A stretch of 64,000 nt of DNA from an uncultured Methanosarcinaceae archaeon. GTDB taxonomy: Archaea > Halobacteriota > Methanosarcinia > Methanosarcinales > Methanosarcinaceae. The notes under the pieces were generated by a model. That model saw only the letters and a list, made by a program, of their open reading frames with translations. It made no database searches and was not told the DNA's origin. The translations under genes were made by a program, and so were the position numbers. How positions within the stretch are numbered: the stretch's first letter is position 1; the number at the start of each line of letters is the position of its first letter. Positions 1 to 64,000 of the stretch are shown here, piece after piece. Location of the stretch: NCBI GenBank assembly GCA_963833425.1, contig CAWHXP010000008.1:574526-638525 (forward strand). The letters are read 5' to 3'.

Positions 1-803
1 TGTAATTGTATTCAGATTATATGTGTCTGGGATTTTCCACAAGATTTCCTGCAGAAAATTATGTACAAGAAATATTGGAAAACATAAGTCGCTACAAAAC
101 TTTATCAGGATTGAATTGTTTATGGTTTTTATATAATATCCATTCTGGGCAATATAAATCCCTAACGAAAATTCTAACATTCTGGATAATGGGAACCAAT
201 ACCAACTCCTTCCTCCGAATCCTGGAGGTATGGTTATTCTAACGAACATGGCAACTAAAAATATTGTGAAGAGACCTGATATACCATTCTCTTTCAAAAA
301 TTTTGATAAACAGGGATACATAAAATAAAGACATACTATAGTCCCTACGAACCAGCCTACTCCATCAATAGTGCCACTCCATGTAGTTGTGGGAACACCA
401 GCTAATGTGAAGGCTGGATAAAATCCGGTGATTGTCATTACGAGTTCCGACCATTTTAAATTTGAAAGTATTCCATCACTAAATACCACTGCAAGTAAAA
501 CAGTAAATAGATACATCGGATAAATCCTGATAAGCCTTTTTTTCATAAAGCTGTTCACATCAAAATTATTTACTGGTCTATGGATTTTAGTTCCATATGT
601 ATATTCTAAAGCTGCTCCACTTATCAGAATAAATATGAATACCCCCACCCTCCAATGTCTTCATATAAACCTATAGCGTACATTTCGGGTATTCCAAAGG
701 ATTTCTGTGCTAACCCATAGAACCAGCCTACATGGCTTAAGACGACCATCATTATTGCTACAATCCGCAGCACATCGAACATCAAAATTCGATTCTTGCT
801 CAT
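1..803 (-). pseudogene. Acyltransferase_3 (OafA-like) membrane O-acyltransferase, frameshifted, runs off the window
   Basis: Manual translation from ATG 803 gives MSKNRILMFDVLRIVAIMMVVLSH. After a frameshift near 650 it reads VGVFIFILISG...FMKKRLIRIYPMY...GWFVGTIVCLYFMYP, the same motifs as the intact paralogue at 14790. Confidence 0.75.
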
Positions 804-1389
804 AACACCACCTAACTGTCGTGAGATCTATAATAAATTTCGTTAATTCTTGTCGATTTAACGTTAACAAAAAATAATTTCTTATTATTACATTTATGCA
901 TAGGTTTTTAAAGTAAAAGCATAAGTTTATTTTTCAATGTCACCTTTACATTACTATTTTTTGGTAGAATAATATTAGTTAAATTTTCCTGTATACAGTG
1001 TCTTTCTTTATCTTTAGTCATATTTTTTTATCCAATAACTATAAATAATTAATGGACAAAATTATCCCATCATGCCGTTTTTGTTCCATCATAAATCTGT
1101 AGCATTTGTAACTACATTTATCAAAAAAGTAATCAATTAAATATCAGTAATATAGCTAAAAATTAGAAGTTGAATGAAAAAAATTAATGAATTAAACGCT
1201 ACCACTATTTTGAACTGCATTTAGAAGGGCATACAAAATTGCAGGATCAGCTTTTTGAAGTGACAAAAAAAGTTCAGAGATTGCAGTTTTGTCGTGTTCT
1301 ACGCATTGTCAGATTCTGTCGTTAACGGTAAACCATATTTAAAATAAAATTGTACTTTTTTGTCTACCAGGAAGTGTGAGCTACTCCGC

Positions 1390-1790
1390 TTTCGACCGTC
1401 TCTAGCTTAAATAGATCTGCCCATGTTAATAATGGCTGCCATACTAATTGGTGAAGAACCACAATAACAAAAACAAGGGTAACAACTCCCAAAATTATAG
1501 AAGTTAAATCCCCCTTATTTGCTGCTTCCTTAAGTAGCTACCTAATCCAGGCAGCCTGAAATCACGCTGACCTGCGGTGAATATCTCTGCAGCCATCAAA
1601 GAAAACCATCTTCCTGCTCAGCTCATCATACTATTCCAGATTAAGCTTATGGCAGCAAAAGAGAAATGTTGGTCCTTTAATTATAGCCGGGGAAGTGCGA
1701 GCCAAGTGTATACCCATATAAACCAAGATAGCTACAGTAATCAATATCACCATATCACCCTAGGAAAAGGATACCGCACTGGTCTTCGGG
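1390..1790 (-). pseudogene. Fragment of a NitT/TauT-type ABC transporter permease
   Basis: Reverse strand reads LIWNSMMS*AGRWFSLMAAEIFTAGQRDFRLPGLGSYL, matching the recalled permease motif WNSMMSWAGGWFFLMAAE; contains stops. Confidence 0.55.
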
Positions 1791-2099
1791 GTATGAATTT
1801 ATGAGCATCTTGTTGATAGATTATCCAACGCAAGTATTATTTTAGCTTTAATAGAACTTATGCACTTAAATCACTGCCAATTTAAAATTAATTAATATAT
1901 AATTAGTTAATGTATAATTTAAAAAAAGTTCAGTTGTATTTTCCTTGCAGGCATTTAGATCAAGATCATATTATAGACTCAGATTATATAACATATACAT
2001 TTTTAAAAATTAAATCTTGAAATGCAGAAGACTTGTCCTAGCACAGAAATATTTATTTTAGTTCGAAGCCGATAATTGTAAATGAATATTTCAGACAGA

Positions 2100-2373
2100 A
2101 AAAAACCTTCGAGAAGCTAACCTTCAAGGAGCTGACCTTATAGAGGCTAATCTTAAAGGGGCTAATCTTACAGGAACTAACCTTACATTGACTTATTTTA
2201 TAGGGGCTTATTTTAAGGATGCTAAACTTGAAGGAGCTGACCTTGAAAGAGCTCAGCATTTGTCACTTTTCCAGTTTGCAAAAGTGAAAACACTTCATGA
2301 TGCAAAATTAGGCGAAGAGCTCCTCATACAGATAAAAAAGTGTATCCGCTCTTTTAGAAAAACCTATGGATAG
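2100..2373 (+). pseudogene. Pentapeptide-repeat protein remnant (3' part)
   Basis: Frame reads [27 protein letters not shown]...[11 protein letters not shown] (A-N/D-L-x-x repeats); there is an upstream stop and no proper start. Confidence 0.7.
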
Positions 2374-2650
2374 AAAATATTCTCAAAAATCACATAAAGC
2401 ACTTCTAAAATGCTCATGATGTAATTAGTCTAGCCTTATCCTAAATGTTCAATAGAGAGCCTGAGAATTAAGCAATATCTCTAATTTTGTAACTAAAAAC
2501 AGAGATTTTGACCAGATGATCAAAAAAACTGGCACTGTACTAAAGTTCTGTAAATTCTAACTGGTCCAAAGCCTCTTTTCCTTAATCAAAAAATAGGGTT
2601 ATAGTGCTTCATTGCTGCAGAGTTTCTAAAGTAAATGTATAATTACACCG

Positions 2651-2788
2651 AAAACTTGATCATGAAAACATCAATATTAATAGCTGACTACCACTGTTTT
2701 TGGAAAGTGACATAACTTTAAACAACATCTTGAAATCAATATTTATTTAGAACTATTAAATATATTTCTATAGTCCTGATGGGATTGA
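2651..2788 (+). repeat. Dispersed ~140 bp repeat, copy 1 (IS-end/MITE-like)
   Basis: AAAACTTGATCATG...AACAACAT...GAACTAT.AAATATATTT.TATAGT aligns by eye with 4639-4777. Confidence 0.65.
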
Positions 2789-2949
2789 CAAAATGTGCAA
2801 TTAATTGCACTTGCGAATAACTGCAATCAATCAAAAACCCAGAAAATAATAAAAAATTTTTTGTTTCAAATATTTTTTTGTAGAACCCAATCGGCCTTAT
2901 AGCTGCCAAACAAACCGTTCAAGTCCAAATGTTAGATTAAAATCCATTG

Positions 2950-3504
2950 TCAGGCTTCCCGTAAATTATCGAATAAAGTTGCGATTTTTCGTAATTGTAA
3001 TTTACTGATTTCGTTGTCCTGATTTTCATGATTCTTCGGATTAGAGTTCCCCGAATTACCGTAATTCATCGGCTTCACGTTGCCCTGATTTCCATAATTC
3101 ATTGGATTAAAGTCACCAGAGCTTCCGTCATTCATCGGATTAAGGTATCTCAGAAGTTTTCCATCAAGCATATCCGAGTTGCCCGAATTACCATAATTTA
3201 TAGGCTTCATGTTGCCCTGATTTCCATAATTCATTGGCTTAGAGTGGTCAGTTTTTCCATAATTCACCGGATTAAAGTTGCCCGAATTACCGTAATTCAT
3301 TGGATTAACGTTACCAGGGTTACCGTAATTAAACTGATTAGAGTTGTCCGAGTTCCAGTCATTAACCGGATTCGAGTTTTTGACCAACTTCCGAGAACTT
3401 GCGCTTGCTGAAGCAACTGTTAATGTTATTATGAGAAATACAGCTACCAAAATATTAATTGTCTTTTTTATTCTCGAATATTTTTGTTTACTCACTTGTT
3501 TCAT
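2950..3504 (-). CDS. Secreted Asn/Gly-rich protein with eleven tandem 11-aa repeats
   Basis: Signal peptide (KKTINILVAVFLIITLTVASASA) followed by P(M/V/I)NYGN(S/Q)GNxx repeats with a 33-bp period; frame intact; ATG at 3504 (TTG 3510 is an alternative). Confidence 0.8.
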   Translation of the reverse strand: MKQVSKQKYSRIKKTINILVAVFLIITLTVASASASSRKLVKNSNPVNDWNSDNSNQFNYGNPGNVNPMNYGNSGNFNPVNYGKTDHSKPMNYGNQGNMKPINYGNSGNSDMLDGKLLRYLNPMNDGSSGDFNPMNYGNQGNVKPMNYGNSGNSNPKNHENQDNEISKLQLRKIATLFDNLREA

Positions 3505-4638
3505 CCCCAAAATTGTTCTAAATTTGATACTATTTTTTATATTGACTTGTCAATTCATAAAATAATATGACTATTTACAAATATACCTGATATTAAATTC
3601 TATTATTAGTTAATTAATAGTCTAATTATATAATCTATACAGAATGATTATTTCTATAATAAACTCCTCCATTAATATTTTCAAATATTAATATAATTTA
3701 GCAAATAATCTGAAGTAGTTCAGTTCTTCTCAGAAAAATGCTTCATAGCAGCACATATTCTGTTGGAAAAATTAAAATATATAAACCAAACAACACAAGA
3801 TATAACTTTGGATTGTATGAATAATCTACATCCTCCAGTAAAATCTCTCAAATTTAGGTTTTTGTGCAATTTTGGCTAAATCTTTTAGATCAACATCCAA
3901 AATATTTTTTGCTAGGTGTTTGAAAAATCCTGTTTCGAAGCACAATTTTATTAGCTGGGAGAAAAAGTAATTTCAATTAATGTTTTATTTTTTAATAAAA
4001 TGTTGAAAAATTTGAAATCTATGACTATAAGAAGTGAAATGCATGATATTATACCATGTGAACCCAAAAGTAGCTCTTATTGCGGTGGCTTTGTAAAAGA
4101 AATCTGCAAGAAGGCAAAGTAACTTTGGCACAAGCCCTTATTGCTTCCGGCAAAAGTAGGCATTGAGAAGAGCTTGCAGGAGAGACACGGTAAATCCTTT
4201 AAAATGCAGTGCTGAAAGCAGCAATCTTAGTGGGAACATAACCTAATCCCACTTACAGTCAAAATTTCTTAGGTCCTAACTTCAAACATAGGAGGATTCA
4301 ATTTACTTTTTATTTCACTTTACCAATTAACCCCGAAAATCCCAATAACCAAGTTATAATATATAAAAAAAAGACTTCCATACTTTTATTAAAATTTATC
4401 GATTAAAGAAATCTCATAAATGAGAATAAAATTTTTCTGGTTTGAATTTGTGAAGTTACCATCGGAATTGAATCAATGTGACTCCGATAATAAACGGTTT
4501 AATTGCTGTGATATCTTGCAGGGTCAAAGAAAGAATGAAATATTTATTATTTTACGAGAGAACAATTAATTAATTCCCAAGTAATGGCAAATTATAGATG
4601 TAAACAGATAGGTATTTATAGTAGTTTTCATTGAACTA

Positions 4639-4777
4639 AAAACTTGATCATGGGGACGTCAACTATTAATGTGGAATAACATTGTTTTTAAAAAGTAACA
4701 TAAGCGTTAACAACATATTGGAAATCAGTATTTACTTGGAACTATCAAATATATTTATATAGTTCAGATGAGACTAA
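4639..4777 (+). repeat. Dispersed ~140 bp repeat, copy 2
   Basis: Diverged direct copy of 2651-2788. Confidence 0.65.
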
Positions 4778-5297
4778 TAAATTCAGAGATTTTATCACAA
4801 AAATTATAAATTGTTACAGTAAAATTACAGTGGTTACACCGAACAGTATTTTATAGAAACAACTTCCCTACACCGGGTCTCCCTTCTGGGCATCAGATTG
4901 TCTAGTTATATGGCAATATGGGTAATAATAAGTAAGCTGATGAGCGTCAATTTAAACATTCCCGCGCCGATTTAACTGATCGGAATGGGCTTCGTCTTTG
5001 CCCAAATTAGCTTGAAGAGCATGATAGAGTTCATTAGAAGTATAGCTAACGATTGCTGGCAATAAAAAAAATAATATCAAAATTCCAATTGCAATTAGCT
5101 TCTTAAACATGATATTAATCATGGCCCAAAATCACGTAATTATTGAGTTTATAGATTGAAGTGCTGAATTTGTAGAAAAAAATGTCGTTCAATCAAATAG
5201 TCCTAACTATTAAACGATATTTCCGGTCTTATTACGTTTAGGAATTTCAAAAAAATGAAAGAGCCCCGATTTCCAGGGTACATAAGGGAAACTATTT

Positions 5298-5573
5298 TTA
5301 TTCGATTGTTTCTATTTTCTCCTTTTTGACAAAGGGCCTGCTGATTTTTTCTGGCATCCAGCTAGGCCTATTTTTGGGAGCTTCTACAATGTGCTTCCAT
5401 GCCTTGAAAACATGTACTTTCTTTGTTCCGCGCTCTCTGAGGCGGATAGTCTCCGGTTTTGACTTTGTCCCTGCTCCCCGATTTGCAGCTTTCAGGGCAG
5501 CTTGTCGAGGCTGTTTTCCAGTGAAAACTCCATGCTCGTTGCCATCTTTATCTCGTAAAACAAAATTTCTCAT
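5298..5573 (-). CDS. Non-histone chromosomal protein MC1
   Basis: RNFVLRDKDGNEHGVFTGKQPRQAALKAANRG...IRLRERGTKKVHVFKAWK is the MC1 signature; GAGGTGA RBS at 5594-5588; start uncertain (5573, 5582 or 5585). Confidence 0.95.
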   Translation of the reverse strand: MRNFVLRDKDGNEHGVFTGKQPRQAALKAANRGAGTKSKPETIRLRERGTKKVHVFKAWKHIVEAPKNRPSWMPEKISRPFVKKEKIETIE

Positions 5574-5739
5574 GTTGGATATCAAGATCACCTCATAAAT
5601 TATTTGCTGATATTGTTTAAGTTTTCTAATATATATACTTTTTCTGTAAGTGTTGTCGATAGTAATTGATTTATGAAAATTTTCCATTATATCATAAGGA
5701 CACCAAAACCAAATTTATCATTTTGTTAACGAAGTATGG

Positions 5740-5950
5740 GGTCGATATAGTCTTCAGATGCTGACTTCAGAGCTTCCCCAGCCTTGAATATATTTTTAGT
5801 TCCTGCATAAGCTCGTTCTTCTGGAACATTTTTTGAGCAAAATCTCTTGTTTCTTGATATATCCCTTATGCGTTAGGACTTGTTCATTTGCTACGTTTTT
5901 CATTACAGTATTATGATTTTTTTTGTTTTATTTTTTGAGTTGACCAAAAA
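5740..5950 (-). mobile_element. Degraded IS5-family transposase C-terminal remnant
   Basis: IRDISRNKRFCSKNVP...KNIFKAGK resembles KDILRNKRISSKRV...EIFKAGR of the element at 44071-45202. Confidence 0.5.
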
Positions 5951-6333
5951 ATATAGCCATACGCTGTAACACATGGAAATCTACTCAAAAAAGTGACTAG
6001 GTATTAATAATTTATCGACTAGAATAATTTTAAAAGTTTTTGCTCTAAAAAATAAATATCAGCAAGTTTGCATTTTTATAAGAATGTGCATCAAAAAAGT
6101 TGAGCGGCAAATTAATGAATAGTATCTAGATCAATTTATGATAAATTCACTTTCTGACCTCTCTTTTTCGATTTAACTAAGTCATCCAAATCAATTTTCT
6201 CGTTGCTCATTTGTGATTCCATAATATACTTTAAAGCAACTTGCTGGTTTAATACCTGTTAGTCAACTTAAAAACTAAAGAAATTACGAGAATTGATTAA
6301 AAAAGAGATACACCCTTTTATAATAATAAACTG

Positions 6334-6368
6334 TTATATAAGTATTTATTAAAATGGTTTCAGGAGGT
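6334..6368 (+). promoter_or_regulatory. TATA-like box and Shine-Dalgarno of the small ORF
   Basis: TTATATAA at 6334-6341; AGGAGGT at 6362-6368, 7 nt before TTG 6376. Confidence 0.5.
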
Positions 6369-6375
6369 TCATAAT

Positions 6376-6516
6376 TTGGCGACCAAGAAACAGAAAGCTG
6401 CAAAACAAGATCTGAAAGATAAAGTAACAAACGAAAGGATAAAACAACCAATTGAGGAAGTTAAGGAATTGGATGATAAAACAAAGGGAAGAGATGATAA
6501 AAGAAAAAAGAAATAA
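6376..6516 (+). CDS. Small highly charged protein (46 aa)
   Basis: MATKKQKAAKQDLKDKVTNERIKQPIEEVKELDDKTKGRDDKRKKK; strong SD and upstream TATA; below the ORF-track cutoff. Confidence 0.6.
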   Translation: MATKKQKAAKQDLKDKVTNERIKQPIEEVKELDDKTKGRDDKRKKK

Positions 6517-7849
6517 AAAGGTAACTATTCAGCCTGGAGAAAATAAAATCAATAACTATCTTTATTAAGATTAAATTAGCGAATTTCGATAAGCTGATTT
6601 TATTTCATTGTTAGCCACCAATCATACCACTACTTTTTTCATTAGTTAAAGATAAATATATATCTACATCAAGATAAAAATCATTTAACGGATTTTTTGT
6701 AGGCTGAATTTTACAATATTTAAGCGACTAAATGCATAATTCTTCGATTTTTCTCTACACCGAATAAATCCTTCAAATCACTATCCGCGTATAGTGTTAA
6801 TATTAGGATTTATCGCCTTTCTGATACTAGGTTTTCTCACAAAAATCTATATATCGAAAAATTGTACTTCAGCATAGTGATCACTAATTCTCAAACGCAT
6901 AGGGATGTCAACTAAATTCAATCTATAACTGTCTCTTTTTATACATGCTACGATACAGAATCATTCAGTATTCACAGAACTTTTAGACTTTCATGTAAAA
7001 TCCTAAATTACATCTTTTAATGGAAGAAATATAATCGCATCGGTATTTTAAAATAAAGAATTCATGGAATTTTTTTAATTTTGGAACTCTTTGATCTTTA
7101 TCCATATAGAGATAGGTTTAGTTATTAAAAAGAAAGTAGAAATGAGCTCAAAACCGTGAATGCGTGCAAGACGTCCAGGTTGAACTAAAATCAGTAGTAT
7201 TAGAACTTCAAAATAAATCACAACGATTCAAATTCCTAAGTATACAAGCAACCTGAACCCTAAAGTGAAACTGAAATTTTCTATGGTCTTTTGAAAAAAA
7301 ATTAATGATAGAATTATGATATTAAGTGCAAATTGTTTAACGGATTCTGAACCTACTTTTTCCTTCTTTTTATACATAAATGCCTGATGTATAGTGCATT
7401 TATAAATACAACAGGCAGGTGCTTTATCAAGGAATCATAACTTTTAACACAAAAAAATCACTTATTTGTCCACATTCAGCAATTTCACATCTTTTGGTAG
7501 AACTCAACTTTAACGAACTAAAAATTTCATCATCTTCTCCAGCTAAACATTTAGATAGTCTTTAATATGGCATTCTGAAATAGTGTATAAATAAATGTTT
7601 ATGGATGTCTAAACCATAAACGTTATTCCACTATTTCGGACAATTTTATTCACCAATTTATTATGTAGTGAATGGACTCAAAGTCATTTTTATACCCGTG
7701 ATTGAAGTAATATTTTAGCCTATAGTTAAAATTTACTGATTATTTTTAGAATTTTTTTAAAACAGAATGTAGAACAACTTTTCATTTCAAAGTAATGATG
7801 AGATCAATAATCAAAATAAATAAGATAGGAAGTATTTTTATTTTATTTG

Positions 7850-8700
7850 TGCTTTTTATTAGAACAATTTCATATCCATACTCAAATTTCTATCAATTTC
7901 ACCCTTCTTTGCTGATTCTTTAAATGTTTGATCCTGCCCAATTTCTCATTATGTTCTTGAAAGCCCTTACAGGTTAAAGTAACATGTTCGAGTGTTTATT
8001 TAATCCTCGCGTTCACTCTCTTCTAAAATCATAACCGCTTCAAGCAGCTTCTGAAAATGGAAAAGTAGGTTTCCTCCGTGAAGCCCTGTAAGCTTAGAGA
8101 GATTTGAAAAGGTTTTGCTTCCCCAGGAAAGCGCCTTGGGCTTCAAGTTTCGCTGCCTGTATCCTATTGGTTTTTATACTTCAGAAACTAGTCTTTTAAG
8201 CCCTATTTTACTTTTATCATAGCTCTGATACTTTCATACCGATTGTCATAAATTTGAAGGGAACACATGATTTTGAGTTGTTTTTCAAAAAGATTTGTAG
8301 CTTCTGAAGACGTCTGCTGCAATTAGTATTTTTGACTCCTTTTTTAACTCCTCTAGCCTATCCCCTATAAAGCTATAAAGTCTCAGTTTCGATCCTATTC
8401 CTGCAAATAAATATCGCGGCCTTTCACAAAATATCCAGACTGGTTTTCTCATAGAACTCTCGCGTCCTGCAATCCTCTGCCTTCTAGTGTGCATCTTCTC
8501 GCTTGTGTCCTCACTGGGGTAGTTCACCACAGGTTTCGTGAAGTTCTTCTTCATCCCCCAAGCATTATGTCGATATGTTGCTGGTTTGTTCTCTGGAAAA
8601 ACCGCGAGAATCCATTATTTAATGACGCGACCCCTTCCTTATTTATAGCAGTTCCTCCAATGATAAATTTCAGCTTATTTGTGCTTTTTCTCAACTCTTA
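7850..8700 (-). pseudogene. Winged-helix (ArsR-like) regulator, multiply disrupted
   Basis: Fragments QRTNQQHIDIML / MKKNFTKPVVNY and KTFSNLSKLTGLHGGNLLFHFQKLLEA (HTH motif), with stops and frameshifts. Confidence 0.65.
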
Positions 8701-9276
8701 TCTGTCTCACCAAGTTTTCAATAACTGGATTGTATGCAATTAAAATTTTGTGACTCCGTTGAGATGTTATCTAAATTGAAGTTATCAAATTTATTTGATA
8801 ACGGAATCTAACGCTTTAATTTCGATCATCATTTTTTAAAATACTAGAATTCAAAGGATTTATACAGAGATAATAATTTCAATTAGAGGTTTTTAGTCAA
8901 AAATACAATGACAGTACGAGCACTTTGATAAATTTGATATTGGACTATATTTTCTAAAGCACATTAAACAAGTTGTTGAGATCGTAGTTTATCGAAATTA
9001 TCTATGTCCTAACAGTGGAAATAACACCTCGAAATTTTAAATAGTTCCGAGTTTCATCAAGTCCGAACCATTTCGACAAATTAGAAGAATATAATAAAAA
9101 TTATTCAAAGTGAAGAAGTCGTTGATTGTGACAACGAAAAATGATTCTACTTCTGGTGTCCATATAGCCAGCTTGCTGTCTTATCTTCTTAATTATTATA
9201 GTTTCGTAGATATAATAATTTTATCTGATAGAGCATGCTGCAGCTATTAGAGGTTTTAATGATTGATTTCAGTCGG

Positions 9277-9312
9277 ATACCTACAGCTAGTGCAGGATGG
9301 AAACTTTCTCGA
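9277..9312 (+). mobile_element. Solo degenerate IS200-like left end
   Basis: ATACCTACAGCTAGTGCAGGATGGAAACTTTC resembles ATACCCCGCAGCTTGCTGCAGGGATGGAAACTTCC at ~47826. Confidence 0.45.
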
Positions 9313-9521
9313 AAACAGGTAGCTACTAAATGGACTATTTTCAAAGCTAGTTTTGCATCATAGAATCGAAATAAGCGATATAAGATCATCGTCTCTGTAA
9401 AAATAAGATATTAAATGATTTTTTTGTTGTATGAAGCATCGTAAAAAATTTATTTAGACAACGAAATTAATCTTAACTCACTGAAGAAATTTACCGATTT
9501 CCATATTGATTACAGATTAAT

Positions 9522-10448
9522 TTAACTCTCATTCCCGTATTGTTCCCGGATTTCAGACTCTTTGAGAACCCTAATTCCTAGTTTTTTCAAAATTGCAGAA
9601 ATTCTATTTTTGTCTCCACTCTTCATGGATTTTCGATCAAAATAAGCAAAATCAGCATCTGATTTATCAACAGCCTGTAAGATCAGAGGTTCATCCACTA
9701 AATTCAGCTGATACTTGGGAAAGTTATGCCCAAAGGAGACGGCGGTTTCAAGCAAAATTCTTGTTTGGCGCATAGCATAATGTCCGCCTCCAAAACCTAA
9801 AGCGACTGGTACTTTTTCAAGAGAAACTGCAAGGATAGCTTTTGCAGCAACCTCTCCTGCATCCGTGTCTTTCCATTTACTTTCGGTACTTCCGATTTCA
9901 GCATATAGAGAAGGAACTGAGAGTTCTGTGGGACCGTGATGTGTTACTTCGAGGGTAATATCGTAATTCAAGCCTTTTTTTTCCGCTAGATATTTCATTC
10001 CCTGAAGTATGGATTTCATTGCAGCCGGAGAGGAAACTGCGAGTTCTTTAGGTCTGCCCCCGAGTCTTGCCTCATTGGAAAGATTTCCGGTGCAATGCAC
10101 GGTAAGGGAATTGATTTCCTCCTTACTACTGTGTTTGGATGCAAAAATTATAAGGGAAGCTGGCAGCTCTGCAGCTTCCAGTTTCGCATCGAGACCATCC
10201 TGAAAAACGTGAATTTTTTCAATTTCTACGAGCCTGAATTTTCCATCAGCAGATTCCCAGACTGCAGAGAATTCAAATTTATCAGGAATTTCGATATGCA
10301 CCCACTTACTAAGATTTAAAAGGTGGTTTTTGATATTCTGGCTAGCGAGGTCCGGGACAGAGCAAATTATCGTTATTTTAGGAATTGGATGTCCGTAGAA
10401 GTTTTTTTCCTGATCACTAAGGTCTTCTGGATTGCTGTTATCTATCAT
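9522..10448 (-). CDS. dtdA: D-aminoacyl-tRNA deacylase (archaeal DTD2)
   Basis: Motifs FASKHSS, LTVHCTGN, EVTHHGPT, AEIGSTE, GFGGGHYA. Confidence 0.93.
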   Translation of the reverse strand: MIDNSNPEDLSDQEKNFYGHPIPKITIICSVPDLASQNIKNHLLNLSKWVHIEIPDKFEFSAVWESADGKFRLVEIEKIHVFQDGLDAKLEAAELPASLIIFASKHSSKEEINSLTVHCTGNLSNEARLGGRPKELAVSSPAAMKSILQGMKYLAEKKGLNYDITLEVTHHGPTELSVPSLYAEIGSTESKWKDTDAGEVAAKAILAVSLEKVPVALGFGGGHYAMRQTRILLETAVSFGHNFPKYQLNLVDEPLILQAVDKSDADFAYFDRKSMKSGDKNRISAILKKLGIRVLKESEIREQYGNES

Positions 10449-10789
10449 TTTTGATCAATCCGAGTATTATTACTTCAATGCACCTATAAATTTCGTTAAA
10501 ATAGATAAAACCAACCCAAAATCGTATCCTTGAGTTCAAAGTTTTGAGGAGTCAAAGAGGAGATACCCCTGAAAGGCTAAAAGTCAAAGTAAAAGCAAAC
10601 CAAGAAACAGTTTCAGTCTAAGAAAGCATGAGCCAAAAGAATAAAAGCCTTAAAATTAAGAAGTACATTACTCAAAATACCTAAAGAAAATATTTTTTTG
10701 GCAAACCCCTACTACGCAATTAGCAGGAATCTGTGGTTTTACTGCCCAAAAAAAGAAAAAAATGATTTTATAGTGCTGAAATATTAATA

Positions 10790-12310
10790 TCAGCCAATAT
10801 GGATATAAGCATCCACAAGTTTTTTGATTTCTTCGTTCTTGCCGTAAAGCCTCTCGCTGAGCTGGTAGTCATCAAAGACTTCAAGTCCCTTCACAACGTC
10901 GCTGATCATGCCTTCGGTGAAAACATCGTACTGCGTGAAAATGCTTTTCTGTTTCTTCAGTGCCTGAGCGGACTCGTAACAGGAAGCAGGAAGGTGTTCA
11001 AGCTGTGCAAGCCTATCCTTATGTTCATCATTAAAGATATTCACGTCGATATAAAGCTTGTCTGCAAGTTCCAGGGCGTTGTTAATCTCAAATCCATGGC
11101 GAACACCTACAGCAAAAGCTGCAAACAATAGATAGAGATCAGCTGTGCTGTCTGAAGCACGGTATTCGAAGGTCGACTTGTAACTGTGGCTCTTTAGATC
11201 CTCTTTATAACTCGGATTGGCGATAGTTACCATTTTGCTGGACTCGTCGGAGAACCAGCCAAGAGGTACACGGATTAGAGCAGAACGATTTCTGTCTCCC
11301 CAACAGATGTTGGTAGGAGCTTCCTGGTGTGGAACAAGACGCAAATAGGAAGTTGGGATCTTGTTTCCAAAAGCAGTTATGGCTGCTGAAATGTCTAGAA
11401 GACCGACCATTGCGCGCTTCGCAATGTCACTAACATCTCCGTTCTCGACCATTACGCTCTTCCCGTCTTTCAGAAGCTTCATATGGATGTGCAGCCCGCT
11501 ACCTGCTTTCCCTACAGTGATCTTCGGTGCAAAGCTGACAACGACTCCGTATTGATCGGCAAGCATCCGGAGCATCCATTTCGCAATAAGAAGCTTGTCG
11601 GCACTGTTTTCTAAAGTATCTGTTTCGAATTCGATTTCATTCTGCTCGTAATAGTACTTGTCGTCAGAGAAGTTCCCGACTTCAGAGTGTCCGTACTTGA
11701 TTTTCCCGCCAGCTTCGGAGATGTACATCATTGCTTCCTTCCTAAGCTGATCGAATTTAGTGAATGGATTACATTCATGGTATCCCCTCTGGTCAACCGC
11801 TGGGAAACTCATGTTGACTTCATCTTTGTTAGCGATGATGTAGTATTCAAGTTCTCCCATCAACTGAAGTTCATAGCCTGTCTTCTGAGCCAGGGTCTGA
11901 GCAGCCTTCTTCATGACTGTTTCAGAAGCGCTTTTTAGGGGGGTACCATCTTTGTCGAAGTATGAACAGAGAATGTCCAGGGTGGGAATTTCTTCAAAAG
12001 GATTTACGAAAGCTGTCCTATACTTAGGGAGGACGTAAAGGTCGCTTGAAGACGCCTCAATATATGTAAAAATGCTTGATCCATCTACTCTTTCCCCAGC
12101 GGAAAGCAAGTTGTCAAGATGTTCTTCGTCTCTTATAACGAATGCGAGGGATTTAAGCCTCCCATCCCCACCAACATAACGAAAAGTCAGCATCTTAATG
12201 CCGTTTTCCTTGATAAACTTCATGATGTCTTCTTTGGTGAATTCGCTTGCTGGTTTGTTGAGGTACTGTACCAGTTTGTTCGGATTCAGTTCTACACTTG
12301 ATGGTTTCAT
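10790..12310 (-). CDS. glnA: Glutamine synthetase family protein (506 aa, GlnA2-like)
   Basis: VDGSSI, ELEYY, GHSEVG, GSGLHIH, HQEAPTNICWGDRNRSALIRVP, FEYR. Confidence 0.92.
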   Translation of the reverse strand: MKPSSVELNPNKLVQYLNKPASEFTKEDIMKFIKENGIKMLTFRYVGGDGRLKSLAFVIRDEEHLDNLLSAGERVDGSSIFTYIEASSSDLYVLPKYRTAFVNPFEEIPTLDILCSYFDKDGTPLKSASETVMKKAAQTLAQKTGYELQLMGELEYYIIANKDEVNMSFPAVDQRGYHECNPFTKFDQLRKEAMMYISEAGGKIKYGHSEVGNFSDDKYYYEQNEIEFETDTLENSADKLLIAKWMLRMLADQYGVVVSFAPKITVGKAGSGLHIHMKLLKDGKSVMVENGDVSDIAKRAMVGLLDISAAITAFGNKIPTSYLRLVPHQEAPTNICWGDRNRSALIRVPLGWFSDESSKMVTIANPSYKEDLKSHSYKSTFEYRASDSTADLYLLFAAFAVGVRHGFEINNALELADKLYIDVNIFNDEHKDRLAQLEHLPASCYESAQALKKQKSIFTQYDVFTEGMISDVVKGLEVFDDYQLSERLYGKNEEIKKLVDAYIHIG

Positions 12311-13879
12311 AGTTGTCCCTTCTTTTTAACTGGAATATTATAGGTACTCAGAGAATTTCCTTTAAATACCGAATATTCCCAGGCTTGCTGATTGCCACAT
12401 TATCATAATTTTGTGAATTCTTGCCTGATAGGAAAGTGATAACTCACTGCTATCTATATAATCTTTTCCTTTTTTTATTCATTTAAACAAATATTGTGAA
12501 TCAAAAAGCAGCACATGTTTTTTTAGCACATGCTTTTCTGCTCATGGCATCGGAATATGCAAATAAGCATTTTTTTCAATAAAAAATTTGCTAATTTTTC
12601 CCATACGAGGATTTCGACTGAATATATTATTCTCACGAGGCATTTGTCAATAATTAAGGCATACAACAAAAATTTAAGCACATAACAAGATGTGAGGCTC
12701 ATTAAAATTTAAATGGAATTCTTGAGCTATTTGACTTATAGGGTGTTTTTTCAACTTGAAATCATATTTCCAGCCCTGAATACAACTAAAAATTCCGTCA
12801 TTAATACAGAGTCTTTCGATGGACTGTATTTAGATACTGGTGAAGTTAAATGGATAAAGGAATTGCGGCACTCAAACAAGAAAGTGAATATGATCTTTTG
12901 AGCATTTCATATATTCTTAAAATAACAGGTGAAGATAAGTTACCATCACCGACAATTGGGTCAAACCCGTGGTTTTAAATATCTCAACCATGATAAAAAA
13001 GGATTAATCTTTGAAAATAAATTGTGGGAACGTCGTGATTCTGAATTGCTCAAAAATGGAGCCCTTGAATTAAAGTATTTTTTAAATGTTTGCTATTCTG
13101 GCGGATTTTCTCCAAAACTTTAGGAAAGTATAACGTTTTTATTTAACTGAATATCTAGCTCATTGCAAATGGTACATAAAAACAAGCGCTCATTCTACAA
13201 AAATCAATATTAAGTCTTGCACAAGCGCGATAATGAAGTAGGGGGAAAAAAATCCTTTGATGGAACAAAACTGAAACGAGTAGAAAGTATGTTCAGAATA
13301 TCCCTAGCTCTTTGGCCATATTTAACTACTCTGTAGAAGCAGCAGTTACTGCATCAAAGCTAGATTCCTCCGAAGCAGCAATTCGGGATATTTATCTCTA
13401 TATCCAAGAAAACCTTATGGTTCCCATTTTTAACTAGGAATAGCAAACCGCTTTCATATCTCAAATTTCATACATTTAAAAAAAGAACTTTTTTTACAGC
13501 TGAAAAGGTAATGGCACAATTGTTTCGAAGAATGAAAAACTCAGATACAGAAATCTTGGAACACTTTTACCTAAGTGGGATGTAAGAGTCCATCATCCCA
13601 ATTTAGATAGGGGTTCCAGTTTGTTAGATTACATCTAGATCACATTCAGAAAGTTGAAAAATTTATCCTAAAAAATAAAAAAATAGTTATTTTCTCTATT
13701 TTACTTTCCAGTTCCCTCGTTCAATCCGTATTATTTCAACAAATTTCTTGGTTTTTGAATACATACTTGACAGTGCCACAGTCTAGTCATCCAGAAAAAA
13801 ATATCAATAACTCCAAATGACTGAAAAGAAGAAATCGAAGGACAGTTGCAATGCTAACTTAGTTGTCTCGGTTTAAAAA

Positions 13880-14330
13880 ATAAAAAAGGAAATTATTAGG
13901 ACGCTACTTTTATCCATTCAAATCCTTAACATACAAAAACTGATAAACCTCGAGAAAATAAGGCATAACAAGGATAATTAGAGATAATTATAGACAGAAA
14001 CTTAGAGAAAAAAGATACAGAAACTTAGAGAAAAAAAGTAGTGAGTCGTACTTTTGATATAAACTTCATGGGAATAATTGACGGAGATAATGAGATGGTT
14101 CGAAGATTCAAAACAACAATTTAATCACGTCATGATTCTTAGATCAAGTTATCAGAAAAAATGAAGTAATTCACAGAGGCATAGGTACTAAGCAAAATCA
14201 AAATTTAATGACTTAATGCTAAAAAGGGCAGAAAACGATAATGCTAAAAAGGACAATAAACGAACATTTTCTTGCGATAGGGAATATTTTAATGATAGTG
14301 AAAGGTAGCTTTAAAATCAGAGAATAATTA
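13880..14330 (+). mobile_element. Highly degraded IS5-family remnant containing small tandem duplications
   Basis: DATFIHS, YKLH.IIDGDNEMVRRFKTT and HDS segments match the 44071-45202 element; 23-bp duplication at 13994-14038. Confidence 0.6.
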
Positions 14331-14789
14331 ACCATAAACGAAAAAAATCAGGACAACTATAAAAATTAGCGGTAAAGATTTGTACAGTGTTCAGTCGAAG
14401 AAAAATAGAACTCTTCGGTTCATTATAAATGATTTAACTAAACTCCTTAATTTCGTAATATGCTTGCAAATTATTTATAAATAAATTAATAAAGTTAGTG
14501 CCTATCTGAATATTTTATAAAGTGATACTCTAATTGCCGATAATGAGAAACCTGAAACTAAGAAATTATTAGAAATATAATTTTATAAAAGTAAACTAGA
14601 TGCCAAACCAATCGTTATCTAAAATAGTAAATGATAAAATCGCACGATTCAAATATATGTACTAATATTGGTAATTTTTGACAGAATTGCCTTTATCTAT
14701 GAAAAAATTTGTGAATGATCGTTAGTAAATGTTTGATTAAAGTTGATTATTCAGATTTATTCAAGACTCTACTTATGGAAGTTGGAAGT

Positions 14790-15983
14790 ATGAACAATAA
14801 AATAATTGCATTTGATTTCCTTAGGGCTTTAGCAATAATTATGATTATTCCAGCTCATCTGAGCAACTTCTTATTTTCTATTTATAGTAAGCTAGGACTT
14901 TATGCCTTTGATCCATATTTCGCAAATATGGGTTTAGGGTTATTTATTTTTATTAGTGGATATTTGTTATATTATAACAATCATTCTATAAATTCATTAC
15001 AAAATTTATTATCCTTCTATAAAAAAAGACTTTTAAGAATTTATCCTCTTTACTGGGCAGCTCTCGCAGCTTATATAGTTGTGTTCTTGGTATTTGCTCA
15101 AAAACTAAATACTGGTTTTGTATTTCCCCATGCCCATAGTGCATTTGGTTATTTTAATATTTTGATACATATTTTGGGATTACAAATTTTTCTCGCTCCA
15201 GCTTACGCTTCTCCAATGTTAACCTTATATTTTATCGGTCTAATTATTGCATTCTACACACTTTATCCCTTCATGATTATGTTTTCAAAAGATACAAAAT
15301 ATATTCTACTTACTTCATTTATTATATTTGTAGTTTTTTTATCAATCTCAAGGACTTTCAGCGTCATAGATCATCGTTTTTTTATGTTTTTCTCAATATT
15401 TGTGTTTGGTATCCTCACCTGTAAAGAGAGCCTATTTGAAAAATTCGAGATAAAAATCGTGACAAAACCCTTTATTCAGATCATACTGGCAGTTCTTCCG
15501 GTTATATTTGTATTGATTATTGTTTTAGAGTCAAGATTGCTATTGTTTTTAGATCCAAAAGTTTATTTTGCAATTGACTCCGTAGGCAGCGGTACAATAG
15601 GATCTTCAATGATCAAATCGATGTTGAATAATTGGGCAGATTTATTAAATCTGAACTACTCAACGTTACAATTCATCATTGATACATTATTTCTAAATAT
15701 TTTTGTAATAATCTTCTGTATCTTTGAATACAGGTTTACAATGAAATTTATCAATGATAAATTTTCAAGTTCGTTGAGCTCTATCTTTACTTATATGGCT
15801 ACATCCTCTTATTGTGTTTACCTATTCCACCGGCCATTTTTTGCTCTGTGGAATTCCGGAACAAACTTCATACACAATTCTATTTTGCACGATATTGTCA
15901 TAATATTTGTAGCGCTACCTCTCCTTTTTTATGTTTCATATAATATACAAATATTTGAATCAAATTTAAGAAAATATTTCTAA
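14790..15983 (+). CDS. Acyltransferase_3 family membrane O-acyltransferase
   Basis: AFDFLRALAI, FIFISGYLL, FYKKRLLRIYPLYW, SYCVYLFHRP; many hydrophobic helices. Confidence 0.88.
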   Translation: MNNKIIAFDFLRALAIIMIIPAHLSNFLFSIYSKLGLYAFDPYFANMGLGLFIFISGYLLYYNNHSINSLQNLLSFYKKRLLRIYPLYWAALAAYIVVFLVFAQKLNTGFVFPHAHSAFGYFNILIHILGLQIFLAPAYASPMLTLYFIGLIIAFYTLYPFMIMFSKDTKYILLTSFIIFVVFLSISRTFSVIDHRFFMFFSIFVFGILTCKESLFEKFEIKIVTKPFIQIILAVLPVIFVLIIVLESRLLLFLDPKVYFAIDSVGSGTIGSSMIKSMLNNWADLLNLNYSTLQFIIDTLFLNIFVIIFCIFEYRFTMKFINDKFSSSLSSIFTYMATSSYCVYLFHRPFFALWNSGTNFIHNSILHDIVIIFVALPLLFYVSYNIQIFESNLRKYF

Positions 15984-16609
15984 TATAAAAAAATTACTGG
16001 CAGAGACATTTTCTTCAGCGGTTCCACTAATAGCGAGGCAAGAAGGCAACAATTCAAATTAGTTTAACGTGGTCAACTCAATAATTAGCCAGAACTTACT
16101 CAAAATATAAATATTATAATTTTTGCATCTGCTCCATTCTTCTGTTTTAATTTCACAATTCAAACCATATCTTTTTTTAATTTTCAATATCGGTTCTTAG
16201 CCACTTAGAATGAGTAATTTATTATCCTTAGCTTGATAGTAAAAACGTTATCCGAAATGTAAACCTGTTCTTCTCGTTAAAAAAATCATTTTAAAGCATT
16301 CAAAAATTTAATCAAAAATTTATATAAATTTGTCGCTTTCCACCCTTCATACAAAAAAAAAAAATATTAGTAGCAAATTTGGTTCTATTTTAGAATTTTT
16401 GTTGCCAAATTTTTCACACGATATTAAGTATCTTTTCGGCATCCACATCAACTGCCAAATTCAGTATCAAAAATCCGATCAGAATTAGTAGCTATTCATA
16501 CTGAGCTAAACAAAAATTATAGCTTCCTTTACTAGAATTCATTGAGCAAATTTTTAGGTTTCATTTTATATAATTGTCGGTTATTTATTATGTATTTATT
16601 CCGTTCAAC

Positions 16610-17210
16610 ATCAAGCGGATTGTACCTGGATGAAAACTTCCATATGAATTATAATTGACTAACTTATTGATATTTTCACCTACTTTTGCACTATAAAACG
16701 GGACTACGTAAAGACTGGACTACCTAATGCAAATTATTTTGTCTACAAAATAAGAGATTATACAGTTTTTGTGTATGAAGTACAATATTAAATTTTTTCA
16801 GGCAATTCTGTCCCCGACTATTTGAGAAATATCTGATTTGAAATTGGTAAAAGTTTTTGTTTTGGGTTTGATACACTAGGTACTGATTGTTAGAATACAC
16901 ACCTTTTCATCGATGGTTACTCAATATTCTTCTCGAAGATTATATAAATTATAAAATATATCATATAAAAAAGTCTTTGAAAAATACTCGCATTAAAAAT
17001 CATTTAGTATGGTGAAATGGTTGTTTGATGAAGTTATAGTGGAACTGGGATGATGGTGCGATTTTCAGTGTAATTAAAAAACTTTGTTGAAGCAGGGGAA
17101 TCAATGAGAAAATGAAGTACATAAGCAAGTTAAAATATTTATTTGTGAATAATTCCTTTGCGTCCAAGCTGTGGCTCTAACATACCAAATTGCTTGCAGC
17201 AGGGTACAAC
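16610..17210 (+). mobile_element. Degraded IS200-like (tnpA) element
   Basis: Colinear similarity to 47826-48412 (GGATGAAAACTTCC; GCAAATTATTTTGTCTACAAAAT; EIGKSFCFGFDTLGTD; terminal ATACC...GCTTGCAGCAGGGTA). Confidence 0.55.
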
Positions 17211-17532
17211 GAAACAACAGTTAGCCTCTTCTGAATTGTATAAATGGTTTCTAAATTGACGAGATTACGAAATATTAGGGTAGATTTTACATTTTTATAA
17301 TATAAGAACATTGTTTTAGATTTATTCGAAAAAGCTATTGAAAAGCTCCAACCGTTTTTGTACAGATATCTACATGGTACAATCTATTTTATCAACACGA
17401 AAGTAATTTAGAAATTGATCTAACTTTAGACTGATAATAGCGAGTAAATCGGCAACAAATTCTATGAATATGTACATCTTTGAATATGTACATCTTTGGA
17501 ATGTCAGATTAAAGCATTTATGGAGAATAGTA

Positions 17533-18318
17533 ATGAATAACCCACTGCAAAAAATAAGAGAAACAAAACCGCTGATACATCATATTACTAACTGGGTTAC
17601 CATTTATGATTGCGCAAATATAACAAGAGCTTGGGGGGCACTTCCTATGATGGCGCATTCCCCCGAGGAATGCATAGATATGACAGCGATTTCATCTGCG
17701 CTTGTAATTAACATCGGAACTTTGACATCTGGAATCATTGATGCAATGATACTCTCGGCTTCTTCTGCAAATGAAAAGAAAATTCCTATAATATTTGATG
17801 CAGTCGGCGTTGGCTCAACTAAATTTAGAGATGAAATGGCTGCAAAAATTCTTGATTCCGTCCACATCGATATTATTAAAGGTAACTACTCTGAAGTTGC
17901 AAAATTGGCAGGTGAAATCACTGAAACAAGAGGTGTGGAATCAACTCCCATCAACGTTGATCCTGAAAAAGTAGCAAAAGAACTTGCAAAATCAAAATCC
18001 TCTATTGTAGTGATGACAGGAAAAGAAGATATAATAAGTGATGGGGAAAATATATATATTATACGGAATGGAAACAATCTAATGGGGTCAATTGTTGGTA
18101 CTGGATGTATGGCCGCATCAGTAATAGGTGTATTTGCTTCGATTAATCCCAATTATTACGATGCATCTAAAGACGCTTTATGCTACTTTGGAGTTGCAGG
18201 AGAACTCGCAGCTGAGAAATCAAATGGACCTGGAAGTTTTATTGTCAATTTGTACGACATAGTTTTCAATCTTTCAGATGAGAAAGTAAAAAATATGATG
18301 GATTTTGAAGAAAAGTAA
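17533..18318 (+). CDS. thiM: Hydroxyethylthiazole kinase
   Basis: [39 protein letters not shown]. Confidence 0.95.
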
Positions 18319-18382
18319 GTTTAGACGAAGAAACTCTTCAATCTACTATGCGATTAGAAAAAAATTCGAGGCTTTCATTATC

Positions 18383-18552
18383 GGGATCGCTGAAACTCCC
18401 TCAACTCTACTTGCAAACGATACAGAGGGTTCAATAAACATATGATTTAACGAGTTAATTACGTACCATTTGTAAGCAAACTACGAAATATGAATTTAAT
18501 GAAATCCTTGAATCATGCGCCAGTAGAATTAATGGTAAGTTTTAGCGATCCC
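18383..18552. mobile_element. 170-bp MITE between thiM and thiE
   Basis: Terminal inverted repeats GGGATCGCTGAAACT / AGTTTTAGCGATCCC (14/15 match); non-coding interior. Confidence 0.75.
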
Positions 18553-18633
18553 CAAAAATCTCAAAAATTCTAATAAAAAGAAATTTAGGAAAACATGGTT
18601 TTAAAAAATATATTCTGATGGAAACAGAAAGCT

Positions 18634-19341
18634 ATGGAAAAAGGGAATCCAAAACAGAAAAAAAAATTCTTAAAATATATTGACTTTTATCTTGTGACAG
18701 ATTCCAGACTCTCAAAGAAAGGAACTTTATCTGACGTCAAGGAAGCAGTTGAGGCAGGATGTCAGATTATTCAGTACCGAGAAAAAAATAAGAGTGAAAA
18801 AAAAATGATCTCTGAAGCATCCGAAATCAAGAGAATATGCAAGAACAAAGCAAAATTTTTGGTTAATGATAGGATTGATATCGCTTTAGCAGTTGATGCA
18901 GATGGCGTACATTTAGGTCAAAACGATATGCCAATTGAAATTGCGAGAAAGCTTATGGGCGACGATAAGATAATTGGTCTTACTGTCCATAATGTTGATG
19001 AAGCAATAGAGGCAGAAAATAAGGGAGCTGATTACATTGGTCTGGGTCCTATATTTGACACTTCTACCAAAAAAGACGCTGGAGGGGGAATTGGTCCTAA
19101 TAAAATAAGAGAAATCAAAAATTCAATAAGAATCCCTGTAGTTGCTATTGGTGGAATAAACATGGAGAACTGCGAGAGCGTTATTCGGAATGGAGCTGAC
19201 TGCTTAGCTGCAATCAATGCAGTGGTATGTAGCGATGATGTAAAAAGTGAAACTAAAAAATTTATAGATAACATCCGGAGAATAAAAATCTCGCGGGATC
19301 ATTCAATTGAACGGATAAACCCAAACAGTGAAGTTATTTAA
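18634..19341 (+). CDS. thiE: Thiamine-phosphate synthase
   Basis: [44 protein letters not shown]. Confidence 0.95.
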
Positions 19342-19354
19342 ACACTCCTTGAAC

Positions 19355-20209
19355 GGTTCCGTTGCAAAAAATTCAAAAAAATATGTAAATCTATAAGTGA
19401 TGAATAAAAATCAGAATATTCAAGGAAAATGCACTAACATTATAAAACTATGTCAAACAATCGATTATTGTATTTGACTTCATTAAGAACAGAGTAATTT
19501 AAATTATTGACTTGTCTCTTTTTAATCATATTCATAGCTTCAATTCCTTTTAAAGTCTTATTAGCAGATCGAAAAGACTGAAATCCTAACATTGGATTAA
19601 CGATTCGCTTTATAGATCTGTGACCTTGTTCTATAATGTTATTCAAATACTTGATTTGTCGAATGCCTACGTTCTTAAGTAGTATTTTATCAATTTTTAG
19701 TTTATCTATAGCATGTGGATAAGCTGGATTCTTATCAACGGTTGTTAATCTTGGAATTTGATTATGATTAGAACTTAAAGCTTTCTTAAAGAATCTCTTC
19801 GCTGCCTTTCTATCTCATTTTGAACTTAACATGAAATCAATTGTATCTCCATTTGAGTCAACTGCTCGGTAAAAATATTCCCATTTATCTTTTACTTTGA
19901 TATAGGTTTCATCAACTCTCCACGAATCATTTATTGGTCTTAAATGTCTTCTTATCTTCTTTTCTATTTCAGGGGAATATTGATGTACCCATCTCATGAT
20001 TGTTGTATGGTCGACTTTTATTCCCCTTTCTGCCATCATTTCCTTTAAATTTCTATAACTTAATGCATATTTTAAGTACCATCTTACATTTAATAGGATA
20101 ATTTCCCCTTCATAATGCTTCCATTTAAAGGAATTAGATAGCATGTTACTATCTTTGGTTTTCTTTTTATTCAATTGTATTAGTAGAAAGGATTTTTTGC
20201 GATGGAACC
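19355..20209 (-). mobile_element. IS6-family element (855 bp); transposase 19440-20144 interrupted by one in-frame TGA at 19817-19815
   Basis: TIRs GGTTCCGTTGCAAAAAAT / ATTTTTTGCGATGGAACC; motifs VDHTTIMRWV, WRVDETYIKV, YRAVDS, TVDKNPAY, NNIIEQGHR. Confidence 0.92.
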
Positions 20210-20245
20210 CCAATTCTTGATATACTCTGGAACGAATTAAATTAC

Positions 20246-21211
20246 ATGAATCTGGAGAAAACCGCAGGAGAAAGTGATTGCACGGGACGAATATACTCCG
20301 ATATAACAGAGACAATAGGTAACACACCGCTTGTCCGGTTGAACCACATGACAAAAGGTCTACATGCTGATGTGGTGGTTAAACTTGAGTCTTTTAACCC
20401 ACTGGGGAGTGTAAAGGATAGGATTGGATTGGCAATGATCAAGGGAGCCGAATGCGATGGTAAAATTAAATCTGGCACTATAATAGTTGAAGCAACTAGC
20501 GGTAACACTGGGATAGCGCTTGCAGGCGTATGCGCTGCCCGTGGCTATAAGCTTATACTGGTCATGCCTGAGACAATGACCATCGAAAGAAGAAAACTGT
20601 TGCAAGCTATGGGGGCAGATATCATCCTGACACCCGGGAGAGAAGGAATGAAAGGTGCCGTCAGTACAGCAGAGCAAATAGCTGCAGAAGATCCGATGCT
20701 TTATTTCATGCCCAAGCAATTTCAAAATCCTGAAAACCCTGAAATCCATCGCAGAACGACTGCCGAAGAAATATGGAAAGATACTGACGGCAAGGTGGAT
20801 GTGCTTGTAGCAGGTGTAGGAACAGGCGGAACGATTACAGGCGTCGCAGGCGTCATCAAAAAAAGGAAACCTACTTTCAAGGTAGTTGCAGTCGAACCTG
20901 CAGAGTCTCCAGTTCTCAGCGGAGGAAGTCCGGGATTCCATAGGATCCAAGGCATTGGTTCAGGGTTCATTCCGGCTGTACTTCGGCTTGACTTGGTTGA
21001 TGAAATAATTAAGGTAACTGGAGACGATGCAGCTGCTACGGCCAAAAAATTAGCAAGAAACGAAGGCATACTTGCAGGCATATCTTCAGGTGCAGCTACA
21101 TATGCGGCACTGCAAGTTGCTTCCAGAGAAAAAATGAGTGGGAAAATGATTGTTGTAATCTTGCCAGATACGGGAGAACGTTATCTGAGTACCAATCTAT
21201 TTGACGATTGA
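20246..21211 (+). CDS. cysK: Cysteine synthase A (O-acetylserine sulfhydrylase)
   Basis: [11 protein letters not shown] (PLP lysine), [30 protein letters not shown]. Confidence 0.97.
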
Positions 21212-21226
21212 CATTTGGAGATTTCA

Positions 21227-22160
21227 AATGGGAATCAGGAAGATACAAGGACAGTTTTTGAAAAAGATCCTGCAGCAAGGTCTACTTTGAAGGTGATGTG
21301 TTGTTATCCAATGATGTGTGATGGCTGAATTAATCTATTATCTCACTTTACCTGGGGAAAACACTTTTTTCTTGCGCGTTAACTATAACATTTTCCAGAA
21401 CGCTTACAGAGATTCATCCAGGAGCAAAGCTAGGAAAGCGGGCGTTTATTATTATGGATATGGAGGGGTAATTGGAGAAACTGATGGAGTAGACGATGAT
21501 GTTCTCATATACATGGGGGTACTTGGTGGAACAGTTCCTGATAGAATAAAGCGTTATTCTACTGTTGAAAACGACGTGGTTCTAGGTTCAGTCGTAATAG
21601 TACTTGGGCAAATTACTATCGGAAAGGTGCTAAAGTAGGTGCATGCTAGATTGTGATCCGATCAGTTCCTCCAGAAGCTACATTTGTGGGAATACCGGCC
21701 AGAGTTGCAGAGCCACAGTTTCTATATCTGCAGGTCAACTGAATCGCGATAAGTTACCTGATCCAGTGCTTTCTTTAGCAAGCCCGATGCCTGACAGGTT
21801 AAACCGGCTAGAAGAACAGGCTCATGCACCAAATTATACACTTTGCACAGAATACCTTTACAAAAACAGTTCCAAAAAAAGATGAACAAATTTAACCATG
21901 CTGAAACAAGTAATCTACCTGAGGTCTGAATAAATATTGCCAGATGGGTATGGCTAAAAAAGTAATTGTGGATGGAGCAAATGTAGACGTAAACCTTGTG
22001 TTGACAACAAATATTTGTCCTATGGTTAAATTTCTCAAGGACCAAGCAAAGCGAAAAGTTCTGATCGTTTTCGGAATATAAAAAGTTAATGTCTACATTC
22101 TTGATGAACCCTGGAACTGGGATCGATTCAAAGAACAAGCACCAGATCAACAGTCCACAT
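21227..22160 (+). pseudogene. cysE: Serine O-acetyltransferase with a C-terminal DUF59-like domain, heavily disrupted
   Basis: [38 protein letters not shown], then VIVDGANVDVNLVLTTNICPM...LDEPWNWDRF; many frameshifts and stops. Confidence 0.85.
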
Positions 22161-22252
22161 GAAAATGTAAGTCAGAATTATTCCGTGCCAGACTAGAATC
22201 AATATAGATTTCGATAGTTTAAATTTCATCATATTTTATAAAAGGAATCTAA

Positions 22253-22289
22253 ACGACTTGTGAAAAATCAGTGGTTTTTCACAAGTCGT
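22253..22289. repeat. Perfect 15-bp inverted repeat with a 7-nt loop
   Basis: ACGACTTGTGAAAAA-TCAGTGG-TTTTTCACAAGTCGT. Confidence 0.85.
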
Positions 22290-22469
22290 AATATAATTTA
22301 TACAGCAAATTACCAATGCTGCCATACTATCAGTATCCACATTAGTACGATATCGTCGATTGTATTTATCTATCGATGTCGTGACTGGTCAGGAATTAAA
22401 CTTGTTGCAGCATTGCCCACATAATAAGATATTGAAATAGCTGGGAATCAGTGATAGAATCTTCAATTT

Positions 22470-23267
22470 TCATAGTATTTCATCCATACTACCGCTTCTA
22501 TATCCTTTCAGGTCGAGAGTAACATAAGAAAAGCCGTATTCTTGCAATAACTCCACGATTCTATGTCTAATGTTTAATGCTTTTTCGAATTCTTCAGGCA
22601 TCAACTCTATTCGCGCAATTTTACCGTGCAACCGTACGCGCAGATTGGAAAATCCTAGATCTTGCAATATATTTTCGGCGTTTTCCACCATTTGCAGCTT
22701 TTCAATCGTTATCTCTTCACCATATGGAATTCTTGACGCTAGACATGAAGATGATGATTTGTTCCAAAAATCAAAACCGCAATCTTGAGCTATCTGTCTT
22801 ATATCAGCTTTATGAATTCCTAGATAAATAAAAGGGTGAATGATTTTCTCCTCATTGCTTGCTTGAAGTCCAGGACGGTATTCATTAAGATCTGAAGCGT
22901 TAATTCCATCAGCTATATTTGAAATAGCCAGCTTTTCAGCTTGGTCTCGTAGAATCCTCGCAGACTGCTTTTTGCAAATGTAGCAGCGATTGGGATTATT
23001 TCTCCTAAATTCTTCATTTTCCATTATGGAAAAAGGCAATATGCTACAAGATAATCCGAATTTATTCGCGATATCCACCGCGTCATTAACTGCTCTTCTT
23101 GAGACTATAGGCGCATCAAAAAGTATACATTTTGCTCTCTCGTGAAGAGCTTTTTGCGCTAATACCGCAAGTAAAGTGCTGTCTATGCCCCCAGAATATG
23201 AAATGAGTAAGCTTTCAAATCCTGATAGCTCTTTGAGCAATGCGTCGCATATATTTTCTTTTTCCAT
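22470..23267 (-). CDS. larE: LarE-family ATP-dependent sulfur transferase (PP-loop)
   Basis: SYSGGIDS PP-loop, RCYICK, DGINASD..YRPG, SSCLASRIPYG, LRVRLHG, DLKGYRSGSM. Confidence 0.88.
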   Translation of the reverse strand: MEKENICDALLKELSGFESLLISYSGGIDSTLLAVLAQKALHERAKCILFDAPIVSRRAVNDAVDIANKFGLSCSILPFSIMENEEFRRNNPNRCYICKKQSARILRDQAEKLAISNIADGINASDLNEYRPGLQASNEEKIIHPFIYLGIHKADIRQIAQDCGFDFWNKSSSSCLASRIPYGEEITIEKLQMVENAENILQDLGFSNLRVRLHGKIARIELMPEEFEKALNIRHRIVELLQEYGFSYVTLDLKGYRSGSMDEIL

Positions 23268-24150
23268 GGATGAATGCCGACTTTTTAATTTTTCAAGATT
23301 TTTTTGCAAATTTCATAATGTTATATTTTTTAGCATCATTCACTATTGTGAATAGACTGAAAAAGATATTATTGGTAAAATACTTTTTGTCCCGAAAATG
23401 AAAGCTTAGGGATCTTCGCATAATTGATGTGATAAAAACAAATGTAATGCTTAAAATGATGCATTACGGAGATTCTAATAAAAAAATATTTGTCTAGAAT
23501 AAGTACATTCTCGGAACGAACAGTTCTCTTGAATATCCAGATAGCATCTCATTGAAAACTCCTTATATCACTTTATCAAAAAGCTGTTTAATCCGAAGAT
23601 CAACTTTTTTTCCAGGGAAGGAGAATTCACAATTTTCTAGTTCTGATGATGAACGGTAAACGAATTTACAAGGAAGATATTGAATCCATTAAACTTTCAG
23701 AAGGTAATGGAATTGTACTTTTTTCCTCGGTATTAGGAAATTGATCGTTGACGAGGAAAATATTTTATATTGACACAACAAAAATGATTTTAGCATGACC
23801 TCAACAATTGATGTGAAAAAGGAGAATAACAGATGAATAGATCCCTTTTTCATGTATCGTTAGAATAAATGGAGGCATTCTTAGTGAAAATTATCTAAAT
23901 GCTAAAATTTAAAGTTACAAAATAGAAAAGATTCATTAGCGTGGATTCCACTAATTATGAGATTATTGTGTAATCGTTGAAAGTGGGATCATTTTGAGTT
24001 AAAGCAACTTTCTTGTGAAGAACTTATTTTACTTTTTCAATTTGGAGGAGATCATAAAGTTCGCAAGTTAAAAAGTTCCATGGCTTCTTCGCGTTAGAAA
24101 TTCCGACGCTTTATATTTCCTCCGAAAAAGGTTGTAATTGAGGATTTTAC

Positions 24151-24630
24151 ATGAGAAACATTAGTTATAAGAAAATAATGATCGCAACCCATGGTTAGAA
24201 TTGCTCCAACCTGGCTATTTACAAAGGAATGGAGCTTGCACGATTGAGTGGAGGGACGGTTTATGCAGTCCATGTGATATCAACAGCTTACTTATCTCCA
24301 ATAAGTGGAAATTATTTTATGGGCATGAATCCTTATTGGGAATCAATACACTAAGAGTTGAATCTTCAAGGGAAGCAGGCTGTAGATCATATAAAAGGCT
24401 TGGGAGAGGAAAAAGGAATTAATGTAGAATCTATTCTTCTTGAGGGCAATCCCTCAGAAGAATTGATCCGGTATGCCGATGAGGAAAAAAAATGGATATC
24501 GTTATTATGGGCAGTCTCGGAAAGACAAGATTCGACAGGTTATTTCTGGACAGCGTTGCAGGAAATTTAGTCCGACACTCAAAAGTTCCTGTTATGGTTG
24601 TAAGGAAAAAGAATGAGCTACGAGATTGAT
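24151..24630 (+). pseudogene. Universal stress protein
   Basis: YKKIMIATHG*...LEGNPSEELIRYA / DIVIMGSLGKTRFDRLFLDSVAGNLVRHSKVPVMVV; TAG at 24196, a later TAA and an A8 frameshift. Confidence 0.85.
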
Positions 24631-24903
24631 CTAAAATGGACTAAAGAGGATTCCTATCAATTTCCGATTTTCGCAAGCTATTTATGCATAATTTATTAGC
24701 ATGTGACTATATTTTGTTGTTTCTAGAAATCCTCTTTTATCATATCTATGAAGAAAATTACAATTTTTAATTAGTTTATTCGTGCTATTTTTATTATTTT
24801 TTAATCATATAAGGACATCTACCTCCAAATTATATCCTTTAGAGGATATTTTTTGCCTATTTTAGGGAATCTTTATAAAATCCAGATATTAATAATTGAC
24901 TAT

Positions 24904-25731
24904 ATGACACAACAATCTGCGACACAGCAATTCACTCTTACCATTATTTCTGGAAAAAACAGGTTTAGAGAGCAGGAAGGATTTGACCGTATAGAGATCA
25001 GACCTGGGGACACCTTGTCAATTGTTGGTCCTACCGGCTCAGGAAAATCAGCTTTCATTAATGATATTGAAACCCTTGCACAGGGAGATACAGTTACAGG
25101 CAGAACGATTCTCATCAATGGAGAAGTTCCCCCAGAGTCTTTTGTACGGGAACCGGCCTTCAAACCGATTGCCATGATAACCCAAAACACACGTTGTTTG
25201 GCAGATCTCACAGTCGAAGCATTCATATTAATGCATATAAGAGCACGACGGCCTGGTAAGGAGGATTTGCTTGGTGAGACAATTAATCTTGCAAATACAT
25301 TCACTGGAGAAAAAATAAGTCTTAAGAGTCGAATGAGTGCTTTATCTGGAGGTCAAACGAGGTCTATTATGATCGCAGATGCACTTATAGTCGGCGATAC
25401 TCCAATACTTCTTCTCGATGAGATCGAAAACGCAGGTATCTTCAAAAATCGTGTAATGCAGGCTATTCAGGGAGGAAATAAAGCTGTTGTTCTTGTAACA
25501 CACGATCCGTATCTCGCTCTCACAGCCGATAAGCGCATAGTGATGAGAAATGGAGGAGTTTACTCTGTGATCGAACCTACGGGCCAGGAGCAATACATTA
25601 TTGAAGATCTTGCATTAATTGAAACCAAGCTAAATCAAATAAGAGAGAAAATTAGACTTGGAACTGCTCTCTCTTCCTGTTCTTCGGAAGGTTTAATGAT
25701 AGCAGTTGGCCAAGGTGTGGCTTCTAAATGA
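24904..25731 (+). CDS. Stand-alone ABC-type ATPase
   Basis: Walker A GPTGSGKS, signature LSGGQ, Walker B LLLDE, H-loop VTHD; no permease adjacent. Confidence 0.88.
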   Translation: MTQQSATQQFTLTIISGKNRFREQEGFDRIEIRPGDTLSIVGPTGSGKSAFINDIETLAQGDTVTGRTILINGEVPPESFVREPAFKPIAMITQNTRCLADLTVEAFILMHIRARRPGKEDLLGETINLANTFTGEKISLKSRMSALSGGQTRSIMIADALIVGDTPILLLDEIENAGIFKNRVMQAIQGGNKAVVLVTHDPYLALTADKRIVMRNGGVYSVIEPTGQEQYIIEDLALIETKLNQIREKIRLGTALSSCSSEGLMIAVGQGVASK

Positions 25732-26432
25732 AGCTTCTTATAATTGCAGGTCCTCCAAGTGGAGGAAAAACTGCTGTGATTCGCCAGATTATAAGAAATC
25801 TTCCTGAAGATGCACTTCCCTCCTTTCTGAAAATTGATGTTGTACACGCAACTGAAGATCAGGAACTTGCAGAAGAATTTTGTATTCCTGTTAAGAAAAT
25901 ATATTCCGGAGATGTTTGTCCTGATCACATGGGAATTCTGGTCCTTGATGATGCAGTGAACTGGGCTAAAAGCCTATCCCGAAATATTCTTATAATCGAA
26001 AGTGCAGGCCTCTGTTTGAGATGTACTCCTTATACAACGCAATCTCTTGGAATTGCAGTTATCAGCGCGATATCAGGAACAAATTCACCACTCAAAATGG
26101 CACCTTTGATTGCTCTTGCAGATGTCGCAGTTGTTACCAAAACCGATCTCGTGTCACAAGCAGAAAAAGAAGTTTTTAGGGAAAGTATCAAAAAAGTTGT
26201 CTCAGATATTGATATTATAGAGACAAATGCAATTCAGGGAACTGGGTTAAGATATCTGATGAGACGGATTGCCGACCAGTCGGATATGGGGTCAGAACCT
26301 GTAGTGCTCAGAGGCTCCCCGCCACTAGGAGTATGTACTATATGTATAGGCAAAAAAGAGATAGGATGGAAAAATCACTTTGGAGTCATCAGGCCACTGG
26401 ATATGCCAGATCCTATGTACAGAGGTGACTGA
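25728..26432 (+). CDS. HypB/UreG-like (G3E) metallochaperone GTPase
   Basis: GPPSGGKT, VCPDH, ESAGLCLRC, TKTD and C-terminal CTIC; ATGA overlap with the upstream gene. Confidence 0.85.
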   Translation: MKLLIIAGPPSGGKTAVIRQIIRNLPEDALPSFLKIDVVHATEDQELAEEFCIPVKKIYSGDVCPDHMGILVLDDAVNWAKSLSRNILIIESAGLCLRCTPYTTQSLGIAVISAISGTNSPLKMAPLIALADVAVVTKTDLVSQAEKEVFRESIKKVVSDIDIIETNAIQGTGLRYLMRRIADQSDMGSEPVVLRGSPPLGVCTICIGKKEIGWKNHFGVIRPLDMPDPMYRGD

Positions 26433-27091
26433 TGGTTAATACATGGAGTCCACCTGGGAAAAATTGTGGGGCTTGTGGATCTCATACGTGTAATGATTTC
26501 ATTGATCGTCTTGGAGAAGGATCAGCAGAGTTAGACTTATGTCCATTCTACAGTAGTGAGAATATCATAGGTCAGGATACTACCTTTACCCTGGGGAATT
26601 CCGAAATTCAGGTCAGAAATGCCACTTATTCTGGTATAGATGTTACTGGAAGAGAATATGACTTCGTACTTCTCCCGTTCCCGGGTGAGCCATCAGCACG
26701 CAAGTTTATAGTACCTTTTAGGGCAGATCTTGTCGAATTGTGGGGAATTAAAAAAGGAGACCTAGTAATTGGCCGTCCTGCAGGACCAGGCTGTCCTCTT
26801 TATCATGCTTTAAAGGTCTTGAGTGCAAACCCTGTAACAGGAGTACTTGAGTGTCATACTGTAGGCCCTCTAGCTGCACGAAAAGAAGATTCTCATGATG
26901 TCCAAGCATATCATGTCCATGCTTTCGAAGGAGTTGTCAGTATTATAAAAAAACCACCTGTCCTTGGAACCCGTCAGTATTTCCTGCCTGGTAGCTGTAT
27001 GATGGATCTCGCACATACAGCTCTTGTAAACATGATTTTCCATAAGCCCTTTGGAACTCATGTCCGGCTTGAAGATATAAGGATATTATGA
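26432..27091 (+). CDS. Fe-S cluster-binding protein
   Basis: N-terminal PGKNCGACGSHTC...LCPF (CxxCxxxxC..C, RnfB/CdhE-type FeS domain); TGATG overlap. Confidence 0.8.
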   Translation: MVNTWSPPGKNCGACGSHTCNDFIDRLGEGSAELDLCPFYSSENIIGQDTTFTLGNSEIQVRNATYSGIDVTGREYDFVLLPFPGEPSARKFIVPFRADLVELWGIKKGDLVIGRPAGPGCPLYHALKVLSANPVTGVLECHTVGPLAARKEDSHDVQAYHVHAFEGVVSIIKKPPVLGTRQYFLPGSCMMDLAHTALVNMIFHKPFGTHVRLEDIRIL

Positions 27092-27115
27092 GAATATTGA
27101 ATAGATCGGGGTACT

Positions 27116-28360
27116 ATGAAGACTATTGACGAAATAAATGAGAAAATCGCCCGTGAAGAAGCAATTATTCTTACAGCGGCCGAGCTTAAATCCATTGTAC
27201 GTGACGGTCAAAAGATAACTGCTAGAGATGTGGATGTAATTACTACAGGAACATTTGGCGTGATGTCCGGTACCATGGCAGTTATGATGGTACCTGTTGC
27301 GGAAAAATGTAGTTTTGAAAAAGCGGATTCAATTTGGCTAAATGGTGTGCCGGCTCAGCCTGGCCCCTGTCCAAACGAACGTCTTGGAGTTGTGGACCTT
27401 GTCATTAACGGGACATCACATGCAGATGACCGATATGGCGGAGGACATCTTTTTAGAGATCTTGTAAAAGGAAAAGAGATCGACATTTTTGTTGAAGCTC
27501 ATGGCAGAACTTACGAAAATAGAGTTACTCTTGATGATATCGAGTTTGCCAGGATCATTACCACAAGACTTGCATTTAAGAATTACCATGCGTTGATAAA
27601 TCCCACTGCAACTACGATGAGTACTATATTCTCTGTGACAGGTCTAACAGGTCCTTTTACAGAAGCATCCGTATCGGGATGTGGCGAAATAAACCCTTTA
27701 CAGAATGATCCATACCATAGAATAATTGGGATAGGTACACGAGTCCTCTTAAATGGCGCTTCAGGTTATATTATGGGAAGAGGAACCAGGTCCAGCCCAG
27801 ATAAACCGAATGTCTCTGCCTTTGCAGACATGAAGGCCATGGACCCTAGCATGATGGGCGGAATGAAAACTTCCCATGGTCCTGAGTGTCTAACCTCACT
27901 TGCAGTTCCAATACCTGTTTTGGATGAAGAGATTCTCTTGGGATTAAAAGTTCTTGATCGTGATATTCCATTGCCTGTTTCAGACATAAACGGGCGTACT
28001 GCTCACACAAAAGTAAACTACGGACATATCTGGGAAGGCACCGATAAAGTTATCCGGGTCGACAAGGACAGGTGTCTCAACCATCCCGATTGTCCTGCAA
28101 TGCGCACGTGTCCTACGGAAGCAATTTCAGACCGTTTCGTAATTAACAGGCATCTATGTATCAACTGCGGTACTTGTACCCTACAATGTCCTGGAGGGGT
28201 ATTCCGTGCAAGACTTGGATCCATAGATTTGGCTGAAGGATCTGTCCCTATTTCGCTAAGACAATCAGATAGAGCCAGGGCGGAAAAGCTCTGTATGGTG
28301 CTTAAAAATCGTATTCAAAATCATAAATTCATACCAACGAAGATGATGGAACCGCTGTAA
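27116..28360 (+). CDS. Methanogenesis marker 16 metalloprotein (DUF39 homocysteine-biosynthesis family plus ferredoxin domain)
   Basis: KTIDEINEKI, DVDVITTGTFGVMSGT, GPCPNERLG, SGCGEINPLQNDP, C-terminal CINCGTCTLQCP. Confidence 0.85.
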   Translation: MKTIDEINEKIAREEAIILTAAELKSIVRDGQKITARDVDVITTGTFGVMSGTMAVMMVPVAEKCSFEKADSIWLNGVPAQPGPCPNERLGVVDLVINGTSHADDRYGGGHLFRDLVKGKEIDIFVEAHGRTYENRVTLDDIEFARIITTRLAFKNYHALINPTATTMSTIFSVTGLTGPFTEASVSGCGEINPLQNDPYHRIIGIGTRVLLNGASGYIMGRGTRSSPDKPNVSAFADMKAMDPSMMGGMKTSHGPECLTSLAVPIPVLDEEILLGLKVLDRDIPLPVSDINGRTAHTKVNYGHIWEGTDKVIRVDKDRCLNHPDCPAMRTCPTEAISDRFVINRHLCINCGTCTLQCPGGVFRARLGSIDLAEGSVPISLRQSDRARAEKLCMVLKNRIQNHKFIPTKMMEPL

Positions 28361-28671
28361 CAGAGTCCAAATTTGTGAACATACTTGAGATCGCAGTACT
28401 AGTGGCAGGTCAGCAATATAAAGTTGTAGAATGAAAGTTCTGTAAAAATTCAATTATCTCACATCCTTTTTTACTAGTGGCTGTAAGGTACTAAAGATAG
28501 TAAGCATAAGAATATCTTTGCATTTTTTCAAATTATTCGGTAAAACTTATTTTTTCATAATTAATCAAGGACCCTAGGATACGATCAAGTTATTGAATTG
28601 GATCATTTCTTATGATTGAGAATAATATCCCGATAGACAATTAAAATATTTACAGCACATATGTTGGCTTC

Positions 28672-28917
28672 ATGAGCAGGCAGTCTGTAACCACAATAAA
28701 TGCAGAGAATTCAGCGAGGTTTTGTCAGAATTGCTAGTCAGGTTGGAAGATATGAAGTTTTACCGGATTGCTGACAGATTGATGAGTATTCTCATAAACT
28801 GCAAGCCAAAAGAAGCTTCTCACTGCGAAAAGGCAAATATTGTTGAATCGATGATGAAAGAGGTAGAAAAGTATATACAAAAAAAATAGTGAATTAAAAA
28901 AAGAAGATGCTGAGTAG
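28672..28917 (+). pseudogene. Small hypothetical protein, probable frameshift near 28705
   Basis: MSRQSVTTINA joined with a shift to EFSEVLSELLVRLEDMKFYRIADRLMSILINCKPKEASHCEKANIV...*. Confidence 0.4.
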
Positions 28918-29438
28918 ATTACAGTATATTTCCTAAAGTTTAAATTCTCCAAACTTTGACAGATTCTACTACATTTGTAAAATTCTCCTATTTTGCTATA
29001 AGCTTTTAGTCTTTACACTGCGAAGATGAAAAATAGAGATTTTCGCTTTGCGTTTTTAAATCTGATTATTTCAAGCGATATAAGTATACCTGTGTAGCTT
29101 GTTAGTCCCTGTATTTGCGAATAAGGTATGATAGAAAAGCAGGCAAAATTGAAAGCATTATCCAGGGTTTTTTTTTCTACGATGCTTATCTTTGAATAGT
29201 TTTTGCTCTTTAAAATAGAAAAAATATAATATCTTAAAAATCACGTTAACAATTTGAGTCATAAATAATAGTAACAAATAAGTAAGCATAAATACAAATG
29301 TGTTGAACACTCAAAAAGGATGATTCAAATTTTCGAATCCTAAAGACTTCAAACATAGGCTCCGAGTATCTAAAGGTTCAAAGAGAAGCCGAAATGAAAT
29401 ATAAGGTATAATATAAAAATAAGTTTTGTGGTGAATTG

Positions 29439-29729
29439 ATGTCGTCTTCGAGCTCTGAATGTTACATAGAAAAAACCGAAAGTAAAAAAAGTCCTCTTGT
29501 TGCTGCGTTTTTATCTTGCATAGTTCCAGGACTCGGTCAGATATACGCAGGTGATCTCTTCCGAGGAATTGCAATACTTGCAGGGTTGGGGTTTAGTTTA
29601 TGTTTGATGGCTCTTATCATAGGATTGTTTACATTTTTTGGTATATGGATATTTGCAGTAGCAGATGCATATAACATGGTAAAAAAGCAAAATGATAACC
29701 GCGGGTCGTGTCCTTATTATATGAATTAA
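29439..29729 (+). CDS. TM2-domain small membrane protein
   Basis: KKSPLVAAFLSCIVPGLGQIYAG...WIFAVADAY. Confidence 0.8.
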   Translation: MSSSSSECYIEKTESKKSPLVAAFLSCIVPGLGQIYAGDLFRGIAILAGLGFSLCLMALIIGLFTFFGIWIFAVADAYNMVKKQNDNRGSCPYYMN

Positions 29730-30709
29730 TCGGGCTTTCTTGACCACTTTTGAGTACGTTTCAAAGTGAAAACTTAGTGCTTATTTTATAGTTATATGTC
29801 GAGACAAAGCATGTCAGCTACTTGCAACACTCTACACAACCCATTTTTTTATGGCGAAATGTGCCTCAAACATCCACGTGATCTTAAAGAATATTTTTTC
29901 TTGGTGAACGAAAGATAATTTAAAAACGATGTAGGAAATATAATTGAATCAAGATTAAACAGTCTCATAAAAGCTGTCTCAAAACTAAATTTGATTCCAC
30001 AATTGGGATAAAATACTATCCTATAAGGTTAATGTTTACCTGAATTTCTGAAGAAAAGAAACTTGCAGAGTAATTTAGAATTATTCAAAATAAATGGGCA
30101 TTAAGAGAGTAGCTAAATTACTAATTTCTCAAAATATCGACTAATTTAATAATGAGTGTCTAAAATAGAGAAATGTAAATATACTATCTTTAATACTACT
30201 TTTCGCAAGTGTGCACAGGCACCACCTCTTTTTTATCGGCATAAGATCATCTTAGAAATAAATACGATCTTCTTCGGACAACACGCTCTTATGAACGAAA
30301 ATATGCTCCAAAAAACTCTTTTTGAACATTGGTTATATCATTATTTTTGGTAAGAAATTTGTTATAATTTTGGTTTTTAAAATTGTCGAAAAAGGGTCCG
30401 TAAATTGCTATCTTAAACCTCAAAATTACTTTGATCACGAATGTTAAATTAGCATTTTAGATAATTTCATAGCCAATGAATTGGCTATTCAAATTGGCAA
30501 AAATAGCTAACGAGTCTTGTGGTTTAGACTTTCAGAAAAGTTTCTTTATTGCTACTTTCCTCGGTATATCTGGTGAAAAATAGTTGTAACATTTCGCTAG
30601 AGATGATGACTCACGCGGATTGTAGTGTGAATGCAAATTTCACTAAATCTGTAGGAATTCTTGGTTACTGAGGATTATGAATTAAATTCGAAAAATGGTT
30701 TTATCCATA

Positions 30710-32021
30710 TCAGAGCTTAAGGACCTTTGCGGCTTTTAAAGCACTGAAAACCATAGTTTCAATATCCATCTTTTTTTCTTCAAGCGCAATTAGATCGTAA
30801 TTTGCCCCTATTTCGGGATGTTCCGGGACGGCAGTACATGTACCTACTGATCTACTGGAAATATCATAAGTCCCAATTTTGCGGGCCATATCCATAATCT
30901 CTGTTTTGTCAAAGGCGATCAAAGGGTGATAGACTGGAACCGCAAGTTGATAAACCTCAGCATACATGTTGGCAGCAGTTTGAGATGCTACCTGTCCGAG
31001 GGAAGAGCCGGTGATAATTCCACTTGCTTTTTCCTTTTTCATGATCTCGTAGGCTTCTCTGTACATCATGCGTTTACAGAGAAGACATGTATTCTTCCTA
31101 TTGCATTTTGCGATAAAGGATTGCAGATTAGGACCATGAGGAATCTCATAAGTTGTAAACTGATGCCCTGGAGCCCACTTATGGAGCTGGCGGATGCAAT
31201 CAAAAACACGCTCATTTGCCTCTTTTTGGGCATAAGGAGCATTGTTACAATAGACAAGAATAATCATAACTCCACGTTTCATCATGAGCCAGGCTGCAAC
31301 CGGTGAATCAAGCCCTCCTGACATTAGAACTACCATGCTGCCCTGTGTGCCAAGTGTGAGTCCTCCGATCCCTTTAAATGTTTTCAGATAAACATACGCT
31401 AAATTTTGCCGCATTTCGACGAAGATCTCCTTATCAGGAGAAGTTAGGTTAACTCTAGGTTTTTTTTCCTAATTTTTCCATGAAATTCCAGACCGCATCT
31501 CCACAGGCTTTAGCAATATCTACTGAGGAAAAAGGATGGTTCCCACTTTTCCTCGCTCTGATTGCAAAAAACTCACCATCATGAATAAAATCTTGACCAA
31601 GAGCTGCACATACACTAGCTGCATCTTCAAGGCTGGCTCCTGTTGTCAACGCAGCGGAAGTTGAGACAACCCCAAAAACATCGGCTACTGTTTCAGCAGC
31701 TTGAGAATTCGTGGTCTCAATGAATATCCTGCCCCATTCCCGACGAATTCGAGAATAGGAAATTTCTCTCGAATCCAACATTGCCGCAATATTTTTTAGA
31801 AGGATTTTCTCATACCAGTTCCTAATTCCAGGACTTTTAAGAGCAAGTTCTCCATAACGGACTATAACCACATCTGTCGGAACTTCAGTCTCTGAACGAT
31901 AGGAGCCAGAAAAATGCCTAGACATATTTTCATCATATTTTTTTTGCATTCGTCCGCTTTTTTCCTGAATATGAACATCAGGTTCAATTTTTGTTTCAGC
32001 ATCATTGGATTTGTTTGTCAT
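30710..32021 (-). pseudogene. thiI: tRNA 4-thiouridine synthase, split by a +1 frameshift in an A8 run (31460-31467)
   Basis: VRYGELALKS and THUMP region; SGGLDS PP-loop, CLLCKR, SLGQVASQT. Removing one A restores GKKPRVNLTSPDKEIFVEMRQ. Confidence 0.88.
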
Positions 32022-32109
32022 GGATAATTAATAGTAAAGGTGGCATGAGGTTTAAAAGCTTTCAGGTAAATGAGTTTTTGTCCCGTGGACTTCTCTGCTC
32101 TATCGGTTT

Positions 32110-33200
32110 GATCCCCTCAGAATAGGGTTTTTACTTCAAGTAATTCCTCCTTCTCTTCCAATTTGAGATCCATTGGAAGATCTGAATTTTCAGGATTAGC
32201 TACAAATTTTTGATAGCTCGTCCATAAGGTATTTTGTCATAGGAAATATAACATAATATTGAAAGAACTATTTCGATCCATATCAATATTATTCCTGCAA
32301 CCACAAATCATAAAATGCTTCCAGGGAGGCATATCGTAGAGTTTACCACAATGACAATATTTCTTATTTGTATATTTTTTTGTCAAGTCTTATTACATAT
32401 TGCTAACAGTTTTACTTTATAGGTCAAGAATTCAATAAATCTTCCTAAGTTTTCTAGACCATGAGTTGAATGATTTTGACTTTTCTTTGTTTAGCCTCGT
32501 TTCCCCTTCTACCATCTTTTACTTAGGTTGAGCCATATGTTGTGCACTAAGGCCATTCAATAGTGCTAGCTTTAGTATTTTTTAACCATAGTTTTTGGAA
32601 ATTTGTGTTGGAAATCTTTGACTCGATTTGCTTTCTTTCTACTCACTTCTGCAACTGCTTTAGCTATTCTTGTACCTCTTACTGTTATAGAACTTTTTTT
32701 AAACATCAGTATAATGATCTCTTCTTAATTCAGCTGTATCAATCCTAGGACTCCAATAATTATCAGATCTAGGTGATTTTACTCCAAAAAATTTACCATC
32801 GGTATATGAAGTAACCATCTTTGTGATACCTAAATCAATAGATGATACATCACGCTTTGTGATACCTAAATCAATAGATGATGCATTAAGTTTTCAAAAT
32901 AAGAATCTTCAATATCCAAATCATAAGCAACGCAAATGATAAATTTACCTCTTGTTTTGTAAGGATTATAATTTACAATTTCAATGTTTGATTCCCAAAC
33001 CATTAGTTAAACTACCTTTATCAAAGGATAGAGAAACAACATTCACCTTATGTTAGAATGTAATTATATTATTTTCGACTTTGAAGCCGCTTTGATTGTG
33101 GGATAACGTCATAAGATGGTTCCTATCTTTGAAGTAGTACTAGCGCTTCCAATTTCCATTTTTAGGGTGGCTAAAAAGAATGATTAGCCACTTGAAAAAG
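32110..33200 (-). mobile_element. tnpB: Degraded IS200/IS605 TnpB remnant
   Basis: SIDLGITK (RuvC-I) and CCHCGKLYDMP...ICGC...DMDRNSSFNIM (Zn finger plus RuvC-III); numerous stops; 36-bp-period duplication at 32819-32886. Confidence 0.7.
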
Positions 33201-33552
33201 TAGAATAAGGATAAATAGAACCGTAAAGATATTTCTATTTTTAAAAATTCTTTGCGAGTAATGTATGCATGGTAACAATCTTATACTAGCTATCTAAAAA
33301 ATAATTATCTTTCAAAGTGTTGATGTTTCTCCAACTTATGATACGTCTTGGTTAAATGCTGGTAGTCAAGATCAGCAATGGATGAGTAAAAAGTTAACAA
33401 ATTTTCTGGTTCTTATGACTCTACCAGGTGATTTGATGTCATGAATCAGAGTTGCTTCAATACTCCGAAGCCTATTAGTGATTATTTACCTTGAAAGAAT
33501 AATATTTTATTATTTAACTAATTAATAGTATTAGAAAAAGGGATCGAAATAC

Positions 33553-34180
33553 ATGATCAGTAAACAAAAGTTATATTCGATATCCGTAGCTTCAATATCT
33601 ATTATTTTAATGTTGGTAAGTATTGCAAGTGCAGAGTCATTTGCAAATACCAAAAACCACTATAGCAATAATACCGCAGTAATTGACACAGCAATTAACA
33701 CTACTACAGCAACAATGAATATAGGAAATACACCTTTTGGAGTTGCGGTCACGCCTGATGGAACTAAAGTATAATATAACGACCGCATTCTCCAACAATG
33801 TCTCCGTGGTTGACACAGCAACTAACACTGTTACAGCCACTGTGCCAGTAGGATCCAGTTCTTTTGGAGTTGCAGTCAGCCCGGATGGAACAAAAGTATA
33901 TGTAACGAACTCGGCAAGCAACAATATTTCTATAATTTACACTGCAACTAAAACTGTTACAGCTACGGTACTTGTTGGATCTTATCCTTACGGAGTTGTG
34001 ACCACCCCTGACGGAAAAATGTTATATGTTGCTGACATCATGAGTAATAATGTCTATGTAATTGACACAGCTAAGAACACTGTTATAGCCACAGTGCCTT
34101 TAGGTTATAGTTCTTATGACATCAGACAGTATATTGAAAAAGCAGCTCCTATACTTACTAAATTAGTCCAGGTAACATAA
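33553..34180 (+). pseudogene. Secreted YVTN beta-propeller repeat protein, frameshifted at ~33773 and truncated
   Basis: Signal peptide, then VSVVDTATNTVTATVPVG...GVAVSPDGTKVYVTNS repeats split over two ORFs. Confidence 0.85.
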
Positions 34181-35616
34181 TTTAAGGGTTCCACACCCTG
34201 TTTGTAGAAGAGATCGCTGTATAAAAGCAGAAAAATCTGACTTGACGAAAACGAAACTTTTAATATTGAATAAATCAGACATCTTGTATACTGAAAAGGG
34301 AAGATAAGCTATTATGGCACCAGGTTTAAATTTAGAAAATCTGTCTCAATCAGGAAATAATTCCAGATTAAAAACGATGGGTTACACAAAATTAGGTGGA
34401 GAATATAGAAAGTTAGTATCAGAAGCAAGCCAACTGGCAAATTGTTTACTTCTTTTTTGGTTAAGTCTGAATCGATATCATTCACGCAAAAAATTAGTTT
34501 ATCGATAGCTATAGATGTTGATATCAATAACTTCTTTAACATCTCCAACGATCAATATGCGCTCAATTCTAGATTTGTTGTTATAGAAGAAAAAGCGAGA
34601 GAATTTTGTTTGAAAAGGAAGTTTGAATCTCGTGAAAACTTATGGTTTGATTACTATTGAAAATCTTCTGTTAATAGAATAACCAAAAATCATTTTCTTG
34701 CGAAGCATGCGGCCGATATATCTTGAAAAAAGTTAATAACCGTCACACTTACAAAGCAGAATGGGACGTTCAACACGTAGGACTTATTAATTCAAGAAAT
34801 ATATCGCAAATGTAATCAGGTTGCTATCAAATTGTTAAAAAATAATTATCTTAAATAGCACCGATGTCCTTTATGAATCTTGTTCTTGATGGAGATCATG
34901 ATGCAGTTATCGACATTCTCGGACTAGGATTACAGTTTGTTACGCAAGCTTAGCTGCCCGGAGACTTTAGTAGTTGCTGTAGTCACATAATTCTGTCTTA
35001 GCAAAAGGAAGCAAATTATATCTTCTTATTCGGTTTCCAATTCTTTAGATACAAACATCATTTAGTGAATTGAACGACTTTCCAGCTGTGTCTAATTTTA
35101 AAATTATATTTTGTGCATATAGTATGGTAGGAATGTAGTCTCTCAATATGTCGTTCTATAAGTCAAATAGGTATCTAGCCATCATTAAGCATATTATGTT
35201 CAAGTTTTTGATGGACGTTGATTAATTGCTAAGAATCGACACTAAATTTTGATAATTTCAGAAAATGATAAAAAATATTGGGGTTTAGTATGAACAGAAG
35301 TGAGTGTAATCTACCGTTAAATGAGTTTGCTTCTGAGATCAGACGCTGATTTCGAGAAGATTCCCATTGTCATGGAAATCTATTAACATTCATGTAAATA
35401 AATCTGGCTAGATAATTATTTTAAGATAGAGTTGCCCTTGTAAATCAAGAGAGTATTTTGATGAGAACGACAGTTCCGAATCAGAAGACCAGGTTGATTC
35501 CTAAATAATAATTAAAACACGATAAAATTATATACCTGCAAATAAACGAATTTAGAGAAAGGCAGTAGAAACTGTTGTCAATAACCTTCCTTTTCTCGAA
35601 TATAGGAGTAAGAATA

Positions 35617-35844
35617 ATGGCAGAAATGGAAATCGACGTTAGGGAGCAAACATGCCCTGTTCCGCTTGTAATATGCAGAAAAGCATTCAAGAGAGCATAT
35701 CCAGGGGACATTTTAATTGTAAAGGGCACGCATCAAGCATCTAAAAAAGAGATTCCTATGGCCTGCAAAGCAATGGGGCTCGAAGTGCTGGAAATAGAGG
35801 ATAAAGAAGGAGGAAAAGAGTGGGAGATAAAAATCCGAAGATAA
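35617..35844 (+). CDS. tusA: TusA/SirA-family sulfur carrier
   Basis: IDVREQTCPVP (CPxP) motif, 75 aa, GGAG RBS. Confidence 0.88.
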   Translation: MAEMEIDVREQTCPVPLVICRKAFKRAYPGDILIVKGTHQASKKEIPMACKAMGLEVLEIEDKEGGKEWEIKIRR

Positions 35845-35845
35845 G

Positions 35846-36270
35846 ATGAATAGATATTGGAGAAAAGACGGTAATTGCACTGCACAGTGGTGATTGGACA
35901 AAATATATAGTCATAATAAATGAAAACTGAGCCCTGGAAATAGGTACTGAAGTCTCCATGCTATTTACTTTCTGGGGGCTAATGCAGTTGGGAGAAGTAG
36001 AGCTGAAAGAAAGCCATTTCTCAAGATGAATGTGCTTGGATTTGGCAGGATGCTGGTAAAAAAGGGTATATAAGGCTACGTTGTTTCACTTAGATGGATT
36101 AACGATTTCAAGAAAATTAGAAAAAAGATGATACCCATCGAAAAGACCATTAAAATCATGGGCATAACGAAAGAAGAGCTTAGCATGAAATAGATCGTTA
36201 AGGGGGATTTTTGAGTCCATATATCCAAAAAATGAGGGATTCTAATTCAAATCTCTTTATCAGAGTTTTG
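35846..36270 (+). pseudogene. DsrE/DsrF-like (DrsE_2) sulfur-relay protein, disrupted
   Basis: EKTVIALHSGD / DKIYS / GTEVSMLFTFWGLMQL fragments in different frames. Confidence 0.65.
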
Positions 36271-36461
36271 AAGAGTTCTTGAGCTCTAGTTGCCAAAATC
36301 TGCAGAGTTTCCCCTAATTCTGCCTCTTTCCGACTCTAATCTCCTAATAAACCTGATTATTATAAATAAGTTAGAATCCTAAATTCCTGTAATTTACTGG
36401 AAACTATAAAATTTTAAATTTAAAATTAAGAATTTACGATTCAAAATGAGGAGGGAAAAAA

Positions 36462-37628
36462 ATATTTGAGAATGTAATTTATCTTGACAATGCCGCAAGC
36501 ACCAGGTTGGATGAACGGGTACTTGAGGCGATGAAGCCTTACTTTTTTGATACATATGCAGTAGCTACATCTGAATTTGGCTATTCTATGGGCATAGAAT
36601 CAAAAGAAGGACTTGAAAGAGCTCGTGAAATCATAATTTCAAAACTCGAAGCAAGTTCCGGAGAGGTAATTTTCACTTCTGGTGACACGGAGTCGAGCAA
36701 TGCAGCGCTTAAAGGAGTAGGTTGGGCTCTTAAGGAAAAGAAAGGAAAGCATGTCATTGTCTCGAAGATAGAGGATTTTTCTGTGCTGAATACAGCAAAA
36801 GCCCTCCAAAAACAGGGGTTTGATGTGACTTTTCTGGACGTGGATTCAGAGGGATTTGCATGTATGGAAGAATTAAGAAAAGCGATTACAAAAGAGACAG
36901 TTCTTGTCTCGATTCAGCACGGAAATCAGGAAATAGGGACTGTGCAGGACCTGAAGGCTATCTCAGAAATATGTGAAGAAAAAGATGTGCTCCTGCATAC
37001 AGATGCTACCCATAGCTTTACACGGCTTCCCCTAAGTGTGAAAGAATTGCCCATAGACCTAATAACAATGTCAGCACATACCATTCACGGTCCGCGTGGA
37101 ATAGGCGCTCTCTTCATCCGCAAAGATACCAGGATAAATAAATTCATGGATGGAGGTTTTCAAGAATTCAACTTGAGGGCAGGTGTCGAAAATATTCCCG
37201 GGGCTATAGGCTTTGGAAAGGCTATAGAACTCGTAACCGAAGGGGAAATAAGACGTCTCAAGTCAATGAGAGATCGGGTAATTGATAAATCTCTTTCCGA
37301 AATCCCGGATGTTACCCTCAACGGAAACCGAGAGAAACGCTTACCACAGAATGCAAACCTGACTTTCCATTATGTAGAGGGGGAATCCATAACTTTGCAT
37401 ATGGATATGAGGGGTTTTGCTGTGAGCACAGGTTCAGCTTGTTTTAGTCGTTCTCTAGAATCCAGTCACGTAATCAGAGGGATAGGAGGAGACCATGAGA
37501 GAGCCCACGGTTCTGTACGCTTTACATTCGGACGCTACAATCACATGGGCGATGCTGACGCGGCAATTGATGCCATGAGTGAAGTTGTTGCAAAGCTCAG
37601 AGAAATAAGCCCACTTGTAAGAAAATAA
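36462..37628 (+). CDS. iscS: IscS/NifS-like cysteine desulfurase homologue with Thr at the PLP-lysine position
   Basis: IYLDNAAST lies in frame upstream of the called TTG 36507; FTSGDTES, HTDATH, SAHTIHGPRG, STGSACFS. The codon at the RBS-predicted start (36462) is ATA. Confidence 0.88.
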   Translation: MFENVIYLDNAASTRLDERVLEAMKPYFFDTYAVATSEFGYSMGIESKEGLERAREIIISKLEASSGEVIFTSGDTESSNAALKGVGWALKEKKGKHVIVSKIEDFSVLNTAKALQKQGFDVTFLDVDSEGFACMEELRKAITKETVLVSIQHGNQEIGTVQDLKAISEICEEKDVLLHTDATHSFTRLPLSVKELPIDLITMSAHTIHGPRGIGALFIRKDTRINKFMDGGFQEFNLRAGVENIPGAIGFGKAIELVTEGEIRRLKSMRDRVIDKSLSEIPDVTLNGNREKRLPQNANLTFHYVEGESITLHMDMRGFAVSTGSACFSRSLESSHVIRGIGGDHERAHGSVRFTFGRYNHMGDADAAIDAMSEVVAKLREISPLVRK

Positions 37629-37716
37629 AATTTAACAAAGGGTAAGCATATCACAGGGAAAGTAGAATGAATGGAAAGCAGAATAATAAATTGAAGACGG
37701 AGAGATCGGTGAGACA

Positions 37717-38352
37717 ATGAAGTTTCCTTACAGTGAAAAAGTACTGGAGCATTTCAGGAACCCACACAATGTGGGAAATATAGAAAATCCTGATGGAAAG
37801 GGCCTTGAAGGAAGCCCTGCATGTGGAGATATGGTTGCAGTTTATATCAAGGTAAGTCCCGAAACAAAGGTTATTGAAGATATAAAATTCGAATCTTATG
37901 GCTGTGCCTCAAACATTGCTACAGCTTCAGTTATTACAGATCTTGCCCGTGGAAAGACTCTCGATGAGGCAAAGAAGTTAACATGGAAACTGGCTTCTGA
38001 AGAACTTGGGGGTCTACCTCCGATCAAAGCTCACTGTTCGGTGCTTGCAGTTGAGGGTCTGCGTGCTGCTATCCGAGACTACGAAGAAAAGCATGGGCTT
38101 GTTCTCGAAAAAGAGAGAACAACCGAAGAAGTTGTCCGTCGCAGACTCAAGCACGTTATGAACCCACTAACAGGCCTTGATATTATCCGCACGAACCTTA
38201 TCCTTAAAATAAGTATTGAAGATGGAGTGGTGAGGGTGGTTGTCGACTTGCCGTCAGATCACCAATTTGCTTCGGCTATCAAGGAAGACATTACAGAAAA
38301 GCTGAGGTCTTTGTGGGATGTGGAAAGAATAAATGTAGTATTTACAGCATGA
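37717..38352 (+). CDS. iscU: IscU/NifU scaffold fused to a C-terminal DUF59-like domain
   Basis: YSEKVLEHFRNPHNVG, SPACGD, YGCAS, LPPIKAHCS; extra ~75-aa tail. Confidence 0.9.
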   Translation: MKFPYSEKVLEHFRNPHNVGNIENPDGKGLEGSPACGDMVAVYIKVSPETKVIEDIKFESYGCASNIATASVITDLARGKTLDEAKKLTWKLASEELGGLPPIKAHCSVLAVEGLRAAIRDYEEKHGLVLEKERTTEEVVRRRLKHVMNPLTGLDIIRTNLILKISIEDGVVRVVVDLPSDHQFASAIKEDITEKLRSLWDVERINVVFTA

Positions 38353-38747
38353 AGGGAAGTATAACAGGAATCGGATAGGTTAAATTAAAACTAGAATATT
38401 ATTAACAATTTTTTTTCTATAGTCTTTTTTATTTTGTTTTTATGAAGAGAAGGCAGATATTCTTCAATCATACAAATGCATATTCCTTGCACTGAAAATT
38501 TAGTCATAAAAACACCCACCATTAATGTTGAAAAAAATCTACTTTTGGTAATTAGCATAGATGCAAATAATCTATTAAAAATGCTATTTTTTTTAGAACT
38601 GTCTAAACTATATTAATAGTATAGATGAAAATGTGATAATTGAACAATAAGGCAATATATTAAGGAATCGTAGAAAAAAACTAGGCTCTCAAAACTTTGC
38701 TGGGAAGATCCGATACTTTTAATACTTCATAATGCTGCTATCTTTTG

Positions 38748-39617
38748 ATGTCTGCCGGTGTACACACATATATGGAGTTGATTAGGTACAAAAATTGCCT
38801 AATGGCAGGTTTTGCGGCTACAATAGGAACGATTATAACTGAAAATATTATAGCATCAGATGCTTTTGACTTGTTTCATTTGAAAGACTACCCTCTTCTT
38901 GATATGGGGCTTGTATTTTTGGTAGTATTTCTAATTTCAGGTGCAGGAAATGCCATTAATGACTATTTTGACTTTAAGATAGATTCAATCAACCGCCCTG
39001 AACGCCCTATCCCCTCGGGAAGAGTGAAATTAAAGGAAGCCATGTATTTGTCTTATCTCCTGTTCACTTTGGGAACTTTTCTGGCTTTTTCGATCCAACA
39101 TATTTGTGGGTTTATTGCCTTTTTTAATTCTTTAATGCTAATCCTTTATGCAAAAACCCTTAAAAGTACCCCTTTTTTAGGAAACATAAGCATAGGCTAT
39201 CTTACGGGTTCAACATTTTTGTTCGGAGCTTCTGTTTTTGGATTTGGAGGGCTTAAAGCTCTTTCTGTACTTTTTGTGCTTTCAGCTCTTACTACAACTG
39301 CCAGGGAAATTGTTAAGGATATTGAAGATATGGAGGGAGATCAGATGGAAGGAATAGATACCCTACCTCTTAGGATTGGAGCAAAAAAAGCGAGCTATAT
39401 TGCAGCGCTAATGGGTTTCCTTGCCATATTTTTAAGCCCTCTTCCTTACCTCATGTCAGTACTTGGCTTGCGTTATCTTTACTTCGTCCTTCTGGCGGAC
39501 TTGGGTCTCTTTGCGGCTATCCACCAAATCCTCGCTCTTAAAAATCCGGCGAAATCTTCGAAAATGTTCAAAATCGCAATGTTTTTTGCTCTTCTAGCTT
39601 TCATTGCCGGAGTTTAA
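38748..39617 (+). CDS. Digeranylgeranylglyceryl phosphate synthase (UbiA family)
   Basis: [44 protein letters not shown]. Confidence 0.92.
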
Positions 39618-39972
39618 ATCATTTCAAATAAATTTCTCAAACCGATTCTCAATGACTCTTTTATTAAAAAAGATGCTTCTGTGTTGTCAATCATCTTTTA
39701 TAAGAGCTACTAAAAGTAAATTTGATTTTTTGGTCATGATTAAGAATTAGTGAAGTACTAAACATAGATACTTCTAGAACTTCAGTTATGGCTAAAAAAA
39801 TAACCGGCGCATAGAAGCTGAAAATAGCTATGAATGTTGAGATTTCCTGTTCAATAGATTTGGACACGACCTAAACTTCTCTAAAAGGTTATAAGCTTTC
39901 TAGCAAGGAAGGAAAGCGAAATTCAAGAACTTCTGAGCTTTATCAGCTTTTGAGTTTAGATGACTTATAAAA

Positions 39973-40275
39973 TTAGGTATTAAAATCAAGTCGGACATCG
40001 ATCACGGAATCCTCGTTTGCTTCAATTTTAGAAATTGTCAACAAATTACCTTTTCTGTCTAATAATGTAGCTTTTGTTACTTGAACTTGATGACCATCTG
40101 CCTGTTTCTTATTGTTGTTTTTGTGAATAACCAGAATTTTCTGGCCCACTTCAGCTCCTTCTCCAATTGTGGAAAAAATATTTTGTATGACCTGCTCAAA
40201 ATCAGAATAAATTAAAATTTCCGACTTATTTGCAACCTTCTTAATGATGCCAATCGGTTCCAGATTGAGGTGCAT
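39973..40275 (-). CDS. Hypothetical protein (weak TsaA/TrmO-like N-terminus)
   Basis: Clean 100-aa ORF, LEPIGII...SVIDVR; AAGGAAAG upstream. Confidence 0.65.
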   Translation of the reverse strand: MHLNLEPIGIIKKVANKSEILIYSDFEQVIQNIFSTIGEGAEVGQKILVIHKNNNKKQADGHQVQVTKATLLDRKGNLLTISKIEANEDSVIDVRLDFNT

Positions 40276-40799
40276 ATCAGCTTTCCTTCTTTACCTGTTA
40301 GCACAGGTATCATCAAATAATATTAAGTTTGGGTAATAATAATTTAAGATGTGTAATATTTTGTCCATTATATTTGGAATGATTTTGGTTTTGAATATTC
40401 GTCAGTTGTACATAATAACAAATATATATACTTTACCAAAAAATCGGGCCTGGCCATGAAATATCTAATGGATATGATTTAAATTGAAAAAAATTGACAT
40501 ATTTTTCCATTAAAATAGTGATGAACATGAATCAATTTATCAAAATCTAGCAAAATCAAAGTTTTACTTAAAATATTATTTTCTAATGTTTATCATTTAC
40601 TCTTTTCAGAGAGTAGTTCCAGTGCCATAAAGGATTAGGTGCTAGACTTTTGCGCTTTTAAAAATATACAATTATCTTTATTTGTCAGAAAAATTTCAAA
40701 TACAAAAATAACCTTCTTTCCTTCTTTAATAGTAAATTCAAAATTTCATTTCTACCAAAGAAGTGGTGTTAAGAGCATGCTTATGGTAATGAGTAGAAT

Positions 40800-41123
40800 T
40801 TAATGATATTTCCTGCGGTTGAATTCGTAAATAGCATCATCAACTTTGCTCGAGAGTTCATTCATTCTTTCGTCGATTTTGGTTTCAGTACTCTCTAAAT
40901 TTACTTTTAGAGTACGATCTTTTGATTCTATCTTATTTTCAAATTCCTGAAGCTTGTTATTGATAGAGATAATCATAACAGCTAGTGTTCCAACTAAGAT
41001 CATAACCGAGAGAATAATTAGGGGATTTGTGGATGCATATTCAAATCTTCGAAGCCATTCAAAAGATAAAAGGAAAGATGACAGAACCATCACAACAAGA
41101 AATACAGTATCTCTAGTTTCCAT
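40800..41123 (-). CDS. Hypothetical membrane protein (2 TM helices plus coiled coil)
   Basis: GAGGT RBS, two hydrophobic segments, charged C-terminus. Confidence 0.75.
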   Translation of the reverse strand: METRDTVFLVVMVLSSFLLSFEWLRRFEYASTNPLIILSVMILVGTLAVMIISINNKLQEFENKIESKDRTLKVNLESTETKIDERMNELSSKVDDAIYEFNRRKYH

Positions 41124-42954
41124 AGTTATACCTCTAGTGTACCTTTAGAAATTTTCTTCATTATCAAAATTTCCATGTTATAAAATGTTTAATATATTAT
41201 GTGGAGATATTTACATTAAACTATTAAGTCCAAAAGGAAGTATATCCATATTACGGAGGATTTTTGACAATTGATAATTTACGGAACGATTCGGAAATTA
41301 TTGAGTGGGCTGATACTCTATACTCACTCAAGATCATTGGAAGAAATGCTTTGCTAGCCATTGAACAATTTCTGAATGGACCGAAAAACCTCCGGATGAA
41401 CCGTCAAGTTGAGCTGAGTGGGAGTTAAATCTCGTTATCTGATGCGACAATGCAGTATAAAAAAGTATCTAATTGGATCCCGAAAGCACTTGCAAGAATG
41501 GAATAAAATTCCGACCTAATTGCTAAGACAACGTAGTAAGAGCCAAGAGCTTTTACCAGAACTTCACGAGTGAGATACCAACTTTACAAGGGGCTTGAAC
41601 CAAACAGTGTCATTCGGAGACAATAGATATGCTCACGAAAGATGATCTCAGGAGATCCTTAAAGTACGTGATCTATTAGAAAAAGCTGTCTTGCATGCAG
41701 GAGTGGCAAGAATTAAGCGTAAATAGAATCTGAAACCTGAAGGTTAGAAATCTTTAAAGCGGTGTGTGACCCTGAACCTGAAATTACAAATTTTGATTTG
41801 CGTAGTGGAAATGTTAGCTTCGATTTTGTGACTTTCTTACTCCTAAACGATCCTTCTAGTATGGACCAATCTGGATTACCGAGGTAGGACCAGTAAAAAT
41901 GTGAGAATAATCCGGATGCAGTAGGTAGAAAAGTTGGTAATTTTTTATGATTTCAGCTATCTTTTTGGTGGCTGGTGTGTCCTGGGTCACTATCTAAAAA
42001 CTAAGTACGAGGATTTGCGGAAGCTGTAACATCCAATTTTTAATTTCAGAAAAATACAGCAAAGAAGCATGGAATTTGAGAAGTTTTCATACCATCTTCT
42101 TTAAACCCAAGATAATAATGATCTTACTCTATTTTATAAGCTTAAGTAATTCAGCAAATTTCTTTCCAGATCATTAATCAATAAACGAAATCCCAGCCAA
42201 CACGATATGTTTTTGATTTACGATATTAGAGCTCATGTACAAGAAAAAAATAAAAATAAAAAGCTGCATGTATTAATTAAAAAAAGTAAATAGGTTGATC
42301 ATGGCAAGGCCTTCTAAATTAATCCTCGATATAGAGCATAGCGGATTGATGATAACGTTGCGTTAGAACTTTCAGACTCTCCTGTGAGCTAATCTGTGGA
42401 CGTGACATATTAAGCATTCAATGAATAGATGAAAAATGTAAAAAATTCAAAATCCATGTAGGATTTTCAGTTTTTACAATAAACTCAGAAATGTTATCTG
42501 ATGCAATTATAAAACTTCTTGAGTACTTAAAAAAGGCAGAAATAGGGAAACTGTCGATCAGTATTTAGATTTTAGAACGATATTTCTCGGAAGGCTAGGC
42601 ATAGGTGAATATCAAAAAGATGTTGTTTCAGAGAATAAAAATCAATATCAATCAATTGTCCAAGAATTAAATGGAATGAGGGTACAAATTATTGAGAAGT
42701 TTGATCGGACTTGAGAAAGGTACGAGTCACCAATTTTTAAACTTTCTCATTTGAACTCGACCTATTTTTGTTAGAGGATTCTGATAATCATAGTTTTTGG
42801 CTGGTTATTTATAAATTCTATATACAATTTGTTTAAATCGGGGATTTTTCGAAATCCTCTTAATAATATTTGTTTATATTCCTCCGGTTCGTTTTTTCGT
42901 TTTTTACTCCCAAGATAGCTTTTTACCTTTCGATTATGTAAGTCAAAATAAATT

Positions 42955-43317
42955 TCAGCAGGTTACGTGGAACATTCCAATTACTTTTCCTTTGCTTTTG
43001 TTCCACAGTTTAATTGCTTTGGGGGTGGGAAGTAGTTTTGCTTTGCAATCTCTTTCTTCGAAAAATTTACCGGCTTTTTTTGAAAGCTCAACGTATCCTG
43101 TTTGGCCAGTACCAATAATTAGCTTTTCCGCTCCCTTATCATAGATATATTTAGCCTCAGCTAGCGAAATTTTGTGGGAGGTTCCATATCTTTTTTTTGA
43201 AAGTTCTTTTCGGCGCTTTTCGGTTTGGCCATTCTTATGGATGATGATATCATGCTCATAGGTCTTACTTTTAACCGTAATCGAACCAAAACTGGTTGAA
43301 TTTATCTTCGGTTTCAT
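42955..43317 (-). CDS. Mth938-like (DUF498) domain protein
   Basis: SFGSITV..YEHDIII, LIIGTGQTG, TPKAIKLWN, MFHVTC; AGGAG RBS. Confidence 0.88.
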   Translation of the reverse strand: MKPKINSTSFGSITVKSKTYEHDIIIHKNGQTEKRRKELSKKRYGTSHKISLAEAKYIYDKGAEKLIIGTGQTGYVELSKKAGKFFEERDCKAKLLPTPKAIKLWNKSKGKVIGMFHVTC

Positions 43318-43387
43318 GGTTTTCTCCTTTCATAATGTCTCTTTAGATGTCTTTTTCGCATTTTTTTCTGGTTTCTACTCTTAATTT

Positions 43388-43450
43388 AGAGAATTTCGAT
43401 AACCTTTGGATTTAATGGATCATTTATATATTCTTGAGGACTTACTCACT
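43388..43450 (+). mobile_element. Solo IS5-family end
   Basis: AGAGAATTTCGATAACCT is the exact reverse complement of 45185-45202. Confidence 0.65.
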
Positions 43451-44070
43451 TGAGATATAAATCAAATTCTTTGTACGTTATAGTTAAATTTGTGCTTTAA
43501 ACAATTTAAGGTTAAAACCTCTTGACATTTTTTTTAAACCGCGTAAGTTCCGTTCGTTACGAATTATTAGTGGTTTGATTTTACCAAATGCAGCTTATTG
43601 AATATTTCTTTCGCAGAATTGGATGTTATTAATGACTGATTAAAATTTTCAAAGAGTGGTAATTCAGACTATCCTTGTGGTAAATTTGTAGCATCGAAAA
43701 AAAACTTTATATCTTTCCATAATCTAGAGCACAGTGTGCAATAGTTATCATAAACTATTTCATCTGAATTACTTGCAGGAAGTACTTACTGGATTCTAGG
43801 ACTGATATATTATCATCATGTTTATGGAATATGATGGAGCTCAGGGACCGCGAGACAAAAAAAGTGACTTTTTCAACGTGTGGAAACATCTTATCAAATC
43901 CCCACAAAATATGTTCAGCTAGAAGCCAGAGAAAATCAGCAATCCATCTTCAAGAAAAAGAAAATCGAGACAATGGAACGAATAATAAATCGAGCAGAAG
44001 AGAAATAGAAATTTCTAATAAGTAAAGTGATACCATCAAAGTTGAAACTTACACATTATGCACAAAGTAA

Positions 44071-45202
44071 AGAGTATTTCGATAAACTTCGGATTTATTT
44101 CTTAGCAGGAATTTCTCATATCTTCCCCTAAATTTCTCTATTTAATTCCTCTTTTTGGCTTTACTTATTCTCAATTCTTTGATTTTAAAGATAGCTTCCG
44201 CTATCTTCAATATACTTTTTTATTTTCAATTTCCTCAATTGATGGAGATTATAACAAAAAGCCGTACACAACATTTTTAGATTTACTCTTTTAACAGTAG
44301 TAACAAAAACTCTTCCTGCTTTGAAAATTTCTTTAGTTACTGAACAACCTCTTTCCCCTTTGACTCTTTTTGAGCTAATTCTCTTATTTCTTAATATATC
44401 CTTTATTCCCAGCGTATGTCCTTTGACTGCTCTTTTCATTGTTGCATTATACCCTTTCGTTTTTGCTCAAAGTATCCTCTGTCCCTATAAACCACTTCAT
44501 TTTCCTCTGTCACATCTACATACGAATCATGTACTTACGCAGTTGTTGTTTTGAATCTTCTGATCAGCTCATAATCTCTGTCTATTATATTATGAAGCTT
44601 ATATCCAAAGTGAGACTTGCCTCCCTTCTTTGTCCATGTTCCGTCTCTGCTTCTTCTTGTTTTTGCCTCATCTCTCTGCTTTTGCGTGTCCTGGATCTGA
44701 ATGGATAAAAGTAGCATCCTGAATAATTCCCTGCTTTATCTGTAAACCCAGAGCATAGAGTTGGCCTTGCAACTTTCCCCATATTTTCTTTGAAATTCTC
44801 GATAATTCTCTCCCTAAATAGCCATACAGTAGTACTGTCAGGTACGTATTCCGGAAATCCAAGGAATTTTCTAAAGGAAATTCGATCTATACACTGTTTC
44901 TCAAGTTCAAATCAGAGAGCCCATGCCATTGTTGTAAAACAAGCATTTTAAACATCACAATAACATCAGTTTCAGGTCGCCCTCATGAAACGGTTTTGTT
45001 AATAGACATAGACTCAAGAATAATAAGAAAAGTTTTCCAATCAATTAAGGAATCAATTTCAGCAATCTTATCTCCAACAAATTCAAGACGTTTATACTCT
45101 TCTTTAAGAGCAAAATCAGTAAGAGTTTTCATGAATATACATAAATATTGACAAATTTAAAGCCAACCATGCTCAAGAACAGGGAGGTTATCGAAATTCT
45201 CT
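44071..45202 (-). mobile_element. IS5-family element with a pseudogenised transposase (44185-45132)
   Basis: 18-bp TIRs (16/18 match); MKTLTDFALKEEY, KMLVLQQWHGLSD, IIQDATFI, DGTWTKKGGKSHFGYKLH, FCYNLHQL across several frames. Confidence 0.88.
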
Positions 45203-45931
45203 AAAGTTTTATAAATGTTATAGCTAAAAAAATGGTTTTTAGAATATTACGAGCTTAGTGATATTGATTTTCCACATCAACTTCGTAAGTCCCACGTACT
45301 TTGGAAAAGAGAGTTTTGAGACTTTTTAATATCTTCTGAGTAGTCAAAATCTATCATTAACTTCACTAGCATGTAACGCATTTAACAATAACCAGATAAT
45401 ATTAAAAATTTTCAAAATTGGCATATATACAACGTAACGTTCAATAATTCTGAATATCAAGTTTACGGAATAGAATTCTGATTTAAATATTTGTGTCTAA
45501 ATGCATATCATGAGAGTCAATAAGGGTATGTTTTAGAGGTTACAATAAGGAGCATAAATACCTACTTTGATCAAAATTTCACTAGGTAAGTTTGATACTT
45601 CAAAGTCAGTCTGCGTTGTAGAGCTACGTTCTAGATCTAGTTAATCCCTAATAATTTATACAAATTTGACTAATAAACGACAGACTTCTAATCTACTATA
45701 TCTATATCCACAAGAAAAAGACAGATTTTTTTATGGGTATGATAGTGAAAAGGGACATAAATTTGCGCTCCATTTCAGTCTTCGGTAGAAAATGTTCCTT
45801 ATTTAAGAAAAAAGATTGAAAATAAATAAATGTCAGTAAAGAGAATTTTATATATGATGCAAGAAAACAAAAGGCAGTCAAATATACAAAAGTATAAAAA
45901 GCATATTTCTAAGAATTAAGGAGTTTAACAC

Positions 45932-46828
45932 TTGAGTTCAAGCGAACGTTCAATTAAAGATTATTTGCCTATTCTTCCTATGGGAGGACTTATCATTGCG
46001 GTCCAGATTCTTGCACTATTTTTATCCACACCCATGGAAGTTAGCGGGATGAAAACTTTTGAGGACCCAACTCAACTGTCCAACGCTGTCTATTATATGG
46101 GGTTAATATTGGTTTTCACTTTATTTGTCTTGATTGCAGTAAAGAAAAATATGAAATTTATTATCAGCTTACTCATATATTTCGCCATAATAAGCACTCT
46201 CTATTATGTATTCTATGCTCTTTTTACCCTCCTGCAGCTTCTCTCCGGGTTCGAAGCCGTTATCTCAATTATGGCATCTGTAGGAGTTACAGCGCTGCTT
46301 TACAAGTACCCTGAATGGTACTTAATCGACCTCGTAGGAGTTTGCACTGCAGGTGGAGTAAGTGCTTTGATCGGAATTTCCCTTTCAGTTATCCCTGTTG
46401 TGTGTCTCTTAATTCTCCTTGCAATTTATGATGCCATATCGGTGTACAAGACAAAGCATATGATAACCATGGCCGAGGGTATTATGGATCTAAAACTTCC
46501 CATTCTATTTGTGATTCCAAAGCACTCAAAGTATTCCTTTCTACAAGAAAACTTTAAAAGGGGAACGGAACATGAAGCTTTTTTTATGGGCCTTGGGGAT
46601 GCCATAATGCCCACGCTTCTTGTGGTCTCAGCAAGCATTTTTATGCACACCACTGGGAGAAACACATATCCAGTACTAGGAGCAATGTTGGGTACTCTTG
46701 CAGGGTTTGTAGCGCTTTTTGTTCTCGTAATGAATGGAAAACCACAAGCAGGACTTCCTTTCATGAACTCAGGAGTAATCCTTGGATTTTTTATCGGTGT
46801 TCTGCTATCTGGGGCTTCAATTACTTGA
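45932..46828 (+). CDS. Presenilin-family intramembrane aspartyl protease (PSH)
   Basis: IYDAISVYKTKHM (YD), MGLGD (GxGD), PQAGLP. Confidence 0.92.
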   Translation: MSSSERSIKDYLPILPMGGLIIAVQILALFLSTPMEVSGMKTFEDPTQLSNAVYYMGLILVFTLFVLIAVKKNMKFIISLLIYFAIISTLYYVFYALFTLLQLLSGFEAVISIMASVGVTALLYKYPEWYLIDLVGVCTAGGVSALIGISLSVIPVVCLLILLAIYDAISVYKTKHMITMAEGIMDLKLPILFVIPKHSKYSFLQENFKRGTEHEAFFMGLGDAIMPTLLVVSASIFMHTTGRNTYPVLGAMLGTLAGFVALFVLVMNGKPQAGLPFMNSGVILGFFIGVLLSGASIT

Positions 46829-46940
46829 AAGAAGAAATCTACTTAATCCAAGTTTTCATTTTTTGTATAAAATTCCGATTCCTTGTAGTTCTTTTGGCTT
46901 TTGCATAGATTTTTGTTATTTTGTAACTTTATTACTTAAT

Positions 46941-47741
46941 ATGGCTAAAAAAATTGCAGTGGTTTTTGACAGTGCTGGAACCCTCTTACATATGTACAGA
47001 GTTGCAAAAGAAGCCAGCACCGGGAATATTCTTGAAAATATAGAGAGCACTGCTATTGTCGCTCAAAAAAATGGATGTGGGCTTGTTGTTCTAAATATCG
47101 AAAGCGATATAATTCTGGGTTCGAGGAAAGATATGCCTTTGTTTGAGTTTATAAAAGAACATAGAATTTCACTAGGTATAAGTTGCTCAAAAGGAAAATT
47201 TCCCCCATCTATTGCCTACGAGATTATAGACGGAACAGCACTTTGTATGAGCGAGTTGCATGAAGTATTGGAAATGGTTACATACAGCCGCCCGAACATT
47301 TTTTATCGTGCTTCGGGATTGATAATTGACTCAGAATCAAGAGGCGTGCCCTATGTACTTAGTACAGGTGGGCAGGTATTCAGCACTACGCTACAAACTG
47401 TTAGGACTCTTCATTCGATGAAAGTGGACACTTATATAGCGTCAGGGGATGGAGTTTTCGCCCTCACTAAACTTGCTAAACTCCTAAACATTCCTCAGAA
47501 AAAAGTCTTTGCCCTTTCAAATATATTTATGAAGGAGAACTTAGTGCTTGAACTGAAAAGGAAGTACGAAAAAGTAGTTATGGTAGGTGATGGGATCAAT
47601 GACATATTGGCTCTTAGAGCAGCAGACGTAGGAATAATGACAACACAGCAAGGAGACCAAAGACCTAAAAAACTACGAGAAGCAGCAGATATGGTAATTG
47701 ATGATATTATTGAAGTTGTGGAGGTAGTGAAAAGGCTGTAA
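46941..47741 (+). CDS. HAD-superfamily hydrolase
   Basis: VVFDSAGTL, IASGD, MVGDGINDILALRAADVG. Confidence 0.88.
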   Translation: MAKKIAVVFDSAGTLLHMYRVAKEASTGNILENIESTAIVAQKNGCGLVVLNIESDIILGSRKDMPLFEFIKEHRISLGISCSKGKFPPSIAYEIIDGTALCMSELHEVLEMVTYSRPNIFYRASGLIIDSESRGVPYVLSTGGQVFSTTLQTVRTLHSMKVDTYIASGDGVFALTKLAKLLNIPQKKVFALSNIFMKENLVLELKRKYEKVVMVGDGINDILALRAADVGIMTTQQGDQRPKKLREAADMVIDDIIEVVEVVKRL

Positions 47742-47825
47742 TTAGCCTATATTGGATATAGTCATAAAGAGGATTTTGAGAAATCTCTGACATTAATTGG
47801 TTATTTATATATCATTTTTTTCCGA

Positions 47826-48412
47826 ATACCCCGCAGCTTGCTGCAGGGATGGAAACTTCCCTGGTAACCGTCGTTAAAGGACTGATTTATATCCTGAATC
47901 ACCTTTTGCTGTAGATGGAGTTATGACGTGCAAATCATTGTGTCGATAAATTCGATATCATATGTTTTTTTTTTGCATGAAATTTCATAAAAACATTTTA
48001 AATTAGGACGCAGTTAATTTTTTAAAAAATTATGCTCTGAGATTCGCGAAAGATACTTATTTGAATTTGATGCAATTGCTCGATGGTAATCAAGTACATC
48101 TTTTTTGTTGGGCCGAGCCAAAGTACTCTCTTCCAGAGTGATGCAGATTATTAGAAACATACCACCCATACAAATCTTCAAAGAGTGCCCTGAAAATCAA
48201 AAAACAGCATTGCGGTAGAGAACTATAGAGTGATGGGGGATTTATTGGAACAGTAGGAGAAGGAACTACTTGCGTTATTATAAAAAATTGTGTTCGGAAT
48301 AATGGAGATCAGGAAGAAAAACATGCAGATAGACAAATGAAAAAATAACTTTCAGCAAAAAACTCTATCTTTAACGCTGGCGCGAACATACCCGTTGATT
48401 TCAACGGAGTGC
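47826..48412 (+). mobile_element. Degraded IS200-family tnpA element
   Basis: Terminal hairpins CCCGCAGCTTGCTGCAGGG and CCGTTGATTTCAACGG; ERYLFEFDAI, QVHLFVG (HUH region), SDGGFIGTVG; many disruptions. Confidence 0.75.
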
Positions 48413-48693
48413 TCCAGCACAATTTTGATTGAAATTCGCTATGTAAATCAAAATAATATTAATGGAGCAAGTCTCCAATAATTCTAATCTTTAATGTTAA
48501 CAGTGGAAAAATAATACGGTATATTTATGTAATGTTTCTTCTCATGTAGTTGTTGCTCAAATGGGTGAAATTTATTATTTATATAGCACATTATTTACTG
48601 AATTCATAGCTTTTCACTTTCAACGATATGCTCAAACAGGCAAGAAGGAACCACCACAAAGTTAATTGCAGCTCACAATTTGGAGGAGAATTA

Positions 48694-50307
48694 ATGCCAG
48701 TGTTCATTGAAATTAAGAATTTAAGTGTAGAATTTGACGGTCTTAAAGCGCTGAAAAATTTAAATTTAAGCATCAATGAAGCGGAAATAGTTGGAGTTTT
48801 GGGAAAAAGTGGGTCAGGAAAAACAATCCTAATGCATGTGTTGCGTGGGACTGAATCTTATCAAAATATCTCAGGTGAAGTAATTTACCATCTTGCCCGC
48901 TGCAAGAAGTGCGGATACATAGAACGCCCAAGTCTGAAGAACCAGAAGTGCCCGGTTTGTGGAGAGATACTCGAAGCTTTTGAAGCTGATTTTATAAAAC
49001 TTTCCCTTTATGATCCGATAAGGAAAGATATTACTAAAAGAATTGCAATCATGCTTCAGCGTTCCTTTGCTCTTTATGGCGACGAAAGAGTTATTGTAAA
49101 TGTTATTAACTCCCTACATGAGATTGGGTATCAGGAACAGAATTCCATAAAAAAGGCAGTTGAATTGCTAGAGGAAGTAAATCTGGGTCACCGAATGATG
49201 CATGTTGCAAGAGAACTTTCAGGTGGAGAAAAGCAGAGGGTTGTACTTGCGAGACAGCTTGTAAGAAATCCCTTGCTTTTGTTAGCCGACGAGCCCACAG
49301 GTACCCTCGACCCAATGACTGCAAAGTTAGTACATGATGCAATTATTAAAGCAGTTAGAAATTACAATATGAGCATGGTCTTTACATCCCACTGGCCTGA
49401 GGTCATCGAGAATCTAGCAGATAAGGCGATTCTCCTCGAAAACGGAGAGATCGTTCAGGAAGGGAACTCTCTTGAGGTCTCTGCAGTTTTTATGAAGAGC
49501 ATATGCATGGTGAGACAAGAAAAGAATACCATGATCGGAGAGCCTATAATTCGAGTAAAGGACCTCTCTAAACGTTATATTTCGGTAGATCGTGGTGTAG
49601 TAAGAGCTGTAGACAAAATATCTTTTGATGTTAAAGAAGGAGAGATCTTTGGGCTAGTCGGTGTTAGCGGAGCAGGCAAGACTACCACCTCGAAGATTCT
49701 GATGGGAATTTTACAACCTACATCTGGAGAAGTTGAGGTTCGAGTTGGAGATGAATGGGTTGATATGACAAAACTAGGTGTTAAAAATAAAGGACGGGCG
49801 ACTAAATATATGGGATTCCTACACCAAGAATATGGTCTCTACACTCAAAGCTCCGTAGTAGATAACCTCACTGAATCGATCAGCTTGGACTTACCTTTTG
49901 AACTTGGTGTCAAAAAAGCTTTAATCACCCTCAAAGCTGCAGGCTTTGAGGAAGAAAAAGCAAAAGCTATTTTACCCAAAATGACTGATGAAACAAGTGA
50001 AGGAGAGCGGCATAGAATTGCACTTGCTCAGGTTCTTATAAAGGAACCGAGAATCGTGATAATGGATGAACCTACAGGGACAATGGATCCAATTACTAAG
50101 ATATCTGTAGCAACCTCGATTCTTAAAGCTAGAGAAGAAATTGGGGAAACCTTTGTTATAGTTTCGCACGATATGGATTTTATAAACGAGATATGTGACC
50201 GTGTAGCACTCATGCGGGAAGGGAAGATTGTAGATATAGGGAAACCGAAGAATGTACTTTCACAGCTTACTGAAGAAGAATGGATCAAAGCTGCAGAAGA
50301 ACTATAA
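48694..50307 (+). CDS. atwA: Methyl-coenzyme M reductase system component A2
   Basis: Two ABC domains ([16 protein letters not shown]), CKKC/CPVC Zn motif, [21 protein letters not shown]. Confidence 0.95.
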
Positions 50308-50349
50308 ATATTCTGCCACCTTTTTGTACGAGAAAAATACTAAAATGAG

Positions 50350-51900
50350 GTGCTGATTACGAGTGATGATATCAGCGTAGAGGTGAACGGTCAAAAATAT
50401 ACTTTGCCTGCAGGCTCTACCCTTGGAGATGTCCTTAAAATTTCCAGAGCTCCCTACATAGCTGGTACAGCAATTGTTATTTTGAAAGACACTGCTGAGA
50501 AAAGGATGGAGACAATCACCGAATACGCTATCAGTACTCCTAAGGGAGAATTCAAGATAGGACTTAAAAAGCATAAGTCTCCCTCAGGAAAATTATGGGC
50601 TGAGCATTTTAAAGAATATGAAGGAAAACCTGTCCATTGGGCCAGTCCTGAAGCTCTGGCTCTCGGGCCTTTTGAGGCTAATATTAAGCCTTCTCACGAA
50701 ATCAAAAGCTTTGAAACATTTGATGTTCTTTTCGGTGCTGGAGGTTTTGACCCTAGTAATACGCATCTGATATTTTCAAGAAAAAGGCATACTGCAGAGT
50801 ATGGCACTCCCAAGGACAGCGTTTTTGCTGAAGTTGTTACTGGTAGAAAAATTTTGTTCAGACTTTCGAGAGGGGATAGCATTTTAAATATTAAGCCTAT
50901 TATAGAAAGTGAACAACTCTCAAAAAAAGCAAACACTACTGACCTTTCTACACTTCTTGAAAATGGGAATGGGATATTTACTTATCTTGAGTCTGAACTT
51001 TCCAGAAACTCTCCTATAGGTGCAGAACAATTTTATGCCCTGACTCGTGAAGGGACACTTAGCGTAGATGTGTCTACTAGCTCATTTATCTCGGATGATA
51101 GACTTAAAGGAGAACCTGTTCCATACGAAAATTTTGAGCCGAGAAGCGATGGTGCCATTTCTATCCGCACAGTGGGATACGGAGCAGGCAGGACTTATAT
51201 CTCCAAAGAAGAACGGCCTTCAAGTCTTGTACATTCAGTTGTTGGACATGTAACTAAAGGACTTGAACTCATAAAGCTAGCAGAAGCGGGCCAGAAAATA
51301 TCAGTTGAAAGTATCCCTCCCCAGATAGTACTCCTTGGGCATAGTTTTGAAGAGATAGATCCCGCACTTTCCTCCATAGGAATCGAATTAGTAAAGGCCG
51401 GATATACTGGAAAGGATGCTGTAATTGTCAGCCATGAACCATCCACAACGCTGGAAATTCTTGGAGAAGCTAAAGTAACTGCTTATGCGGTGTCCAAGGC
51501 AAAACTTATTGAAATTAAACTTTACCCTGAGAAAGCGCCTAAATCTGTGGACTTCTTCCGTCATTCGCTCGGACTTAAGACAAAAAAAGTTGGGAAATTG
51601 CCTATCTACATGGTATATGATAATACTTATTTATTCAAAACTGAAAAAGAAACCGTGAAATATAAAGAAATCCTCCCAGAGAATACGCCAATGAACAAAA
51701 TACTTGCTGGTGAGATCGGGATCACAAACCAGGCAGCAAAGAGGATGGGGACTATAGGGGTCAAACTCGTAGATGATGATCTTTTCGGCCCAACTGGAGA
51801 AAAATTTTCATCAACAAACCTTATAGGTCGGATCATCGAGCCTTCGAAGCTTAAAGATATCGCAGAAGGAGACGCGATATACGTAAGTGAAGTATTATGA
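50350..51900 (+). CDS. Methanogenesis marker protein 3
   Basis: AISIRTVGYGAGRTYI, KAPKSVDFFR, DLFGPTGEKFSSTNLIG; synteny with atwA; exact start uncertain. Confidence 0.9.
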   Translation: MLITSDDISVEVNGQKYTLPAGSTLGDVLKISRAPYIAGTAIVILKDTAEKRMETITEYAISTPKGEFKIGLKKHKSPSGKLWAEHFKEYEGKPVHWASPEALALGPFEANIKPSHEIKSFETFDVLFGAGGFDPSNTHLIFSRKRHTAEYGTPKDSVFAEVVTGRKILFRLSRGDSILNIKPIIESEQLSKKANTTDLSTLLENGNGIFTYLESELSRNSPIGAEQFYALTREGTLSVDVSTSSFISDDRLKGEPVPYENFEPRSDGAISIRTVGYGAGRTYISKEERPSSLVHSVVGHVTKGLELIKLAEAGQKISVESIPPQIVLLGHSFEEIDPALSSIGIELVKAGYTGKDAVIVSHEPSTTLEILGEAKVTAYAVSKAKLIEIKLYPEKAPKSVDFFRHSLGLKTKKVGKLPIYMVYDNTYLFKTEKETVKYKEILPENTPMNKILAGEIGITNQAAKRMGTIGVKLVDDDLFGPTGEKFSSTNLIGRIIEPSKLKDIAEGDAIYVSEVL

Positions 51901-52199
51901 ATGTGAACTGAAATATATGTTAAGAAAATGATAATGAATGTAAGACGATGAGATAATAGCTAATCTAATAAATAATAACTGTAATGTATGAAAAATAATA
52001 TTCACACTTTATTGTAATAATGGAAGAAAGGATAAATTAAAAACTAACAAATAAACTGGCTGCTAATGTGTGAAAAGCTTGCTAATGAGTAAGTTAATTC
52101 GTTGTAAGTTGCTTGCTAGATATCACGTGGTGCTTAAAAAGATTCGTAGTATGGATCCATCGCTTTTCAAGTTTCCCGTTGCTGAGGAGAAACAAAAAA

Positions 52200-52643
52200 A
52201 TGACGGAAACAAAAAATGAAACGGTTACAAAGTACATTGTAATCAGTTCAGATAAAGTGCTGCCATCAGATGCAGCTATGAAGATCTATGAATCGGAGTT
52301 CTCGGTTACGGTGAAAGAGACCTGTTTTGGACTTATAGTAACAGGACCGAAGGAGGAGGTCCAAACAGTGATCGAAAAAATCAGGCAGTTGGATAAAAAT
52401 CATATTTTTATAAAAGATAGAGGATTTCCTGCAGGAGATGGAAGGCGTTGTCGTGCAACCCTTGGAGGGGGACCACGGCCGGGATTTCATTTCCTTAGAG
52501 AAGAAGTTAAGATGCTCCCTTCCATAGGAGCTGCACTTGACGAATTGGATGAAAAAGCACCTGCAAGAGAACAACTTAAGGAGAAATCCAGGATTAAAGT
52601 TTCCGTTTTGGAAAAAATTATTGAAGAGGAGCTTGAGAGGTGA
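52200..52643 (+). CDS. Methanogenesis marker protein 6
   Basis: VKETCFG, IFIKDRGFPAGDGRRCRATLGGGPRPGFH. Confidence 0.9.
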   Translation: MTETKNETVTKYIVISSDKVLPSDAAMKIYESEFSVTVKETCFGLIVTGPKEEVQTVIEKIRQLDKNHIFIKDRGFPAGDGRRCRATLGGGPRPGFHFLREEVKMLPSIGAALDELDEKAPAREQLKEKSRIKVSVLEKIIEEELER

Positions 52644-52647
52644 GTTT

Positions 52648-53157
52648 TTGGCAAAGGTTTTCATTTATCCTGTAAATAGTCTTATTTTGGCTGACCTTAT
52701 TGAACGCTTCGGACACAAGCCCCTTGTCATCATGAATCAAATAAGAGAAAAGGTTACAAATATAAGCTTGGATTCTCCCCCAATAAATATCACTCCTGAG
52801 GATCCTAAATTAGGACTTCGATATGCTGCAATTGAAGTTCCTCCAGGAGTAAGAGGCAGGATGGCTCTAATAGGGCCCCTTATAGAAGATGCAGAAGCTT
52901 CAATAGTAGTCGAAAACCCACCTACAAACTTCGGTTGCGTGGGCTGTAACCGTACTAATGAACTGATGAAATATTTGATTCGCTCGAAAGGGATACCGGT
53001 TCTAGAGGTAAAGTATCCGGAGTCAGATGAGGGAGCTCATGACTTCGTGAGTAAAATAATAGAATTCCTGAAATCACTGCCTAGAGAAAAGTTGGGAGAT
53101 GAAGAAAAAGTAACAGATGAAGAACCTTCAAAAAGGAGACCGAAAAATGAGTTCTGA
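52648..53157 (+). CDS. Methanogenesis marker protein 5
   Basis: [43 protein letters not shown]. Confidence 0.9.
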
Positions 53158-54394
53158 AGAATTGGGCCCTGTTAAGATTGCCCTTGTATCCTGTGGTTCT
53201 GAGTATTCAGGCGTTCAGCCTGAGTTTGAATCTGCTGCAGAGAAGGTGAATGCAAAGTTCGTTTACCCTGAGATTGACATCGCATCCATGGATACAATAG
53301 GTAGGGATTTCGGTCTTGAGGTTGCAAGCGGAGACCTCAGACTCATGATGGCACGTGCAAAGGCTGTTGTTGAGGGCACAACCACTGTAGACGGAGTTTT
53401 CATTACCACATGTTTCCGCTGTGCCGAAGGGGCCATTGTCCGAAATGAGGTCAGAAGGTACATCCATAAGAACTCAAGAATCCCGGTGATTAGTTATTCG
53501 TTTACCGAACGCACCAGTGCAGGCACCTTACTTACCCGTCTGGAAGCTCTGACAACTATTGTCAGGCGCAAGCATCTTCTTACAAGGGAAATTCAGTCAG
53601 GACTGACTGCGGGGATAGACTCAGGGTCAACAACTACAAAAGCAGTGGTTATGAAAGATAATGAAATTATAGGCAAAGGCTGGGTGCCCACAACTAAAGT
53701 TATTGAAAGCGCAGAAGAAGCATATTCTCTTGCTCTGAAAGAAGCTGGGGTTTCCCTAGAAGAAATCCAGGCCCTGGGCACTACTGGATATGGACGTTTC
53801 CTAGTAGGAAACCATTTCAAAGCACAAATTGTCCAGGAAGAAATCACCGTTAACTCTAAAGGAGCTGTTTATCTTGCGAATAGGCAGAGAGGCTCTGCAA
53901 CAGTTATTGATATAGGTGGTATGGACAATAAAGCAATATCAGTTGAGGATGGTATTCCTGGAATGTTCACAATGGGAGGTATATGTGCCGGAGCTTCAGG
54001 ACGTTTCTTTGAAATGATCTCAAAGCGTCTTGGCGTAGATATTGCTGATTTTGGAGCTATGGCAGTCAAAGGAATGCAAGAAAATGTATTTATGAATAGT
54101 TACTGTATAGTTTTCGGAATACAATCTCTTGTAAATTCTCTTGCCAAAGGAGCTACTCCAGAAGATGTGGCGGCTGCAGCCTGCTATAGTGTTGTAGAAC
54201 AGATCTACGAGCAGCAACTGCAGGAAGTAGATGTAAGAGAGCCATTAATTCTTGTAGGCGGATCTTCTCTAATAGAAGGAGTTCCAAAAGCTCTCACAAA
54301 GCTCCTTAAGCTCAATGTTATTGTGCCGAAAAATTCTCACTTAATAGGAGCTGTAGGGGCAGCTTTACTTGCTTCTGGCTTTGTGGATGAGTGA
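53147..54394 (+). CDS. Methanogenesis marker protein 15 (ASKHA/activase-like ATPase)
   Basis: [43 protein letters not shown]. Confidence 0.92.
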
Positions 54395-54401
54395 GAAACA
54401 A

Positions 54402-55001
54402 ATGGATTCTCTTGAGATCTTTGTTGTAGATTCAGTAATCGCCTCGGAGCAGGAGTTTTACAGGAAAATTGTCGAGGATAACCTTGCAAGTCTAAAGCTT
54501 GCTCCGGCAATAGGAAGGATAAAGGTCATGTTAAGACCTGAAGATTCTCTTTTTCAAATGGCAATAATCCTCAGGGACGTCAGCAGTAAGGTTAAGATGA
54601 TTGATATTGCCGACGTAGAATCAAAATCATTTGCCAAGAAGATAATAATTTCGATCAAAAAGGAGCAGTATATTCCTGAGCTGTTAGAGAAACTGTGGGA
54701 ACTTTATGGAAAATCGAACATCAGCCAGCCTGACCGCTGGACTGTAGCTATAAGTACGGATGGGTCAGAGAAAGAAGTGGCTTTTATTAAAGAAATGGTG
54801 GTTGCGGATCCAAGGCACAGGATCCACGAAAATCTGGTCGATTTTGCAATTCGAATCACTCCTGAAGGTTTTAGAGTACGCTACCATCTATATAGAGGTA
54901 ATTGTTTTATTTTTGTAGCGTCCGAGGAAGCATTAAAAAATGAATGGATCGCTGAGGCAAAAGAAATGCTCGAAGAATTAACGGGAGCAGGCGAAAAATA
55001 A
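54402..55001 (+). CDS. Methanogenesis marker protein 17
   Basis: YIPELLEKLW, RITPEGFRVR, FVASEE; synteny. Confidence 0.88.
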   Translation: MDSLEIFVVDSVIASEQEFYRKIVEDNLASLKLAPAIGRIKVMLRPEDSLFQMAIILRDVSSKVKMIDIADVESKSFAKKIIISIKKEQYIPELLEKLWELYGKSNISQPDRWTVAISTDGSEKEVAFIKEMVVADPRHRIHENLVDFAIRITPEGFRVRYHLYRGNCFIFVASEEALKNEWIAEAKEMLEELTGAGEK

Positions 55002-55002
55002 G

Positions 55003-55935
55003 ATGGCTGCACTTACTCCTTATCTTTACACCGGTGGTGTCCACAAACATGGGCTTTTAATCGAACTACTGGAAGATCTAGGTGGCTATCTAATCCAGAA
55101 AGTGGTTACTGGGATTGAAGTCAACCTTCTGATGCTTATTCCTAAAAAGGATGTTCCAATTGTAAAAAAGCAATCTGATGAACTTCTTGGAATCTTTATA
55201 GAAGCTCCCCTTACATGCGTAGAGATTGCAATTGTTTCGCCGACTCTTGCCTCTCACCACCTTCCGCATTCAGCATGTGATGTAGCGGAATCCCTTCGCA
55301 GTCATGGAGCTAACACAAATATGATAGGTCTTGCCAGAGGTATGGGACGAAGGGTATCCCTATCTATGGACTATGAAAGAAAACTTATCAATGAACATGA
55401 TATTGCGGTATTCACATTCGGAGCCTTCAGTGACTGCATTATTAATAAGAAGCCAAAACTCTTCGAAGGTATCGAAATACCTATTGTTGTGACAGGCGGG
55501 CCAGATCTAAAAACTGAGGATATTCCTGGAGCAGATCTTTATGTTGGAAATATCGGAAGGACATCTCATAGATTAAGGAAAGCAGAAGAAGTTAATGCCC
55601 TTGACAAACTTAGTAAAGAGATTGGAAAAATAGCTGATGATATTCGGGAACACCAGTCAAAAGATCAACTCTCAGTTATTCCTGTCAAAGTCATGACAGA
55701 GATCGAAAATCAGTTCCCTGAGATCCACAGTGTGCTTTCTCCTGCTCCGCTCACCCTTCAGCTTGATGGGATCCGGGTCAAACTACCGTATGATGAATTT
55801 CATGAAAAAGTCGAACATATTGAATTTGATGAAAGTGTTGTCCTTTCTGAGCTTGCGAATATTTCAAGGTCAAAAATGAAAAATTATATATTGATAAAGA
55901 TCAAATCTAAGTCTGAAGTTGGTTTTGCAATTTAA
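55003..55935 (+). CDS. Methanogenesis marker protein 7
   Basis: YTGGVHK..LIELLEDLGG, HHLPHSACDVAE, TNMIGLARGMG. Confidence 0.9.
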   Translation: MAALTPYLYTGGVHKHGLLIELLEDLGGYLIQKVVTGIEVNLLMLIPKKDVPIVKKQSDELLGIFIEAPLTCVEIAIVSPTLASHHLPHSACDVAESLRSHGANTNMIGLARGMGRRVSLSMDYERKLINEHDIAVFTFGAFSDCIINKKPKLFEGIEIPIVVTGGPDLKTEDIPGADLYVGNIGRTSHRLRKAEEVNALDKLSKEIGKIADDIREHQSKDQLSVIPVKVMTEIENQFPEIHSVLSPAPLTLQLDGIRVKLPYDEFHEKVEHIEFDESVVLSELANISRSKMKNYILIKIKSKSEVGFAI

Positions 55936-56072
55936 CCCGTGTTCTATTAAGCTAGAAGTTATATTTCAAATTTTTACTGGTTTAGTGACCTTTCACTAAT
56001 CCTTGTATGGTAAAGTTTACCCGAAAAACGGAGTTGGAATTCGTTTCCACGTTGTGTATACGGTGATTTTTT

Positions 56073-56564
56073 ATGAAACTTGAGGATATTGTGGAAATTT
56101 TGAAAAATTCTCCGGAAAAAGCCGTCCCAGAACTTCTTGAGGATGTTCGGAAGCAGTATGGAGAGATCCCTTATATTACAAACTTTATGAAAGATTTCCC
56201 TGAAATATTTATCCCGAAAACAATGTATGATAACTCCATCATGAGAGGATTTCAGAGTCTCGATCCGGATGTAGTTGAACTTATTTCCATAGGCGTGGCT
56301 TCTGCCCTTCGCTGTGACCATTGCCTCAAAATGCATATTAGAGTTGCAAGAAGAAGAGGGATTAATAAAGTGAGTATATTTTATGCAATAATGATAGGAG
56401 CGTCTCTTTCAAATGCTGCAGTGCTTGCAGATAGTACTAGAGCCCTTGCATCCGAATTTCCGAGTGAAGAAAAAAGAATTGAGGATGAAAGGGGAGAAAA
56501 TGCAGGCCATTTCTGTAATTCGAGCTGTGGGATATGCAATATATCGAAAGATATTCTTAAGTAA
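56073..56564 (+). CDS. Carboxymuconolactone decarboxylase/AhpD-family protein
   Basis: ELISIGVASALRCDHCLKMH (CxxC). Confidence 0.88.
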   Translation: MKLEDIVEILKNSPEKAVPELLEDVRKQYGEIPYITNFMKDFPEIFIPKTMYDNSIMRGFQSLDPDVVELISIGVASALRCDHCLKMHIRVARRRGINKVSIFYAIMIGASLSNAAVLADSTRALASEFPSEEKRIEDERGENAGHFCNSSCGICNISKDILK

Positions 56565-56600
56565 GCAGATTAATTAGTAAATAGTTAAGTTCAATTTCTA

Positions 56601-56767
56601 GTTAATGCCCATAAATAGTTGAAAATCATAATCAAAAACTTTTCCTACTATACTCATTTTAATCTTTGATCATTAATCAAGATTTGGTCAATGCCCTTAA
56701 ATCGTTGAAAATCGTAATCAAAAACTCATCCCACTATACTCATTTTAATTTTTGATCATTCATCAAG
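56601..56767 (+). repeat. Tandem duplication, 86-bp period, 2 copies
   Basis: AATGCCC.TAAAT.GTTGAAAATC.TAATCAAAAACT...CTATACTCATTTTAAT.TTTGATCATT.ATCAAG at 56601 and 56687. Confidence 0.85.
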
Positions 56768-57429
56768 GACACGACTAATTTTATTAATTTTGTAAATTTA
56801 TTTTATCATGATCCGATTTTATTTTTCAAAGATGTCCCCTTGATAGAAGTTGATATAATTTATTAAATATAATTTATTAAATATCAGTTATTAAAATATC
56901 ACTCATCAATATTCGTTGTGTGTCCAAAAAAATAAAGATGAAACCTATTCCACTTTCAGAAGAACAAAATCTTACTTCGCTAAGTTATAAATAAGTCATA
57001 CTCTTCCTTTTTATAGTCGATACAAACATTGTACACTATAATATTATGAAAAACGTAATAATTTATGCATACTGTTACTTTTTACGAATATTTATCTTTT
57101 TTGAGCTTTGCACCTAAAGTCTCATTTTTACCTGACTTTATGTGCAGACATAAGACTTTAGGAGCAAAATAAACTTCTAATTGCACGAGGTATGTCCTAA
57201 TTTTTTGCAAGATCCAAGTTCTACTTTACGTACTAGTATTTAAACTGTACCATCCCGCAGACTACATAAACCAAAAACTTAATATTTATATCAAAAACAG
57301 AAGCTACAGCTCTTTCATACAATTCCAGTGACATCTTGCATAGCATAAAAGGAATAACATATTAATTATTTTATGAGATTGATGTTAATTAATTTTCGAC
57401 ATTAGTGAACTATAACTGCAAACAATGGA

Positions 57430-58110
57430 AGTATTAATGGTAGTTTATTGAAGACAAACTAGCTAAAATTGATTCCTTAATAAATTGGAAAGCTTTAGTA
57501 TCATTTTTGAGTCCATTTTTAACAAAATCATTTTTGGATGCAGACCTGCTACTGAAGTAATCATTATATTCATTATCTTTAAAATGCTTGTTTTACAGCA
57601 ATGGTACTGTCTTTCCGACTTTGACTTGAAACACAATGCATTGATCAAATTTCATTCATAAAAATTCTTGATTTTTCTGATTACATACCCAAAAGTACCA
57701 CAATATGGTCACTCATAAAAATAATTAATAATAAATGCAAAGAAGAAGAAATATGAGGATAGTTAAAAAGTCAACTTAAGTGCCTTGATTTTGAAAATAA
57801 AAAAAGGATTTATTCAGGAATCTACTTTTATCGATTCATATACTGGATAAGCAAAGTCGGATAAACCTCGCGAAAATGAAGCAAGAACAAGGGGAAGAAG
57901 CGAAGGAACCTGAACAAAGAAGGGTGAAAAGTCATACTTTGGATATGAACTTCATAGCATAATAGACAGAGAGCATGAGCTAATCAGAAGATTCAAAAAA
58001 ACAACTAAATCACTTCATAGTTCAAAGGTAAATTTATCAGAAAAAAATGAAGTGATTATATAGACAATGGATACTTTCAGCAAAATCAAAATGTTTTGAA
58101 AGAACATCAA
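57430..58110 (+). mobile_element. Degraded IS5-family remnant
   Basis: DKLAKIDSLINWKA, KMLVLQQWYCLSD, KSYFGYELHSIIDREHELIRRFK match the 44071-45202 element. Confidence 0.7.
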
Positions 58111-58833
58111 ACTTTTTGTTAAAAGCACTTATATTTCATATTTTGCTCTATTAATTCTTATGGAGATTTAATCCCTAGTTAGCAAACTTATTAATAAAAA
58201 TTCAAAGTAATCTGTGCTTCTAGATCTCACTTCCAACAACTGAGTTTTACCTAATATATATCATGATTGACTAAAATTTCAATATTTATTAACCTGTCCA
58301 CGTATTTGAAAGAGCTTCAACTTGTTTCAATACTAATTCTACAGCAATTGCATCCTTAGCTGGAACAATATCTGACAATACGGTGTTCGGGTTTAAAATT
58401 TCAGGAGTCATAATCCCGGTTTTAGATGATATCATAGCTAATATAATAACAATAGCTGAAAATGAAGGCTTTTAAACTCTTGTATTAGACAAACACATAT
58501 TAGGAGAGTTGGAAAAGCTTGATCAGCGGATACTTTTATTCTGCTGGGAACCCTTGAAGCTTGGGGGTTTCTAGCAGCTTCCATAACTTTTATACAGGGA
58601 AAGCTCTAACTGCCTTAGCTATCAAGGTGCCGTATCACATGCCAAAGTCTATGGAGTTCTGATCCGATCAGCAGTGGACACCTATCATTTCGATCTGCTC
58701 AAGACTCTTCATCAACCTATGCCCCTGAACCTAGCTGAAGAGAAAAGGCTGTAGGAAAAATTGATGAGATGGATAACCTACAAGAACAGGATAATGCTCC
58801 ATCATACGCATACGATCAAATCAATCCTTAATT

Positions 58834-59420
58834 TTATGCTCCATTAACTGTAAATGCTGCCCAATAATATGGGTGCTGGAAAGGCTTCTCTTCTGGAGAT
58901 TCTTTGGCCATTTTGAGATATCGTTCCCTATATTGTTCTATGAATTCCTTGCTCTTGCCTTCCAATTTACCCAAAGAGTAGCATTTTTCCACATAATCTC
59001 TCACCTGATTAGAAGTAAGATCTCGGACCCAGAGTTAAGCTTCCTGCAATGCCAAGGGAATATCCATTCCACTAACAACATGATTAGAATAGAACCGTTC
59101 GATCAGTATGGCTGTGAAGATATCCGGAACTGAGCAGATACTGACTATCACGCATGGACCACTTGCAAGCATAACCCTGCAAGTATGCTAACACATTCAT
59201 ATACCTTTAACATTGGTAATCCCTTCTTGCAGACAGAGAGTATCACCAATCTCGCAGTACTAACGGGATGAAGTCCACAAAATCAATTCTAAAATCTCTA
59301 AAGTGATTTTAGACCGCATTTCTATTAGATGGTTTAGCAACCGTGGCAGAGATCAAGGAGAAATCGTAATTGTGATAGATACCATGACATGAATAATGAC
59401 GTTTTCTGTGGAATGCTTGG
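58834..59420 (-). pseudogene. CHAT-domain (caspase-like protease) C-terminal remnant
   Basis: HYSCHG (59398-59381), RLVILSVCK and terminal EKPFQHPYYWAAFTVNGA*; frameshifted. Confidence 0.72.
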
Positions 59421-60131
59421 CAGTAGCTTTTTATTTTAGATTCTTCTCTAATTTCGAGCTTTTTATTTGAATTAATAAATTTAATTTGGTATTATTGGTA
59501 TTATTTAATGAATAACTCGAATTAATTTTTGGATTATTTCGCTAATTAGTATCTAAATTTGGCTTTATTTAAGAATCAATTTTGATGAAAACTGATACCT
59601 CAATATTTTTGAAGAATCGATAAAGTAAGTTTAAGTTTTAAATTCCAAGAAAAGCGATTTAATAGCAAGAATTATACCCTGATGGGAGGGGCTCTACATC
59701 AATTTTCATCATTTTTTGCACCATTACCCTCATCACAAGCTTAAAAGTATATAAAAACCATATTTATCTGATTTTAAACAAATTTTATTCTCAATGTAAC
59801 TAAGTACTATCTGCAGAGTTTGTTTCTAATTACCCATATCAAAATTTTAAACTGATATTTTTAGGTCAAGTTATTGATCTGTCAGATTGGTTTTCAACGT
59901 TACTTTACATCTACATGTCTGTCATCAGGATTACAAGGTTTAGTTAAATTAATTAAACAGTCGCTGATGTTATATTAAAATCTATAAGATTTGTTAGTAT
60001 GGATTAAACATTCAACATTTGTGGACCTTATCTCTTGAATTATACATTATTAACTGGATATTTTAGAAGGCACTTGTAGTAAATTATATATATTATTAAC
60101 TAGGTAATAGGTTACTGTATTCCTCAATAAT

Positions 60132-60205
60132 GTATTCGTGATTCTAAAAACCATTAAGCATAGACCAGTTGGGAAATTGTAGCAAGATATGGTCTTATGG
60201 ATTAA
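60132..60205 (+). pseudogene. nifH: 3' remnant of the nitrogenase iron protein gene
   Basis: FVILK/PLSIDQL/EIVARYGLMD* resembles the recalled methanogen NifH C-terminus; lies immediately before the nifI1 remnant. Confidence 0.55.
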
Positions 60206-60222
60206 TTTCATTGGCAGACCAA

Positions 60223-60500
60223 GTAAAAATGATGAGGGTCATAGTACGTTCTGACTGGATGGAATATATATTGCCGGACTGGCAGAATCTTGGCATTATC
60301 TATGGGAAAATATTTTCGGCAGAGGAAAGTAAAACTGGATTACTGCTAATGATATGTATTATGATAGGCTCTTAAAAAATTGATCATGATGTTTGTGAAA
60401 GATGAAGTCGTCGACGAAGTAATAAAAAGCATTTTCAGATATACAAAATGGGGGATTATGGACGCAGAAATGATCCTAATAGACCCATTGCAACGAGAAG
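60223..60500 (+). pseudogene. nifI1: P-II nitrogenase regulator NifI1 remnant
   Basis: KMMRVIVRSDW / GLAES / IFGRGK*NWITANDMYYDRL / LIMMFVKDEVVDEVIK match the recalled NifI1 pattern VFGRGKQKGITVGD.HYDEL.K.MIMM.V.DE.VD.VI. Confidence 0.7.
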
Positions 60501-60592
60501 GCATCTCGTAATTATATATCTACTATGAAATCTAGATAAAATAACCGCGTCTTAATATAAATGCAAAATCTGAATTAATATAGAGGGAAATT

Positions 60593-61420
60593 ATGAGAAA
60601 AAATTTGCTTCTTCTGCTAGTATTATTAAGTGTGTTCCTTGCAATAGGATGCGTTGGTAATAAAAGTGAATATCCAAATACAACAGGAACTCCAGTTACA
60701 ACAACAACTTCAGCTACAGTAATACCTGAAGTTATAACAGTTTCTGGGGCTGCCAGCCTTACCGAAGCTTTCACGAAAATTGCTTCCCAGTTTGAAAAAG
60801 AGAATCCTGGGACGAATGTAACCCTCAACTTTGGAGGGTCAGGTAACCTACGTATGCAAGTAGAAGGCGGAGCGCCTGTAGATGTTTTTGCCTCAGCTGA
60901 CGAGAATCAAATGAATATACTTAGCAATAAATCACTTATTGTAAACAGTTCACGAAAAGACTTTGCTCACAATTCGCTTGTGCTTATTGTCCCTCAAAAA
61001 AGTACCCTTACCATAGCCAACATAAAAGATCTGGCTAATCCTAAAATTCAGAGAATAAGTATTGGAAACCCTGATACTGTCCCAGTAGGCGAATATTCGC
61101 TCCTTGCACTGAATGAGGCTGGTTTGTGGAGTCAGCTAAAAAATAAAGCTGTACTTGCTGAAGATGTCAAACAAGTACTTGTATACGTGGAAAGAGGAGA
61201 TGTTGATGCAGGTTTTGTATATATAACCGATGCAAAGACTGCACAACCTGGGACTATAAAAATAATCACAAGTGTGCCTGTCAGTACCCCCATCAACTAT
61301 CCAATAGCTGTAGTTTATTCGTCTACGCACAAAGAAAAAGCCCAGAAGTTCATTGATTTCGTGATCGGGAAAGATGGACAAGACATACTTAGTACACATG
61401 ATTTTGTTCCTCAATCTTGA
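60593..61420 (+). CDS. modA: Molybdate ABC transporter substrate-binding lipoprotein
   Basis: Lipobox LAIGC, GAASLTEAF, FGGSGNL, GAPVDVFASA, GNPDTVPVG, DAGFVYITDA. Confidence 0.93.
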   Translation: MRKNLLLLLVLLSVFLAIGCVGNKSEYPNTTGTPVTTTTSATVIPEVITVSGAASLTEAFTKIASQFEKENPGTNVTLNFGGSGNLRMQVEGGAPVDVFASADENQMNILSNKSLIVNSSRKDFAHNSLVLIVPQKSTLTIANIKDLANPKIQRISIGNPDTVPVGEYSLLALNEAGLWSQLKNKAVLAEDVKQVLVYVERGDVDAGFVYITDAKTAQPGTIKIITSVPVSTPINYPIAVVYSSTHKEKAQKFIDFVIGKDGQDILSTHDFVPQS

Positions 61421-61606
61421 TAAAATATGAGACTTACGCATCTGAGAAGCAAAATTCAGCATAGCAAGCTTCACAGTTTAAATTGAAATTCAGTTAGTTA
61501 AAGCTTTTATGCTCATGATTCTCGGCTCAATTGCGGAAGTCTTAACTCTTTTATCACAAGATTTTGAACTCGAGTTATAGTTAGGATTAGGAAAGAGATG
61601 AAATAA

Positions 61607-61921
61607 ATGAAAGTCGCTGTCGTTTCAAGTGATGGCAAGGTTATCAATCAGCATTTTGGAAACGCATCTCGCTTTTTGATATTTGAAGTTAATGGCGGTG
61701 AAATACAATTCATAGAAGTTAGAGAGACTACACCTTTATGTGGCTCGGCAGATTACGGAAATAAAGATGACGTTTTGTGTGGGATAATTTATTTGATTAA
61801 AGACTGTGAAGCTGTGCTCTGTGCCAGAATCGGAAGAAAACCAAGAGACGAATTAAGAAAAAATGGAATTAACCCAATAGAGGATCCATATTTTATTCAT
61901 GAAGCTTTAAAAAATATTTAA
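61607..61921 (+). CDS. NifB/NifX-family Fe-Mo cofactor-binding domain protein
   Basis: KVAVVSSDG..INQHFGNASRFLIFEV, DCEAVLCARIG. Confidence 0.88.
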   Translation: MKVAVVSSDGKVINQHFGNASRFLIFEVNGGEIQFIEVRETTPLCGSADYGNKDDVLCGIIYLIKDCEAVLCARIGRKPRDELRKNGINPIEDPYFIHEALKNI

Positions 61922-62170
61922 CTTATGCAATTTAATTGAAAAACAATAGCATAAGCACCTAAATATATAAATCTCAATAATTTGTTGAGTAGAAAAATCT
62001 CTCACCGGAAGAACCCAACTACATACAGTACATAAAAATTTTACTTCGAGTTTACAGCAAATTCACGACACTACCAGCTTTCTAATAGCCATTTTCCCTA
62101 ATAGTTTAAAGTTGATACTATAATTAGTAGAATATTAATTCAAAAATTTATTAAATGGAATGAACAACAC

Positions 62171-62876
62171 ATGAAAATCCATTACATCCAGCATGTTGAA
62201 TTTGAAACTCTTGGAACTATCGCTCAATGGAGCGAAAAAAAAGGGGCACTCTTTATCGAGTACACATTTATACGCAGATGAGAGCTTTCCCAGTATGGAT
62301 AACTTCGATCTTCTCATAATTATGGGTGGACCGATGAATATTTATGAGTATGGAAAATATCCATGGCTGATTGAAGAAAAAAAGTTTATCGAAGAAACTA
62401 TCTCTGTAGGAAAAGCAGTACTCGGGATCTGCCTGGGAGCTCAGCTTGTTGCTGATGTCCTAAAAGCTGAGGTATTTAAAAACAATTATACGGAAATTGG
62501 ATGGTTTCCAGTGTTTACACTCAAACAAGCAAGATCCAAGGTTTCCTTTTTGGAAAATATTCCTGAAAAATTCATTGCTTTTCACTGGCATGGAGACACT
62601 TTTAATTTGCCTGAAGATGCAAAGAGACTTTTTTTAAGTGAAGCCTGTGGAAATCAGGGGTTTATTTATAATGATAGAGTAATTGGGCTCCAATTTCATC
62701 TGGAAATGAGCAACGAAACAATCGTAAACGCGATTGAAAATTGCAGTGATGAACTGGTAGATGGAAAATATATCCAGAAAGAAAAAGAAATGCTAAGTAA
62801 AGATACACTTCTTGCTGATTCAAGGCTATTAATGTTCAAATTACTGGACAATTTAGAAAAAATGATTGGATCTTAA
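62171..62876 (+). pseudogene. Class I glutamine amidotransferase, +1 frameshift in A8G4 (62235-62246)
   Basis: MKIHYIQHVEFETLGTI in one frame; IMGGPM, LGICLGAQL, HWHGDTF, LQFHLE in the next. Confidence 0.85.
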
Positions 62877-62979
62877 AAAGCAACTCAGTATTTGGCTAGG
62901 GAGCTGATATTTAATAAAACTTATTTTTAGATGTACAATCTGGTAAATTCGATAAAATGTAGAGGAAAGGTGTTCTTTG

Positions 62980-63512
62980 ATGGATCAGGTTCGCTATACT
63001 CAGAGAAATTGCACAGATCGGAAGAAAATCGAAACGTTTCTTTTGCGGGTTAGAACCGGCGTGCTTGGAATGACAAGTGATATTTTCCCATACGCTATTC
63101 CGGTGAATTATGTATGGTACAAAGGTTCTGTTTACTTTCATGGGATGGGTTCGGGTAAAAAGGAAAATATTTTTTCCCAGAATCCGTTCGTTTGTTTCAC
63201 AATATATGAGGAACATGGTACTGTACTCGATCCAGTGCCTTGCCACGCAGATACGGCATACATGAGCGTAATGCTTTTTGGAAAGGCGAAAAGGTGACTG
63301 ACCCTGAGGAAGCTAGCGAGACACTCCAAAAATTGGTTGAGAAATATATGCCAAAGTATTATAGTAATCCCTTAACCAGCACTTTGATTGAGAAATATCG
63401 CTCTTCACTTGATGGGAATGCGGTTTCGGTTTTTCGGATAACACCACAGGAAATGACAGCTAAAGAAAACTCAGTGGAATCTGATAAACTGTTGAACATA
63501 GAAACGCGGTAA
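62980..63512 (+). pseudogene. Pyridoxamine 5'-phosphate oxidase / NimA-like flavin-binding protein, frameshift at ~63288
   Basis: PYAIPVNYVW, VYFHG..GKK, VCFTI, YMSVMLFGKA continuing in another frame as EKVTDPEEA. Confidence 0.82.
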
Positions 63513-63559
63513 CAGTATGCTTTAGTTACATGAAACAAAGTCGCTTTAGAAATGTTTAT

Positions 63560-63956
63560 CCAACGCGCCTTTTTATTGTATACTCGACATCAGCAACAAC
63601 TGGATAGTGAAAGCTGTTCTAGGTTTGCTGGCAGGACTGCTTGAACATGTACTAGTGATGACTATTGGATGAAATATGATAGAAGACAAAAGGTACTTTC
63701 CATGATCGATAAAACATGATGTATGTGGAAAGTTTAAAATGAAAGAATGAGTTTTTAATCACTTTTATGTGTTCTGTCTTAAAACACAGTTTTTATCAAT
63801 TAACCAGCTAATAGTTGGCTTCAATAAATTGCTTCTATTAAATCATGAATCTCGGTAACGGTCTTTAAATCATGATCGTATTCCTTTCGCCTTGAACTCC
63901 GGTCTTGTAAAACAGGCAAATTCACCAAATATATGCAGGCAAACACCATAGCTCAT
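63560..63956 (-). pseudogene. cas5: Type I-C CRISPR-associated Cas5 (Cas5d) remnant
   Basis: MSYGVCLHIFGEFACFTRPEFK, then LIEAIY*/KPTISWLIDK and VVADVEYTIK in shifted frames; these are the Cas5d motifs ACFTRPE, EAIYWKP.I.W.ID and L.DV.Y.I in the correct order. Confidence 0.75.
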
Positions 63957-64000
63957 GTATATATCCGTTTTTCGGCTTAATATAAATATAGCTCCAAAGG

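Follow-up and report, generated by a model that had tools for sequence, protein, structure and literature searches.

Coenzyme M (CoM) is indispensable for methane formation, and the last step of its biosynthesis is partly understood. A three-gene cassette with two NTPases, which accompanies CoM genes in several lineages of methanogens, is an obvious missing piece. One such cassette precedes a gene for methanogenesis marker 16 (MMP16) at positions 24904-28360 of the window, the whole 64,000-nucleotide stretch of Methanosarcinaceae DNA that was analyzed. The question raised by this locus is whether the proteins encoded upstream serve that single enzyme, as an earlier note on the sequence had proposed, or the CoM pathway at large.

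Organization of the operon

The locus contained four intact open reading frames (ORFs) on one strand (+), in the order ABC-type ATPase, G3E GTPase, COG2000 Fe-S protein, and MMP16. The first three are referred to here as the trio, and the fourth as MMP16b.

24872..24880, + strand: TATA-box-like TTTATAAAA, read from the sequence, about 28 bp 5' of the ATG at 24904
24904..25731, + strand: soluble ABC-type ATPase with a single nucleotide-binding domain, 275 aa from ATG (PF00005), first gene of the trio
25728..26432, + strand: G3E-family GTPase with Cys/His ligands and a C-terminal CxxC extension, 234 aa (PF02492)
26432..27091, + strand: COG2000 Fe-S protein with an N-terminal four-Cys cluster domain and a beta-rich C-terminal domain, 219 aa (PF04060)
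27116..28360, + strand: MMP16b, methanogenesis marker 16 and putative ComF-type CoM synthase paralogue with an inserted ferredoxin domain, 414 aa (TIGR03287)
28467..28472, + strand: T6 run, read from the sequence, about 107 bp 3' of the MMP16b stop

The ABC/GTPase and GTPase/COG2000 junctions read as ATGA (25728-25731) and TGATG (26430-26434), respectively, and 24 bp separated the COG2000 stop codon (27089-27091) from the ATG of MMP16b (27116). The coupled four-gene operon described in the earlier note was thus reproduced in its coordinates, both overlaps, and the gap. For the ATPase, an alternative TTG at 24853 would yield 292 aa. Given the usual TATA-to-start spacing of archaeal promoters, TTTATAAAA could be a promoter whose transcript has little or no leader, and the T6 run is a possible archaeal terminator.

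RNA-library contigs of relatives (two studies, 92-97% alike) spanned the ABC/GTPase junction, a weak hint of expression, and those of one study spanned the GTPase/COG2000 junction; none of the RNA-library contigs spanned the COG2000/MMP16 gap. Being relatives' contigs, they are silent on strand, transcript ends, and expression level.

The note had also stressed that the frames are intact despite decay nearby. Their integrity held, but the sole neighbouring break inspected, a ThiI frameshift at an A8 tract (about 31460-31467), could equally be real decay or an assembly error, and the intact frames are therefore weak evidence of selection.

The last gene encodes a ComF-type protein

MMP16b matched TIGR03287, the COG1900d family, with 507.2 bits (cut-off, 363.95) over residues 18-405 of 414, in agreement with its initial identification as marker 16. 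It also matched PF01837 (338 bits) and Fer4 models, corresponding to a COG1900/DUF39 domain with a ferredoxin inserted. All the Cys motifs quoted in the note for this protein and for the GTPase were present. In MMP16b they are GPCPNE (83-88), SGCG (187-190), and a ferredoxin-type Cys set (320-358), and C85, C189, C320, C326, C332, C348, C351, C354, and C358 were kept in at least 95% of 73 MMP16 sequences. The protein shared 82-86% identity with its counterparts in other Methanosarcina, compared with 46-48% for the native MMP16 of the genus (MMP16a). Its AF2 model had a mean pLDDT of 93.9; a structure search gave no Foldseek match at E<=0.001, and a sequence search of the PDB found no solved COG1900 domain.

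The function first suggested for marker 16, homocysteine synthesis, had to be replaced. According to PMC12068725, MMP16 is ComF, the CoM synthase that converts sulfoacetaldehyde to CoM by reductive thiolation in the last CoM step, whereas the homocysteine enzyme is its paralogue L-ASST. At the family level MMP16b is a ComF-type enzyme, with CoM synthase activity predicted by homology. The same source reports that cells can do without MMP16 when sulfide is high, and that the enzyme does not require the conserved cysteines of its core. The genome also encodes an L-ASST-like COG1900 protein, on contig C7 (32-36% identity).

The three upstream proteins

The GTPase matched PF02492 with 47 bits (cut-off, 20.7). 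It is neither HypB nor UreG proper, scoring 54 bits with TIGR00073 and 30 bits with TIGR00101 against equivalog cut-offs of 121 and 204, respectively. It contains a GPPSGGKT P-loop, a TKTD guanine-specificity motif, and the Cys motifs CPDH (64-67), CLRC (96-99), and CTIC (203-206). CPDH aligned with the CPH of solved UreG, and C64, P65, D66, H67, C96, C99, C203, C206, and H217 were kept in at least 95% of 59 homologues. Metal ligands of the HypB/UreG type are thus conserved in this GTPase, which the note had called HypB-like.

The COG2000 protein matched PF04060 with 40 bits (cut-off, 23), an Fe-S cluster domain that is also found in RnfB. Its N-terminal part matched the cluster domain of the CFeSP large subunit, and C12, C15, C20, and C37 were invariant among 41 sequences. 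With the AF2 model (mean pLDDT, 86), Foldseek retrieved 4djd_C from the PDB for the N-terminal cluster domain only (probability, 1.0; rmsd of 1.2 over 36 columns), and residues 73-219 gave no match at E<=0.001. For the C-terminal domain, the best VIA-align hits, to phage baseplate and PilZ-type barrels, reached a Z score of 4.0 and were uninformative; no solved example was found by sequence search of the PDB, and the ESM Atlas returned its own family alone (scores of 0.75-0.77). In this domain C121 and H125 were invariant and C189 and H195 nearly so among the 41 sequences, which makes these residues a candidate second metal site. None of the longer proteins was a fused COG2000 form, which is weak evidence.

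The ATPase matched PF00005 with 53 bits and reached no NCBIfam family (best match, 56 bits against a cut-off of 255). Its Walker A, Q-loop, LSGGQ, Walker B-Glu, and H-loop residues were kept in at least 95% of 53 homologues. As the note had stated, the operon has no membrane component: no ORF with four or more hydrophobic segments, and hence no candidate partner permease, was found between 17 and 36 kb of the window. Among related loci with long flanks, 17 of 23 likewise had no such ORF within 4 kb of the GTPase gene, in accordance with an ATPase lacking a nearby permease. The other six did have one, but those genes were dissimilar to each other, and the three named by Pfam were a molybdate-type permease, an Na/H exchanger, and a P-type ATPase.

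These data bear on the proposal that the ATPase energizes a distant transporter, such as a sulfonate/CoM or metal importer, the other two genes being regulators or unrelated. A weak, general similarity to importer ATPases and an NMT1/SsuA-like gene that faces the trio in genome G078 would fit it. However, no permease was conserved among the 23 loci, no NCBIfam transporter model was reached, and the order of the trio is fixed, with overlapping stops and starts, across distant lineages, which argues for one machine. We consider a distant transporter highly improbable.

Conservation of the trio and variation of its partners

At least three lineage groups of methanogens carried the trio as a fixed cassette. 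The trio was followed by MMP16, in the same order, in 22 of the 29 loci of the phylum draw, and the same four-gene order was present in six congeners, in further Methanosarcina records, and in four of five loci of a Methanomassiliicoccales-type clade. The four genes thus co-occur well beyond this genome. In many loci the COG2000 and MMP16 genes abutted or overlapped (e.g., L101, L107, and L108). Within a draw of 201 genomes, MMP16 accompanied full-length COG2000 in 44 of 49 cases, and COG2000 was found in 5 of the 105 genomes without MMP16.

Such tight coupling in type I operons, together with the HypB/UreG-type ligands kept in the GTPase, would suit a dedicated MMP16 maturase, in which the DUF39 enzyme would receive its metal or cluster from the GTPase and ATPase, and COG2000 would be the scaffold or reductant for this sole client. 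The partners of the trio, however, vary among lineages. In two other Methanosarcinaceae genera (L128, L129, and L133) the order was cs-ABC-GTPase-COG2000-comD-comE, convergent on MMP16a, and G078 showed trio-cs-comDE. In Methanobacteriota the arrangement was ComA-ABC-GTPase-COG2000: Pfam recognized ComA in 4 of 4 loci, an equally long ORF was present in 8 of 8, and the GTPase gene was adjacent to COG2000 in 16 of 16. Moreover, no MMP16 was found in G078 or G175, both complete-looking and with the trio present (the locus of G175 was left unannotated); each had only an L-ASST-like COG1900 protein (36% identity). Conversely, 52 of the 96 MMP16 genomes in the 201-genome draw gave no COG2000 match, and MMP16a was kept in all 12 congeners searched, 5 of which lacked the trio. 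Finally, MJ1681 alone is reported to let Escherichia coli make CoM (PMC12068725, citing White 2019), a result that speaks against an obligatory maturase and corresponds to one of the refuting outcomes named in the note. Thus, gene-neighbourhood and phylogenetic profiling showed a conserved operon, but the dedication of the module to the DUF39 enzyme did not hold, and we regard a maturase for MMP16 alone as unlikely.

The ComA and cysteate synthase (cs) neighbours raise a further alternative, namely that the cassette makes, carries, or channels sulfite for these two enzymes. In Methanobacteriota (L183) the ABC gene directly adjoins ComA or overlaps it. Pfam identifies cysteate synthase right beside the cassette in L126 and L128 (in L129, an unannotated ORF of similar size has this position), and a passage of PMC6286981 describes the source of sulfite for CoM synthesis as unsettled. 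Against this, the partner in type I operons is MMP16, a user of reduced sulfur; the trio contains no recognizable siroheme, flavin, or molybdopterin domain for a six-electron oxidation; and many CoM-making genomes gave no trio match. A role in sulfite supply is therefore very unlikely.

Some loci offered hints of a link to sulfur and metals: in G040 the GTPase gene was separated from COG2000 by a cysteine desulfurase gene, in G007 an IscS-like gene and FdhD lay 3' of the trio, and in G004 and G007 a paralogous GTPase-ABC pair adjoined a binding-protein-like gene. The co-localization of the trio with CoM genes is already in print, since the Fig 2 legend of Chadwick et al. (2025, PLoS Genet, PMC12068725) states that the ATPase, the Ni-GTPase, and the COG2000 protein often adjoin CoM genes. 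For the three upstream genes themselves, no biochemical characterization was found in the literature, as the note had supposed.

Origin of the operon in Methanosarcina

COG2000 was present in 7 of 16 Methanosarcina congeners and gave no match in the other 9. The operon is an accessory copy in this genus. In the MMP16 tree, MMP16b fell in a 34-row clade (SH-aLRT, 97) with families f8, f18, f20, f28, and f29 and Methanomassiliicoccales, and MMP16a grouped with other Methanosarcinales. Forcing both into one clade cost 154.5 lnL (p-AU, 4e-71), and an origin of MMP16b by duplication within the genus was rejected accordingly. In the concatenated trio tree, Methanosarcina was sister to f18 g50 (SH-aLRT, 99), and monophyly of the Methanosarcinales trios was rejected (p-AU, 0.0063); all trees came from quick searches, and the clades submitted to the AU test were named after the trees had been seen.

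The families around MMP16b are probably Methanomicrobiales, a label based on the named close proteins, which came from Methanoregula, Methanospirillum, and Methanomicrobium. Methanomassiliicoccales, proposed as nearest kin by a pattern-based scan, were dropped; the scan had missed these probably methanomicrobial families. Trees had been suggested in the note as a means of detecting transfer, and in them the operon branched away from its Methanosarcinales kin. Its nesting among the probable Methanomicrobiales points to a xenologue from that lineage, in which the trio and MMP16 were transferred as a unit.

For the genome under study, a search of the 4.07-Mb assembly yielded no MMP16a, and the synteny shared with Methanosarcina barkeri 3 stopped at the end of ComDE, the expected MMP16a site. 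MMP16b is thus the sole MMP16 gene found, in an assembly that is 80% complete and in which MMP16a could be unassembled. ComDE is intact on contig C7 (81% identical to M. barkeri 3), and the cysteate synthase gene contains three frame changes, either real or due to assembly error.

Proposed role of the trio

We favour, with slightly better than even confidence, the reading that the locus is a type I CoM synthase operon, probably a Methanomicrobiales xenologue, in which the trio is a helper accessory to the pathway and not an obligatory MMP16 maturase. The placement in the CoM pathway follows from the varying partners, the genomes with the trio and without MMP16, and the 52 of 96 MMP16 genomes without COG2000. 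These last, together with the nine Methanosarcina without COG2000, also make the cassette dispensable for CoM synthesis in many lineages.

It is reasonable to regard the trio as a putative NTP-driven helper of a sulfur-incorporating step. The two NTPases would load or rebuild a metal-sulfur centre on COG2000, for which the four-Cys cluster and the conserved C-terminal Cys/His site are the candidates. The loaded protein would then supply the pathway's sulfur-incorporating chemistry with sulfur, low-potential electrons, or both, and the outcome might be efficient CoM synthesis under scarce sulfide or metal.

In a variant that we rate as quite unlikely, the ABC-GTPase pair would be a general two-NTPase loader with COG2000 as client, and COG2000, not MMP16, would deliver the sulfur or electrons for the CoM thiol, with any COG1900 protein or none. 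Such a delivering element would explain the CoM clusters with the trio and without MMP16 in G078 and G175.

Comparison with known systems

SufC, the soluble ABC ATPase of SufBCD Fe-S assembly, and AtwA, ATPase A2 of the MCR activation complex, are ABC-type ATPases that act on metal-sulfur chemistry free of a permease, and the operon ATPase may resemble them in this respect. It differs from A2 in having one nucleotide-binding domain instead of two, and from SufBCD in having no SufB/SufD-like scaffold; no gene for one was seen in the annotated trio loci. An AtwA-type gene lies at 48628-50307 of the same window.

The GTPase shares with the nickel metallochaperones HypB and UreG the P-loop, the Cys-Pro-(Asp)-His motif, and a Cys after the Walker B strand. 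Unlike them, it falls below both equivalog cut-offs, has an extra C-terminal CxxC...H extension, and is always paired with the ABC ATPase, with no partners of the HypA, UreE, or UreF type.

MMP16b resembles the ComF proteins of Methanosarcina acetivorans (MA3299) and Methanocaldococcus jannaschii (MJ1681) in its TIGR03287 family, its COG1900 domain, and its inserted ferredoxin, and its C85 and C189 correspond to their Cys95 and Cys202. L-ASST (MA1821/MA1822) also combines a COG1900 enzyme with a ferredoxin partner for the reductive thiolation of an aldehyde. In contrast to MMP16b, however, it is a COG1900a protein with CBS domains, acts in homocysteine synthesis, and had no trio link in the loci seen.

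With respect to the trio of PMC12068725, the consulted text of which contains no analysis of it, the locus is a further case, identical in its three families and in the type of neighbourhood. The present work adds that the cassette tracks the pathway over MMP16, that it is sometimes accompanied by a cysteine desulfurase, and that it appears to have moved with MMP16 into Methanosarcina, three points that sharpen the helper hypothesis. The locus also differs from the native type of the genus, in which MMP16 sits with cs/comDE and is free of the trio: it is a second MMP16 operon, whose 46-48% identical enzyme is linked to the trio instead.

The MMP16b operon

The four-gene, same-strand operon described in the earlier note was borne out, as four open reading frames spanning 24904-28360, with the junctions it had claimed (ATGA at 25728-25731, TGATG at 26430-26434 and a last gap of 24 bp) and with every Cys motif it had quoted present in the sequences.

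24904-25731, + strand: gene 1, ABC-type ATPase (ORF)
25728-26432, + strand: gene 2, G3E GTPase (ORF)
26432-27091, + strand: gene 3, COG2000 Fe-S protein (ORF)
27116-28360, + strand: gene 4, MMP16b (ORF)

As read from the sequence, a TTTATAAAA element lies ∼28 bp 5' of the first ATG and a six-T run ∼107 bp 3' of the last stop, which we infer to be expression signals. Metatranscriptome contigs of relatives (92 to 97% alike) covered parts of all four genes. Runs of two studies gave contigs across the ABC/GTPase junction, and those of one study gave contigs across the GTPase/COG2000 junction; such contigs are blind to strand, transcript ends and level, and they may stem from DNA carry-over.

Gene 4 encodes methanogenesis marker 16 (MMP16; TIGR03287, 507 bits versus a cut-off of 364) and is called here MMP16b, the native MMP16 of the genus being MMP16a. 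According to the available portion of Chadwick et al. (2025; PMC12068725), MMP16 is the primary coenzyme M (CoM) synthase (ComF) of M. acetivorans, where it is dispensable at high sulfide and essential without sulfide, and it works without its conserved core cysteines; the same portion, citing White 2019, states that E. coli was reported to make CoM with MJ1681 alone. The module formed by genes 1 to 3 (the trio, or cassette) is already noticed in print, some of the arrangements set out below may already appear in the figures and S1 Fig of Chadwick et al., and MA3299 is only mentioned in passing in the accessible part of a J Bacteriol 2025 paper. A full-text literature search on COG2000, methanogenesis marker 16 and sulfoacetaldehyde/CoM/MMP16 yielded no paper assigning a function to the trio.

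Distribution of the cassette

In a draw of 201 genomes, COG2000 (counted when the match was full length) was found in 49 and MMP16 (E ≤ 1e-60) in 96, both being present in 44. Another 52 genomes of the draw had MMP16 with no COG2000 match, and five had COG2000 without MMP16 (G078, G175, G087, G093 and G099), the absence from G093 not being established because of a COG1900 fragment at a contig edge. Thus, the cassette is nearly confined to MMP16-bearing genomes and far from universal among them.

The survey of loci of the window's type (type I) comprised 29 loci out of the same 201-genome draw of the phylum. The same genes do co-occur elsewhere: the order ABC-GTPase-COG2000-MMP16 was kept in 22 of the 29, and loci of a Methanomassiliicoccales-type clade also carry the set. 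Elsewhere in the survey, MMP16 lay on the other strand at one locus, and the trio came without MMP16 at two (G078 and G175); four loci, from family f15, had the GTPase and COG2000 genes, in some cases with another gene inserted. The Methanomassiliicoccales-type clade consisted of five loci: by their titles, three are from Methanomassiliicoccales or Methanomethylophilaceae and another from an "uncultured archaeon", and the last is labelled Faecalibacterium, probably through a binning error; four contained the four-gene set, and the fifth contig stops after COG2000.

Other arrangements place the trio beside further CoM genes. Two other Methanosarcinaceae genera had the type II trio described below, in the order cysteate synthase-ABC-GTPase-COG2000-comD-comE, convergent on the native MMP16 (three loci, L128, L129 and L133). 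Cysteate synthase and ComDE come after the trio in G078. The sole COG1900 protein found in this genome and in G175, at 36% identity, resembles L-aspartate semialdehyde sulfurtransferase, a paralogue of MMP16. Methanothrix and other Methanosarcinales have a distant trio (type II) with no MMP16 adjacent. COG2000 was also present in 54 of 121 genomes of Methanobacteriota, with GTPase and COG2000 adjacent in all 16 loci and the ABC gene within the fetched range in 13; the gene 5' of this trio was ComA in 4/4 Pfam-scanned loci, and an ORF of the same size stood there in 8/8. Four such loci (L183, L186, L188 and L190) had ComA 5', with overlapping stop and start codons between it and the cassette, and a PF01996 (F420-ligase family) gene 3'.

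The cassette tracks the CoM pathway, not MMP16, a result that is new here. The earlier note's interpretation, a dedicated NTP-driven maturation or activation machine for a sulfur-incorporating metalloenzyme, is supported in part: the conserved module and its company with marker 16 stand, whereas the tie to the DUF39 enzyme alone does not, as the cassette follows the pathway.

Origin of the operon

The native MMP16a (46 to 48% identity) was present in all 12 congeners first searched and MMP16b (82 to 83%) in just 6; of 16 distinct congeners, 7 had a COG2000 match. In M. barkeri 3, MMP16a adjoins ComDE and cysteate synthase, apart from the operon. Outside the genus, the closest proteins with a named source were those of Methanolobus chelungpuianus (73%) and those of Methanoregula, Methanospirillum and Methanomicrobium (62 to 68%), and since the latter three are the named near relatives, families f8, f18, f20, f28 and f29 are taken to be Methanomicrobiales, a putative assignment.

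Before the trees were built, repeat fetches of represented genomes (L013, L126, L127, L131 and L134), loci cut by a contig end (L004 and L026) and HSPs with stops or <85% query coverage were dropped. A quick search on 75 rows of MMP16 gave a tree in which MMP16b fell in a 34-row clade (SH-aLRT 97) with these five families and Methanomassiliicoccales, and MMP16a clustered with other Methanosarcinales. The concatenated trio tree (51 rows) placed Methanosarcina as sister to f18 g50 (SH-aLRT 99), within the same diversity. The window operon of this Methanosarcina is, as judged from sequence comparison, a transferred accessory copy, which is new here.

Two constrained groupings, both chosen for the AU test after the trees were seen, were rejected: MMP16a and MMP16b as one group, at a cost of 154.5 log-likelihood units (p-AU 4e-71), and monophyly of the Methanosarcinales trios (p-AU 0.0063).

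A Methanosarcina with no trio match (G131) has a short MMP16b-like remnant (L135, 6064-6348; 76 to 81% over ∼117 residues), which suggests operon loss.

CoM and sulfur genes in this genome

MMP16a was not found in the assembly (4.07 Mb, 21 contigs, 80% complete). The gene order of contig C7 matches that of M. barkeri 3 through cysteate synthase and ComDE, and this synteny breaks off right at the expected start of MMP16a; beyond ComDE lie a cytidylyltransferase-like gene and then RadA. In this region (297050-299547, L182), cysteate synthase reads with three frame changes and ComDE is intact. MMP16b was the only intact MMP16 seen and appears to be the sole MMP16 of this genome, a point new here. 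A partial second MMP16b (residues 277 to 414, 96% identical, one frame change), adjoining a frameshifted ThiI at the end of contig C16 (97020-98931, L015), represents a segmental duplication or else a strain variant.

The window's own ThiI (30710-32021, - strand) is split into two frames at an eight-A run (∼31460-31467), and in M. barkeri 3 it is one 469-aa gene. The break may be an assembly indel rather than decay, which weakens the "surrounding decay" argument of the earlier note.

Sulfur genes abound in the neighbourhood, namely cysK, LarE, ThiI, IscS-like and NifU-like genes, and an IS240-type DDE transposase fragment overlaps the start of cysK (features at 19815-20354, - strand; 20246-21211; 22470-23309; 36507-38352); the genome has additional cysK, LarE and ThiI copies. 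A gene run at 48628-55935 (+ strand) encodes an AtwA-type double ABC ATPase, a 516-aa protein that matched no Pfam family, DUF2102, DUF2112, a BcrAD/BadFG-type ATPase, DUF2113 and a McrC-family protein, which we take to be a methanogenesis-marker or MCR activation cluster.

Hints at function and comparison with known proteins

Gene 1 encodes just one nucleotide-binding domain, of the ABC type (PF00005, 53 bits), with catalytic motifs kept across 53 homologues. It reached no curated transporter family (top score of 56 bits versus a cut-off of 255), and no conserved permease was found near the trio ATPase in the flanks of related loci.

The cassette has sulfur-related gene associations, which are new here. 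In G040, a cysteine desulfurase gene stands between the GTPase and COG2000 genes (L130, 8283-11628), and in Methanosarcina G007 an IscS-like gene and FdhD follow the trio, replacing MMP16b (L012, 5837-10618); the COG2000 protein of G007 also holds a ∼24-aa insertion. Some Methanosarcina have a paralogous GTPase (36 to 37%) and ABC (40 to 42%) pair adjoining a DUF1858-SBP_bac_6 protein, the ABC ATPase having an N-terminal extension in both loci below.

L191 5590-8610 (M. barkeri 3, G004): DUF1858-SBP_bac_6 protein, G3E GTPase and ABC ATPase, paralogous cassette
L192 5813-8791 (G007): the same three genes, paralogous cassette

Judging by this pair, the two NTPases may be a cassette that is reused with more than one small client. 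Together with the desulfurase and IscS-like neighbours and the lack of a permease, the pair fits a candidate NTP-driven loader of a metal-sulfur centre.

For its part, gene 3 carries the four-Cys cluster domain PF04060 and a beta-rich C-terminal domain (model mean pLDDT of 86), for which Foldseek gave no match in the PDB and the top VIA Z was 4.0, with no informative relative. Among 41 COG2000 sequences, C121 and H125 were invariant and C189 and H195 nearly so. Gene 2 matches PF02492 as a G3E GTPase and scored below the cut-offs of the HypB and UreG equivalog models; its residues C64, H67, C96, C99, C203, C206 and H217 were at least 95% kept in 59 homologues. Compared with known systems, the CPDH motif of gene 2 aligns with the CPH motif of solved UreG, and the PF04060 domain of gene 3 is also found in the large subunit of the corrinoid Fe-S protein.
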